A program made the position numbers and the translations under genes. The notes below the pieces were generated by a model. That model was given only the letters and a program-made list of their open reading frames with translations, was not told the origin of the DNA and ran no database searches. A DNA stretch of 63,782 bases, the filler included, from Dimorphilus gyrociliatus (Eukaryota > Animalia > Annelida), in NCBI GenBank assembly GCA_904063045.1. It is 3 parts of 3 records of this genome, joined end to end, with 100 filler letters (N's around TTAATTAATTAA, not from the genome) between each part and the next. Parts side by side here need not be neighbours in the genome. Positions count along the whole stretch, not along the records: positions 30,590 to 57,489 come from CAJFCJ010000153.1; 2 more parts are not named here. The stretch is one strand, 5' to 3'. This document shows positions 1 to 63,782 of this stretch, piece by piece. Position 1 is the first letter of the stretch. Every line of letters starts with the position of its first letter.

Positions 1-1080
1 TACAACTATCAAATACAAATTTCTGCAAAAACTTTGAAGAGGATTTGAGTCCATCACATATCCTTTTTAAGCCATTCCCCATCTTTCTGTTTTTGGATAG
101 GTTAACATCTTTTAATGACACACTTTTTTGTAAGTTTTCTTTTTTAAGTATTTAGAATTTTCTATGGAGAAAGCCATCCGCCTATTGTCAGAACAGTGTG
201 TGGTAATATATTCCATTAAACTATCCACAGAATATTGTTATTTGCTACACAGCATTAATATCACAGTTTATTATTCTTCAAATTTATGAATTTGAACTAA
301 AAGCAGTTCAATTAAATATCAATTATGCTTTAATTCTCTTTTCTTCAAAATTCTTTTTTTAAATAAAGAGTGGAGTCTACTCAAGAGTTTATTTATAAAT
401 ATATAGATTTTAAACAGGTAGGCCATATTTTAGGCTTAGTTATTTGTTAAAGGTGATAATTTTTTTTATTTTTTGCCAAACTGACTTTTATAGAACAATC
501 TGGCATTAAAATTTTTGACATAATTTTTATTAAAATGTCTTTGAAATTTTACACCCATTGATAATGACTTTGTAAGAAGATTTAGTAAGTTATTACAGAA
601 AACTTACCGAATTCACTCATATATTCACCAGGCTTGTTCTGTTATTGGTAACTAGTGTTTCAATAGTATTGATCAACACTGTAGTCATGTCAACACATCA
701 ATAGTTGGGACAAAGCATTCCAAAGAAATCTCTATAGGCTTATTGATAATAAAGTAAAAGTAATGTAGTTTGTACACATACATTCATGAGCTATATTCTA
801 CAATAGAGAAGTAGTATTGAACCAGTAATGTACTATGCACATAGCACTAAAACAGATTAGCATTATTGACCTAGTTTCGAGTAGGACAGTGCATATACAG
901 TGTGCAACAATAAAACCTGTTAAATTATATATGGAATATTGCTATTTACAACCTAGCATTAATATTACAATTTATTAATCTATAAATTTATGAATTTGAA
1001 CTAAAAGCAGTTCAATTAAATATCAATTATGCTTTAATTCTAAGTTTAGATTATATTCACTATTCAACAGTATTGTATAC

Positions 1081-2441
1081 ACAAAATCCCAGAACAAAGA
1101 GTGAAAAATGCTAGAGATGTTTCACTCTGACCATTTTGGAGGAGGAAATAAATTCTTTTTACAATGGTTTTGACAAGTGCTTACCACCATATTAACATCT
1201 AAAAAGAAGATAGGTCTAAAACAGCATTTATTACACCTTTTGGCTTGTTTGAATTTATTAAGATGCCTTTTGGACTAATTAATGCACCTCCTCACTTAAG
1301 ATATGTAATGAATTCATTTGTGCTAAAGGATGTAAAGCATTTGGCACTCAACTACCTTGATGCCATAATAATATTTACCTAGTCACTGTACAAACATTGA
1401 GAAGCATTGGAGACCATTCTTCAACACATTCAAAAGTAGAATTTTAAAATTAAGTAAAGGTGTGTTTTTGAAAAAACAAGTTCAATTTTTGGGACACATT
1501 ATATCAGAAAAGGGGATTGAAACAGATAAGGCCAAGATAGATAAATTATATAGTTTACTTCCATCAGTGTTTGCAAATTCACTACTAAGTTTAGTTGCTT
1601 TTTGTGGCTATTACAGAAAGTTCATACAAGATTTTACAAGAGTAGCCAAGCTGCTGTAAACCTTAATGAAACTACATGGGAAAAAGGATAAATTGCAATG
1701 GACTGAGGAAGCCAAACAATCATTCTTCAAATTATGATATACTATAGTTAACCCTCCTGTATTACAATTACTTGATTTCTCAAAAGATTTTCACTTGACA
1801 ACTGATGCATCAAATGTAGCAGTGGGAGGAACAACTTATATGAAAATGCAAAGAAAACAATGAAAACCTTTGCCTATGCATCTAAACAATTCAACAATAA
1901 TCAAATGAAATATGCAGCCTGTCAAAAGGAAGCTTTTGGTGTTTACTGTGTTGTAAAGAAATTTTTACATTACCTTCAAGACAAGCTATTCTTTTTATAT
2001 ACTGACCATCAGTCTGGTACAAACATTCAATCAAACAAAATTGAATGTCAGCAGAGCAAAATGGCTTTAATGGATTTAAAATTTACAATCAACTATGTGC
2101 CATGACAAAAAAAATAGAGCATATGCTTTAACAAGATTGGAAGAATATACACCACTACAGAAAGTGATATTTGAAGAGCTAATTCATGGAAATATTGAGG
2201 AGGAAATGTCTCCCTCTATTTCAGTTAAAATGGAACAGTATGAACATACACCAGATCTATCTTTTGTAGCTACCAGTGATAACAGTGAAGAGAAAATTGA
2301 TTTGTCTTCTGTTGACTTACAGTCAGAGCAAGAAAAAGATGTGAATTTGAAATCAATTAAAGAATATTTAACACTGGATGGTCAGCTACCTATTCCTTTT
2401 TTTGGAACTTTTACACCTTTCATAATGGAAATGTTTGTTCA
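1081..2441 (+). mobile_element. Degenerate Ty3/Gypsy pol remnant: protease scrap, reverse transcriptase, RNase H
   Basis: Frameshifted translation gives KTAFITPFGLFEFIKMPFGLINAP and NYLDAIII (YLDD decayed) at ~1200-1380, FLKKQVQFLGHIISEKGI (ORF 1462), TDASNVAVGG (~1800) and YASKQF..QKEAFGVY..FLHYL..LYTDHQ (ORF 1860). 1085-1125 is nearly identical to the protease sequence at 51452-51490. Confidence 0.9.
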
Positions 2442-3205
2442 TGTGCACTTAGATATAATGATATATCAATACTTAGACTTTAGATATAAGGGTACATTAG
2501 AAAGACTTCTATTTTATAAGAATTAGACTGGTGCTACTATAGAAATACTTATATTTTGTAGCAATTATAGTGGTGGAACTTTAGAAAGACTTTTATTTCG
2601 TAGTGTTAGCTTTTAGTACTTTAGAAAGAACTCTATTTCATAAGAAATAGACTCTTGACTGTAACAGATGGTGGCTACTTGGGAATTAACAAAGGAACAA
2701 AGAACATGGAAAAGATGCAGGTCAAACACCAGATGCTGATGAGGCAGGCCTGTTTACTGCGGCACATGTTTGACATGTGGCCCTAATCTTAGGATTATAT
2801 TTTATATGTGATATAACAGTTTTTCATATTTTTGTTACATGAGAATTATGAGACCATCAGATTTCAACTTTGTAATCCTTTGACCACTTGAACCCAAGCT
2901 TTGGAAATGTATAAAAGGAAATGCATTTCCCCAGCTTGTCAGTTCAGTTCTTTAACCATTAACTGGTTGTTTAAACTTACTTGTTTAGAACTAGAAACTC
3001 ATTTACTCAATACATATTCTTTGGACGAAAGACTGGTATTTTGTTGAATTATTTCTACCAAAATTATATTTGTTAAGACTATTTGTGGACAAACTTTAAA
3101 GGTTCTAATTGGACCAGTACTTTGGTAAATTGACAAATGATTGGAAAGGACGAATACTGTTCTGAAGAAGCAGAAATTCCTACAATTACAATACAACAAA
3201 GTACA
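2442..3205 (+). mobile_element. Solo LTR, 764 bp, inserted in the Gypsy pol
   Basis: Starts TGTGCAC and ends AAAGTACA (TG...CA). Exact 5-bp target duplication GTTCA at 2437-2441 and 3206-3210. TATA-like TATAAAAG at ~2909 and about four degenerate ~40-bp repeats at 2495-2655. Homologous copies occur elsewhere in the window. Confidence 0.9.
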
Positions 3206-3261
3206 GTTCACAAGGAAATGATCTAGATTATCCTTGAAAAAATAAACATTCTGGTTTTACT

Positions 3262-3366
3262 GAATACGACAGAAAATGGCCCCAACAGAAAATGGCCACA
3301 AATGAACAGAAAACGGCCTCAACTTGAACAGAAAACAGCCCCAACTGGAACAGAAAACGGCCACAG
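3262..3366. repeat. Subterminal tandem array of MULE (~5 units of ACAGAAAA(T/C)(G/A)GCC)
   Basis: GACAGAAAATGGCCCC, AACAGAAAATGGCCAC, AACAGAAAACGGCCTC, AACAGAAAACAGCCCC and AACAGAAAACGGCCAC are read directly from the sequence. Confidence 0.9.
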
Positions 3367-4830
3367 GATTCTTCAACCTAAATTAGATAAAACAAGAAAT
3401 GAATGAAATTTTGAAAGTGTGTTTATTTGAACAGTTGAATACATTATGAGACTACAACTTAAAAAAACATGCAATTTAACAACAATTGATTTATTTATTG
3501 AGCTACTAAATAAAGTTCAGAACACTTTAGTAGAACTTCTGATGAAGTAATCTCATGCTTTTCAAATCTTTCCCAAATTGAAAATATTTTATTTTGCAGG
3601 TTCTTATAAAGCTTTCTTTGGTATCTTAATATCTTCTTTTCTGATAACATTCTTTGATATGCTGCTATAAGGTCTGCTTCCCTTTTCAATTCATCTATCA
3701 CAGAATAAAATGAAACATTCACTCCAACATTTCCATTCAACCTATTGTGAAATCCCTCAACATCATTATTTGTTCTGATTGCACATTGATAGATAGACCA
3801 ACTTTTTGGTGACCAAACATCATTCAAAATCCAAGTTCTTTCAAAATAATCAATAAAATCAGCAAGTTTATCAATTGATTTAAGGTAATCCTTATTTTTA
3901 GTAAACTCTATTGGAATAATGTGAGATGGAAGGAATGGCAAAGCCATTAGCTGTCTCATTTCAAACCATTGTCCATTTTTTTGTTGAAGTCTGATGAATA
4001 ACCAAGCTCCTAAAAAAACAAAATTAAAAATGACTGCAGTTTGAGTTTTAGGTTGAATAATACCTGAATTTTTCTATAAACTGTTTGATTCCAATGGAAT
4101 AAGCATCCTGACAGATTTACATTTTCCCAATTATTTAATACAGCTTTCCAAACAGCTTTTTCAAAATCCATAACTATCTTTTTTGGTTCTTTATATTGTA
4201 GCAGTTGATTAATGCACTGAAAAACAGTGAAATGAATATTGAATGCATTTCAGAGAAAATTTCAAGTTGAACTACCTTGAATAACAGATTATATGCTTTT
4301 TTCTTTTTTGATGACATGAATGCATATAGAAGAGGAGCCTGTTTTAATTCACCTTCTTTCATTATTTTCAAGGACATCTTTCTTTAAGAAATCATCAGGA
4401 ATGAAGTAATTATTAATAAGAAAATTTCTTCCAATAGGTTCATTGGGGTGATTTTTTCTTCTATGGTAATTTATCATTTCTTTGCAATTTTCAACTTTTA
4501 CAATATTTCCCATATTTGCAAAAGGAAACAGAACAATTTCAGCTATTTGTTTTCCACTAACATTGGTGTCTGTCTTTCCTTTTTGTTTTGCTGTCACTTT
4601 CATTTCAATAATTTGTTCTAAATTTTTTTGGGGGGGTGAATATGATATTTAGACCCCAAAGAGAAGTTATTATTTCTTTGAATGACACTGGCAGGACATT
4701 TCATTTTCTTGCTTCTAACTCCACATCTCCAAATTATGGAAGTCTTGTCTTTCCTGTTGACAACAAATGAGTGACCATTAGATACAAGTAATTCTTTGCC
4801 TTTTTGACTTCCTGTAGGGAATATTCTGAA
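3262..4830 (-). mobile_element. Phantom-like MULE (FLYWCH plus Mutator transposase), internally deleted and truncated
   Basis: Minus strand encodes GSQKGKELLVSNGHSF..WRCGVRSKKMKCPASV (FLYWCH), KQAPLLYAFMSSKKKKAY and LMALPFLP..RTNNDVEGFHNRLN. The left end carries tandem subterminal repeats. Confidence 0.88.
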
Positions 4831-4837
4831 TTTACCA

Positions 4838-5632
4838 TTGCCATCATTTCACCATGGACCCAGGATGACATTACAAATAATTACAAAGACCTTATGGCAC
4901 CCAAAATTAAAGATTATGATTGAGAATTCAATAAAGGATTGCACTTTGTGTGAACAAATGAATGGTAGAAGTAGAGTATACCCTTTGGTAGAAACCTTCC
5001 ACCCTGTATCACCAATGGAGTTGGTGGCCATGGATATAATTGGACCCCTACCCATGGTTAAACCATACAGATTCATACTTGTGGTAGTAGATCATTTCAG
5101 TATATACACAGTTTTATATTCACTGAAATAGCAAACCAATAAAGAAATTACAAATCTTCTTTTCAACAGATTCTTTCCCATTTTTGGAATCCCAAAACAA
5201 ATGATGACAGATCAAGGAAGAAACTTGGTTGGTAAAGCTTTCAAAAAGTTTATAGAAGTATTAGGTATTGAGAAAATCCAAACAACAGCTTATAGAAGCC
5301 AGATCAATGAACCAGTTGAACAAGGAAATAGATGTGAGGAAGGAAATAATAAATTAGTGATGGAAGAAAATCAGCATAACTGGGTTGCAAACCTACCTTT
5401 CATTCAATAATTTTTGACCAATCACCTGTAGGAAGTACAGGACTATCACCACAAGAACTTCTGTTTGGTACCAGCACAAGAACACTGATTGATGTAACCA
5501 TGCATACTACATCTCCTAAAACAAACAAACTATTTGTATTCAATCACCAGCAACAATTAAGAGTGACAGCTGTCTGTAAATCTACCATGGCAAAAGTACA
5601 ATATAGAGAGAGAAAGAATAGAATAAGAACTT
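4838..5632 (+). mobile_element. Gypsy integrase remnant (zinc finger, DDE core, start of C-terminal tail), continuation of the 1081-2441 pol
   Basis: FHHG..CTLC, ELVAMDIIGPLP..FILVVVDHFS and MTDQGRNL..TTAYRSQIN..VEQ. The tail QLRVTAVCKSTMAKVQYRERKNR matches QLRATAFCKSIMVKEQYRESKNR at 53025-53095. Confidence 0.9.
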
Positions 5633-6280
5633 CAGCCAATGCACAAGCTCTGAAGCAAAAAAGAAAAGCAAAACTGAATATTCATCTGAAGATGCCAAAA
5701 TGAACTTTTTATCCATGTATTACAAACATATTTCAACAAATCTGTAAGCTTATTTTCTTTTGCCAGTTCATTTTAAATTTTCATGAATTCATTTTAAATC
5801 ATATTGTATGGCAAATATGGCAAAGCCATTATCATTTTCATGGATTCCCAAGCTCCCCCTTTTTTTTCCAAATTCGGTGCTGTAACCAAGATCCTGAAAC
5901 AAAACATTTGATGATTTAAATATTAAACATTCTTAGAAATCAATGAACCTGAATTTTTCTAAATATTGCTTGACACCAGTGAAATGAACATCCTGTCAAG
6001 ACAGTGTCAGGCCATTCATTTTGTAAAGTTTTCCAAACAGCCTTTTCATAATCTAACACCATTTTCCTGGGAGAGCAATTTATTGCCAAGTTTTTTACAG
6101 CCTTAAAGAGTTTATATTGATTCTTATTAATAAATATATTTATGGAATTGAATTCTTACCTGGAAAAGTAGTTTATAAGCTCTTTTCTTTTTAAAGAAGA
6201 GAAAAGAAAAAAGCAATGGAACTTGTTTAAGCTGTCCATTATTTTCAAAAATGCATGAATAGAGTACATTTGAACAAAAT

Positions 6281-7155
6281 TGTGTTGACAGAAAATGTCC
6301 ACAAATGAGAAATTTCAAGACAAAAATTTGGATTGAGAAATGGTTAGGCAGAAGAAAACAGCAACTGATTTGTACTTAGGAGGGTCTCCTCTAAGGGTTA
6401 GGGGTAATGGAAAAGGGTAGGTACAGCTAAGGGCTGGGTTAGGGTTAGGGTAAAAGCAACAATTTGTGGACGTTATCCGTACTTTGTTGTATTGGAATTG
6501 TAGGAATTTCTGCTCCTTCAGAACAGTATTTGTCCTTTCCAATCATTCATCAACTTACCAAAGTACTCACACAAATAGAACCTTTCAAATTCGTCCACAA
6601 GTAGTCTTAAGAAATGTAATTTCCGTAGAAATTAATCAAAAAAATGACAGTATTTTGTTTAAAGAATATGTATTGAGTAAATGAGTTTCTTGTTGGGGAA
6701 TGCATTTCCTTTTATACATTTGCCAAAGCTTGGGTTCAAGTGGTCAAAGGATTACAAAGTTGAAATCTGACAGTCTCATAATTCTCATGTAACAAAAATA
6801 TGAAAAACTGTTATATCACACATATAAAATATAATCCTAAGATTAGGACCACATGCCAAACATGAGCCACAGCAAACAGGCCTGCCTCATGTTCTTTGTT
6901 CCTTTGTTAATTGCCATAAAGCCACCATCTGTTGCAGTCAAAGAGTCAATTTCTTACGAAATAGAGTTCTTTCTAAAGTACTAAAAGCTAACTCTACAAA
7001 ATAAAAGTCTTTCTGAAGTTCCACCACTATAATTGCTACAAAATAAAAGTATTTCTATAGTTGCACCAATCTAATTCCTATAAAATAGAAGTCTTTCTAA
7101 TGTACCCTTATATCTAAAGTCTAGGTATTGATATATCACAATATCTAAGAGCACA
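6281..7155 (-). mobile_element. Solo LTR (same family as 2442-3205) carrying a MITE in its terminal bases
   Basis: Reverse-complement homology to 2442-3205 over ~680 bp. Minus-strand start TGTGCTC at 7155. Flanks AAAAT (6276-6280) and AAAAG (7156-7160) are a 4/5-matching TSD. Removing the insert restores in-frame MULE EPFVQMYSIHAF. Confidence 0.85.
6284..6478. mobile_element. TTAGGG-containing MULE-type MITE, copy with small terminal deletions
   Basis: High identity to 11984-12190 (GTTGACAGAAAATGTCCACAAATGAGAAATTTCAAGACA...GGGTTAGGGTTAGGGTAAAAGCA), and it abuts the same LTR bases GTACTTTGTTGTATTGG. Confidence 0.88.
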
Positions 7156-8239
7156 AAAAGGTTCAATGGCAATTTTAAAAGTACCTTCAAGGTACCAAAC
7201 TTTTCCCTTTAAAAATAACTCCAATTGATGATTTGTTGCAAAGATAATGATCCTCTCAATATTCATATTTATATCCTTCTTTAGAAATTCAGAAGGAATG
7301 AATGTCATATTCAGTTCAAAGTTTTTATCATTGGGTACAATAGGTCTGTTCTTCTATTCCAATTTGCCATTTCCTTACAATTACCTATATTTTGTAAGTT
7401 TGAGTTTGTTAAATATTTGTCCAATTCCCTTTCAGCAATTCTTTTGCCAGATAAATTTCTATCAGTTGAAGTAGCTTCTTTGATTTCTTTTCTTGTGCAA
7501 ATCCTTGTTTCTAAGTTTTTTATTGGTGAATGGTTATGTAGGTTTTTTCCAATTACAAAGTTTGTTTCTCTTTGATTGATGCTTGCTGTACATTTTCTCT
7601 TTTTATTTCTGACAGAACAGGTCCATACAGTAGTTGTTTTTGTTTTTAATTTTATATTATATGAATACTCTTTGAGTAAAAGTAAATCTTTTCCTTTTTG
7701 ACTTCCATTTGGCAGAATTTTAAAATGAAAATCATTAGAAGAATTTTCTTTAACAGATGTTTCACTTTCAAAAGATTCTTCCTCAATTTGTGTTGAAAAA
7801 TATATTCAATATGGCATTTATAAATATTCAGCTATTTCAATCAGATTCTAAGGTGTCAGTTTGTCTGGATTGTGAAAAAAGCAGGTTCCTTCTTCAGATG
7901 AAGAGACCAGAAGATGAAGGTGTAGAAACTGGAGAAGAACTTATCATTTTGTTTGTATATCTAAAATGAATCCTATTCTTCATTCAGTCTTTACCTAATT
8001 TTTCATTTGGCAGTTAAAAACTTTAAAGTATTTTATAAATCGTTTAAAGATGTAAGAGAAGAGAATTCATTAAGAACGCCTTTTAATTTGGAAAATGTGT
8101 AAGGAACTTAATCCAACTGCTATGGATGATATATACTTTATTGATAAAGAGAATTCAAATTTTACTTTGAGAAGAATGAATATTAATCCCAACAAAGATT
8201 ATAAAATAAAGAAATACTTTTGTAAAACTTTAATGATGA

Positions 8240-9188
8240 ATGAACTGAGAGATACCATTTTTGACAAGTTCATCAGAGAAGATTGGAACATTTTTCAAAG
8301 AGCAATTGCAAAAACATTGGACATTTGTCAAGAGGCTGTGGGAAAAATGATAAAGGAGCTGGGGTAATGAAAAATCTGTGCAAAGTGGATTCCTTATGAC
8401 CTCACTGAGGACCAAAAAGATGTGAGGGTGAGTCATTGCACTGAGCTCCTCCAAAGGTACAGGGCAGAAGGAGAAGATTTTCTTGATAAAATAATTACAG
8501 GAGATGAAACTTGGGTACATCAATATGATCCAGAATCGAAAAGATCTTCCTTGTCATATAAACATATGTCATCTCCACCTGAAAAAATACTGAAAATGGC
8601 TAAGTCAGCAGAAAAACTAATGTGCTCAGTTTTCTGGGACTGTGCTGGCTTAGTTCATGTGGAATTTATGGAGTATAGCAAAGTTGTCAACTCCATACAA
8701 TATATTGAGACCCTAAAGAGGCTAAGAAAAAGATTGCATAGAATCAGACCTGGAAAACAAATAATTTTACAGCATGATAATGCAAGACCACATACAAGTC
8801 TCCTAACAACAGATTTTATAAGAGACCAAGGGTGGTCATTATGCCCTCACCCACCATACAGCCCTGATTTGGCCCCCTCTGACTATTATCTTTTTGGGAG
8901 ATTGAAGGACCATATCAGAGGGGTCCATTATGAAAATTTGGATGAATTAAAGAAAACAATCAAAGATTTTCGAAGGAGTAAGCCATCCTCCTTTTATCAG
9001 CACAGTATTGACCTACTTGCAAGCAAATGGCAGGCTTGCATAGAGAAAGGAGGGGAATATTAGAAAATACAATTGTTAATACTTTTAGAGTAGACTATAG
9101 GCTATAACATAAAAAAAATTAATAAAATTTCACAAAGATTTCTAGCAAAAAAAACACAAAGCTTGAAATTTTTCAATCATACCTAATA
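8240..9188 (+). mobile_element. 5'-truncated mariner transposon (D,D34D)
   Basis: KWIPYDL (WVPHEL-like), ITGDETW, LQHDNARPH and HPPYSPDLAPSDYYLF, with 34 residues between the second and third D. Stops TAATGA at 8365-8370. Candidate right TIR ends ...TTCAATCATACCTAA followed by TA (~9186-9188). Confidence 0.92.
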
Positions 9189-9229
9189 TATATATGTGTA
9201 TATAATTTAAAAATGGACAAACAAAACTA

Positions 9230-10005
9230 ATGAAAAAAGTATTAATTATAGAACTACACTAGTTTTACTCTAACTACCAATAGGCCTATCGAGATTTTTT
9301 TGCAATGCTTTTTCAATATCACCAACTATTGATAGAAATCAATGACAGGTGTTACGTGACTAGAGTGTTGATCAATACTATTCAAACACTAGTTATCAAT
9401 AAGAGAACAAGCCTTGTGAATATAGGAGTGCTTTAGGTGAGTTTTCTTTAATAACTTTCTAAATTCAGCTGTGTTTCAACTATTTCACTAAAAAAACTAT
9501 TGTACTTTATTGTATTGAATTTGTTGGAATTTCTGGTTTATCACAACTATAACTATCCTTTTCTTACTTCGTAGAATTAGATTCTAGAATTTTAGAAAGA
9601 ATTCTATTTCATAAGAAATAGATTCTTTGACTATAACAGATGATGCTACCATGGATTAGAAGATTGTACACATACATTCATCAGCTATATTTTACAATAG
9701 ATAAGTAGTATTGAACAGTATTGTACTGTACAATATTGGTTATATTTTTGGCTTAAACTATATTACTTTATGCAACAATTTACACATGAACCTCTTAAAG
9801 AACCTATGCAAGAAAACAATAATATTTGGCCAAATGTAGACTTGGTTAGGCATCATTAAAGTTCATCTTTAATTACCACTTAAGGTTTGGTCAAGTTACA
9901 ATTTAATAAGCTTGGCAAAGGTTTGGCTAAGTTATAATTAAATTAGCCTTCTTAAGTGTTGAACCTTGTAACTTCCTCTTTCTAAAGATAAATATGAACA
10001 AGACT
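9230..10005. repeat. Cluster of LTR-like and dispersed-repeat fragments in mixed orientations
   Basis: 9340-9460 is the reverse complement of ~600-700. 9520-9570 matches the LTR end. 9660-9730 matches 770-840. 9800-10005 is the reverse complement of 20140-20300 and related to 38840-39050. Confidence 0.7.
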
Positions 10006-10007
10006 GT

Positions 10008-11477
10008 TTGGTAGTACAAATATGCAATCTAAATAGTCAGGATTCAAAGATATTAGGTAAAAACTTACACAAATGTGCGTCATTAAAATATGTTAACCTA
10101 TCCAAATACAGAAATATGGGGAAAGACTTTAAAATGATATGTGATGGACTCAAATCTTCTTCAAACTCGCTGAAAACAATAAAACTTTATGAATGTTATT
10201 TGAATGCAGAACAAGCTAAATGTCTGGGAGAAACATTTAAACAGTGTTCAGCATTGGAGGAGATTGATTTTACCTTGAAATCAAATATGGGAAAAGGCTT
10301 TAAGGTGATATGTGATGGACTCAAATCTTCATCAAACTCTTTGAAAAGAATAAAACTTTTTGGATGTTATTTGAATGCAGAACAAGCTAAATGTCTAGGA
10401 GAAACATTTAAACAGTGTTCAGTATTGGAGCATGTTGATTTCACAAATAATAAGAATATGGGGAATGGCTTTAAAGTGATATGTGATGGACTCAAATCTT
10501 CTTCACTCTCTATGAAAATGATTAAGCTTTACTATTGTAATTTGAATAATGAACAAGCTAAATGTCTAGGAGAAACATTTAAACAATGTTCATCATTGGA
10601 ACATGTTGATTTCACATATAATAGTAAAATGGGAAATGGTTTTAAAGTGATATGTGATGGACTCAAATCTTCTTCAAACTCTATGAAAATAATTAAACTT
10701 CAATGTTGTCGTTTGAATGCAGAACAAGCTGAATGTCTAGGAGAAACATTGAAACAGTGTTCAGCATTGGAGCATGTTGATTTCACATGGAATAAGAGTA
10801 TGGGAAATGGCTTTAAAATGATATGTGATGGACTCAAATCTTCTTCAAACTCTATGAAAACAATTAATCTTTACTTTTGTGATTTGAATGCAGAACAAGC
10901 TGAATGTCTAGGAGAAACATTGAAACAGTGTTCAGCTTTGGAGGATGTTGATTTCACATATAATAGTAAAATGGGAAATGGTTTTAAAGTGATATGTGAT
11001 GGACTCAAATCTTCTTCAAACTCTATGAAAATAATTAAACTTCAATGTTGTCGTTTGAATGCAGAACAAGCTAAATGTGTAGGAGAAACATTTAAACACT
11101 GTTCAGCATTGGAACATGTTGAGTTCACATATAATAGTAATATGGGGAATGGTTTTAAAGTTATATGTGAGGGACTCAAATCTTCTTCAAACTCTATGAA
11201 AGCAATTAATCTTTACTATTGTTATTTGAATGATGAACAAGCTAAACATCTAGGAGAAACATTTAAACACGGTTCAGCACTAGAAGATATAAAGTTAACA
11301 TGCAGTAACATGACATGGAATGGGTTGAAAGTGATATGTGATGGACTCAAATCTTCTTCAAACTGTTTGAAGAAAGTCAACTTTAATTTGTGTAAGTTGA
11401 ATGAAGAACAATATAAAAATTTAGGAGAAATATTTAAACATTGTTCAGTACTGGAAGATATGAATGTCACAAAATAG
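10008..11477 (+). CDS. Ribonuclease-inhibitor-type LRR array (about 8.5 x 57-aa A/B double repeats), possibly an orphan NLR C-terminal exon
   Basis: Open 1.47-kb frame. GATGGACTCAAATC recurs every 171 bp (10143 to 11340). Alternating 28- and 29-residue repeats such as LKTIKLYECYLNAEQAKCLGETFKQCSA and LEEIDFTLKSNMGKGFKVICDGLKSSSNS. The true start and any upstream exons are not identifiable. Confidence 0.85.
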   Translation: MVVQICNLNSQDSKILGKNLHKCASLKYVNLSKYRNMGKDFKMICDGLKSSSNSLKTIKLYECYLNAEQAKCLGETFKQCSALEEIDFTLKSNMGKGFKVICDGLKSSSNSLKRIKLFGCYLNAEQAKCLGETFKQCSVLEHVDFTNNKNMGNGFKVICDGLKSSSLSMKMIKLYYCNLNNEQAKCLGETFKQCSSLEHVDFTYNSKMGNGFKVICDGLKSSSNSMKIIKLQCCRLNAEQAECLGETLKQCSALEHVDFTWNKSMGNGFKMICDGLKSSSNSMKTINLYFCDLNAEQAECLGETLKQCSALEDVDFTYNSKMGNGFKVICDGLKSSSNSMKIIKLQCCRLNAEQAKCVGETFKHCSALEHVEFTYNSNMGNGFKVICEGLKSSSNSMKAINLYYCYLNDEQAKHLGETFKHGSALEDIKLTCSNMTWNGLKVICDGLKSSSNCLKKVNFNLCKLNEEQYKNLGEIFKHCSVLEDMNVTK

Positions 11478-11619
11478 AGAAAACAATATATGATATGTCC
11501 AAAATATAATCCCTAATGAAAGGCTACAAGACAAGTATATGCTGTTACACAGCACAATTGCCTTATCAATATCTGGCAATAAGTAAAATAGAACAACTTT
11601 GGTATATAACTGTTTAAAG

Positions 11620-12400
11620 TGCATTCTGCTTTTACCATTTCTATAGTAACTCCATGTATAATAGAAAGTTCTTTAATTCATATTCCAAAAATAAAAGTCT
11701 TTATAAAATTCCATCATTCTAATTCCTATAAAATAAGAAGGTTTCCAAAGTTCCTTTCACATCTAAAGTTAAATAGTGTATATTTATTATTATTGCTGAG
11801 TGTACCTTCTTTTTTTTGCGAAATTAGAATGATAGTACTTTAGAAAGAAATCTATTTTGTGAGAATTAGACTTTTTGGCCACAACAGATGAAGCTGTTAT
11901 GGTTTGGAAATGGAACAAAGAACATTGAAAAGATGCTTGTCAAAATTGTTGCATCTTACTTAGTAGGAGATACTGTACTTTGTGGGGTTGACAGAAAATG
12001 TCCACAAATGAGAAATTTCAAGACAAGTTTTTGGATTGAGAAATGGTTAGGCATAAGAAAACAACAACTGATTTGTTCTTAGGAGGGTCTCCCCTAAAGG
12101 CTAGTGCTAATGGAAAAGGCTAGCTACAGCTAAGGGTTGGGTTAGGGTTAGGGTAAAAGCACCATTTTGTGGACGTTTTCTGTCGCATCCGTACTTTGTT
12201 GTATTGGAATTGTAGGAATTTCTGGTTTGTCACAACTGTAATCGTCCTTTCCAATCATTTACATTTGCTGCTTTGTTAATTCTCTAGTGGCACCATCTGT
12301 TATGGTCAAAGAATCTACTTCCTACGACATAAAAGTCTTTTTAAAGTTCTAGAATCTAATTCTACCAAATAAAGGTAGGCAAGTAAGCAAAGTAGATAGC
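11620..12400. repeat. Decayed LTR fragments in both orientations; 11974-12400 is an internally deleted minus-strand LTR
   Basis: Matches to 2490-2720 (plus) and to the LTR end TGTACTTTGTTGTATTGGAATTGTAGG (11974 and 12191 onward). Confidence 0.75.
11984..12190. mobile_element. 207-bp MULE-type MITE with TTAGGG repeats
   Basis: Imperfect TIRs GGGGTTGACAGAAAATGTCCACAAAT and (reverse complement) GGATGCGACAGAAAACGTCCACAAAAT. Exact 9-bp TSD GTACTTTGT at 11975-11983 and 12191-12199, which is Mutator-typical. Confidence 0.93.
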
Positions 12401-13751
12401 ATTTTATATCGTTAATTTACTACTGTTTGCCAGAGGCACTGCTTTAACTGTGGGAGCTGTGAGAGTTAATTACATTTGATGTACTACTGTTGAAATCATA
12501 ATCATCATAGAGTATTTTGAAATACCATTCAAGAAAGCTGTACTTGTGCCAATTTTCTGGAGATTATTCAAATTCGATTCTATAGCTTACGAAGATCAAC
12601 CTATTTACAGTATTCAAACTGATCCAAATATGTGCCTTTTAAGGAATTATTGTTATTCAGACACTGCTTTGAATGGTTTACCCCTTGAATGTTCAATATG
12701 ATAAAAAAGAAGGATTTAAATTAGAAGAGTTTAATCAGGAAAATTGAATATTTATAATGGACTCGACCATTCAATGAATTCTTTGAGCAGTATCTCATTG
12801 TCAGTTTAAATTCATTGTTCAACTTCTGACAATGTAAATAAAGAACTTTCTCTATCTGAGAAACTGTTAACAAAGATACAAGAAACACTATCACAAGCCA
12901 AGCAAATAATATTTGAGTTAACCCCAACAAATATCAAACCTTCCATTTCTAATAAAAAATTCCTTTCCTTGGTTGATTTTTATACTTTTTCAAATTCTAT
13001 ATCCCAGTTTATATCTCGTTTTCAAAGCAACATTTTAATGTTCTTTACTTTTTTTCCTAACCTAAATTCCTGTTTAATTTTGATATTTGAAAGGAAAATG
13101 TCAAATGGAATTTATTTTTGAAAGTTTCCTAGGCCTCTTAGGAGATGGTAAGATAAATATACATTTTTCATTACATTCAATGCCTGCCCTCCTGTCTAGG
13201 ATAAGGACTACTGCCTCTTAGAAAGCCTAGTACTTCCTGTTTCCCAAGAACTAGGATGGGAACAGTAAATATTTAGAATACAAATTATATGAAATGTTTG
13301 AAATTATCAATACTTTAATAATGAAAACAATTAATCAAACATTTTTTTAATTATAAAAATCCTTTTTTGTATTATAAAAAAGTCATTAGGGAGTAGATTA
13401 TAACATTAGTAAAATTGTGATAAATTTCTCTAAAAAGACAGTTTATTTTTTATTGATTTGTTAAGTATTAACAAGAAAATAGACAAAAAGTTTGTTTTGT
13501 TCTAAAAATATTGATATCAGATAACAATTTACATGATTATTTTCTATTGATTTCTGCTTGGTGATATATATTTTCCCTTCTCCTCTTTGCAAAACAATCT
13601 GTCAACATGATTTTTAAACTACCATTCATATTTTCAATCATTTCCCACTCAAATATAATATTTACATTTGGAGAAAAGTTTTCAAGTTTGTCGTGTTTAT
13701 TATTGTTGTTGTGTTTTTTTTTGTATTTTCAAATTTCAAATTTTTTAACTA

Positions 13752-15175
13752 GGTGGACAGCTTATTAACGTTGCTGATAAAATAAATAATGCAACTTGTA
13801 CAACTTCGAATGTTCTTAACACCAATTCGTTATTCACTTTTTATTGTGAAAATATAATGGATGCTCCCTGGACGAATCGAAATGAGTGGATTGCTCACTG
13901 TGCAAGTAATCATTGCAGTTTACAATGGATTAATATTACTTTTCAAAAGCTATATGACATTGTAGAATTTTGCATTTATCAGAGAATTGTTCTGGAATTA
14001 TCTTGGACTTTCTGCTTTTCAAGTTTATGCTAAAAGTATTAAAGATATTCAATTTTTTTTTGCTCTATTATTCTATTCTTTTCAGGAACTTTTGGGCAAA
14101 TTTATTCTATTCAATCGGATGATTACGTCATCTATTACATACCAGAAAAATATCATAACAACTTTAGAGCATTATCATTTAAAGTTCAAGGTCAAAAACA
14201 ACAGGCGTGAAATAGTTGTTCATCACTTATCATCAGTTTTAAAAATGAGTCATCAATACAGTTTTCAATACAGATTGATATGAGAGAAGAGAGCAATAAC
14301 AGCGAAAATCTATTATTTCTAGTGCAGGAGGAAACCTTGTCCATTAACAAGTTCAAATTGTCAAAATCATTGATTAAATGCGAACAATGGAATGAATATT
14401 GGTTTGAAATTTTAAATGGTAAAATCTATTTTGGATCTGGTAACATCTATGGAAAAAACACTTTGGCAGCTGTACAAGCGAATAATATAGATAATAATTT
14501 CACACAAATTATGTTAAAAAATAATGGAAGTGACGTCATCAATAACTTTCAAATTATTGATTAGGTTTGGAATAAAAATATCTATATATCTATATATACA
14601 GTATAGGCAAAAAGTCCCCAGGCACCCTGTAAAATTTTTATGCCCTGGTAATTTGCCTTTCCATCTTTGGTGTCACTTTTTTTGTCTACCACTTCTTTGC
14701 TTATCTTTTATCATAGGCTTGTCTTTAGGCATGGAAAGAGGAAAAATCAAGAAAATATTACTTTTTTGAGGTGTAACAGTGACTTACCGCCGGTACTGTA
14801 TATATTGATTTTATTGTCATTTTAGATGGAAAGAAACTAATTGCATCAAATTTGAGAAGTTGCCAAACAAATTACAATTACGTCATGGATAAATATTTGA
14901 ACACTTGTAATAATTTACAACAATTAACTAATTTCATAAATCTAAACTTGTTGAATAATGGAATTATAGATGGAAACTTTTCATTATATATCATTTTTAA
15001 AAAAGTTAACAAAAGTGTTGGAAAAGCAACAATTAATCTTCTTCATCCTATTAGAAAGAATGATGGAAAACCTGAATTTTTTCATCTATGCCAATTAAAA
15101 AGCATTAATGATAAGCCACCCATCTACTGCTCAAAATTTGAAAACGGTTTTGGTAGTTTGGCAACCTGCTATTGA
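13752..15175 (+). pseudogene. Multi-exon secreted-type gene with F5/8 type C-like and FAMeT-like domains, apparently frameshifted or deleted
   Basis: After the AG at ~13752: GQLINVADKINNATCTTS..YCENIMD..EWIAHC..QWINITF..YQR, then NYLGLSAFQVY in another frame (deletion). WNEYWFEILNGKIYFGSGNIYGKN resembles the farnesoic-acid O-methyltransferase domain. Last exon ~14825-15175. Confidence 0.5.
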
Positions 15176-15475
15176 AAACTATCTACTCCTCTATTGAACT
15201 CTCATATTGCTACTTGCTCAAGTATTTTTTTTTTGAATAAACCATTTGTTTAAAGGTTTCAGTAGAATTAGTATTGTTCTAATTTGCAAATGCCTAAATT
15301 TGCCAAGCCAGAGCAGTACAATGTTGTATCTAAACAATTGTAATGTGCAATTTCGGTTATATTTCATGCTTGAAATTAGTAAAAATTGTCTATAACTATA
15401 GGGTTGTATAAACAAAAAATAGAACTGTGTACATGGAATATAATCTTTGATGAATAAAAAACCTAAAGGTGTCCT

Positions 15476-18400
15476 TCATAGCCTTAAATAAACAACAGCA
15501 AACAGTGATAAAAATGACACAAAAAGCAGATGACTATGTAAAATAATACTTGGCGCAGAGTTACAAAATTGAGTTTGACAACATTTTTGATAGATGCTTT
15601 CTCCTTTGGTTAAATCTCTGCAGTATTCATCAGTCTCCGGTGGACAGGCTTCAGATGAACATCCTCTTTTATATGTAGTAACGCCCTTAAATCTGTGTTC
15701 AGTTTTTGTGCAGTGCTCACCAGCTTCTGCAAAGCAATATCTCCCTTCAGATATTGATTCACTGCCACAAACGCTCTCTGGACCGAAACATTCATAACAT
15801 TTTATATTCTTATGTCTAATATCTGTAGCTAAAAATGTTAAAAGTCACAGCTGTTATAAAATTAATCTAAATATTAATGTGACATTATTACATGAACATT
15901 TTCCATCAAATAGATCGTATCCTTCAAAACATTTGTTACACGTTCCTCTTATTACGCAATTTTTACATTGCCGGAAATTATTCTCTGAGCAACGCCAACA
16001 TTTTCCTTTCGACAACAGATAACCATTTACACATTGAGTACATGTAGGTTTATTATCTGTTATTGAGCAACTTGAACATCCTTCCGATGACGTCATTGTG
16101 GAACATTCTATTAGAAAAAAAATACGTAGACACTAATGTTGTATAATTTGATTTGTTCTGTTTTTGCTTACCAACACAAAGATTTTCCTTAAAATCATAA
16201 CCAGGTAAACATTTTGTACATTTTGTTATAAAATCTGATGCCAGAGTACAATGTTCGCAATTTCCTATGCAAACTACACAAGCTCCTTTAATCAAGTGAA
16301 AACCTTGTTTACATTGATAGCACACCAGGTCATTTCCTGAAAATTGGCATTTGTTACAATTTGGTGGACAGGCTGTACAAACTTCATTCTCCTCTCTTTA
16401 TCCAACCAGACATTTTGAGCAGGTAAACAATCCAGCTTTATCTTCGAAGCATGAATGACAATTTTTAGGGCATTTATAACAAAGATTGTTAGAACGTTTC
16501 CATCCATATCCAGCTGAACATCCGGTTGATGAACAGCTAATGATATCCAGACTTTTACTGCAAATATTGCAATTGCTAGGACATTCTAAAAAAAAAAATA
16601 TCAAATTAAGTAAGAAGAACAGAGATCATTTTCTCAACCTGTGCATTGTCCATTAATTAGTAAAAATCCTTTGATACATTTAATACATTTAGAGCCAAAT
16701 GTATTACCGGAAACACTAGAACATTGGACGCATCCATTCTGACAGGCTAATGGAAACAACTTAGTTTGTTAATGAAAAATGTAAAAAAAAGAAGCTTACG
16801 AAGGCAAGTTTTGCTATGTTGATTTAAGAAATAGCCCAATTTACAGGTTTTGCAGAATGTTTCCGTTCCAGTTTTATAACACGTCAGACAAGGACTAACG
16901 CATTTGAAACATTTATTGTCAGCTACAGAATATGTAAAGCCATCTTCACAGGTTTTGCATAATGTTCTGAATTCAATACTATCCCATTCACATGTTTTAC
17001 AATTGAATGGGCAAGGTAAACAATTCCTATTCGAATCAAATGTAAATTTTGAGAAACATTTTGAACATTCAAAACTTCCGTCTCTCGTTGAAAAACATTT
17101 CTCGCAAGATGTTCCACAACTTCCGCAAGTACCGTCCGATTTTGTCATATAGCCCACCTTACATCCAGTAGCTATACAGAACGTTTCCGTGCCTCTTAGT
17201 ACGCAATTTACGCAGGAAGGCGGACATTCGAAACACTGTTTTGAATCAGGACTAAGCGTGAACCCATTGGAGCATTTTATACAAATACTTTCCCCGAATA
17301 TAGTCTTCATACACCTTTGACAGTTCAATTGACAAGGACTACAGCCGAATTCATTGTCTGACAGTCCGTATCCAGGAGCGCATTCAAACCTGATGCAATG
17401 AGCCTGAAAGTTATTAGCCGCTCTGCATTTAGAACAGGAAGGTGGACATTCCAAACAACCAGATTTATCCGGTTTTAAGATATATCCCTTTTGGCATTGG
17501 TTGCATTCAGTGCCAGTGTTGGTAAATATGCATGATAAACAAGCTGAATTGCAGCTGAGGCATTCAGCCTTTGTTACACTTGGTGAGTAGGAAGTAGAAC
17601 ATTTAAAGCACTTTACCTCATTTAGCTCATTGGCGAGATCACATTCTTCGCAGTTGGGTATCTTACCGCAATTTATGCATGTCTTCTTATCAACAGAAAG
17701 TGTAAATCCTTTAACACATTCATCACAAACTCCATTCGTGTTCGAATTCGAACATTTCAAGCAATTTTCGGTCACGTGAGTTTGGCAAGATATACACTGT
17801 AAACCATCAAGTGACGTCACAAATCCACTTTTGCAGGTTCGACATTTTTTCTCTCGATCTTCGCATTCAATACAGTTTTCATTAATCAAATTGCAGGCGT
17901 AACAAAACACATCGTTTACTTTATCTATTGCAAAACCAGTTGAACATTGATGGCAACTTCCGGCAGTCTTACCTTCATCAACAAATGAGCATTGTTCACA
18001 ATCTGGAGTACAAGATGTACATTTAGTACCATCGTCAGATTTAGTAAAAGTGTCTTTGCACAAACTGCATTGAGTCTGATAAGATTCTTTCAAGCAATTT
18101 GCGCAATTTCCAACTGAGCACTGTAAACAAATTCCAGCAGCTGAAATTGTAAAACGAGGTTTGCAGTTCAAGCAAAAGTTATTTTCAGTGCATGTTAAGC
18201 AATTAATATCTGAGCAGCTGTAACAACCCTTTCCGTCTGATTTAATACTTCGTCCACTTCCGCAACTAAGACATCTTTCAACAGCAGTTTTTTCGTCATT
18301 TAAACTGCATTTTTCGCAGTTAATATCAAGGCCACTACAAGGTAGACAATCAGTTTTCAAACCATTCAAGAGATAGCCACTCTCACATTCTAGGCAGATT

Positions 18401-19740
18401 TCTGTTAATTTGTTCAGAAAATTGATGATAACACACTTGTTACAGTGCTCATTCAGTTTTGAACAAACTTGACAGACTTTCTCTGAATGATCTAAAGTTT
18501 TCCCTTCTTCGCACATATCTTTCAAACATAGACCTTTACTATCGCAGACTTTGCAGTTAGAGACGCAAGGTATGCAACTTCCGGTTTCTGTTAAACTGTA
18601 TTCAGATTTACAGATGATGCATTCCTTATGAATGCCCTGAATTTTACAATGCAAGCAACCAGTACCGCATACTGGAAGAGAAAAGTATCATTAAAACAGA
18701 TACAAGAGATAATAACAAGACTTTTTACTTACAAACACAGACGCCGCTTTCATCATCATATCCAAAACCTTCAAAGCATTCAGATGGTAGGCATATACCC
18801 TTGTTGTTGCTCTTGATGCATTTTTTGCAGTTGAAAGGGCATTTTATACATGTCATGTCATCCCTATTAATGCTGTATCCCTTTGCACAAAGCCTACATT
18901 TAGGACTATTTCCTCCCCATGAACAAATGTCACAATTGCTTGGGCATCTAACGCACTTTCCAGCAAGATTATTGACGTAATATTCTTTGCAGTCATCACA
19001 CATTGTCTCTTTACCATTAAAATGACAAGCTGTACATAATGGCGGACATTTTATGCAAAGTTTCTGACCAGAGACGGGTATAAATCCATCGTTGCATTGA
19101 GTACATTTCATAACATCCTGAATGTCCGGTGAACAGCTTTTGCATTTGTGAGGACACTGGAAACAGTACCGTTTATTCGATGATACGGAATATCCATCTT
19201 CGCAGCCATTGCAAAAGAAATTATCTCTGCAGGAATAACAATGGGCTGAGCATGGTTCACATGCTCCATTTTGGTTAACCGTAAATTTGTTTTGACAAAC
19301 TCTACATTTTAAGCGTTCTGTAAAAATATCCCAATGGCATATATTGCAGAATGAAGGACAAGGTTTACAAACACCCTTTTCCAGAGCATATTTCACTGGA
19401 CAGCTAATACATATACTTTTTCCATTATGGTCAAAGGTACAAGTTTTGCAGTATTCTCCGCAAGGAGAACACTTACCATCCTTAATAGCATATCCTTCAT
19501 TACATACTGTACATTGTATACCAGGGTCTGACTGTATGCAAACCTTGCAATTTTGTGGACATTCTATAATTTTGTTGTAGTTTTAGTATAGTAATTGTAA
19601 ATATAGAAAATAAACGAAAATATGACTTACTTATACAAGTAAAATCGTCTAAAGTAAGAGACCCTGGACTGCATCTTAAACACCTCATCCTATCACCAGT
19701 GATACCGAATTGAGCACATGATTCACAAATGTCGTTACAG
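15476..19740 (-). CDS. Large Cys-rich (CxxC/furin-like repeat) surface protein with C-terminal Ly6/uPAR domain and GPI signal; one in-frame TAA; 5' exon unresolved
   Basis: Exons ~19740-19631, 19563-18733, 18671-16800, 16585-16172, 16107-15892 and 15828-15476, with GT-AG introns all in phase 1. Internal exon lengths are multiples of 3. Roughly 30 CxxC..CxxC..GY repeats. Last exon KCYEC...YKRGC...CCQTQFCNSAPSIILHSHLLFVSFLSLFAVVYLRL* is absent from the ORF track. Confidence 0.85.
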
Positions 19741-20238
19741 TTTCCATTTGGAAAAATTTTTCTATTTTCCATATGATGTAGAAATACATGACAGAAAAAA
19801 TGTTGTATTTGTTTCAAAAGACGTCTGTTCCCCTCCTTGTTCAGATGCAGTGGAAGAGTATTTTCTTTGCGGTAATAGAAATAACAATATAATTCATACA
19901 GAGGAATGTATTGAATATTTATGGACAATGAATGTTGTGGATATGGTTCCTAGAAAACAAAACTAGTTTATGCTTTAGGTATCAACAACAAGGTTCTAAC
20001 TCCAAATAAGGATTGTTCACAACAAACAGGGTCAAGGGTTATCATTTTATTCAATAGTGATGTAAACAACAGCAACAGTGACAGTTTAAATACTTTGAGG
20101 TTTGCCTCTCATATCCAATTATCACGTGACATTTGCCAAACTGTCTAGTTCATATTTATCTTTAGAAAGTGGAAGTTACAAGGTTCAACACTTAAGAAGG
20201 CTAATTGAATTATAACTTGGCCAAACCTTAACTGGTAA

Positions 20239-21300
20239 TTAAAGATGAACCTTAAGAATGACTAATGATGTCCATGTTATTGTGTTTTCTTGTGTAGGTT
20301 CTTGATATTTCCTTTCTGGTAACATTATGTTATTTACATAGTTAGAGTCTTTGAGATCAGTTCTTAATAAATCAAATGCTTTATGTGGAACTAATACTCT
20401 TGTTCCTGGTCCACCAAATCCTTTTATGTATCTGTCTTGATATGGGAGGTCCATTATTGCATAGTTTGGACATGAAAAGTATCCTCCTAGTTTAACACAT
20501 TCTATGTCTCTTGTCACAACTTTATAAGGTGAGGTATGACCAAGGAGATGTTGCCCTTTTGTTGGATTAAATATGATAATTGAATCTAGTGTTCTATAGA
20601 ATCTATCTTTTATAGAGCAGTCTTCCATATACATTTATTCCAGATTTGTAGTTATTTTGTCTTGGCTAGGTTGCCAAAAGTCTTTACCAATTTGTAATAT
20701 TGTTGTGAATTTTTCAATAACTGTTGTTCTTGGCCATTTGTAATATGGTCCTTTGTTTTCCTTTCTGAATAAGTTTTTGTCCATTAAGAGTTTTCTTAGA
20801 ATAAAGCATTTTTCTACATTGCTTTTCAGTCTAGGTAAGTGTTTGTTTTTCAATTCTGTGCTTCTTTGCTCCAAAGAAGTAATATGTATAAAAGTTGATT
20901 CTTCTTTTCACCATACACTTATCTGCTTGAATAGCCAGTTTTTCAGCTTTTATTTCATAAATATTTGCCATTATTTTGGTCATTTCTTGAGTTTCAAAGG
21001 TACATACTAGTTCATCAGCCAAATCATATGACTGATGTACTTGTTATCCCTTACAAAATTGTACTGGTGGCAACATTCTTACAGTGATGTTTGCTCTGGT
21101 GAATGATGTGTCACCATATACCAAACTTAAGCAACATAAAGCTAGTAAGGTGATCCTCTGATAGGTAGTGTTCCACCATTTCTTTTTGTCTTTTCTAAAC
21201 AAACTGTGTTAATTCTTATTGGTTGTCTATTTGCTAATCTAAGTCTGCTAGCATGATAAAATTTTCTTTTATTTGCCAATATTTCCAATTCATACAAACA
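20239..21300 (-). mobile_element. Decayed second copy of Gypsy integrase tail plus class III env
   Basis: YELEILANKRKFYHASRLRLANR, then ITLLALCCLSLVYG (signal) ..ANITV..FC..YDLADELVC..NFYTYYFFGAKK..YKWP..KITTNL..SCPNYAIMDLPYQD..GFGGPGTRVLVP. This is collinear with 53250-55230. Confidence 0.88.
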
Positions 21301-22817
21301 TTTTGTAGTATCAGTAGCAGTTACAAGATATTTATTCTGTTCATTCCTTGTCCAATGTGCTCATTTTTTATGTGTATCCAAAGTTTGAACAATGCAAAGT
21401 AACATTTTAACACAATTAAAAGTTCTAAAAATGGTTCCACCTTTAATTGGTTTCATTCATCCTGAGTAATAAGGTCAGATAAATTTAGATGGTCAGCTTC
21501 TTTCATAAGATGTAACAATTTTTGTAACATTCAATTCAACCATTGAATGTGAGAAATTGGAAAAACAAAGTCAACAATAGTTGAGTCTGACGTTTTGGTA
21601 CTCTTTAGCTGGCGGCTAAATTAATGTTCTTAAGTGGTTAAAGTAAGGCTAATGTAGTTCTATAATTAATGCTAAATTCATTGGATTTATTTGTAAGAAT
21701 TTTATATGCTCACATGCATATGTGCATTGCAGCATATATTTATAATAGAATTGTGCATACCTAGCCCTCAATGCTAATGTTAAGTATTCATATTAAATAG
21801 TATTGAGTTAAGTCTACAGTTTTCTAAAAGAGCATCTATATCAAACTGAAGTGTACACTTTCTGAGTACCATTTTTTATAATTTTAAATTTGGAGGAATC
21901 AAAGAATTTAATACTAGATGGTTTTATTTCAAATGAGCTTTCTTCAACATCATTAACTTCAAAATTAGGATCACTACTAACACTTAAATTTCAATATCAA
22001 TTGAACAATTATCAATATCCATCTCCTGATCAACATATAAATCATAATGAAATGGTATTTGATAATCATTTGGATTATTGCTAACATTGACATTTTCTGC
22101 AGCTTAATAAGAATGTTATTGACCACATATTTTGTACAACACTATTTTTAAATGCCATTCTGACATTCTTAAATTACCTCATTTAAGTAAATTATAAATA
22201 TTTGAAAAATAATACTACTGAAACTAACCATTAGCACACTTCTTGTGGTAATTATGATGACAAAGATTGCATTTAAAACCAGTGTTATTTCTTTTGATAA
22301 AATTTTTACAAATATTACATGACACCATTCTTCTTTCATGAAATAACGGGATGATTTTCAAAATTATCCAATTTTCTTAAAATAATAAATTTTTTTTATT
22401 TAATTTCAAGTTAGGATGAATCTTAAACTATTCATACATTAATTAATTCATTATTTATGTTAAAAAACCTAATATTAGTCACAAAAATATATAAAAACAA
22501 AAATTAGATCTTTTTAAATATTTGGAGAGGAAGCAGAATTATGGATGACAAAAGATTATCTTTAAAAAAAAAACTGGTAAAAAAGAATTCTTTTAAAAAA
22601 AGAAAGAATTTGATTTATGAGTTTTAGCAATCATTTTTTACAATCTCTGTCTCAATACAATAAATAATCTTTAAAATAAAGATTTATAACTATATTTATA
22701 ATAAAAGTTCTTTAAACAAAAGCCAGAAATATTAGTTATATACAGTTTTTAAACACCACTGGGTGTTTTCAATCAGTACAGTAGGCGTTTTCAACAGGTT
22801 AGTGGGCGTTTTCAAAA

Positions 22818-22882
22818 ATATCACTGTAATGATGATCTGTGGCTGTATCTACTCAATAACAGTCACAAAACCATCCTACCTA
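22818..22882 (+). mobile_element. Short fragment of the env signal-peptide region
   Basis: TVMMICGCIYSITVTKPSY versus TVMVICGCIHSITVLKPSY at 54435-54492. Confidence 0.75.
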
Positions 22883-23709
22883 GAGTATATAGCAGCAGGA
22901 GAGATAGAAAAGATCTATGAAAGTAGCAGAGTGGCTGGTAAAACCTTACTTTCATGTGAAATAGATCAGCCAGAAATGATAAACTTTGGGTGATGATTGA
23001 GAAAGATATCAACAATCAATGACTAACCGTCTGGATGGTCTAAACCAAGAGCTATTCACTCATAATAAAATAGCTCAAGCGAGAAAATTAGAAATATCAA
23101 TCTTCCACCCAGAAAGGCAAAAATAAACTGGTGCAAGTAGTATGAATGTATGAATCTTTGAATTCTGCAGGGATCTGTCACAATTTACACTTTGTGATTT
23201 CTAGTTTGCAGTTCATGATAATTGATTTGCAGATTCATGATTCATGGTCCAAAGACTGTGGCTACAATCATCTCTTGAAAATTCTCCTTCACAGTGCAGA
23301 TAGTCAGACAACATCCATATAGGAATAACCAACAGGAAACCAATCCCATAGTTGCCATTAATGATAACACTAATAATGACTTGTGACTGTATTAATCCAA
23401 GAATAGATAACTATATTCAAGATATACTTAATCAATCCAATTATTGTTAAGAAAGAAGAAATAACTACCAATGAATAATTAAATAGTGGAGATTTTAATG
23501 TTTTTGAAAGTAATGGTCAAGGTCAAATTGTTAATGTCATAAAACCAAAAATAATTATCAAATACACATTATACTTTACACAAAGTAATTGTATCCAAAA
23601 TTCTATACAAACTATTAAACAGTGTGAATAATGATGATTTGAAATTTGATCTATTCTATTCCAATATTTAAATAACAAAAGTATTGGATGTCAGAGGAAC
23701 CATACTATA

Positions 23710-23846
23710 CCATGTTAGACTATTTGTGGACGAACTGGAAAGGTTCTCTTTGTGTGAGTACTTTGGTAAATTGGTAAATGATTGGAATGGACGATTACAG
23801 TTGTGACAAACCAGAAATTCCTACAATTACAATACAACAAAGTACA
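23710..23846 (+). repeat. 3' fragment of the solo-LTR family
   Basis: Matches 3045-3205 and ends CAATACAACAAAGTACA. Confidence 0.85.
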
Positions 23847-24374
23847 ATTAGTGAACTCAGGTTTTGTTTTAGCCTAACCCTGCCTAACCTTTTTCATGAC
23901 CCCCTAATCCTCAGATGAAACCCTCATTGTTGTCTTACAAGAGAAACCTAGGATTAGGTTAGGTTAAAGTCTTGAGCTAAGCAAAAAAAAAACCTCTATT
24001 TAATCACATGACAGGAGATATATGAACCAAATTTCAATAGTCTTCTTTTCTGACGAAATGAAATGATAAATTTCCAAAAGTATTTAAATAGATGTATCTT
24101 TTCCGAAATATTAATGAAGTTGACACAAAGTTTCCATAGTATAGAACTAATTGAAAGAATAGGCCTATTTCTATTTCAATTTCACAATTTCTACAATCCA
24201 TCATTGTGTATGAATGGATATAGTATAAGCATTTGGTTAAATGTCTCCAAATAAAAGAATCAAAACAAATGCAACAGAATTTGCAAAATAGCCACCTAAA
24301 TCATAAAATAATAAGTCTTACAAAGACAGAAAGAATTCATCACATTTTCAAAAATAGATGTGTCCAAGTTTCAT

Positions 24375-27300
24375 TTAAACCATTTCATTGTCATCATCAT
24401 TGGTTAACAGAGTTGTTATTGTTTTCATACGCTCTGAACTATTCTGCAAGTCATCCAAGGCTTTTTGCTGAGTATCTATTAAATTCGGTGTGTAATTAAA
24501 TGAGAATAATGTTTGAGAACAATCTTGTAAAGCCATTAAAACATTTTCAAATGATAAATCCAAAAAAGTAACTTCATCCAAATCTATCTTCTCTAATGAT
24601 GAGCATACTTTAATAAATTCACCAAAATGAAAACTATCCTCATCAGTAAGTGAGAGATAATACAAATGAATTTCTCTAATATGCTCAGCTGACTGCCTTA
24701 AACCATCAGTAATTACTTTTAAATGATAATAAGTTTTATTATACTCAGCTGGAATAGTAAGTTTAAAGTATTGAAGAAATTTACAATTGCCTAAGAATTT
24801 TCCAATTTCCATATAGTAATCATTGTATGAATTTCCACAATTTTCAAATGAAACTGATGATAGATTGTTACAAGATAATACCATTGCATCAGTTATAATT
24901 TGTAGGCCAGAATCAATTTTCTCAAGTTCCCTTAAGAAAACCTCTTTTACCATACCAATATTCTTGAGTAGTTTTGATAGTACTGAACAATCAGTATTAT
25001 TTAGTAAACCAGTAATGTCAACACTAACTAATGAATCTGATTTTAGGTGATCTGGAAATTTGTCCATAATTATTTTCAAATAGAAATGATTACCACCATA
25101 TTCTTCATGATTAAAAGGAATAAATTCAGTAGTGATTGCTGGCTTTGAAGATAGGAAGAAAAGTTGAATATTTTCATAGAATTTATAATGTATCTTCTTC
25201 TTCTTTAGTTTTGGTGGACAATTGTCAACTTTTAATTTCACTCTCTGTTTCTTAAAAGATATAGAGTAGAAATTTTCTTTCTTTTCAAATATCCATCCAA
25301 CAACATTAAGTTCAATAATTGATAATTCATCAGTAAAACTCATTTCTTGAACAAAATCACAAAGTAAAAAATATGTTGTTGATTTGAAAATACAAGAATT
25401 TAATACCAGTTTTTTAATAGACTTTGGAATAGATTTTAAAAGTTCAAAAAAGAATTTCTTTTTAAATTTTGGCTTTGAAATATATAGGTTTTTAAGTGAT
25501 TTAAGCTTAGAAATTGCTGTTAATGATGTCATGAATGATAAACCATCTTCAGTGAAATCTTCACTAAATTCAAAGTGAAGAGTTGTGATTAATTGACAAG
25601 ATTCTAGAACTTTTTCAAAACCTTTTATCATATCTCTAGCCAATGAATGAATAGTTAGAGTGAAATAGAAATCCTCGTTATTGTCACAAGAGCTATCATC
25701 ACTGTCTCCTTCTTGTTTTGTGATATCTGCTTCCCAGAATTTAGAACTTTTAATGCTTATATAATCAAATGATTCTTTCTTTGAATATAGTTCTATCATA
25801 TGGACAAGAACTGATGGAGATATATATCTTTCATTGTAAATTTCAATATCCTCAATTGAATCAGATATTTGCAAGGTTTTTGAGAAATATTCAGAATCTA
25901 TTAATGAACAATCTTCCAATTCAATTCCATCTGCCTTTAATTTTTTATTTTCAACTAAAAAGTGGAAAAATGCTGGATTTATTTCTCCATCAGAAATTTT
26001 GATATATCTATTTTCAACATCATCCAATTGGGACATCCAACTTGTATGATTCATTTTTTCAAAATTTTTATACACCTTTAGAATATCTACACCCAAATCA
26101 ACTGATTTGCTACTTATAAAATTCAGTACATTAAATAATTTCATTTCCGGATATTTCTCTAAAATATCACCTAATACGGAATCGAGTTGATTAATTTCTA
26201 ATTTCTCATAACTGTGTATAATGTAGATAGCAGCGAAATATTCTTGAAAGGAACGATGATAAAATTGAACTTGAACTTCTTCATTGGTTGAATTCCTATT
26301 TGGTATGAAATGTAATATATTTCCATAGACATTGTCTAAAATTTCTAATTCTTCACTATTCAGTTGTATGTTTTGAGTAGTGTCAGATAAAGTTGTTAAA
26401 CAATTAAAATAAAATTTTAATTTCAACTTTTCATCCAAGATATTGTGATCCTTGTTTCTAAAGGATTGCACTACTTTAATGATATTTTCATAAAGATGAA
26501 ACAGTTTCATATCAATTATTTCTCCTTTTTCCTTCCATAAAAAGAATATTATCATTGCTAAAAGAGGTACTCTACAAAATTCCATCAACATAGGATTTTT
26601 TTGTAAGTCTTTAAATTGAAATAGCTCTGTTCCTGTAAAGTCTTTGAAACATTTGTTGAAAAAATCAGTAAGATCAAATCCATTAAATCCAATTAATTCA
26701 AAAATAATATCACAAGAATTTTGAAAGTCATTTGCCTTCCAATTTCTTGACCACAAAACAGTTTGAACAGGGCAATTACCTTCATAAATAAATTGGTTAA
26801 AGGTAATATAATCTGAAAAGAAGAGTTCATCAATACCATCCAAGAGTAGTATTATTTCATTAGATTTTTCTCTTATCATAGATTCAACAATATCTTTGTT
26901 AATATAGTCTATTCCTTCAAAGTTCTGCCTGATAATTTCATCAAATATATCATTATTCCTTTCAACATTCTTTAAAACTACTTTAAGGAGGAGAAATTCT
27001 TTCTCAATGTCTTTCCATTTGTTATTTGCCCATGTATGAATAAGATTCTTTACATGAACACTTTTACCAATTCCAGGTTGACCTTTAACTAAAACTTTTG
27101 AATAGCCTTTTTCAAATATTAGAAAAAAATTTGAATAGATGATTTTCTGTTCTAAATCTGGATGTTTCTTTAAATTATCCTTTTTCATTTCAATAGAAAC
27201 AACAATTTCATCTAATTGAATAAATCTATTATTTGTGAATGTAAAGAGCGATAAACAAGCAGAATCTTTTCTTCTCAATTCTTTTACATTGTCAACAAAC

Positions 27301-27614
27301 ATTTTCCAATTTTTATATAAATTTGATATTTCATCAAAAATATTTAATTCTTCTTCTTTTTCCAATTGCTTCAAAATTTTACAAATTTCGGAATCAAAAT
27401 TTAATTTTAGAAATATATCCATTAAGTTATTTATAACCATTTCTCTGCTGTCATTTCTCTTAAAAATTTCACAAAATTCTTGTTCACTTTCACTAGAAAT
27501 TATTCTTCTATCCTTTAAAAATTTACATATTTTCTTAAATAGAAAAAAAGTTTTGAATATAGAAAATAATTTGTCTCTATTCATAGAAATTGATAATTTT
27601 TGCAGATAGTTCAT
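24375..27614 (-). CDS. NLR: death-fold (CARD-like) N-terminus, NACHT, degenerate LRRs; ~1079 aa, intronless
   Basis: Walker A GQPGIGKS, Walker B ILLLDGIDE, LIGF, CRVPLL and winged-helix QFYHRSFQEYFAA, then LRR-like C-terminus. First plausible ATG at 27614. Confidence 0.92.
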   Translation of the reverse strand: MNYLQKLSISMNRDKLFSIFKTFFLFKKICKFLKDRRIISSESEQEFCEIFKRNDSREMVINNLMDIFLKLNFDSEICKILKQLEKEEELNIFDEISNLYKNWKMFVDNVKELRRKDSACLSLFTFTNNRFIQLDEIVVSIEMKKDNLKKHPDLEQKIIYSNFFLIFEKGYSKVLVKGQPGIGKSVHVKNLIHTWANNKWKDIEKEFLLLKVVLKNVERNNDIFDEIIRQNFEGIDYINKDIVESMIREKSNEIILLLDGIDELFFSDYITFNQFIYEGNCPVQTVLWSRNWKANDFQNSCDIIFELIGFNGFDLTDFFNKCFKDFTGTELFQFKDLQKNPMLMEFCRVPLLAMIIFFLWKEKGEIIDMKLFHLYENIIKVVQSFRNKDHNILDEKLKLKFYFNCLTTLSDTTQNIQLNSEELEILDNVYGNILHFIPNRNSTNEEVQVQFYHRSFQEYFAAIYIIHSYEKLEINQLDSVLGDILEKYPEMKLFNVLNFISSKSVDLGVDILKVYKNFEKMNHTSWMSQLDDVENRYIKISDGEINPAFFHFLVENKKLKADGIELEDCSLIDSEYFSKTLQISDSIEDIEIYNERYISPSVLVHMIELYSKKESFDYISIKSSKFWEADITKQEGDSDDSSCDNNEDFYFTLTIHSLARDMIKGFEKVLESCQLITTLHFEFSEDFTEDGLSFMTSLTAISKLKSLKNLYISKPKFKKKFFFELLKSIPKSIKKLVLNSCIFKSTTYFLLCDFVQEMSFTDELSIIELNVVGWIFEKKENFYSISFKKQRVKLKVDNCPPKLKKKKIHYKFYENIQLFFLSSKPAITTEFIPFNHEEYGGNHFYLKIIMDKFPDHLKSDSLVSVDITGLLNNTDCSVLSKLLKNIGMVKEVFLRELEKIDSGLQIITDAMVLSCNNLSSVSFENCGNSYNDYYMEIGKFLGNCKFLQYFKLTIPAEYNKTYYHLKVITDGLRQSAEHIREIHLYYLSLTDEDSFHFGEFIKVCSSLEKIDLDEVTFLDLSFENVLMALQDCSQTLFSFNYTPNLIDTQQKALDDLQNSSERMKTITTLLTNDDDNEMV

Positions 27615-27823
27615 CTTCCCTATTAAATTTTTTGGACACTGTGCATATAACAATAGGAAACATATTTGAGCAGAAAAATTATATGTTTTTGTAGGCCTAC
27701 TCTAAATACTTTATAAGCATATTGAAAGATTTAAAGTGTATTTGAATAAACTAACAAAGAGGGGTTTTAAATTTTAATGTTTTATAATCAGAAACAAAGA
27801 TTTATTGCCAGTTCTCTTTTAAA

Positions 27824-30489
27824 TCATTCCATTAATTCACTGAAATATTTAGATTTTTTTTTTAAGATTTCTAAATTGTCAATTTGAGAATTAGTTAAAT
27901 AGAATGAACTATATTTGAATGATGCTAAATTCTCTGTACAATCTTCAATAGCAAACAATATACTATCTAAAGCTGAATCATAAAATTTGCTTTCCTCCAA
28001 GTTAATTTCTTTCAAAGATGTACATGTTTTAAATAATTCCCCAAGCAAATATCCATCTTGATCTGTTATGGAAAATTTCTGAAAAACAATTTCACTTAGT
28101 GTTATACATGATATTTGTAAGCCATCAATTATTTTTCTCAGGTCACTTTTGCATTTAAATTCACCAGGAGTTTCTTGATTTAAGGACATTTTAAAAGCAG
28201 ACAAGTTTGAGCAGTATTCTAAAAGAGTTCCAATCACATTACAATAATCAAAATTAGAATCTGGACAATGTTGGAATACAATTGTTGAAATTGAGTTACA
28301 GGATGGTTTAAGTCCTTCAAAGATTTTTTCAAAACCATTATTTTCCATCTCTCTACAATCTCCTAGCAGGATTCCTTTTACTAAATTATCATGACTGTTC
28401 AAGATTTTTGACAAATAAAAACAATCAAAACTATTTAATAAACCCAAAAACTTAACACTGATATATGATTTTGATAATTTTTCCCAATCAATTATCTCGT
28501 GATCTACAATTCTTTTCAAGTAAATATGATTGCCACTATAATTTTCCTGCTTCAATTCAATTTTAGGTATTTGACTAACACAAGGTTTTGGAAAGAGAAA
28601 AAAAATGTCAATATATTCATTAAAATTAGAATTTATTTTCCTCCTTTTCATATTTGGTGAAGAATTTTCAGTTTTGCAGACATCTTTTTCAAAGAGAATG
28701 GAATAAATCACATCTTTACAACTCCAGTCTGATCCAATTATACTAATACTAATTGTTGGACAACCATCAATCGATGAGTTTTTAGTCATAGAATCACAAA
28801 GTAATGAATATGTTCCCAATTTAAAGACAGATGTTTCAATAGAAAGTTTTTTAATGGATTTTGGTAAACTTTTAAATATTTCCAAAAATAATTTTTTTCC
28901 AAATTCTGGTTTTGAAAAATGAATATTGTCAAGATATTCAAGTTTTGGTATAGTCTTTAGAAATGAATTTAAAACTGTTCCATTTAAAACTTTTAAACAT
29001 TTGTTACTTATTTCAATATGTAAAGCTTTTAACATTTGGCATTGTTCCAATGATTTATCAAATGAATTTTGCATATCATCAATCATCTGATCAAGAATAA
29101 CAGTCAGGGAAAAAAATTTCTCTTCAACTCTTGAAATGATAATACGCCACTTGTCAAAGCAATCAAGTGAGAAAAAAGAAAGAATACCACCATTGGAAAA
29201 TGAGTTTAACATTTCTGGAAGAAAGATAGGAGGTATATAAAAATTGGAAGATATTTTTACATCTGTTATTGTCTGTGACATTTGTAGAGATTTTGAAAAT
29301 GACTCAAAGTTCAAAAAAGTACATGCTTTAAATTGCAGTTCTTGTGTAGATAGTTTTCCATTTTGAACTAAAAATTGAAATAGAGATGGATTGATTTCTT
29401 CATCATTCAAATGCAAAGATCTATTGTTACAGTCATCTAATCTGTCTGAAATCCATTCTGTTTTATTCATTTTTTCAAAATATTTGGATTGTGTTAAAAT
29501 TTCTACACCAAGCTCTACTGATTTTGCACTCAGAAAATTGAGAACATTGAATAGTTTCATTTGAGGATATTTCTCAAACATTAGACTTAAAACCTTATCA
29601 GCTTCTTCCATATTATTCATTTCGTATTTATCTATTAAATAATTAGCTGCAAAATATTCCTGAAGAGAAAGATGATAAAATTGAACTTCAACTTCATCAT
29701 CCACACTATTTTTCTTTATGATAAAATGCAATAAACCTCCATAAACTTTTTCCAAAATTTTAATCTCCTCTTCACTTAATTTCAAATTATTTGTATTTTC
29801 TGGTAAAAATTCAAGACAACCTTTAAAAAATTTATTTTTTAAACCTTCATCTAAAATATTTTCATTGATTTTCCTCTTTGATTGTAAAAGTTCAACAATA
29901 TTTTTGTATAATTTATATAAAGACATATTGTTTAGATCTCCCTTCTCTTTCCACAAGTGAAAAATGATCATAGCTAAAAATGGAACTCTGCAAAATTCTT
30001 GCAGTGTTGTATTTTTATCAATGACTGTTTCAAAGAAAATCTCGGCTTGGTTGCCATATTTAAAACATTTTCCAAAAAATTCGAGCAGATGTCCAAAATC
30101 GAATCCTTTTAAATGAAAGATAAGATCACAGTTGTGTTGAATTTGCCTAGCTTTCCAATTTCTAGACCATAAGACAGTTTGTACATCACAGTTTTGATCA
30201 TAAATAAAGGTTTTAAAACTATAAGAATCAATATTGAATTCATCAACACCATCTAAAAAGATGATTATTTCTTTAGACTTTTCCTTAATCATTGATTTAA
30301 CAAAATCTTTATTAATGTAATCTAATCCTTGAAAGTTTTGTTCAACTATTTCATCAAAAATGTCATTTCCTCTTTTTACATCTCTTAAAAGAATCTTTAA
30401 TACTAAAAAGTCATTAGGTATTTTCCATAGATTCCATGACCATGTATACATTAAATTTTTTACTTGAACACTTTTACCTATTCCTGGTT
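27824..30489 (-). CDS. Second NLR paralogue, 5' end cut by the assembly linker
   Basis: PGIGKSVQVKNL at the gap edge, IIFLDGVDE, CRVPFL and QFYHLSLQEYFAA. Collinear with 24375-27614. Confidence 0.92.
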
Positions 30490-30589
30490 NNNNNNNNNNN
30501 NNNNNNNNNNNNNNNNNNNNNNNNNNNNNNNNNTTAATTAATTAANNNNNNNNNNNNNNNNNNNNNNNNNNNNNNNNNNNNNNNNNNNN
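30490..30589. other. Artificial contig linker (N44-TTAATTAATTAA-N44)
   Basis: Six-frame stop cassette inside an N run, identical to 57490-57589. Confidence 0.97.
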
Positions 30590-30837
30590 AAATATTACAA
30601 AATAAGCATCTGGTAGCCAAGTTAATTAGTCAGGTAATTGTAGTTAATTAATAGGTAAAAGAAAAGTAACAACACAACACTCCCAAAAGAATGTTTTATT
30701 ATAAATAGATTTTTAATATTTGAATGCTTTGTACCTGAAAATTTTGACAAAGTATAAATAGGACAGAAAAATTACAAACTATAAATCATTTTGGTTTGTA
30801 AGTTTGATGATTGAAAGAAAGAAGGAAAAAGAATAAT

Positions 30838-31866
30838 ATGACTTTGTCAAATTTTACAAATAGTACAACAATAGATTTGGAAAGTAGAAATGAATTTCTT
30901 GCTAGTAGATTATTCTCCTATTTTGTTCTACCTTGCAGTATTGCAGTTGGAATTCCTTTGAATATTTTATCCATTTGGATCATTGTAAGAGGAAATTTAT
31001 GGAAGACAACAATCTTTCGCTATTTGGCAGCAGTTTCAGGTGGAGATTTAATTGCACTGATTGGTTATTCATTTAGGGGAATGGCTCTAATTAGAATTGA
31101 ATCTATTCCATTATCGCTCTACAAACTATTCTATTGTCAATTATTCGTGTATTTTTACATTTCGTTCAGTCAATTTTCATCATTAAATCTTGTTGCAGTC
31201 ACTGTAGACAGATATTTATGTATTACTTTTCCAACAAAGGCAAAGATATGGTCCTCGTTAAAAAATTGTAATAGAATAATTATAGGCCTATTTGTAGTGA
31301 CCTGTTTAACGACCTTATTTATACCATTCGTTCAAGATAATGTAGTTAGACTGTCCCCTTCGAGAATTGAATGTATACCAAACAACAAGGCTAGTATATA
31401 TTTATATAAGCATCATTTAACATTTACAACCTTTATGTATTCTTATATTCCTTCAGTTTCCCTTGCAATCTTAAATATTCTTATTGTAAAAAGTCTTAGA
31501 AAACATAGAAAAGATGTTGCTACTGTTACAAAAAATGAAGATAATGGTAAAATGAAAACTTTAACTAAGAGATTAACCATTTTGAATTTAACAATTTCAA
31601 CAAGCTTCATCATACTTACCTTTCCTTTATGTTGTTTTAGTATTTATGCTCGTGTCTTCTCACCAAAATACTACTCTAATTCAACTGCAAAAACAATTTA
31701 TGAAGCAACTTTTATACTCAATTTTACTAATCACATGATCAATTTCTTTATATATTGTTTGTGTGGACAAGCGTTCCGAGAGCAAACAATCCAATTGTTG
31801 TCATGCGCAAGACAATCTAAGCAGATTGTGTCCAGAAGGACAACCATTTCGACAGTGTCACTTTAA
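30838..31866 (+). CDS. Intronless class A GPCR, neuropeptide (FMRFamide-receptor-like) type
   Basis: N-terminal NFT/NST sequons, GIPLN (TM1), LAAVSGGDL (TM2), TVDRY (TM3), YIPS (TM5), ILTFP (TM6) and INFFIYCLCGQAFR (TM7/helix 8). Confidence 0.92.
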   Translation: MTLSNFTNSTTIDLESRNEFLASRLFSYFVLPCSIAVGIPLNILSIWIIVRGNLWKTTIFRYLAAVSGGDLIALIGYSFRGMALIRIESIPLSLYKLFYCQLFVYFYISFSQFSSLNLVAVTVDRYLCITFPTKAKIWSSLKNCNRIIIGLFVVTCLTTLFIPFVQDNVVRLSPSRIECIPNNKASIYLYKHHLTFTTFMYSYIPSVSLAILNILIVKSLRKHRKDVATVTKNEDNGKMKTLTKRLTILNLTISTSFIILTFPLCCFSIYARVFSPKYYSNSTAKTIYEATFILNFTNHMINFFIYCLCGQAFREQTIQLLSCARQSKQIVSRRTTISTVSL

Positions 31867-32290
31867 AACAATATCTTAGAAAGCAAAAATTGGTGTTTAG
31901 TAATACCCTAAAAAACTTGGGCGTAAAATTCTATTCTCTAGATCTATTACCCCCTTCCCCTATTGTAGAGATTGCACAATTAATTGTTTGTATGATGAAA
32001 TCTGTTAAAAGTTGTTGTTAAGTAAAGAAAATTAATATAAAATAAACAAGATAGTTGGATTAACCGAACTGCAACAAATTTTGAATTATTGTTACTATTC
32101 TCTAATTGAACTTCCGGGTAGAAGATGTATTGTTTCTTTCCAAAATCATCAACCAATCCGTTCATTTCTTTATAATCGTTTGGCGAAAATTTAAAATTAA
32201 TATCTGAATGCTTTTCCTTTAATGAATGTATTGATTTTTTGATGTGAAACACTTGGAAATGATTGTTTAATTGTCTAATAGACATCATCA

Positions 32291-32641
32291 TTGTCTCCTT
32301 TAGTACAAAGTGGATGTCACTAAAGATATTGATGAATTTCTGAGTCACTGGAACCAATCTTATAAGCTTCAATATCTACACTAGATGTTGAATTTATTAA
32401 TGATTTATTTATTGTAGCTCCAGCAGAATCAGTTACAGATAATCTAAAAGAAAAGATGTTTTACTATCAAATTCTTATTCTATTTTTATCATACTGGCAA
32501 ACTATATCTTTCTCATGAAGAAATGTTATTATTTTGGGTGATTTCTGCAAAAGTGCTCCATCATCACAGGTTATACTGTGAGTAAGTGGGAGAAATTCAT
32601 CAATATCTTTAGTGACATCCACTTTGTACTAAAGGAAACAA
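32291..32641. repeat. 50-bp near-perfect inverted repeat, 251-bp spacer
   Basis: 32291-32340 is the reverse complement of 32592-32641 with one mismatch. Confidence 0.9.
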
Positions 32642-33179
32642 GTGTTAGCCTATTGACACCAATATTAATAAGCGGTATGGCTAAAGAGGGGGATAGAATG
32701 TTCCAGAAGCAATATGAATGATTTAAAACAAAACAAACTGTCAATGTTAGAACCAATCAGCAATCAGTCTTTAATAATCCATTTTCCGCTTTTTTTTTGT
32801 TATATTTCTTTTAATTACTTTAACACTTCTGGTGATATTTAGTGCTAAAAAATTTGTTGCAGCCTGATATACTTCAGCGCCCTCTATTTTTGATCCAAAT
32901 GCAAATAATTCATTAATTAGTGATTATGTTGTCTGTTTAGAGCTCAAAAAGAAAATTGTAGGCTGGCGTGAATTTTTCAATATAAAAAACAATAGAAAAT
33001 ATGTTTTAAAAAATTGAATTTTATTTAAAAACTCAAAAAATTATGTTCAAAAATACATAAACATTTAACTATTAGAAACAAACTAAATTGTTATTATCAG
33101 GTTTTTTTTCAGCTATCTGAGAAAAAATTCTTTTTTGAAGAATTTTCGTAACAAAAATTCCAAATCTAAAAATATCATC

Positions 33180-34700
33180 TTTAGAACCTAAATCTGTTGA
33201 CATGATAAATTGTTTGCAATGAATATAATAGCTGTACTTTTCATTTGAATTGACCTATAAATTGTCAAAAACAACAGAAATTTTAAAATTTTAAATTTAG
33301 AATCTAAAATTTTAAAATTATAGTTAACTTTAAAATATAGAATGTTATCAAAATTTTCATTAGTCATCATTAAAGAGTTTAAATGTGCTTGTTCAATATA
33401 GTTAATTGTATATAATATACATTTAAAATATTCACAATTCTTAAAGAGCTTTTCACAAAAATAAAATTTGTGAATATCTGATGGAGAGTTAAAAAATGTA
33501 AATATTGTTTGCACATTATAATTGATAAGTTGTAAATCTGTTAAAAAGAAAGAAAATGAATATGTTTTGATATGTTTGAAAATTTGAAAAAGAAAAAAAA
33601 ACATAATAACATTGAGTTGCTATTTTGTCTGTTAATGATTTAACCATTTCCTCAGTTTTTTCTGTCTTCTTTAATGACAATTTTTTCTTATAACTTAAAA
33701 ATTGACTAAAACAAAAGAGATATGGATTTAGTAATTAATTTATAGAGATAACTGAAATTAGAAAAATAATATAAATATCATCTTATAAATTGCAAACCAA
33801 CATAAAATATTTGATATTGTTAATATGAAGAAATTTTTGGACAAGGTTTGTTTTTTTGATAATGTTGCTTTTGTAATTGTTATTGCAAGTTTTGCATATA
33901 AGAGGCTTATTACAACACTTACTATAAAGAATAGTATTCCATAAATAATAAAAGAAAGGATCCAACCTGTAGATTAAAGCATATTGTTGACTTTGCATAA
34001 TATTTCTAAAAATTTCAATTTTTTTAAAGATATATTTTGAAAAAAAAATGACTTTTTACTGTATAAAAAATTGTTAGGGCAAGCGATGAAAAACTTGTAA
34101 AAACAGTAATAAACAAAATTATGACTCTTGCATATTTTGCAGTATATGGTATTTGAAATGGATTCCTTATTGCTTCGTATTGTTCAATTGCCAAAAACAG
34201 AATTTAAAATATTGATAGTAATAATGAAAAAGATAACATTGTACCAAGTACTGTACAACCTTGGCTAAATCTCCATTTTTCTTCATTTTCTAGATAACTT
34301 GTACCAGAAAAATAAATATCCACAGCTGCAATTACTAAAATATATATTGCAGTTAATAAATTACCAATAATCAAGCCTATTCTAAATAATTTAGATTTGA
34401 TTTTTGAAATAGTAGCAATAAAGAATGAAAGCAAATTTCCAAAAACACCAACTACTCCAATTACCCAAAAAATTACCCTTAAAAATAGAGATGGTATTAT
34501 ATTTTCACTTGTCAAAAAATTGCTAGGAGATGGTTGACACTTTAATGATTTTCCAAAATATTTCCAACCTAAACAACGCATTTGAAAACTTTCACTTTCA
34601 ATAATTTGCAATTTCTTTGAATAAATTACAAAATATTTAACTAACAGTGTTGGAAATACTGTTCCCTTTAAAAAAAACATTTCAAGTGTTTTCAAATTTT
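33180..34700 (-). pseudogene. GRL101/LGR-like GPCR remnant (TM1-3 and TM5-6 exons) disrupted by a MULE
   Basis: KCQPSPSNFLTSENIIPSLFLRVIFWVIGVVGVFGNL..VDIYFSG..WRFSQGC, and GWILSFIIYGIL..NFFILTISNILCWF (33790-33975). Both parallel 40300-41200. Confidence 0.75.
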
Positions 34701-34705
34701 TCAAT

Positions 34706-37438
34706 GGGGTGCACGAGAAAATGTCCACAACTGAGGAGAAAACGTCCACAAGAGAAAACATCCACAGGAGAAAACGTCCACAAGAAAAAAATGTCCACAG
34801 GAGAAAACATCCACAACTGAGGAGAAAATGTCCATAGTGAAAGAGAATTTGCTTTTTAAAACCTTTGGAGATTAAGATGAAAAGGAAAATTGAGAGAATA
34901 AATATATAATTTGTATTTATGATATTATGATATGTTGAAAACAAAAACTAAAAACTACAAAAATTATAAAAGACTAAGTTTATAACATGGTAACAAGCTA
35001 AATGAATGAGTTATGATGCAATATAAATGCTGGCTGCCTTTTCCAATAAATCTGATGCAGATATTAATCTGACCTCAAATTGCTCCCATAAGCCAAAGAT
35101 CTGACTTTGAATTTTCTGATAAGGCTTTCTCTGTTGTCTACATATCTTCTTCTCACTTAATAATTTCTTGTACAATGTAATCAACTCTGCTTCTCTCTTT
35201 AATTCATCAATCATAACATACAATGAAGAATTGGCATGGATATTCCTGTTTAATCTATTGTGCCATCCTTCCAGGTCATTGTTGGTTCTGATTGCTTCAC
35301 CATAAATTGACCAGGTATGTGGTGGGTAATATCCATATAGCCACTGGTTCTTGATGTAATCAATGAATGGTCCTAAATGAGTTGAGGTTGTCTGTTCAAT
35401 GTTTTTGAATGCATTTTCAATGATGTTTGATGGCAAAAATGGTAATGCCATTATTTTTTTCATTGTGTGGTAACACTCTCCTTTTGCCTTATATTCACAA
35501 GAGTAGCCCAATTCCTAAAATTATTACATTTCTTAATTTTTTTGCAACAGATGATGATAAAAGTTACCTGAATTTTCCTATATACAGATTGGGTCCAGTG
35601 AAAGACACATCCTTTAATTATAACCTCAGGATAAACAGATGACAATGCTCTCCAGATACCTTTTTCAAAATCCACCACAAATTTCATTGTGAAATGTTGA
35701 TTGGTCAGCTTCTTTATGGACTTTTTTTAAGAATTTTAATACTTAAAAAAATTGAAATTAAAAGTATGTATACCTGAAATAATTTCTTATAAGCTGTCTT
35801 TTTCTTTGATCCCATAAATGCAAACAGTAATGGAACTTGTTTCATTTCTCCATGTTTTTTGATGAACCCATGAACTGTGAACAATTGGTAAAATGGGTCT
35901 CTGACACATTTAAATGTTCCATTCAAAAACCATATCTTTCCTTTAGACAGTAGTTCAATTTGTTTTGGAGTTGACAAAATTATTATTCTGTCATCTTTCA
36001 TTTTAATATCTTTTACCAGAAACTCATCTGGTATAAATGATATTTCAAAATTTGAGTGAATATCTGTCAGCTCTTCTGGCTGAAACCTTCTTTTTGTCCA
36101 ATTTGCCAACCTGGCACAGTTATCCATTGATGGAATAGCTTCTTCACAATCACAATGATGTTTTAATACTTGCTCAGCTAAGTGTTTTCCAGAAGAGAAA
36201 GTTTCAATTTCACACAATTGTTTAATTTCATTTTTAATTAAAATTTTCTTTTCCAGTCCATCTTCTCTTTTATGGGAATGGGGTTTTTTTCCAGGATAAA
36301 ATTGATCTTCCAATTGATTGACACTTGCTGGGCATTTGTTGTTCTTATTCCTTACACTACATGTCCAAAATGTTTTTGTTGACCTTTTCATCTTCATTGT
36401 AAACATATAACCATCATAGGCTAATAGGTCTTTACCTTTTTGACTCATTCCTTTCAGAATTTTGAAAGTTGGCTCCATATCTTCTCTTTTTGATGTTGGA
36501 GAATTTATGAAAGAAGTTTCCATCAAATTATTTGAATCCTGTGAATGATTTTCTGTTGTGATTTCAATGTTACACCCAATCATTAGATCTGTGCTGTTGT
36601 TTTCAACAATAACATCATTATCATCAACATCTGTTCTCATATTTCTATCACTTTCTTTTTCATTTTCATAAATATCTGGACCATTACCAACAACATCATT
36701 CATAGTATTTTGAACTTCATATGTCATCTCTACTTCCTTTTCCACTTCAGAGTTCACTGTTTTGATTTGACTAGTAGACAGCTGTTGTAAGGTGACCAAA
36801 CATGTTCTCTTAGAAATATCTTCACAAATATTGCAAAGAAAGAGATGATTTTCTGTTAATACAATCATTTAAAAAAATTATATATACTATAAAATTGAAT
36901 TTAACCTACTTTTCATGCATTTCTTGTGAATTATTACCCAATGGTGACATAGTTGACACTTTGTTTTATGCTTTCTTCGAACCATTTTCTCCTTATAATT
37001 GTAGCAATATGCCATTATCTATCAGTAAAAAGAGAAAGTTACCCCAAAATGGCTGCTCAAATATTTTAAAAGAGATTTTATTAATTAAAGTTTTACCTTT
37101 AACTGATTCATTTTAAAAGAATTATCAAGAGATATTCTGGTGTATTGAATTTTTTTGATACTGTGTTGTACTTGTGAAATATCCTTTTCAGATAATATTT
37201 GTATCAAACTCTCTTTGTATGGAACAAAAACAGGAAACCATAACAGAAAATAGTTCCTCAACAAAATGGAGAACCTGACATTGCATAATTTTTATTATCA
37301 CTACAATGTACATACATTATTAATTTTAATTTCCATGGCCATTTTCCCCTATAGACTTTTTCCACTGTGGACATTTCTCCTGTGGACGTTTTCTTCTGTG
37401 GATGTTTTCTCTTGTGGACATTTTCTCCATAAACCACC
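34706..37438 (-). mobile_element. Near-complete Phantom-like MULE with foldback (tandem-repeat) TIRs; PHD-FLYWCH-MULE transposase, first catalytic D changed to N
   Basis: Arrays of GAGAAAA(T/C)(G/A)TCCAC at 34706-34835 and inverted at 37345-37435. ORF 35714-36868 has FLYWCH (WTCSVRNKNNKCPA..HSH) and WFLNGTF. VVDFE..GCVFHW and RTNNDLEGWHNRLN lie downstream across two GT-AG introns. No clean TSD was found. Confidence 0.92.
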
Positions 37439-38539
37439 ATCTTCAAATGTTCAATTTCCTTTTATGGTTTTACATCTCATTTTGAAACATCAAATTAATA
37501 GTTCCTACCTGTTTCCAAATAGTATTTGACTGTTTTGCACTTTTCTACCTTTATAGATTAGAAATAAATGGGTGTCTACTTTTTACAGGAGCATTTTCAT
37601 TAAATCTTATCCGAAACTATACACCATTTAAAAGGTATTATGTGACACTAAGCAAAACTCCTCTTTTGTATAAATCAAATGTATATTTGGATTTTAATAA
37701 GGTAAACTGTCAAGAAAGAAATTTCATCCTGTTTTTTTTTCATACTTTAGTGATAGTCATAATAATAATATATTCAAAAATAAACTTTTACTTAATAACT
37801 GATTTGTACAGGCCTGCCAACAAAACAGAAAAATATTCCAAGATTTTATTAAAAATAAACAATATATGATTCTGTCAAAATCTTTCTATGGCTCCTATGC
37901 AATGAATTTTCAATCTACTGCATTCTCTTTTATTCAAATACAAGAAAATGATTGTGGTATTTGGACACAATATTTTATATGCCATAAACAGCCAAGTATT
38001 TTTTATATATTCTAATCTTCATATGCTTATAATATAGTTAATTGCTTTAGAAATGAAGAATTATGGGGAATTAATGAAATATTTGGTAAAACCTCTAAAA
38101 ATTCTATGCTCTCAAAATTCATTTATAAACTAAAACTAGTTCAATTAAATATTAATTATGCTTAAATTCTAAGTTTAGATTATATTCACTATTCAACAGT
38201 ATTGTATACACAATACTGTTCTTTTTAACATGCATTAATCAGATATACTTCCTCTGCATATGCTGATGCTAAATTTACTAACTCAATCAATTGAATATCA
38301 TTATTAAGGTAGAATATAAAAACGGTCAAATATACAATCTACATGTTTTCTTGATTGTTCGACTTGTCCTACTAAAATTGTTACATCTTATGCAACTCTC
38401 CAACCTTCGAAATTCAACTATTATTTAGAAGAGGAAAACAATAAAAACATGACCATATTTACAACTTTTCTTTGTCTTCAAATGTTACTTTTGTTTTTGT
38501 GAACATTGAAATTTGTCAACTATCAACCCTTAAAAGAGT

Positions 38540-39060
38540 ATATAAACCCTACGAAATTGACAGTTGATAGTTCAGTTTTCTAACCGTCAGCTAGTTGTTT
38601 AAACTAGCTTGTTTAGAACTAGAAGCTCATTTTACTCAATACATATTCTTTGGACGAAATACTGGTGTTTTGTTAATCAATTTCTACCGAAATTGCCTTT
38701 GTTAGACTATTTGTGGACGAACTTTAAAGGTTCTATTTGGACCAGTACTTTGGCAAGTTGGTAAATGATTGGAAAGGACGATTACAGTTGTGACGAACCA
38801 GAAATTCCTACAATTACAATACAACAAAGTACACTTGACCACACCTTGGCTAAACTAATTAAATTGTATGTTGGCCACACCCTAGGCAAGCTAATTGAAT
38901 TATAACTTGGCCAAAGCTTAAATGGTACTTAAGGATGAACCTTAAGTATGACAAACCAATGTCTGTGTTAGGCCACATGTTATTGTATTCCCTCAAGTAG
39001 GTTTTAAGTAAGTTACATATAATAGTATAAGAATAAAATAGAACGAAAGTTGTACAACAG
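38540..39060. repeat. LTR-family 3' half (38540-38833) abutting a second repeat family (38834-39060)
   Basis: Matches 2940-3205 and ends AAAGTACA at 38833. The downstream part resembles 20200-20300 and the reverse complement of 9800-9960. Confidence 0.8.
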
Positions 39061-39899
39061 CAAAACAACAACTTCCACTGACTTTAGGAAGAGGAAGGAG
39101 GCAGCTAAACCAAACAAACTATTGTCAACATACTGCGAGAAAAACTGTAGTTAACTAAAAAACAAAAAGAAAAGTTGAAACAAAGAGAATAACTTGTTTT
39201 TCACTAGAGTAAAAGAACTCATTGTAAGAATATTTGGCATTGCATGTATTGTATAAAAAAAACACATAAACACCAGACAAATTCTGAATGTAAATTATTG
39301 ACTCTATTCCCTGTCTTTGAATTATTTATTAACCAAATGTGATCTTTTCTGTAAAACTGTCCTTGCAAAGTTACCAATTGCAAAAATATCTTGGGTATAC
39401 ATTTTACATTTTTCATTAGTTAGACCAATGTGGGATAGAGAATATTTTATTGATTTTCCTTTTTTCTAAGTAATTTGTTTTTTAGTTTTAGAGAGAAAAA
39501 AAAACAGGTATGGGAAAAAAATATTTTTAAAGATTAAGATATTAACCCTAACCCTAAATTAATAATCCTGTTAGGATGTGTTTTTTTCCCAATTCAGCCC
39601 CATCCCCCTCCTCCTCCTCCTCCTCCTCCTCTTTCACCCCAAACAACAAATAATTCTTACCATGAAAAATATATTTGAATAATCCAAAATGCCATTAAAA
39701 GAAAATTTAAGTTGATGAACAAAATTTATCTCTTCATATATGTCTAAAAATAGGCTTAAAATATTTTTCAATGTGTAAAAGTCGGATGAATTTTTTAATT
39801 TTTTCAAAGGAATTATTATTTGTTTTTCATGAAGGAATTTCTCATTTCTTTCAATTAGTTGAATACCTTAGGGGAAAAAAATAACACATGATTTATAAG

Positions 39900-42800
39900 A
39901 AACTTCTATATGAAGTAAAATAATTTATTTTCTCTTCTACAATTTGAAAAGCACAGAGCTACAGCTGAAGATATTTTATGTTCTCTGCAAAAAAAGTAAT
40001 GGATAATCAGTTTTTTTTTGCTTTTGCCATTTGTCCTTAGAACAACAAGAAAAAGGAAAATAATCCTACACTTTGATTTTTTTCTTTCTTTGATTTGTTT
40101 TATAAAATGATTTAACATCTTTAAAAGTGTATATCAATGGATTTAGAACAGAATTTAATGGTAGAACAAGAACAGTAATTGCAATATAGATGTCATTTTT
40201 GAATTGTAAATTGAAAAATACTGAGTATATTCCTTGAAAGGAAAATTGAAAAGACTATTATGATTTCTAATGTGTTATGTTAATTGATTGAAAAATCTAA
40301 CCTAAAAATGAAATTGGAAACCAACACAAAAAATTAGTTATTACAATTATGAAAGCATTTGATTTGAATTTTCTTTGTTGGTATTTGAATTGATTTTCAT
40401 TAACTATTCCCCTCCTTTCCAAAGTTAATTTCCATATTCTCATATAAAGAACTAATATTATCAGACAAATCATTTGTAGAAGGATTCCAAAGATTATAAA
40501 TGAAAATGTCCATCCTTCAACTCTTTCACTCCTTATTTGTAATGTGAAACATATTGGACTCTTTGAGTAGTAAGACTGTATGGAAAATTCATGGAATGCA
40601 TTATTAATCAATTATTAATTCAATTCGGGTTAGAAGAGCTTTGACAAACACACTGACTTTATAGATTACTATGGGAATTGCTGATATGAGTCCTGATATC
40701 AGAAATATGCACATTGTTATAACAATTGATAAGGATGGCCTGAATATCTTCCTAAATGGCCAAGCAGTAATGGTATATCTCTCAATTGTTACCATTAAAA
40801 GGCTTAGAGCGGAAATCATTATGGAACAACTGCAAAACCAGCCAATGAATTTACAGCCAACACTTGTTCTCCATTGGATATCATGATCTGAATATCTGCC
40901 TCTATAATAAGTATCAAAAGTGCCAATGACCAGTAGGAAAATTGATGTACATAAATCAGCCAAAGATAGGCCAAAATGGAAAAAGTTTTTAATAATTTTT
41001 TTATTCAGTTTCCTTAAAATAATTGATAGGAAATTCTCAAAAAATGCTAATAAAGCAAATATCCAAAGGACAACTCTAATAGTTGGAGATTTAATTAAAT
41101 CAGTGCAAGAATTAAAAATTGATTTCTTTGGTAGGCATTTCTCCATCATCTTTGAGAATTCCCATGCAATGCAACAGAATACAAAATGTCTACTGTATAA
41201 TTCTCTTAAAGAGTAGAGAGGTTTTAATAGGTTGTATGAATATTTTAAAGGCAGGTAAGTATTTTCCAGCATTAGGTATTGTAGGCTTATTAATGATATG
41301 AAAGCGTCTCTATCAACACTGTATATATAGCAATTAGCAATTATAAGACTCAATAAGTTTTTTAGCCCTAGTAGCAGATTTTTAGAAATATAGGATATGG
41401 TAGTGGAAGAGAAGTCAATTGATCTTAGGGACAATGAATATTTGAATGTAATTGATTCTTGTATCTTTAATGCAGTTTTTCTAATTATTAAATTTTGCAG
41501 TTTTCTCAATGGATGATCATAGAAGATTGCAGTGAAATTCAAATATTGACAATTTTCAATTTCTAAATGAACAACGTTTGGTGAAATCTTTGAAATTGGA
41601 AAATTTAAATAAGTAACATTGTGTAATGCCAATAAAATTATGGTGAAGGATTGTTTAAAAATGTGAAATTTTTTCGAATTCAAATTATTTCCAATAATAT
41701 TTGAAATATTGATTTTTTTAAATCCAGAATAGATTATATTTGTCAAATTTTCTACAAGTACTTTATCGTTCTCATAAAAAATGCAATGGATTGAGTAAAA
41801 CTGCAAACATTGACACTTTTCATGGAAACAAGAAGGTTGGAAATTGTTGAATGTGCAATAGAGTTCATCATTACCCTTCAGACAATCAACTCTACCATTG
41901 CAAACATTGTTGATTGGTATAAATGTACTTTGATTTTTACACTTAAAATAACCTTTTGGTTGAAAATTATCTATTTAAAGAAATAAAAAAAAGCAACTAT
42001 CATTCATTGTTATAAATGTTTAAAATTTATTGGATTGGATGACATAGAAAATGTCTATTTGAAAACACGGCTTGGAAAATTTATAAGAAGTATTTAAAAG
42101 GGTTAAAAGGGTCTTGGGGGACAAGAACAACTGACATTTTCCATTATGTCACACCATTGACATACTGCAATTGAATTCATCATCAAAATGTGTACAGTGA
42201 ATAACACCATCACAGACATTCTTTATTGATATACAATATCTACTCTTCTTACAGAGGTAACTTCCACTTGGGCAAGATGCTCTATTACAATTCTTCAATG
42301 CATTATAGGGAAAGTGGACTTTTGTCAAAACATTTCCCATAGAATCATAATTCAATTGGCAAATTTTATCAACTTGGAATTTTGAACATTTTCTAACATT
42401 GCTTCTATAAAGTGAATTACATGTGCTAGATTCCTCATCTTCTTTATTCAAACAATTCACACTCATATCGCAAACTGTATCCATTCTGATGCATTTTTCT
42501 TTGCATTGAAATAAACTATGTTCAGTACAATCTAAAAAACAAAAAAAAAAAAACATTATCAAAGATTTTTTTGTTATTGCTCTCTAATTTTTTTTTATTA
42601 TTATCAATCAACTTAATGTATTTTCAATTTTATCTTTACAACTTTCATCACTTTCATCAAAACAGTTTTTTTCAAAATCGCAAAATTGTGTTTTTTGAAT
42701 GCATTGTCCATTGTTGCACCTTATTTTGTTTAGTAAAATAATTAGTATAATTGATAAGTTTGTTAAATAACTAAAAAAATAACTGTAACACTTCCTATCC

Positions 42801-45800
42801 CTTCCACCCATCCACCCACCTTATTACAGGTGACCTTAAGTGAAAACTTATGAAATTATTCAACTGTAAACTCTATACTCTACCTATTTTGTAAAGGACA
42901 AATAGGCCATACTGTGAAAAGAGAAGTCAAGAGAGAGAGAAGAAAAAAAAGGAAATACAAAAACAGCAACTTGTTCATTATTGATATACTTACAGCAATT
43001 CTCTTCATCAGCATTATTTTTGCAGTCTTTCACGTGATTGCAGACATGTTTTAAAGAAATTGTAGTATTTACATTGCAAAAAAACTGTTCATTCAATGAA
43101 CAATTCCTCTCATCTTCATTTGAAAAACAATCTTTTTCTCCATCACATACATTCATCAAATTAATACACATAACATCTTTGCTACAATAGAATGAATTTT
43201 TTGGACATTTAGTAAAATTGCTATTTTCCAATTCATCAGTAAGTGAAAACTGGTAATAATCTTGAAATAAAATTTTTTTTTCAAAATATGAATATTAAAA
43301 TTTTGAAATATAAAATACTAAATTCTTACATGAAAGTCTGCATACAAAGAAATATGCAACATTTTTGTCACAGCTGAATGGAACATTACCATATTTCAAG
43401 TCTGTTGAAAAAGAGACAGGTATCGCAATATAACATTTACTTTGTTTGTTTGACAAAGAGAAATGATTTGAATAAAATTTATGAGCATGTTTCAAAATAT
43501 ATTTTTTCAAAAAACATTTGTCTATGTAACTTGGAAAAAAAGAATTTTAGAAATTAGATGATGGAGAATTAAATGGAGAGAAAAGGTCTAATGACATAAA
43601 AAAATCCTACACAGAGAGAGAGAGAGATACTAAAAATTGTAGATAAACATCTGTAGGATTGTCTATTCAATAGGCCTTTTCCAAACTGAATTATTTATGA
43701 TGATGATAATAATGATGATTAGTTACAGATTTGTATAATTTAGTACAAAGTTGTAGAGTTCATATGGTGTCATATCATCATGCACAAGTATATCATGTTC
43801 TCTGGCATCCTTGACTAATCTTAGTACTTGGTAAATAAAAAATATTCTTTTGTTTCATTATATATTTTCTATATAGCAAGATTAAGTTTAAAAGTTTTAC
43901 TTACATCCTGGTAAACTGCTTTTTAAATCAATTAGTTGGGATTTCTGGTTAATTTTTGCCAAAACATTGATAAAATCGTACTCGTCATTTGACATATATG
44001 GTAATGAAGCATTGAGTTGTCTACACATTTTTGATGCCTTATTTATTGATATAGTTCCATCTGGTTTAATTGGCAAATAGCAGCCATATTCAAAAGTATA
44101 AGAATTCTTATCAGAACACATAATTTCTGTTTTTTTTTTAAAAAAACAACTATAATTCTGAAATCTTTGCAGATATCAATCAAAGAACTCAATTTTGGAT
44201 TTTTTAAAAGTAAATGGTATTTATTGCAGTCATCTCCTTAAATACTCACTTTTTTTGCAATCCATCAATTGAGTTCTTTCTAAGTATAAATTAGAAAGCA
44301 GTATACCATTGTTATTTAAGCATTTAAGGTCAGGTATACTCATGTATTCACTTCAAAACAAAAAAAAACTGTTTATTCTCTTTAGCTTGTTTTACAAAAT
44401 TGAAATTGTTTGAAACTTACAGATAATCCATCCAATTCTCATTAGTTGTAATTTTACATTGTGACACATTATAGTAGTTTGGACAGGTAATAAAAAAATA
44501 TTTTTGCTGTATGATATTAATAGCGTACAACTGATTTGTAGCAATCAATGTTCCAGTTTTATAGCCAAAATATTGGCAGACAGCCAATGTTTCATAATAT
44601 TTTACAGTTGCCACTGCAATTGAATACCAATTATAATTATTGTATAGGAATACTATACCATCAAAGCTATTGGCAGTTTTTTCAGTTTTTCTACTATTTC
44701 TCAGTAAATAGCTTCCATCATTGTTTTGAAACATAAATTCTTTGTCTGAAGTAAAGGTTTTTAGTGATTTTTTGTCTTTTTTTTTACATAGGGAAAAGGT
44801 GTAAGTAACTTTTAATTATTGTTTCATTCACACAATTGCCAGCTATCATAAAACCATTAGATTCTGGATTTCTATATGATAGGCATACATTGAATGGTCT
44901 ATTGCTGATAGAGCATAAATCAAATGTTGGAGGGAATGAGAAATCCAAGTGGTAATTTATTGAGGAACAACTACCAAACTAAAATACATGAAATTGTCTC
45001 TAGAAAATTCAAAATTCAAATGAAATGATTAGTGTTTTTCCCCATACCTCCATTGCTGTTGATGATTGAACAATAAATCCAAATGGTAGCGCTATTTGTC
45101 CAATTGACCTACAGATTAGGGAAGAGATTTTGTATTGGTTTCTCGCTTTGAATACCAAAGGAATGTGACCAAATGTTTTAGAAACAACCATATAAGATAA
45201 AGTTTTTGTTGAATTGGTTTTGAAAAATACTTTTTTATGGAATGGCTTCATCTTTTCTACAGAAAAATCTTGTTTGTTTGTTTTCAATTTATTAATAGCA
45301 GCTGTTGAAAAATATTTAAAAATTTTCTACCTTCAAGTTCTCTCTTTGTGCAAAAAATCAATTTTGTTGAATTTATATTTGTTACATTTCCAATAATTTC
45401 ATTTCCATTTTTGTAGAATGCAAAAGTTTTAAAACTTTTTGAATTAATTTCATTCAAGTAAAATTGAATTTTATTGCAAAAATTCAAATTTGAAGTATTA
45501 TTTTTTACTAATTGATAATTTGTTTTTCTGTGTCTGACAAACAATTGATAATCATCATCATCCAGATTCAGATTTGCAAATATGACTGAAAAGAGGAAAA
45601 CAATGATGAAATTAACATTTTTGAATCAAGGAAACATTTTTTTATATATCATTGATAAAGGAGTGACAGAAATTGCCTAAGATTTGTAGTTAGGTAGGTC
45701 TAAGCTAAGGTTAAATCTTGGCTTAACCAAACCACCAGTTTCAGTATCTTGATTCAAATATTGATTGAAATAATTTTTCATAAAAAAATTCAAATTTACA

Positions 45801-48800
45801 TGGTGTAGTTGTTTTGTAGCATTTGAGACAAAGTGAACCAAGTGTTTGTGAATATTCATCTAAATTGATATACCTGCTACAGAGGTGTTATCATGTACAA
45901 TAAAAAAGATTATAAAAAAACACCATCGATAATTACAGAATTAATCTCTTCTTGTAATTTGTTACTGATACTTGCAAACTATCTTTTAATTTTGTATTTA
46001 AAAATAAAAATTATGTTAAAATTCTAAAAGATTTTCTTTCTTTCTGTTTTTTTCTTTACCTTCTCTCGGATCACATGCTTCGGCAATAAAATGAATATTA
46101 TCATATCCTAATGATCTACATAGGCCTTTGTAGAAATTTGCATTTAAACCAATTCCAAATGCCACATATAACTTATTATCATTATTTTTTAATTTGGCAT
46201 AGATTTTTCCATAAATTGAGAATTTATTCTCCATTAAAGTTTCTACTGAGTAGGTATAAAGCTTTGGATTTAGAATTTGCTTTGTACTTAACTCTGCAAA
46301 ATGTGGACAGGTGATGCTTTGAAGTTCATTTAGTGAAGAGAAGATTACATATATTGCAATTTGAAATATTCTTATTAATCTACAAATAGGGATTAGCATT
46401 TTTCTTCTATTTTCAATAGAAAATGCTGGATTACTTTGGTTTGTTTTTTCTGATTAAGAATATCAAAAAAAAATGAAAATCATTAAAAACTGATGTTCAA
46501 AATTACTTGGTTTTTTTTTTTTTACAGTTTTACTAATTTTACATTAGTGGTGTTCAGTTTCAATGGTAAAAGAATTCTTTAATTTCATTCTAAGGGGCAT
46601 TAAGTACTCTTTTCAATTAGTAGAAGAAAAATATATTATCTTACCAATTTGCACTTGGTCCTATTGTTCAAAAGAGAAAAATAGATTATTATAGTAGGAG
46701 AAAAAATTCGCCATTTTGACAAGAGATTTTCAATTCTAATTGTTAGCATTACCATTTTGTGTCAATTAAGAACTTTGTTGGTGCAATTTTCTTTAATCTG
46801 GAACTAGTTATCCTTTATAATTGTTATAGCAGAGAGGAATTTAAATGCAATGCCAGTTGTTGTTGCCAAGTACTGAAGATGCAATTGTAACCAGGTCTGT
46901 GACAATCCACACATGTGATTTAATATTATTGTGAGTACATCAAGTTGTTTACTTTAGTAGTTTTTTATTATTCAGTCATTTATTGGGCTAGTGTGTCTTG
47001 TTGAAAAAGTCCTTCTCTACCCAACAACAATCTAACCAAACAGCAAATATTAAATCCTCAGTCATGATTGAATATCTTTCATCTGCCATTAGAGGTTTTA
47101 TTGAATAGGTAAAAATCTATGCAAAATGGCAACCTTTTTTAGTAATATAAGAAGAAAATTTATTCCTTTTAAGTAGATAACTACTCAATTCATTATTACT
47201 TTTACGATTGAAGTAATTAAGTAAGCTTAAATCGTAAAAAAAAGTAGTCAATTGTCAACAATTTCTATTTTATCAATATGCAAATTAAGCCATGTTCTCG
47301 CCCAATCACAATCACTATAGGCTTATGAATAGCTACAGCTTTATATAGGTTTCTTTGAAACATCTGAAGAGGAAGGACATTAAAACCTTCAGTCCAGATC
47401 TCAATATCATTGCAAATACATCAAATTGGCTCAATAAGAAAAAAGAATTGTTTCTCTCAAGATGATTAACATTTATTTTCTGCTTTCATTCAAATAAATC
47501 TACCGGTTTTTATTTTAATAATTACTTGTGTTTGTGTGTTTTACATCATTTCTAGATCGTGTAGATTTTTTTTGTTAATGCTTCTTTGTCAAAATCATAT
47601 CCAGTTGGAATTGTACCCTTAGAGAAAATGTCCCAACATGGCTGCAATGATTGATATTGAACATTCCCTTCTTGTTATCATATCAATAAAAACATGTATC
47701 TTAAAGGTCATTTTGTAAACTTTTGTTGTTTATTACCATGGTGATCAGAAAGGTAAATCATCTGAAAGGTGTTGTTATTTTGAATTTTGATTGATAGAAA
47801 CAGAATTTTATACAAACGCCATAAATCGTAAATATTTTGTGTCAGTTGCCACAAGTTTTTATTACAAAATTCAATTACATATTGAATTTGGATGCCAGAT
47901 AGTTGATCTGTATTTGGAATGAACATTTGTACTAACAATGATGTTGAAGGGTGGCATAGGAGACTTAATGAGAAAACTATTTATCTATATGATCATGTGA
48001 TCAACTTGCATTCTTATTTGAAAGATTAGATAAAATGTTATTTTGCTAACAAATATCTCCAACAATACTTTATTGTGTTGTGTGTACTTCAAAAGGATGT
48101 ATATTGGTGTGAAGTGACAGAAAATTCAACAATTACAATACTTGAGATGGAAGAAAAGGAAAAGCTAAATTTTATTTAATTTACATGAATGTAATAAACT
48201 TACTTGGATTACAGTGAAACAGGTATCCTTTAATTGGTACACCTGGATATCTAGATAATAATGTGGTCCATAACTTTTTGGGAATCATATAGTTTGTAAG
48301 TGTTTGAATTTCCAACAAAATATGCTCAAGTTATGAAGTTAGATTAGATATTTGATAATTCATTGTTAAACGTTGTTTCATCTGTACTATCAAAACAATC
48401 TGTGTGAAAATCACACATTTTTGATCTAGGAAGACATTTATCATCACAAGAGAAATATTTGCAACTATTGCTGCATTCTTTTCAAACAGATTTTTTTGTA
48501 AATATTATGGTCAGGGTTATCTAAAAAAATTCTATTATTATCATTTACCAGTTAATTCTATTGAATTTTCTTGAAAACTGGTAGAACATATTTCATCAGT
48601 TCCATCAATACAGTTAATTTCACTATTGCAAAAATATATTGAGTTAATGCATTCATGATTTTTGCATCTGTGTAAAATTAAGTATTAAATATTCTTTAAA
48701 ATTTTCATACACTACAAACTAAAACCTTTTGCCTTTGGAACAATCATCCCATTCTGTTTGAAGAGAAGATTTCATTTGTGATTACAGATTATGAGGAAAA

Positions 48801-51800
48801 AAATTCTTAATTTTCCTTAATCTATTACAGTAGTTAAACAGAAAAAAGCCTCTCAAGCTTTTCTGCTATTCATTATTAAGGGAAACAAGAATTGTATGAT
48901 TATGAAAAAAAAGTTTTACTACAGTTTTCTTCATCATTTCCATTAGAGCATTCTTGTAAATGATCACATACATATTTGTAGCTTATGTTATAGCCATTTC
49001 CACATTGGTATTCATCAGCTTGTGGACAATTTTCTTCATCTTCACCAGAGAAACAATCCAGATATCCATCACACTGGTAAATTCTATTAATACAAATTTG
49101 GTCTATTGAACAATAGAATAAATGTTGAGAACACATATCTTTATTGATATAGAGTCTTAAAAATTGATTTATTAATATTCTATTCTTTCTATTCATTCCA
49201 TCAACTATTGTTCAATATGAAAAAACAATTCCAATGTCAAACTTTTTCATGGACTTATCTAAAGTTCTTACCTGCTGGACTAATACATGGTAGAGTTGTT
49301 ATTTGTTTTAATTCACATGTAGTAGGTTCAATATTGTATGTTTTATGCATGGAATGAAGCAAGGCAGATGGTTTTTCAATTATTTTATATAGAAAACACT
49401 TGGACATTTTGGTAATTGTTGCTTGTCTAATATTGTTTTTGGTGAATTTTCTACAAATGTCTTTCAGGCTAGATTTTCAATTTAAATATCTAAATGATGT
49501 TTTTATCAGTTATATCATACTTATTTAATCACCTATAAAATATTGGTTCTGATGATGTGAAATCATAAGGTTTCTTATCTAAATGAACTATAATTGACCT
49601 ATTTCTGCTATTTTTTATAGTTTTTAGCTCTAAAACATATAAAAAATAAAAAGAAAATGTAATATGTTTAAAATTGACTACATTTGATATTCACTTCCAG
49701 GTAAATTGAAATAATAGCTATTAGATCCCACAGTTTCAATTGACATAAGCAGTTGAAGATGATAAAAAAAATCAAATATTTCAAAAGACAAAAAACTCAA
49801 AGTACTGTTTTTCTTTTTGCAAATATTTTGCACTTTATCAATAGACACTCTCTTTTTATATTGTATCAATAGAAAACAATGATTTTTAAATTGTATTGCA
49901 TCTTTGTTGTTGCATACTGCAGGATCAAATTTAAAAATTTAAATTGTAAATTTTAAACACATACAAAAAACACCTTTGCCATTATTTGAACATTTTATAT
50001 GAATTTATAGTGTATGAAGATTTTTTTTTTTATATTTTAAAAATGAGTTTACTATTGCACTATTTACATTTACACCACATGAAGAGTTATACTCATTTTT
50101 GAATTGAGTACATTTCATAGTTAAATAATAATTAAGAAAAATTGTTGATGTATAAGAATAACTAAATATTTCACCAAATTTAAAACCAAATGGAAATGCC
50201 ACTGGGGCAGTTACAGACTCTAACCCTTCAACCCCAGCAACTCCAACAATTACAATTCAGCCAGCAGGAATGTCAGAAAGGCAACAAAGACTAATTGAAG
50301 ACTATGATAGATTGGTGAGTGAAATGAAAAGAAATAGAATCACAATTCCAACAGATCATGGAGATGGAACACATCACCCAGCACAGAACCCAAATGTTGA
50401 TATCACAACAGTAATTCAAGCATTAAGGGCTGCTTGGGACCGCCCTCAAAGAACTATTCTCAAGTTGTATGATGGAAGCAAGGAGTGTTCAAAATTCAAA
50501 GAAGACTTTAATCAGGCATGTTATGCTTATGGTTGGATAGGTGAAGATGTTGTGAAAGCAAATCTTTTAGATTATTTAACTGGTCCTGCAAAGGATTTGG
50601 TGTTGGCTCTGGATGGAGAGCCTACTGTGGAGGAAATATGGAAAGCCCTCCATGACGAATTTGATCTGGAGCCTTTGGAGTATCAAGAGAAATTGCTTAA
50701 CTTAAAGCAAATGAATGGCGAAAGTGTGGTTCAGTTTGTTAATAGAGCAAAGAAATTGATAAAGAGGTTTTCTCCACCTAGACCAATGGAACCACAATTG
50801 CTTGCAACTATGAAAGAAATAAAACTGATGGAAGTTTTACAAAGAGGATTACAACAGGATATTCTACATTTAGTGTACACCTTACATCCTAAATGTCAAA
50901 CATTGGCAGAACTATATGAGGCTGCTAAGTAAGTAGAAACTTCATTAAAACTAACTCAAAGAAAACCGATCACAATGGTGTCAAAATTGGAAACTCAACA
51001 AAGAAAAGAGACCAAAAAGACCCAGGTAATCAGAAAAGATGCTTCTACAGAAACCCCAAATTTTTGGAATAGAAAGCATGTACCTGACAACAAAAATGCT
51101 ACTAAAGAAAAGTTTTCAAGCCAAAAAGTCCAAAAGTATGCACCAACTACAACAAACAGGTATTATAAGAAAAATCAACCAGCAAAGACAATTCTGAAAG
51201 AGGAACCTAAGCTACAAAAATTAGAAACATTAGACAATGAAAGCATGTCAGAAAATGATGAAGTTCAAGATATTCTCTGTTTTTCAGATAGTGACTTGTT
51301 ACAAAGCAAACAATCTGAGCAAAATGCTTCAACATTTATTGGACAATTTGAAACTAATAATGGTTTTAAGTTTGATGCCTTGATAGACTCTGGTACTGAC
51401 AGATCTTTTGATTCAAAAAAGGTATTAAGACAAGTTCAAGGAAAAGCATCCTTCCCAGAACAAACTGTGAAAAATGCTAGAGATGCTTCAGGTAATAGCA
51501 TAGAGATATGTGGAGAAATCATTCTCAGACTTTATTTTAATGGAAAGATTATTAAACAACGCTTTCTGATCAACAAAATCATTACACAACAATGTATTAT
51601 TGGGTGTGACTTTCTACAACAAAATGGAGCTACCCTTGACTTTGGCAAGAGACAGATTATACTCCAGCCAGGTACAGAAAAGAATTACCCTGTTGGAACA
51701 CAACACTTATCTTTCAAAGGATTTTACCCAGTTCCTCTTATTATGAAAAGAATGAGAGTCAAATACATACCCTTCAGACAACAATTGAACAAGAAAATCT

Positions 51801-54800
51801 GGAGATGAAGGACAAAGTTACCCAAATTCTGGCGAAATATAAAGAAACTATTGCAGAAGACAGATTTGATATTGGCAATCCAGAGGTACCACCCTTGGAA
51901 ATAACTCTTGAACCAGGTTCAACACCATATAGACAAAGGCTATATAGAATGCCTCCTCAAAAACAAGAAGAATGTAAGCAGCAGATAGCTGAATCTTGGT
52001 GAACTGTTGCTCCATATTTTAGAAGGTTGGAAAGTTGCATAAGATGTAAAAATTTTTGTACGTGTTGGATTGATTCCAAAATCCAAAAATAGGCAAAGGT
52101 CAGCCTTAGTACTGTTCTAATATACTGCAAACTTTTAATAATAATTGTAAGATGTTTTAGCATAAAAAAGTGATAGGTATAAACTAAATAAACTTAATTA
52201 TTCAAAATAGTATTGTGCATACAAATTCATATAAAAATTGTTTGCCATTATTAAAATTTAATATATTCATTTTTAATAAATTATATCCAAATTTTTTTTA
52301 ACTAGATGAAACTAAACTTTGCCTCTTGGAAGATACTTCTAAAAATAGACAACGTAGAAAACTCCATTTGAATTTTAATTTTTTCAATAATTTTACATAT
52401 TTTATATGCATAAGGAAAATTTGTATAGAAATTGTTATTAATAATAAACATAATAATTTGTATAACATATTTAGATGTAGGATTTAAAATATGATCTGTA
52501 TTCCGTGAAGTAATTGTGTAAAGCAAAAAATACCAATAAAAGCTTAACTGGTATTAAATAATTTCAATTTCATATTGAATTCCATCAGAATTTGAATTGT
52601 GTTAAAGAAACTATTATCCCAGAAGAGGAAACTGTGATCTCTAACCAACAACCCGTGAGCAAAGTAAGTTATACCTTGTGAACAGCTTGTAACACTCTTT
52701 AAAAATACCATTATTTCTTCTTCATTAAATTCTTCGTAGATAATTGATTTTTGATAAGTATACCTGTCTGGATAATTGCTACTATGCAATTCTAGTAATT
52801 CTTCAGAGTTATTATCCAAATACACCATGCCAAAATGATTATTTATAATTTTGCATGTCACATTTGAAATACCACTCTCAATATTTGGTTGTATTCAAAA
52901 TTTACTGGAAGTAGTGTTTTTCTTTTGTAACCCTTTGAAACACGTTCTAAAAACTTCTTCGGATTTGACAGATAAGGAAGTGAGTAGTCAGACGAAATGT
53001 TTTGAAAATATTACATTTGTCATGGTACAGTTAAGAGCTACAGCCTTCTGTAAATCCATCATGGTAAAAGAACAATATAGGGAAAGCAAGAATAGAAATC
53101 TCAATCTTCCAAAATATTTTGAGGTTGATGATGAAGTATTCTTAAGAAATGATGGTGCAAGAATTGCAATAACAAAAATCCCTTCTTTAAAATGGTTAGG
53201 CCCATACCGAATAACAAAAGTCAATCATCAAAAGTGGATATATGAAATACAAATGGATGATAATACATGCAAGTTTGTACATGGTAGCAGATTAAGACTA
53301 GCCAATGAATCTAATAAGTTGGAAACAGGGAAAGAAACAACAACAATCTTTCTCCTTGTGGAGAAGGAAATAACACACCTCCAATATCTTTCTCAGGTAG
53401 AAGGAAGAAATGACTTCCAATTCCGTTTGAAGAATCACAAAGGCAGAGAAGTCATTGCCTTGTGTGACACAGGAGCATTGAGATCCTTTATTACTGAAAA
53501 AGAAATCAAGTTAATGGATGTCACAATTATGGATAAAGAAACAATTGGCTTACCAATTATAACTTCAGCTGATGGGAAAGCTTTAAAGCAAAAAGGAAGC
53601 ATAAAGCTGAATATCCAATTTGCTGGAGAAAGTATGGAACAAGAATTTATCGTTATGGAAAATCTAGACATAGCAATAATACTTGGTTGTGATTTCCTAC
53701 AAACTGTGGGAGCAAACCTCAATTTTTAAGCTAAACAGTGTTCTCTCAAATTTGATAGAAGGAAAGGGAACCTGGCTGAAAGAATAAGGCAACCTCAACT
53801 AAACAAAGTCACTATAGCTATGATGGGACAGCATGACTCTTCATCAGAAATCTCAGATAGTGATGATTCAGAGATGGAAGTTACTAATTCTGATACTGAT
53901 TATGACACAAGCAATACTTTTGAAACAGACAGTAATTACAGTGTCAATGAACCCTCAAGCTCATCTGAAAGTGATGACACAGAAACAAATAATGAACTGG
54001 ATCAAAACACAGATTCAGAGGCAAACATTATCTCTGATAGAGAAGAGGAAATACCTTGTTCAGACAATGAGTCAATAATTACTGAAAGTGAAATTATTGA
54101 TATAACCCATTCTGATAATGAGTCAACAATTATTGAAGGTGAAATTATTGACATAACCCATTCAGATAATGAGTCCATCATAGTGGTAGATTCATCCCAA
54201 GATGAGAAAGAAAATACAGGTGACACAGACAATGAGTCAGTCATATTTTTAGATGAGACTAAAATCATCTCTGAACAATTAGATTCCCAACAAGAAGTGG
54301 GACCACAATATATAGAGTTAGAGGATGGAATAACTATCAGAGTGGAACAACAACACAAAATTTTCAACCATTCAACTATAGCCAACACAGGAAGAGCTAA
54401 CATGAAACAGATGTTGTGGCTTCCACTAGTGATGACTGTAATGGTGATCTGTGGCTGCATCCACTCAATAACAGTTCTGAAACCATCCTACCAAGGTGCA
54501 CATGTTACAACTGCAAACATTACCTTAACATTTAAACCACTGTTATACTTTTGTTCTAACCAACTACCAAGCCAGGCATTTGATCTAGCAGATGAGCCAA
54601 CTTGTAATATAGAATCACAAGAAACCAAGACAATTACAGCTGATATCTATGAATTGAACTTGGAAGAAATTGAAACAAGAGCAGTAAAATGTCAAGTGTA
54701 TCTAAGAACTAATTTTTACACTTACTATTTCTTTGGAGCAAAGAAGAGGAGAATTGTTAACTCAGTTATTAAAGTAACTCATGATCAATGCAGACAGATG

Positions 54801-57400
54801 GTAAAAGACAAACAATCTTTTCAAGGAAAACCTTTAATGGTGAAAAGAAACACTTGGATCCACCAAGATCAGCTTCCTGCTGCCTACACATGGCCAACAA
54901 CTACCAAGGTGCTGGAATACACCACAATTATCCAGTTTGGCAAAGCATATTGGCAACCTCCTAATATGAAAATTACAACTAATCTGGACTACCTGGAAGA
55001 TTGTTTACCAGGGCAGTCCTATTGTGAGACAGAAGAGGCAATTATTGTCTTTAGAAACCTCAAGAATAATTACACACTTCGACAACAATCACCATGGATA
55101 AAAATTAGCAACAGAATTAGTTGTATGAAATTTGCTGGTCACTATTCTTGCCCAGGGTATTCTATTCTGGACATCCCTTATCAAGACAAATTCATTGATG
55201 GAATTGGTGGCCCTGGAACAAAAGTGCTAGTACCACTGGAGGAACAGAGTTTAATACAGGAAACAGGCAAGGAACACCTATACAATTTGCTACAATATCA
55301 AAAGATTGGAAAAAATAAAGAAAAACGACTATTAAACTATCCCAATAAAGTGAAAGAACAAATTATACTATACAAGAGAAACAGCCCCTTACCAAGTCTT
55401 AACCAATGGTATAGAGAAACAAACACAATGTATAAACTAATGAGAAATAAAGGCACACTCAAGGAAGTTGTGATATATCATCTACAACAACCCATTAGTC
55501 CATCTTACTGGGAGCTGGATAACTATTATATCCAAGAAATGCTGCAAGCAGTCAATTGGACAAGGGCAACAAGACAATCTGTTACGATTTCAAAATATGT
55601 ATACAGTGAGAAAAGAATCAAACAGAAGGTATTACCAACATTGGGCATATGGTATAAAGGACCACCAGCCAGAGAATTTAAGATTACCCATGAAGGAATT
55701 TATTTTACTCTACACATGCGAATGGCTAAAAAGCAGATGAAGAAGGAAGCAAAACTGAAACATAATATAAGTAAAAACCCATACCACAAATTCCCATTGG
55801 AAATGAGAGAAGTTGCCCGAACATCTACCTTACTACATGGCATTGATTCAAATTTTAAGAATTTAAAAAAGTTTACCCAACAGCTGTCAAGTCTTCTCTG
55901 CAATCAATTTGTTCAAAGAAGCAGGATGATGGCATTACTAGCAAATTTGGATCCTCAATTGACCACAGTGTTAACAAATGAGTTGGGAATGCACAGTAGT
56001 CAGATGGGAGAATTAGCTATAATTAAACAATGTTCACCAATAGCCTCAACAGAAGTAGTTTGTGACTTAAGCATGATAAAAAAGAATAACAAATGTTCTC
56101 AATTTTTACTTGTCACCATGAACAACCTGCTTTTCCAAGTAGAACCAGTTACTCATGTTTTACAGCAAGTCAATCCTGAAGAGATTATCTATAATGAGTG
56201 TAAGTCTAACAAGTTATTTAAATTATCATCTAGATATTGAAAGGAAAGAAAATAACGTATAACATTTATGTGGAGAAAGAATTAGTATATCTCTCAAATG
56301 ATATTTTGCTAAGAAAACAAAATATAATACAAATTGGAAAAATGTTTTTAAAGGTGATATGTTATGATAAAAGAATGAAACAGATGATTTGATATTTTGT
56401 TAGTGAAAAAACTATTATTCTAATTTTACTTTTTGCAATTTCTCATGTTTTCAATATATAATACCCAAAAATATTGTCCATTAATTAGAGGACATGTTCA
56501 AGTTGAAAGGCAAAAGAATGATTGGCTATATATCTCTAATAAGAGATTTACAAAAAATGAAGCTAAGGTAATGCTATTCATATAGGCCTAAACGAAATAA
56601 TAATAATTTGAATTTCAAAACGAAAACAGAAAATGTGCAAAAAATTCAATTGTATTTCTGATAATAATCATTTTGTGAAAAAGCCTCAAGAATTTTGTTT
56701 AGTGTATTTCTCATTGCATTGCAACTCTGAATCAAAAATGTTGGATGATTGCCAAATTTTTAATATATTAGATGAGAATTTACTATTTGGTGATTATTTG
56801 ATGCCGTTTATTCAATGCGATAATTCAACGTTCTTCTGTAAGATATCTTCTTTTATACTGTCTGAAAAAGGGATTTGTTTGAAAACTCAATGTAGGACTT
56901 GGATCACTATCTGTCATTTCTGCAATTATGTTGGATAAATAGAGAGATTTATACATAAAAGATGGTTCCAACTCCACCATTTAGATTTTCAGTTGAAGAG
57001 CAAGGGTTAGTCACTTTCCTTTGCCAAATTAATTTAATTAGCATATTGCCTAGTTCATCAGCGATTAAGATGTTACATTCATTATGGAGATAGATAGTTA
57101 AGAGCCCTCAATATAATCTTCTCCACTGGATAAGAGTAACTACTTGTAACTTTTCCTCTTGATAGCCATATCTGTAGATTTTCTTTACACAACTCAGTTT
57201 GCAAATACATATTGACAACAAGGAATGTCATCAACAGATGACATCTGTAAAAATCAAATTTTTACCTTTTTGACCTCGTTGACTCTACATTCAAGTTTGT
57301 TTTCAACCTGATTTAGTAACTTGAATGTATAGTTAACAAGAATTGATTGAAGAGTAAGATCTACCTCATAAACTTGTCCATACTATCCTACACCTATTGA
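39900..57400 (-). CDS. Large multi-exon GRL101-like mosaic receptor (CUB/SRCR/C-lectin-like modules, many LDLa, LRR, 7TM); integrity and 5' extent uncertain
   Basis: LDLa exons at 48340-49200 and 41830-43230, C-lectin-like 43897-44121, SRCR-like 44417-44734, CUB-like SSNYPDRY at 52544-52861, LRR plus TM1-4 at 40604-41806 (TIERY) and TM5-6 at 40297-40611. It may be more than one gene or partly pseudogenic. Confidence 0.7.
47620..47980 (+). mobile_element. MULE transposase C-terminal scrap
   Basis: SVFGMNICTNNDVEGWHRRLNEK at 47905-47975. Confidence 0.7.
50200..52000 (+). mobile_element. Gypsy gag, aspartic protease 1 and start of RT (no LTR flanks)
   Basis: Capsid-like LYDG..F..CYAYGW..LLDYLTGPA..LKQMNGESVVQFVNR. 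Same frame after one TAA (50930) to ALIDSGT..IIGCDFL. Then a frameshift to LEITLEPGSTPYRQRLYRMP (RT N-terminus). No zinc knuckle seen. Confidence 0.9.
52990..53729 (+). mobile_element. Integrase C-terminal tail (GPY/F) fused in frame to a second retropepsin
   Basis: KWLGPYRITKV..YEI..VHGSRLR, then ALCDTGALRSFI..SADG..G.I.L.I..F.V....IILGCDFL. Confidence 0.88.
53820..56240 (+). CDS. Acidic SIM-like linker plus class III fusion-type envelope glycoprotein (signal at 54402), C-terminally truncated, no TM anchor
   Basis: 806-aa open frame: Ser/Asp/Glu-rich first ~190 aa, signal MLWLPLVMTVMVICGCIHS, C..Y.YFFG.K..V....C..M..W..AYTWP, and LCNQ..LLANLDP..MGELAIIKQC (gB-like). Confidence 0.78.
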   Translation: MMGQHDSSSEISDSDDSEMEVTNSDTDYDTSNTFETDSNYSVNEPSSSSESDDTETNNELDQNTDSEANIISDREEEIPCSDNESIITESEIIDITHSDNESTIIEGEIIDITHSDNESIIVVDSSQDEKENTGDTDNESVIFLDETKIISEQLDSQQEVGPQYIELEDGITIRVEQQHKIFNHSTIANTGRANMKQMLWLPLVMTVMVICGCIHSITVLKPSYQGAHVTTANITLTFKPLLYFCSNQLPSQAFDLADEPTCNIESQETKTITADIYELNLEEIETRAVKCQVYLRTNFYTYYFFGAKKRRIVNSVIKVTHDQCRQMVKDKQSFQGKPLMVKRNTWIHQDQLPAAYTWPTTTKVLEYTTIIQFGKAYWQPPNMKITTNLDYLEDCLPGQSYCETEEAIIVFRNLKNNYTLRQQSPWIKISNRISCMKFAGHYSCPGYSILDIPYQDKFIDGIGGPGTKVLVPLEEQSLIQETGKEHLYNLLQYQKIGKNKEKRLLNYPNKVKEQIILYKRNSPLPSLNQWYRETNTMYKLMRNKGTLKEVVIYHLQQPISPSYWELDNYYIQEMLQAVNWTRATRQSVTISKYVYSEKRIKQKVLPTLGIWYKGPPAREFKITHEGIYFTLHMRMAKKQMKKEAKLKHNISKNPYHKFPLEMREVARTSTLLHGIDSNFKNLKKFTQQLSSLLCNQFVQRSRMMALLANLDPQLTTVLTNELGMHSSQMGELAIIKQCSPIASTEVVCDLSMIKKNNKCSQFLLVTMNNLLFQVEPVTHVLQQVNPEEIIYNECKSNKLFKLSSRY
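54060..54260 (+). repeat. Coding 51-bp (17-aa) tandem repeat SDNES-x-EIIDITH
   Basis: Units start at 54060, 54111 and 54162, with a fourth degenerate TDNES at ~54225. Confidence 0.92.
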
Positions 57401-57489
57401 TTTATTTACTCTTGTTTGGCTGAATTTTAAAGGAAGAGGAATAGAAGGAAAGAGATTCACAAACTAAAAAGTAAGCTTTACAACATTTA

Positions 57490-57589
57490 NNNNNNNNNNN
57501 NNNNNNNNNNNNNNNNNNNNNNNNNNNNNNNNNTTAATTAATTAANNNNNNNNNNNNNNNNNNNNNNNNNNNNNNNNNNNNNNNNNNNN
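57490..57589. other. Artificial contig linker (second copy)
   Basis: Identical N44-TTAATTAATTAA-N44 cassette. Confidence 0.97.
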
Positions 57590-57680
57590 AATTAATGTTA
57601 TCATGAATCCTATTATCTATTCATTAAATGATATATTTGATAAAATTCATTTAGTTAAACAGAAATCTTTAGATGAGAAG
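57590..57680 (+). CDS. Terminal TM7 fragment of a GPCR cut by the linker
   Basis: INVIMNPIIYSLNDIF (NPxxY). Confidence 0.5.
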
Positions 57681-59312
57681 TTAGTTTTAAAAAAAAAAAA
57701 AAAAAATTTTTTTTTAGATAGAAAAAATTTTTTTTTTTTTAAGGAACAGAATTGCTAAATTTGAAAGGGAACAAGCTGTACTTAAAAGTTAACTATACAA
57801 TTTAAATCATTAAATTTCTTTCTAACAATTTTTTTATTCCTCTTTTTTCTCATTTAAAAATTAGCATTAAGATTTTATGAGAATTATAAAGAAAATTGTA
57901 TTATAATAAAAAATGCTGACAATAAGAAAAAATATGAAAATATTACATTAAATGATAAAAAATTGTATGAAAGTAATAGAAAACTTTATTTTAAATTAAT
58001 AAGGAATATTGTTCAAGCAATTGTTTTTTGTCATCAAAATTCACTTGCAGCTGCATTTGAAGTTCAAATTGGTGATATATTTTTTTGTGTAAGTAATTTT
58101 GAAATTTTGAAATTTATTTTTTTTTTTTATGAATTTGTTAATTTTTTAATTTTTGTGAATTTTTTTTCTATTTTTTCTTAAGAAATTAAAAAAATGTTAT
58201 TGCATTTATGGGAAAAAATTGGTAAATTTAACAACAAATCATGAAAAAAGAGATTGTTATTCAATTGGTTTTATTACCAGGAAAATTCTACAAATAAGAT
58301 CAGCATATAAAAAATTTGAATAATTCACTGTTATGTACTCTGTTAAATATTTTTAATAAATATAATTTGACCTTAACCTTGACCTACTTTCTAAAAAGAA
58401 TCTTTAAATGTGTTATATATTATTTTATTAAGAAATTTTCATTAGCATAAATTTCTTTCAAATAGTACTTTTGAATGGTCAATTTTCAGTTTTCCCTTTA
58501 AAAAAAATTCAAACATTCTTTGTTTATTAAAAAACTTCAAATTGAAATATTTTTATTTTAAACATTCCAGGTTAGGGTTAGGGTTAGGAAAGGGTTCATT
58601 TTGAGAAAGTCAAAATTTAGATGTAAATAGTTTTCCAACTAAGTCATCACACCTAAATAGAACATTTCAGAAATGTTCAAAAAACAAAATTTTCGAAAAA
58701 AAAATTATCTATACTATGATAAGAATGTGAAAATTTGATAAAATTCCCAAAGAAAGTATAAAACCCCTTATCTTGATGACAACAATGTCTAATAGCATTA
58801 TGTAACATATACAGCCATGGCACTTGATTTTTTTCTCACAAAAATATTACTATTTAAAATAGATCAATATAAAAATTATCATTGACTTAGCAAAGAATGA
58901 AAATTAACCCAAGCCATTGAAATCTCTTCTCTCATTTTATCTTTGGTAATGGAACAACATAAACACAAATGATCCATAGACTAAAGGTAAAACAATTAAG
59001 AATATGAACACATATTATATATTAAGGAACCCAATGAAAATTTTTCTATAAAAACATAAATTCAATGCAGTGCAGTTTGCTTTTCACTTAAATAACAAAG
59101 TTAAGCAGCCATTCTGAAACTGTCTGCTTCAACGTTGTAGTGTCACATGATTACAATTTATGTGATTCAATACTGCTAATGCAATATATAATAGAAATTA
59201 TATTATCGTAAAAACCTTTTAGTATTGAAATTTCTTCACGTATTACGCAATCTCTAATTTTGTTTTCCAGTAGACTATTTGTAACTATTTGCTGATATCA
59301 CGCCTTTGCTGC

Positions 59313-59316
<4 letters not shown>

Positions 59317-59350
<34 letters not shown>
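59317..59350. repeat. (CT)n microsatellite
   Basis: 17 CT units. Confidence 0.97.
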
Positions 59351-59355
<5 letters not shown>

Positions 59356-59559
59356 TTAACAATGGTTATAGATGATTACGCCCTCTTTACCAATTCATAT
59401 CTCAAAACTTATCTTTCAAATTTCATTTATCTCTCTCTTCTTCCAAATGGAAGTTCAAGACAATTTAACCCTAAGCCATTTTCTTAGATAGGAATGTGCT
59501 GATGAAAGAGAACTTGCTAGCTATTAAAGCTGTTCAAGATGAAGAAGATGTTGAAGAAT

Positions 59560-59950
59560 TTTGCCTAATTAATTCGAACAGTAATTGTGGTCCATTATAG
59601 ACAATATTCTTTAAGATGTGCCAGGTATTCTCAATGGGAGAAAGGTCTGGAGAGTACGCTGGCCAAGGTAAGATAGGATACTTACCATTCTTAAAATAAT
59701 TTTTTATAATTTTGGCCTTATGGCAAGGAGCATTGTCCTGCTGGAAGATGTAATCTCTCCCATAACGCTTCTTAAAGAAAGGCGTCACTTCTTTCTTAAG
59801 CAGATTTAAATACCACTCCTTCGTACATTTTTTTTCTATTCTTGAAATGTACAAAAAACCATCTGGCCCCATACAGCCTTATATCATCACTCCCCCACCA
59901 CCCATTTTGTGTTTTTGCTTCTTAACTGTTCACTTTCAGCATTGAACTGC
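59560..59950 (-). mobile_element. Tc1 transposase fragment (DD34E)
   Basis: GGGGVMI*GC, FQQDNAPCH and WPAYSPDLSPIENTW, with 34 residues between D and E. Confidence 0.9.
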
Positions 59951-60379
59951 CATGTTTGAAAATTATTGGGACCATCCAGACTGAATGTACACTCATCAGA
60001 CATGATTATTTTTTTGGAAATCAGTTTGTGCCTGAAACCACCCTCTACATACTTCAACCTTTTCCAGTCAGTTTTTATTATTTAATGAGGGTTGTTGGGC
60101 AATTTTCTTATATTGCATCACCTTTCTTTAGTTTGTTGATTTCATGCTTTATTAGGGTTTTCTCCCTGTTCAAAATGGATTTTGAAATGAAGTTAACTAT
60201 GCTAAAACTTCAATTCATATCCAAGTTGTAATAAATATACATTATGGATAATAAATTGAGCAACAAACTTCCAGTAGTTGAGCAACATTCATTTCTGATC
60301 TTTCAAAACTTTCCCAAGCTTCAAAGATTTTCTGTTGAAGATGTTTATAAATCAGAGAGGAACTTGTTTTAATCCTGAA

Positions 60380-61570
60380 TCATTTCTTAGAAATCCATGA
60401 ATACAATATAGTTACTTGAATGGGTCATTTGCAAGTTTGAATGTTCCATCAAGAAACCAAATATTTGTTGATTTCAAAAGGTTAAGTTGGTTGTCTGTTG
60501 CAAAAATTACCACTCTTGTTTGTTTTTTAAAAATATCAACTTTCAAGAAATTTTCTGGTAAAAACATTTGTTTAATAATAAATCTCAAGCCATTAGGTTC
60601 CTCAGGTCTATTTTTTCTTTTGTGATAGTTAACAACTTCAATGCAAGATTTTATTGATGGTAAAGACTCATTTCCATTATATTCAATAAGAGTTTCCTCT
60701 GCAATGCTTTTTCCATTTTTATGAGTATTCCCTTTTCCTTTCTCCCTAACATTCTTTTTCAACAGAAGCTTATTTTCTAAATCTTTCACTGGGCTATGAA
60801 AATGCTCAGCTTTAGATAAAGTGTAGGAGAAATTCACTTCAGTGATTCCAGCTTTACATTTTTCTTTCTTGGTTTTAAATTTTAAATGGCTCAATTTCAT
60901 TACATTTTTCTGTTACAAATACTTGATCATTTTCAGTTGAAATAATCAGGTACTGTTTCTGTTCACAGTTCATCTTCTTTATTTACCATTTCATCCAATA
61001 TTCTGATCTCTTGAAAGTCAAATCCAAAGGAAAAATTTATGTCAAATTCATTTGGAGAATGAAATTGTCTTATTAATAGTCATGCTATTCCTTTCCTCAT
61101 GACCTGAATTTTGTGATAGTGGCATCATTATTTTCATTGGACTACTTTGGGGCCAACAGAAAATGTCCATTTTTTAGAAACTTTGGGATTGAAGTTTAGG
61201 TTGAAATTGGGTTTTCAAAAATAAACGAACTGTTGTTTTGTTGTTAGGTGGGTCTAAACTAAAGAGTTAGGTAAAGCAAAGTGAAGAGGGAAAGGGCCAG
61301 GGCTCAGTTAGGGTTAGGGTTAAACTCCAAATTCATTCACGTTTTCTGTCGCATCCGACAAATTACTTTCACTCACTTCATGCTGCTGAGTTGTCCCAAA
61401 ACAGCATTTGTTCACTTTTATAATAACTTCCTTACTCTTTATTTCTTTGCATTGAATAAAATACTTTCCTTCCATGCACTTAATATGGAAAAGATGTTTA
61501 CATAGTAAGCATGTCATTTTCTTATTCTTTCTATGAATATTTTTTTTACAACTGTTACATACTGCCATTT
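60380..61570 (-). mobile_element. Fourth MULE remnant with N-terminal PHD-like finger, interrupted by a MITE
   Basis: MAVCNSCKK..CLLCKHLFHIKC..NKC at 61400-61568. VVIFATDNQL..WFLDGTFKLANDPF at 60412-60520. Confidence 0.85.
61149..61356. mobile_element. 208-bp diverged relative of the TTAGGG MITE
   Basis: Ends GGGGCCAACAGAAAATGTCC and CGTTTTCTGTCGCATCC (right end identical to 12176-12190). Internal GTTAGGGTTAGGGTT. Flanks GACTACTTT and GAC(AAAT)TACTTT look like a degenerate TSD. Confidence 0.82.
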
Positions 61571-62448
61571 TGAATCCTGATGTAATGCCACTTTTAAAAA
61601 AAGGTTAATTAAATGAATACTTTTTAAAATTATTTATTGAAACCATTAATAATATATTTTACAAGTAATAATTCCCTTTTTTACCCATCACTTGAGTTTT
61701 TCATTAGGGAATCCTAACAACCCTAAATTTTAAGTTGAAAGGGTTACTACAACTTCAATAATCTAGCTCTGGACAATCAGCTGGATGTGTAAAAGAGATT
61801 AAACTTCAACTTGGCAATTTTGAAGATGGTCACTAACCGCTAACTTGCAGATGTTCTGACATGATCATGGATTGCTCAAACAGGGAAAATTTGGAAATTG
61901 TTGGTTTGGATGCTAATAACAAGCACTCACCTTAAGCTGTCAGGAAATTGAACTAGGAATGCAGAACAATTTGATAAGCTGATAAATTTGCAGTCAGGCA
62001 ATTTGAAAAATAAGTTTATTCAAAAGATTGTCAATAGTGCATTTTGCATTCTCCAGAATTTACAGCAGATTGTTAAGAATTATCATCCTTGACATTGTTA
62101 TTTTGTAGTTGCCTATAATTACTTATGATTATTATTATAATAGTAGGCAATCAATGAAGGAAATTAAAGACTTTCAGTAAAAGAATTAGCATAGCTTGAG
62201 GTTGAGATTAGGGTTAGGGTCAAGGTTAAAGTTTACCAGTCAACAAAAAAACAACACACAAAATTCCTAAACTGAATAATGTGTTTTTGAAGAAAATTAT
62301 TCAGAATTTATTACATGTAATAAATATAAGTATAAGGTTTATAAATATAAGTTTATTAGATAATTAAATTACCTGAACTACTCAACATTTTTTCAAAAAT
62401 TTCTTAAGGTTACTGCTTCCTTCTTCATTTAAATAACAGTACATAGCA

Positions 62449-63409
62449 TCAATCTCCATGCAATGAATGTTTTGATTGCTCAAGTCCTTTACAAATATCT
62501 AAAAATCCAATTTTTGTATCAATATTCCCATTTAATTTAATTTCCTGAATTGCTGAACAATTTTCCAACAATTTCCCAAGATTAGTGATTTGTTCTTCAT
62601 TTAAATTACAGAATGAAACATGAATCTTTTGCAATGAATGTTTTGATTGCTCAAGTCCTATACAAATATCCAAAAATCCATTTTTCATCTTAACATTCCC
62701 ATTTAATTTAATTTTCTGAATTGCTGAACATTTTCCAACAATTTTCTCAGACTTCTGCATAGTTCCTCATTTAAATTACAGCGTCTAACATGAATCTTTT
62801 GCAATGAATGTTTTGATTGCTCAAGTCCTTTACAAATATCCAAAAATCCATTTTTCATCTCTATTTTTAAGTAATGAAATTTCCTGAATTGCTGAACAAT
62901 TTTCCATGATTAGCGATTTGTTCTTCATTTAAATTACAGTAGGAAACATTAATCTTTTGCAGTGAATATTTTGATTGCTCAAGTATTTTACAAATATCCA
63001 AAAAGCCACTTTTCATCATTTTATTCCCTCCTAATTCAATTTCCTGAATTACTGAACATTTTCCCAACAATTTCCCAAGATTAGTGCTTTGTTCTTCATT
63101 TAAATTACAGTATCTAACATCAATCTTTTGCAATGAATGTTTTGATTGCTCAAGTTTACAAATATCCAAAAATGCATTTTTCATACTTTGATTCCATTCA
63201 ATTGAGTAAACATCACTGGTTGGGACTTGACATTCCTGTTGACACTTTGGACAAGTCAGTTTATTGTTACTAATATCTGACTGTTGTAAACATTGTAAAC
63301 AGAATGTACGATGACAAGGAAGTATTCTAGGATCCTTATCCACCACCAGATCCAAACAAATAGCACATATAACACTTTCCTCTTTTACAATATATGTAGC
63401 AGCAGCCAT
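62449..63409 (-). pseudogene. TRIM-type RING finger fused directly to ~5 RI-type LRR double repeats; frameshifted after repeat 2
   Basis: CAICLD..DPRILPCHRTFCLQCL..CPKC followed within ~25 aa by SLQKIDVRYCNLNEEQ repeats. The DNA unit is ~171 bp (62461, 62632, 62802, 62960, 63131). Confidence 0.8.
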
Positions 63410-63782
63410 TCGTTGTGGTTATTAAAATAGAAAAAATATTATAACCATGGTTATAGTTAACATGTAATTAGTTTGATATTTATGGATTAACTGAAATGTT
63501 ATTAAAAAATTTGAACATTGAGCTGTGTTATTATTAAAAATTAACCAAAGCCAGAAATATTCTTCCAGAATGAGGTGGCTAGCCAAGGAATACAATTCCA
63601 ACCTTGATGAAGAGGCAAACTTTGCTACCAGAATCAAAGGAAATAAGAAAAAATAAAAGACCTGTCGAGGAAGGATCAACTAGAGAAGATAATAATAGTT
63701 GTGGAGGACCTTAAGAGAAAAGTGCAAATAGGAGAGGTTAATGAGGTATACAAGCACAGTGCCATGCTCCAGGTGTAGATGT

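Follow-up and report, generated by a model that had tools for sequence, protein, structure and literature searches.

A second retropepsin between integrase and env in an abundant Ty3/Gypsy family of Dimorphilus gyrociliatus

To our knowledge, LTR retrotransposons and retroviruses share a fixed layout in which one protease is encoded, upstream of reverse transcriptase (RT).

In the annelid Dimorphilus gyrociliatus the most abundant class of transposable elements is Dingle (Dinophilidae Gypsy-like elements), which belongs to Ty3/Gypsy (PMC7854359). No second protease is described for Dingle in the accessible text of that report, where the word 'protease' occurs once, in a laboratory method, and where the domain map lies outside the text (PMC7854359). 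According to the accessible parts of a survey of 1,512 env-carrying elements, the same host carries Annelida_Polychaeta_Dgyr_errantivirus_1, an element with an env of the HSV/gB type, a GAG-POL label, seven near-identical intact copies and a length of 9,315 nt from LTR to LTR; it is flagged there as an outlier with a chromodomain after the integrase, and one protease is named in POL, the word 'protease' occurring once in the main text (PMC13524379). Outside Ty3/Gypsy, Atlas virus and related nematode belpaoviruses encode Gag, Pol and Env as a single polyprotein of 2,828 residues, the arrangement that is inferred for the Dimorphilus element below (PMC9094657). Atlas differs from that element in being Bel/Pao rather than Gypsy and in having a class II, phlebovirus-like Env, and the accessible portion of PMC9094657 makes no mention of a second protease in these viruses. 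Likewise, the accessible texts on Troyka (PMC12440569) and on polychaete transposable elements (PMC8556966) contain no second protease. No report of a two-protease LTR element was found in the literature searched, a scope outside which most subscription papers and Repbase reports fall.

The locus described here lies in a window of 63,782 nt of D. gyrociliatus DNA (filler included), the whole stretch that was analysed. Positions 50188–56218 on the + strand hold a decayed member of an abundant Ty3/Gypsy family that has an envelope gene and, between integrase and env, a second retropepsin, PR2. This family resembles Dingle in its host, its high abundance and its gB-like env downstream of the integrase (PMC7854359, as far as accessible). 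Its size is estimated at 9.2–9.5 kb by summing the parts that were measured, 2.3 kb assumed for the stretch from RT to integrase, and two LTRs; a family lacking PR2 would come to about 8.2 kb. The published 9,315 nt fits the former and not the latter, and size thus supports a match. By host, env type, abundance and size, though not by a sequence match, the PR2-bearing family is very likely Dingle / Dgyr_errantivirus_1. The two accounts differ in the domain after the integrase, which is a chromodomain in the published element, as described in the accessible text (PMC13524379), versus an SH3-like tail plus a retropepsin here. The initial annotation knew of no described element with this order of domains; the family itself has very likely been published, but the second protease is absent from the published text that was searched.

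Layout of the element and state of the copy in the window

The copy is a truncated LTR-type element in AT-rich animal DNA, cut at both ends (50188 and 56218). It consists of gag, the canonical protease (PR1), a post-frameshift stretch, 1 kb of foreign DNA, the integrase tail, PR2, an acidic linker, a hydrophobic segment and an env-like ORF, in that order. The gag region (50188–51316, + strand) begins where the high-depth region starts, at 50188, lacks its 5′ end, has an in-frame stop at 50930 and matches PNMA weakly (22.1 bits against a cut-off of 25). PR1, a canonical retropepsin, lies behind gag (51341–51670, +) as initially claimed, with its DSG at 51386 and matches to RVP, RVP_2 and gag-asp_proteas just under the cut-off. 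Then come a frameshift near 51745 and the presumed start of RT, cut at 51994 (51745–51994, +), as placed by ORFs and contig comparison: contigs from three runs have an indel relative to the window copy at 51745 and diverge from it at 51994. The RT label is by position only, because no Pfam family matches this stretch.

Positions 51995–53024 are unrelated AT-rich DNA that is not part of the element, with a GC content of 0.26 versus 0.33–0.36 in the element and with mostly flank-level depth. They stand in for RT, RNase H and the integrase core in the window copy. The junction at 51994 is spanned by an identical contig at single-locus depth (run X1, record 3). Of the Ty3/Gypsy order gag-PR-RT-RNase H-integrase, the window copy shows the two ends, gag-PR at the start and integrase at the close, and lacks RT and RNase H.

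The integrase C-terminal helix and GPY/F (SH3-like) tail occupy 53025–53306 (+). Taken alone the label is weak, at 14.7 bits for Integrase_p58_C against a cut-off of 27 and 14/37 identities to a Gypsy integrase tail. It is backed by copy C, a second copy in the window, because there a helix matching 53027–53097 lies behind the zinc finger and core of an integrase, both of which score above their Pfam cut-offs. The region also matches the tail of copy B, a member of a sister family. By way of copy C, the HHCC finger, rve core and GPY/F tail of a Ty3/Gypsy integrase are all found, and the closest Pol relatives are Gypsy-type. No chromodomain family is among the Pfam matches for 53025–53330 (to E 5) or for the whole ORF (to E 0.05). 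That ORF, 52851–53729, had been read as passing in frame from the integrase tail into PR2. The reading stands from 53025 onward, but the first 58 codons (52851–53024) are foreign DNA, and low GC (0.26) together with flank-level depth rules them out as a coding part of the element protein.

A 34-codon spacer in the sequence (53307–53408, +) separates the integrase tail from PR2 (53409–53750, +). The linker behind PR2 (53751–54401, +) has a short basic part and then an acidic Ser/Thr-rich tract with 52 D/E, 44 S/T and 3 K/R in 167 residues. Tandem repeats of 51 nt occupy 54048–54244 of this tract, each coding a D-N-E-S motif; D-N-E-S is also present upstream of PR1. The hydrophobic segment that follows a Met at 54402–54485 (+) is the sole 19-residue window above 1.6 in 53025–56237 and is predicted to be the signal or signal anchor of Env. 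Across the same 53025–56237 there is one in-frame stop, at 53727.

Profile matches place an Env ectodomain of class III fusogen type at 54486–56218 (+), cut before the transmembrane anchor. Ten env relatives were found among 1.84 billion representatives. A profile of the 11 env sequences matches solved viral glycoproteins at E 9e-5 to 2e-4, in entries that we take to be rabies G. Rhabdo_glycop_FD is present in 2 of the 11 members and Glycoprotein_B, weakly, in 1. The relative P0007, whose env is 70 % identical, continues to a transmembrane helix with a cytoplasmic tail behind this anchor. A feature search with P0007 (Atlas) returned Baculo_F clusters of low recognition value, a weak dissent that was weighed less. 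Env is therefore predicted to be of the class III fusogen type, with the layout of an HSV/gB-type errantivirus env and the anchor supplied by P0007. A third env fragment (22820–22883, +) has 86 % DNA identity to 54432–54495 and lies in the opposite orientation to copy B.

Elsewhere in the window, two tandem, intronless-looking ORFs on the − strand (24375–27701 and 27824–30541; 1,108 and 905 residues) encode NACHT plus LRR-like (NLR) proteins. Arrays of LRR-like repeats of about 171 nt are found at 9972–11477 and 62350–63420, the second alongside a RING finger. A long cysteine-rich repeat protein with VSP-like matches is encoded at 16747–19949 (−), a rhodopsin-type GPCR at 30811–31866 (+), and pieces of LDLa-LRR-7TM receptors at 40604–46453 and 34204–34947 (−). 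DNA transposon remnants at 8371–9063, 35011–36868, 3495–4073 and 59534–60081 include a mariner-type DDE (Pfam), FLYWCH/MULE-like sequence and, by eye, a Tc1-like fragment.

The second retropepsin and its distribution

All motif positions given initially hold: DSG at 51386 in PR1, and DTG at 53466, TSADG at 53562 and IILGCDFL at 53676 in PR2. PR2 keeps the D-T/S-G catalytic motif, the flap and the C-terminal hydrophobic-G-x-D-F-L motif. Its region 53391–53726 exceeds the gathering cut-off in four of the six Pfam protease families matched, namely gag-asp_proteas (30.9 bits, cut-off 28.2), RVP (29.0, 20.7), RVP_2 (27.8, 20.3) and Asp_protease_2 (26.9, 24.3). Pfam support is clearer for PR2 than for PR1, which falls just short in three of the same families. 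The stop at 53727 lies inside the PR2 fold, because the RVP_2 match extends when the stop is read as X, its end moving from profile position 121 to 131 of 136. The protease assignment made initially is borne out by the four Pfam cut-offs passed, but the fold is incomplete at the end of the ORF: the stop cuts the last strand and the frame continues into env.

A profile built from PR1 and PR2 retrieves ASPRV1 structures (E 2e-5) and, more weakly, Ddi1. A single-sequence search of solved structures gave no match, and the ESM Atlas gave no usable match to PR2. Structure models of PR2 are too poor to serve as evidence (mean pLDDT 40 and 45); a fold search with the second of them ranked retroviral proteases first, none at E 0.001, and is given no weight. 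Prediction of a PR2 homodimer gave 0.11 against a mark of 0.32, which speaks neither for nor against. By profile and motifs, PR2 is predicted to be a retropepsin (clan AA, family A2-like).

PR2 and PR1 share 33/99 identities (z 17.9 against shuffles), with no DNA similarity left. Against two other Gypsy proteases PR2 reaches z 5.1 and 1.7, while those two reach z 17.2 with each other. In a five-row tree PR1, PR2 and the gene model P0005 group together with support 93/87 and long branches. Because PR2 is nearer to PR1 than to the two other Gypsy proteases, it likely goes back to an old duplication of PR1 within the lineage, as judged from a thin sampling of two outgroups and this long-branched tree. 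The host retropepsins ASPRV1 and Ddi1 are the best solved-structure matches to the PR1/PR2 profile, but distant ones (E 2e-5 at best). Capture of PR2 from the host is not indicated, since the distance between PR2 and PR1 is far smaller than that between the profile and either of them.

The placement of PR2 was compared with contigs of four runs over 49500–57000, contigs here being majority paths over many copies and not single loci. Record 10 of run X2 is collinear with 53025–55762 at 69 differing letters (2.5 %) without a gap, and extends 492 letters further upstream; it represents integrase tail, PR2, linker and env in a copy other than that of the window. Record 18 of run X5, collinear with 53023–54342, also derives from another copy. 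Depth in run X1 is 35,604 and 31,006 in the two PR2 bins, within an element range of 15,193–58,342, and flank bins are at 116–183; this is more than 100-fold above the flanks, though depth is not a copy number.

Copy C (4820–5684, +) has the integrase zinc finger and core (rve 38.7 bits, cut-off 32.6; Integrase_H2C2 25.9, cut-off 25.5), then the helix and the PR2 flap. Its nucleotide identity is 83 % to 53027–53097 (integrase helix) and 75 % to 53555–53617 (PR2 flap); an internal deletion of about 457 nt lies between the two, and 21 PR2 codons are left. P0005, a D. gyrociliatus gene model, starts within PR2, so that the catalytic motif and the upstream neighbour fall outside it. It is identical to the window copy at 46/66 positions (70 %) in PR2 versus 17/44 (39 %) beyond, into the linker, and PR2 is therefore the better conserved part. 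Copy C and P0005 each show part of the integrase-PR2 arrangement. PR2 has the base composition of the element, and the repeats of 52900–54500 (15 direct families, 21 inverted) include no insertion scar or target-site duplication around it. Linkage of integrase and PR2 in other copies, named beforehand as a test, was found in the contigs and in copy C; the absence of insertion boundaries of PR2's own was likewise confirmed, no repeat pair bracketing it. The placement of PR2 is family-wide and not a one-off nested fragment.

Copy B (20338–21330, −; 41–57 % identity by tblastx) has the integrase tail, 110 nt and then env, with neither PR2 nor an acidic linker. The spacing from integrase tail to env is 110 nt in this copy versus 1182 nt in the PR2-bearing element. 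Its integrase and env are in different frames, and the copy is decayed. Three distant Gypsy Pol proteins (P0020–P0022) all have an integrase of finger-core-GPY/F layout, in two of them behind RT and RNase H, and all end in a low-complexity tail (by eye). They share with the Dimorphilus element the GPY/F tail and, in the two full-length proteins, an acidic tail and the order protease-RT-RNase H-integrase. They differ in that a protease behind the integrase is found in 0/3, whereas PR2 sits between tail domain and acidic tract here. Because copy B and these three proteins have no protease at that position, the most fitting view is that a single lineage acquired PR2, in the place where the integrase tail domain ordinarily gives way to an acidic tract.

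In protein collections, integrase tail plus PR2 gave one match (P0005) among 773 candidates of 385–2000 residues and none among 98 of 120–384; the search covered chains up to 2000 residues, and a full polyprotein would exceed 2000. None of 94 and 129 pattern matches in metagenome contigs and none of 3 in viral contigs was confirmed as an integrase tail-PR2 locus. That no PR2-carrying relative turned up outside the host in the collections searched is weak evidence.

Several other patterns are seen in the contigs. A derivative that skips 51992–53832 (RT, integrase and PR2) and keeps gag, PR1 and env is present in runs X1 and X5, with a depth of 1,331 in X1; it is possibly a non-autonomous subfamily. 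In a diverged contig of run X1, 53291 is connected to 54480 through a stretch of unknown letters. Across PR2, 60 nt on the − strand (53494–53553) have textbook GT-AG intron ends and are skipped exactly by the main contig of run X5. This run has near-zero depth on the flanks, and the skip occurs in one of its contigs and is absent from the other three runs; it looks like spliced antisense RNA. In run X6, C>T accounts for 206 and G>A for 170 of the 438 differing places over 49500–57000, as from a cytosine-conversion library, and this run might report the methylation state of the element.

Possible roles of the second protease

The reading given most weight, at somewhat less than an even chance, is that PR2 acts in a Gag-Pol-Env polyprotein and releases Pol from the Env leader, which is anchored in the membrane. 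The initial annotation had suggested release of integrase from an env precursor, which agrees with the anatomy, or else processing of a host target. Translation of working copies would run in one open frame through integrase, PR2, linker and env, giving one Gag-Pol-Env chain. The hydrophobic segment at 54402 would send Env into the ER, leaving the upstream part cytosolic and tethered to the membrane by the leader. PR2 domains side by side on the membrane could then form dimers that cleave near the integrase tail, in the linker, or at both places. Such a cut would free Pol on a schedule apart from that of PR1, without waiting for particle assembly, and PR1 would act after assembly. In other Gypsy elements the protease acts after particle assembly. 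A polyprotein is suggested by there being one stop in 53025–56237, by a PR2 fold that runs past this stop, and by the other lesions of the window copy. Atlas-type belpaoviruses do make Gag-Pol-Env as one chain (PMC9094657, accessible text), and retroelement proteases act as dimers (PMC2577118, accessible text). The wider proposal is held slightly more tentatively. It views Dingle as a two-protease endogenous virus in which an ER-anchored duplicate cuts the Gag-Pol-Env chain before assembly and the other protease matures the particle afterwards. Against a role for PR2 in this cut, PR1 could in principle make it too, and Atlas, in the accessible text, manages with one protease position (PMC9094657); because copy B lacks PR2, env-carrying relatives do not need it.

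Pol may instead end at or just after PR2, Env being made separately from the Met at 54402, by splicing or by programmed read-through. PR2 would then serve Pol as an accessory domain at its C terminus, trimming integrase or, if packaged, cutting the cytoplasmic tail of Env. Gammaretroviral proteases make such a cut with the R peptide. The stop at 53727 in the window copy, the Met directly before the hydrophobic segment, the distant env relatives annotated as separate proteins starting at a signal-like segment and the tail behind the anchor of the close relative are all consistent with a separate Env. However, the same stop cuts the last strand of the PR2 fold, P0005 is open there, and another copy is collinear and free of stops over the 224 codons from stop to Met, which leaves a separate Env unlikely, if a serious alternative. 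Improbable, too, is a pairing of PR1 with PR2, either as halves of one enzyme, like the lobes of pepsin in one chain, or with PR2 timing or restraining PR1. Retropepsins are dimers (PMC2577118, accessible text), and PR1 and PR2 look like duplicates with the dimer-side C-terminal motif in common. Independent homodimers would nevertheless each be expected to retain a complete D-S/T-G and flap, and both proteases do; at 33 % identity, moreover, an interface would have needed co-evolution. In retroviruses, early activation of the protease inside Gag-Pol blocks assembly.

About as improbable is self-release of PR2 followed by cleavage of a host protein, such as a silencing or immune factor. PR2 does occupy the post-integrase slot in which LTR elements gain accessory domains (chromodomains; PMC13524379, accessible text), and it has diverged from PR1 far enough to allow a new specificity, but the analysis turned up neither a host target nor any sign of rapid change, and PR2 is the conserved part between copies. 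That PR2 is a harmless passenger of an old duplication or nested insertion, carried along as the family amplified, is less probable still. It would agree with the sister family of copy B, which does without PR2, and with codon differences between copy C and the window copy that show no clear constraint (5 synonymous and 7 non-synonymous in 20 PR2 codons; 5 and 6 in 23 codons of the integrase helix), although copy C is decayed. The catalytic, flap and C-terminal motifs of PR2 are, however, intact even though DNA similarity to PR1 is gone, identity with P0005 is 70 % in PR2 versus 39 % just beyond, and there is no insertion scar. A one-off chimera or assembly error, with a protease fragment in frame by chance, is very improbable. 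It would suit a window copy that has lost both ends and contains foreign DNA at 51995–53024, but the arrangement, whole or in part, recurs in independent contigs and in two diverged copies, and the idea is largely refuted.

Here a thriving family departs from the one-protease rule, the second protease, behind the integrase, being both diverged and conserved. The post-integrase domain of the catalogued Dimorphilus errantivirus may need re-annotation. If the favoured reading, release of Pol by PR2, is true, two retropepsins would divide the labour within one retroelement, for which no report was found in the literature searched. The sister family without PR2 in the same genome is a built-in comparison, and the PR2-bearing family offers a natural test of how env-pol fusions separate cytosolic Gag-Pol from a membrane protein and of how protease timing is set.

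Follow-up and report, generated by a model that had tools for sequence, protein, structure and literature searches.

A defective copy of a repeated Ty3/Gypsy element in Dimorphilus gyrociliatus with a predicted gB-type class III fusogen as its last gene product

The element copy and its surroundings

We analysed a stretch of 63,782 nt from the Dimorphilus gyrociliatus assembly GCA_904063045.1 (hereafter the window, to which all coordinates refer), whose three parts are separated at 30490-30589 and 57490-57589 by identical joins of 44 N, 12 letters and 44 N that are not biology. Positions 50188 to 56218 hold one copy of a retroelement family with the gene order gag, protease (PR), reverse transcriptase (RT), RNase H (RH), integrase (IN), second protease (PR2), acidic linker and env. 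The window also contains an older copy of this family and a copy of a second, diverged family. The parts of these copies are as follows:

50188..50932 (+): gag with an Arc/PNMA-like capsid, 5' end cut (Pfam PNMA, E 1.2e-4, below the cut-off)
50933..51808 (+): junction of gag with pol, and the first aspartic protease, which has a DSG motif (Pfam RVP, weak, E 0.0069)
51640..51994 (+): N-terminal start of reverse transcriptase, assigned by position only; element sequence ends at 51994
51995..53022 (no strand): low-copy AT-rich DNA of about 1 kb where RT core, RNase H and integrase core would be expected
53023..53320 (+): C-terminal module of integrase, SH3-like, with a GPY motif (Pfam Integrase_p58_C, weak, E 0.037)
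53385..53750 (+): second aspartic protease (motifs DTG and ILGCDFL); a stop at 53727-53729 interrupts its frame
53751..54401 (+): linker, acidic and rich in Ser/Thr, that shares the frame of env (224 codons, 25% D+E)
54402..56218 (+): env, a predicted class III fusogen ectodomain that breaks off ahead of the membrane anchor
1087..5688 (+): an older copy of this family, in decay, that retains RT, RNase H and integrase
20338..21330 (-): decayed member of another, diverged family, in which an integrase C-terminal module precedes a related env

An in-frame stop at 50930-50932 divides gag from the next stretch, which continues in the same frame; gag and the first protease together hold 1 stop in 519 codons, and the first-protease stretch has a frame break near 51745. 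The Pfam search of 51640-51994 gave no match, and we assigned this stretch to the start of RT because contigs from public sequencing runs that fit there continue into RT. The low-copy DNA at 51995-53022 has a GC content of 0.263, against 0.355-0.363 in the element, and is covered at the depth of the flanks, while the integrase module that follows it continues the integrase core in contigs of two runs (X2 and X5). Within the linker, at 54059-54175, a unit of 51 nt is repeated in tandem (2.3 copies). Within env we distinguished a putative signal peptide (residues 2-28), two candidate fusion loops (around residues 109-111 and 162-165), a basic insert (about 280-460) and a candidate central helix (about 480-545). 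The older copy is interrupted by other transposon DNA (about 2437-4848).

Other features of the window include a Mariner-type transposase at 8371-9063 (+) and FLYWCH/MULE-like pieces at 3495-4848, 7311-7805, 35011-36868 and 60412-60912 (-), one of which splits the older Gypsy copy. Two tandem long ORFs that resemble single exons, at 24375-27701 and 27824-30541 (-), are about 67% alike in DNA and NLR-like in appearance, the first with a NACHT domain. Leucine-rich repeat arrays with a period of about 57 aa lie at 9972-11477 (+) and 62353-63418 (-), the latter joined to a RING finger. A long cysteine-rich protein of CxxC repeats with short introns and a weak VSP match is found at 16747-19949 (-), a rhodopsin-family GPCR at 30811-31866 (+), and an LDLa-LRR-7TM receptor, similar to receptors of the GRL101 type, at 40604-42583 (-).

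Family membership and state of the copy

We compared positions 49000-57480 with four public runs (X1, X2, X5 and X6) through Logan contigs, which collapse repeats. Depth was high exactly on 50188-51994 and 53023-56218 in the four runs, with the element beginning at 50188, and stood at flank level elsewhere. The dominant contigs of X1 had a depth of about 15,000-23,000, compared with 99-116 in flank contigs, a ratio that suggests one to two hundred copies, depth not being the same as copy number. C>T changes (180) together with G>A changes (279) made up nearly all those in X6, as they would in a base-converted library, and we left this run out of letter comparisons.

An X2 contig of 5,579 nt matched 51544-51994 (98.4% identity) and 53025-55827 (97.4%, gap-free), and its middle corresponded to window positions 1128-2436 and 4849-5559, which carry RT, RNase H and integrase (91-93%). 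The same join from pol to the env side was found in an X5 contig of 3,128 nt. These contigs give adjacency within the family, not within a single molecule. Pieces of the older copy matched the Pfam models RVT_1, RT_RNaseH, Integrase_H2C2 and rve, in that order, and the pol order PR-RT-RH-IN follows from this copy together with the protease and integrase C terminus joined to it by the X2 and X5 contigs. When searched against the PDB, a 59-aa piece of RT matched Ty3 RT twice (E 5.5e-10 and 4.7e-9; the third match was at 0.062). The assignment of the env-bearing copy to Ty3/Gypsy, made in a sequence-only reading of this DNA, holds because single contigs join a Ty3-like RT-RNaseH-integrase to env. 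That reading had relied on nucleotide matches between the copy and the region at 1.1-5.6 kb, which do exist but are short: 1087-1124 matches 51453-51490 (38 nt, 92%) and 5553-5623 matches 53027-53097 (71 nt, 83%). A BEL/Pao host element was rejected, as the RT matches Ty3, the gag PNMA and the proteases RVP-type models.

At the level of the family, gag, a gypsy pol and a gB-type env occur in one multi-copy element, and the present copy is a defective member. Both of its ends are cut and it has no LTR, about 2.3 kb of the pol core is missing, and it carries two in-frame stops and one frame break. The copy at 50188-56218 is dead, truncated and internally deleted, and it cannot work because it is without RT core, integrase core, anchor and LTR. 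A published 12-nt primer-binding site was not found in the window, as expected of a copy that has no ends.

The envelope reading frame and its predicted fold

Positions 54402-56240 (+) translate, as had been read from the sequence, to 612 aa (P0001) with a signal-like start, inside a stop-to-stop frame that spans 53730-56240. None of 500 sequences generated under a dinucleotide model had a frame as long (maximum 179), which rules out a chance ORF. Residues 2-28 form the sole hydrophobic 19-residue stretch of the ORF; it has four N-glycosylation sequons, no R-X-K/R-R furin site and no membrane anchor. We located each of the motifs singled out earlier: YTYYFFGAK at residue 106, AYTWPT at 161, LCNQ at 499, LANLDP at 513 and MGELAIIKQC at 535. 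Truncation does account for the missing anchor, as had been proposed: after 56218 other copies continue with different letters, and residues 607-612 of the ORF derive from flanking DNA. Two relatives, P0003 (70% identical) and P0004, extend about 200 aa further to a hydrophobic anchor, and a C-terminal anchor is likewise present in P0011, so that its absence here is a defect of the copy and not of the family. P0011 is a complete distant relative of 631 aa with signal and anchor stretches; it and P0013-P0015 sit on contigs of 7.4-9.6 kb that may be either retroelements or RNA viruses. The basic insert of about 180 aa (residues about 280-460, window 55240-55780) is poorly modelled and is common only to P0004 among the aligned relatives, being absent from P0005, P0006, P0007 and P0011. 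A 64-nt fragment at 22820-22883 (+) is 86% identical to the signal-peptide region of env (54432-54495).

Searched alone, P0001 had no match in Pfam or among PDB sequences. The word-indexed protein search retained 0 of 2,557 candidates (0 of 3,517 longer ones) for P0001 and 0 of 3,153 for alignment A1, and searches of metagenome and viral contigs with env gave no match. HMMER on 1.84 billion representatives returned 10 relatives (E<=0.001, 24-70% identical), all unnamed; the related env families include relatives that are 70%, 42% and 36% identical. When we ran Pfam on 11 aligned env sequences, two matched Rhabdo_glycop_FD (best E 2.1e-5) and one matched Glycoprotein_B weakly (E 0.022). The 11-sequence profile matched four chains named "Glycoprotein" in the PDB (E 8.6e-5 to 1.8e-4), including rabies G (8a1e), in an alignment where YFFG falls opposite FVG and YTW opposite YHW, and where the cysteines stay in register. 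With a profile of the C-terminal half (7 sequences), EBV gB made up the top 5 of 7 matches (E 0.14-0.19), falling on the central-helix motif that had been pointed out before.

Folding without an alignment gave a pLDDT of 31.8, and folding with one gave a mean pLDDT of 49.5 and a pTM of 0.36, with confidence only for about residues 75-220 (the fusion domain) and a pLDDT below 50 for the central helix. The modelled fusion domain has an elongated beta fold, two aromatic loops and conserved disulfides, as in class III fusogens. Foldseek searches of the model returned 87 PDB matches at E<=0.001, of which the best 35 were all herpes gB (best E 7.5e-7), with low TM-scores against it (0.12-0.22). Against BFVD, the best 50 of 176 matches (E<=0.001) comprised gB and glycoproteins of rhabdo-, chu-, nyami-, xinmo- and orthomyxo-like viruses, as well as uncharacterised entomopox and rhabdo-like proteins and four unnamed rows. 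We then compared the model with 48,161 chains using VIA-align, and all 10 chains at Z>=5 were class III fusogens: HSV gB came first (Z 9.7, rmsd 10.3, 193 aligned), followed by HCMV gB (Z 9.2 and 8.6, the latter with rmsd 3.8 over 135 aligned) and Chandipura G (8.2), the remainder being MHV68 and HSV gB, Bourbon, Thogoto and rabies. The class III, gB-like envelope claimed from motifs and loop spacing is borne out by the profile matches, by VIA-align and by the Foldseek comparison that had been put forward as a check, and env is predicted to fold like herpesvirus gB. On the donor virus the signals diverge, the sequence of the fusion domain leading to rabies-type G and the structural matches to gB. 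With herpesvirus gB, rhabdovirus G, thogotovirus GP and baculovirus GP64 the predicted protein has in common the fusion-domain fold, the bipartite loops and a candidate gB-like central-helix motif; it differs in being encoded by a retrotransposon and shows 4-16% identity to them in structural alignments. Unlike for herpesvirus gB, a gH/gL-like partner was not seen in the element.

A second protease, probable Dingle membership and the making of Env

Env had been placed directly downstream of integrase, which turned out not to be the case: about 1.1 kb separates the integrase C-terminal module from the env Met, and this interval holds a second retropepsin and the 224-codon acidic linker, both missed earlier. 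Four Pfam models matched the second protease above the curated cut-off, with gag-asp_proteas best (E 6.5e-7) and RVP (E 2.1e-6) and RVP_2 (E 3.6e-6) among them. The two proteases are 30% identical (E 7e-11), and their match spans the stop at 53727-53729. From integrase to the env break there is 1 stop in 1,065 codons, lying within the protease match, compared with 82 and 109 in the other frames; none of 500 controls had an open frame as long as the linker. The breaks of this copy are absent from high-depth contigs of X1, X2 and X5 (three of the four runs), among the 40 of 679 differences listed. X6 does not show this absence, and with 40 of 679 differences listed other copies may have stops elsewhere. 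Among 62 candidate stretches retrieved with the integrase tail and protease as a query, one locus (L001) matched, with the integrase tail only and neither protease nor env, and a PDB search with the same stretch gave no match.

In the second family at 20338-21330 (-), about 100 nt at most separate the integrase tail from env, whose protein is 40-43% identical to P0001 and 46-47% identical to P0002. We found no second protease or linker there, and the protease-linker insert is family-specific in that this sister family is without it.

An annelid Gypsy element with a gB-like env is already in print: Martin-Duran et al. (PMC7854359) named it Dingle, describe it as the most abundant class of transposable element of Dimorphilus gyrociliatus, and liken its env to CMV and HSV-1 gB. 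In the same text, Gypsy-like DNA accounts for 1.67% of the assembly, and Mariner and MULE are given as the DNA transposons. Chary and Hayashi (PMC13524379) list 1512 env-bearing Ty3/gypsy elements across animals, 221 of them with a gB-type env, for which they argue an ancient origin. The novelty of the envelope and the "independent" lineage that the sequence-only reading had proposed are not supported in view of these two sources. The Dimorphilus element of the second source, Annelida_Polychaeta_Dgyr_errantivirus_1 (record CAJFCJ010000063.1:0-11589), is 8,045 nt long between the primer site and the 3' LTR and is tabulated as GAG-POL with a chromodomain (PMC13524379). We found no Pfam match to a chromodomain in 53022-54401 at E up to 1; the authors' HHpred might read the SH3-like integrase tail differently.

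For the present family, the summed internal length comes to about 8,050 nt if the protease-linker is counted and to 6,968 nt if it is left out; the agreement of the former with the published length is partly luck and serves only as a consistency check because the tail of env comes from a 70%-identical relative and the 5' end from a contig end. The copy has in common with Dingle a Ty3/gypsy pol, an env downstream of integrase, a gB-like env, a genome with Mariner and MULE and an internal length of about 8.05 kb. It differs from the published descriptions in the second protease and the acidic linker, of which we found no mention in the passages searched, and in the chromodomain, which is tabulated there and was not found here (PMC7854359, PMC13524379). 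Judged from anatomy, length and transposon classes rather than by alignment, the copy likely belongs to the Dingle family. With the wider group of gB-type errantiviruses it has in common a gypsy pol, a class III env and two fusion loops as in non-insect members; in that group the furin site is not always kept, and the table labels elements POL-ENV or GAG-POL-ENV (PMC13524379). What distinguishes the present family is the second retropepsin and linker before env and the basic insert of some 180 aa. BEL/Pao elements with a gB- or chuvirus-like glycoprotein, cited for mosquitoes in PMC13524379, likewise carry a class III glycoprotein at their 3' end, but the pol found here is Ty3/gypsy and not BEL/Pao.

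We weighed other identities for the element and its envelope against this one. It is rather improbable that the copy is a gB-type errantivirus belonging to some family besides Dingle-1, whether in this or in a different lophotrochozoan host, as the missing chromodomain, the comparison with Dingle-1 by length and description instead of alignment, and the existence of several related env families (70%, 42% and 36% identical, besides the one of 40-43% in the window) would allow. In that case it would be a new representative of an already known kind. The length of 8,050 against 8,045 nt with the protease-linker (6,968 without) speaks against this reading, as do transposon classes and a high abundance that agree with the Dingle genome, and the Dimorphilus element is the sole gB-type one among 74 annelid rows in PMC13524379. 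A rhabdo-, chu- or nyami-like RNA-virus glycoprotein, endogenised beside a piece of Gypsy by chance, would fit the rabies-type G found as the best sequence-level PDB match of the fusion domain and the chu-, nyami- and rhabdo-like G among the best 50 of 176 BFVD matches. However, env has the same depth as gag and pol, in each of two runs a single contig links pol with the env side, and the second family repeats the integrase-env order; such a stray viral insert, largely ruled out by the pol-env contigs of X2 and X5, has a very small probability. Least credible of all is a class I envelope of the baculovirus or paramyxovirus F type, for which the ESM Atlas lists Baculo_F clusters first, at a score of 0.81 that is a lead only (threshold 0.9) and lies in a range attained by shuffled proteins in one case out of three, recognition being low. 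There is no R-X-K/R-R furin site, the leading sequence-profile and fold matches are class III, and we rejected a class I F protein on the class III fusion hairpins modelled at residues 75-220. Insect errantiviruses do carry a class I F-type envelope, and the BEL/Pao elements Tas and Anakin carry gB- or chuvirus-like glycoproteins. A domesticated host fusogen was also discarded, the copy being without an anchor and one among many. The reading that we retain, and hold to be highly probable, is a repeated Ty3/Gypsy element, likely of the Dingle family, whose last gene encodes a predicted gB-type class III fusogen.

How Env is made is a separate matter. The continuous frame (1 stop in 1,065 codons) suggests one pol-protease-env polyprotein. 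We tentatively propose, at somewhat under even chances, that a single Gag-PR-RT-RH-IN-PR2-linker-Env polyprotein of about 2,650 codons is made, from which PR2 would release a membrane-tethered class III Env, an arrangement that appears unreported. Drosophila gypsy makes its env from a spliced mRNA, and the same element might do so from Met 54402, leaving the second protease and linker as a tail of pol or a relic. This is the less probable of the two: it draws on a Met that coincides in position with the signal peptide and is preceded by an A at -3, on candidate AG acceptors at 54381 and 54390, a context that fits a separate env mRNA, on the label GAG-POL with env apart for the published Dimorphilus element (PMC13524379), and on the diverged family at 20.3-21.3 kb, in which env directly follows integrase and the protease is absent. 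Against it, linker and env are not divided by a stop and the open frame is far longer than chance would give, although a spliced mRNA and a polyprotein could coexist.

Under the polyprotein reading, frame continuity indicates that env would likely form the end of a long pol-env, possibly gag-pol-env, product. The sequence further allows, at slightly better than even odds, that the internal signal of env would be cut by signal peptidase while the second protease would free integrase from a membrane-tethered acidic linker. In working copies, by analogy with known class III proteins and on the strength of the model, env would probably act as an anchored trimer whose two aromatic loops enter the target membrane, and would let particles pass from cell to cell, likely from soma to germ line by comparison with Drosophila errantiviruses. 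The entry mechanism of gB-type errantiviruses is called unknown in PMC13524379.

The main texts of PMC7854359 and PMC13524379 use the word "protease" once each, neither time about a second domain, and in the literature text searched, to which the published Dingle domain figure does not belong, we found no description of a second protease or linker in gB-type elements. The second protease before env may be the only unreported part of this element. That a lophotrochozoan Gypsy element carries a herpes-gB-like envelope is true, but opens nothing new, having been published as early as 2020 and being known by now from many animal phyla. What is left as a lead is the pair of second protease and acidic linker sharing the frame of env. 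Should both prove real and active in natural copies, they would illustrate a way for an enveloped retrotransposon to derive capsid, enzymes and fusogen from a single frame, and would bear on how gB-type errantiviruses assemble and enter cells. A dedicated second retropepsin, which the sister family lacks, would then represent a layout with two proteases that is so far undescribed among enveloped retrotransposons.
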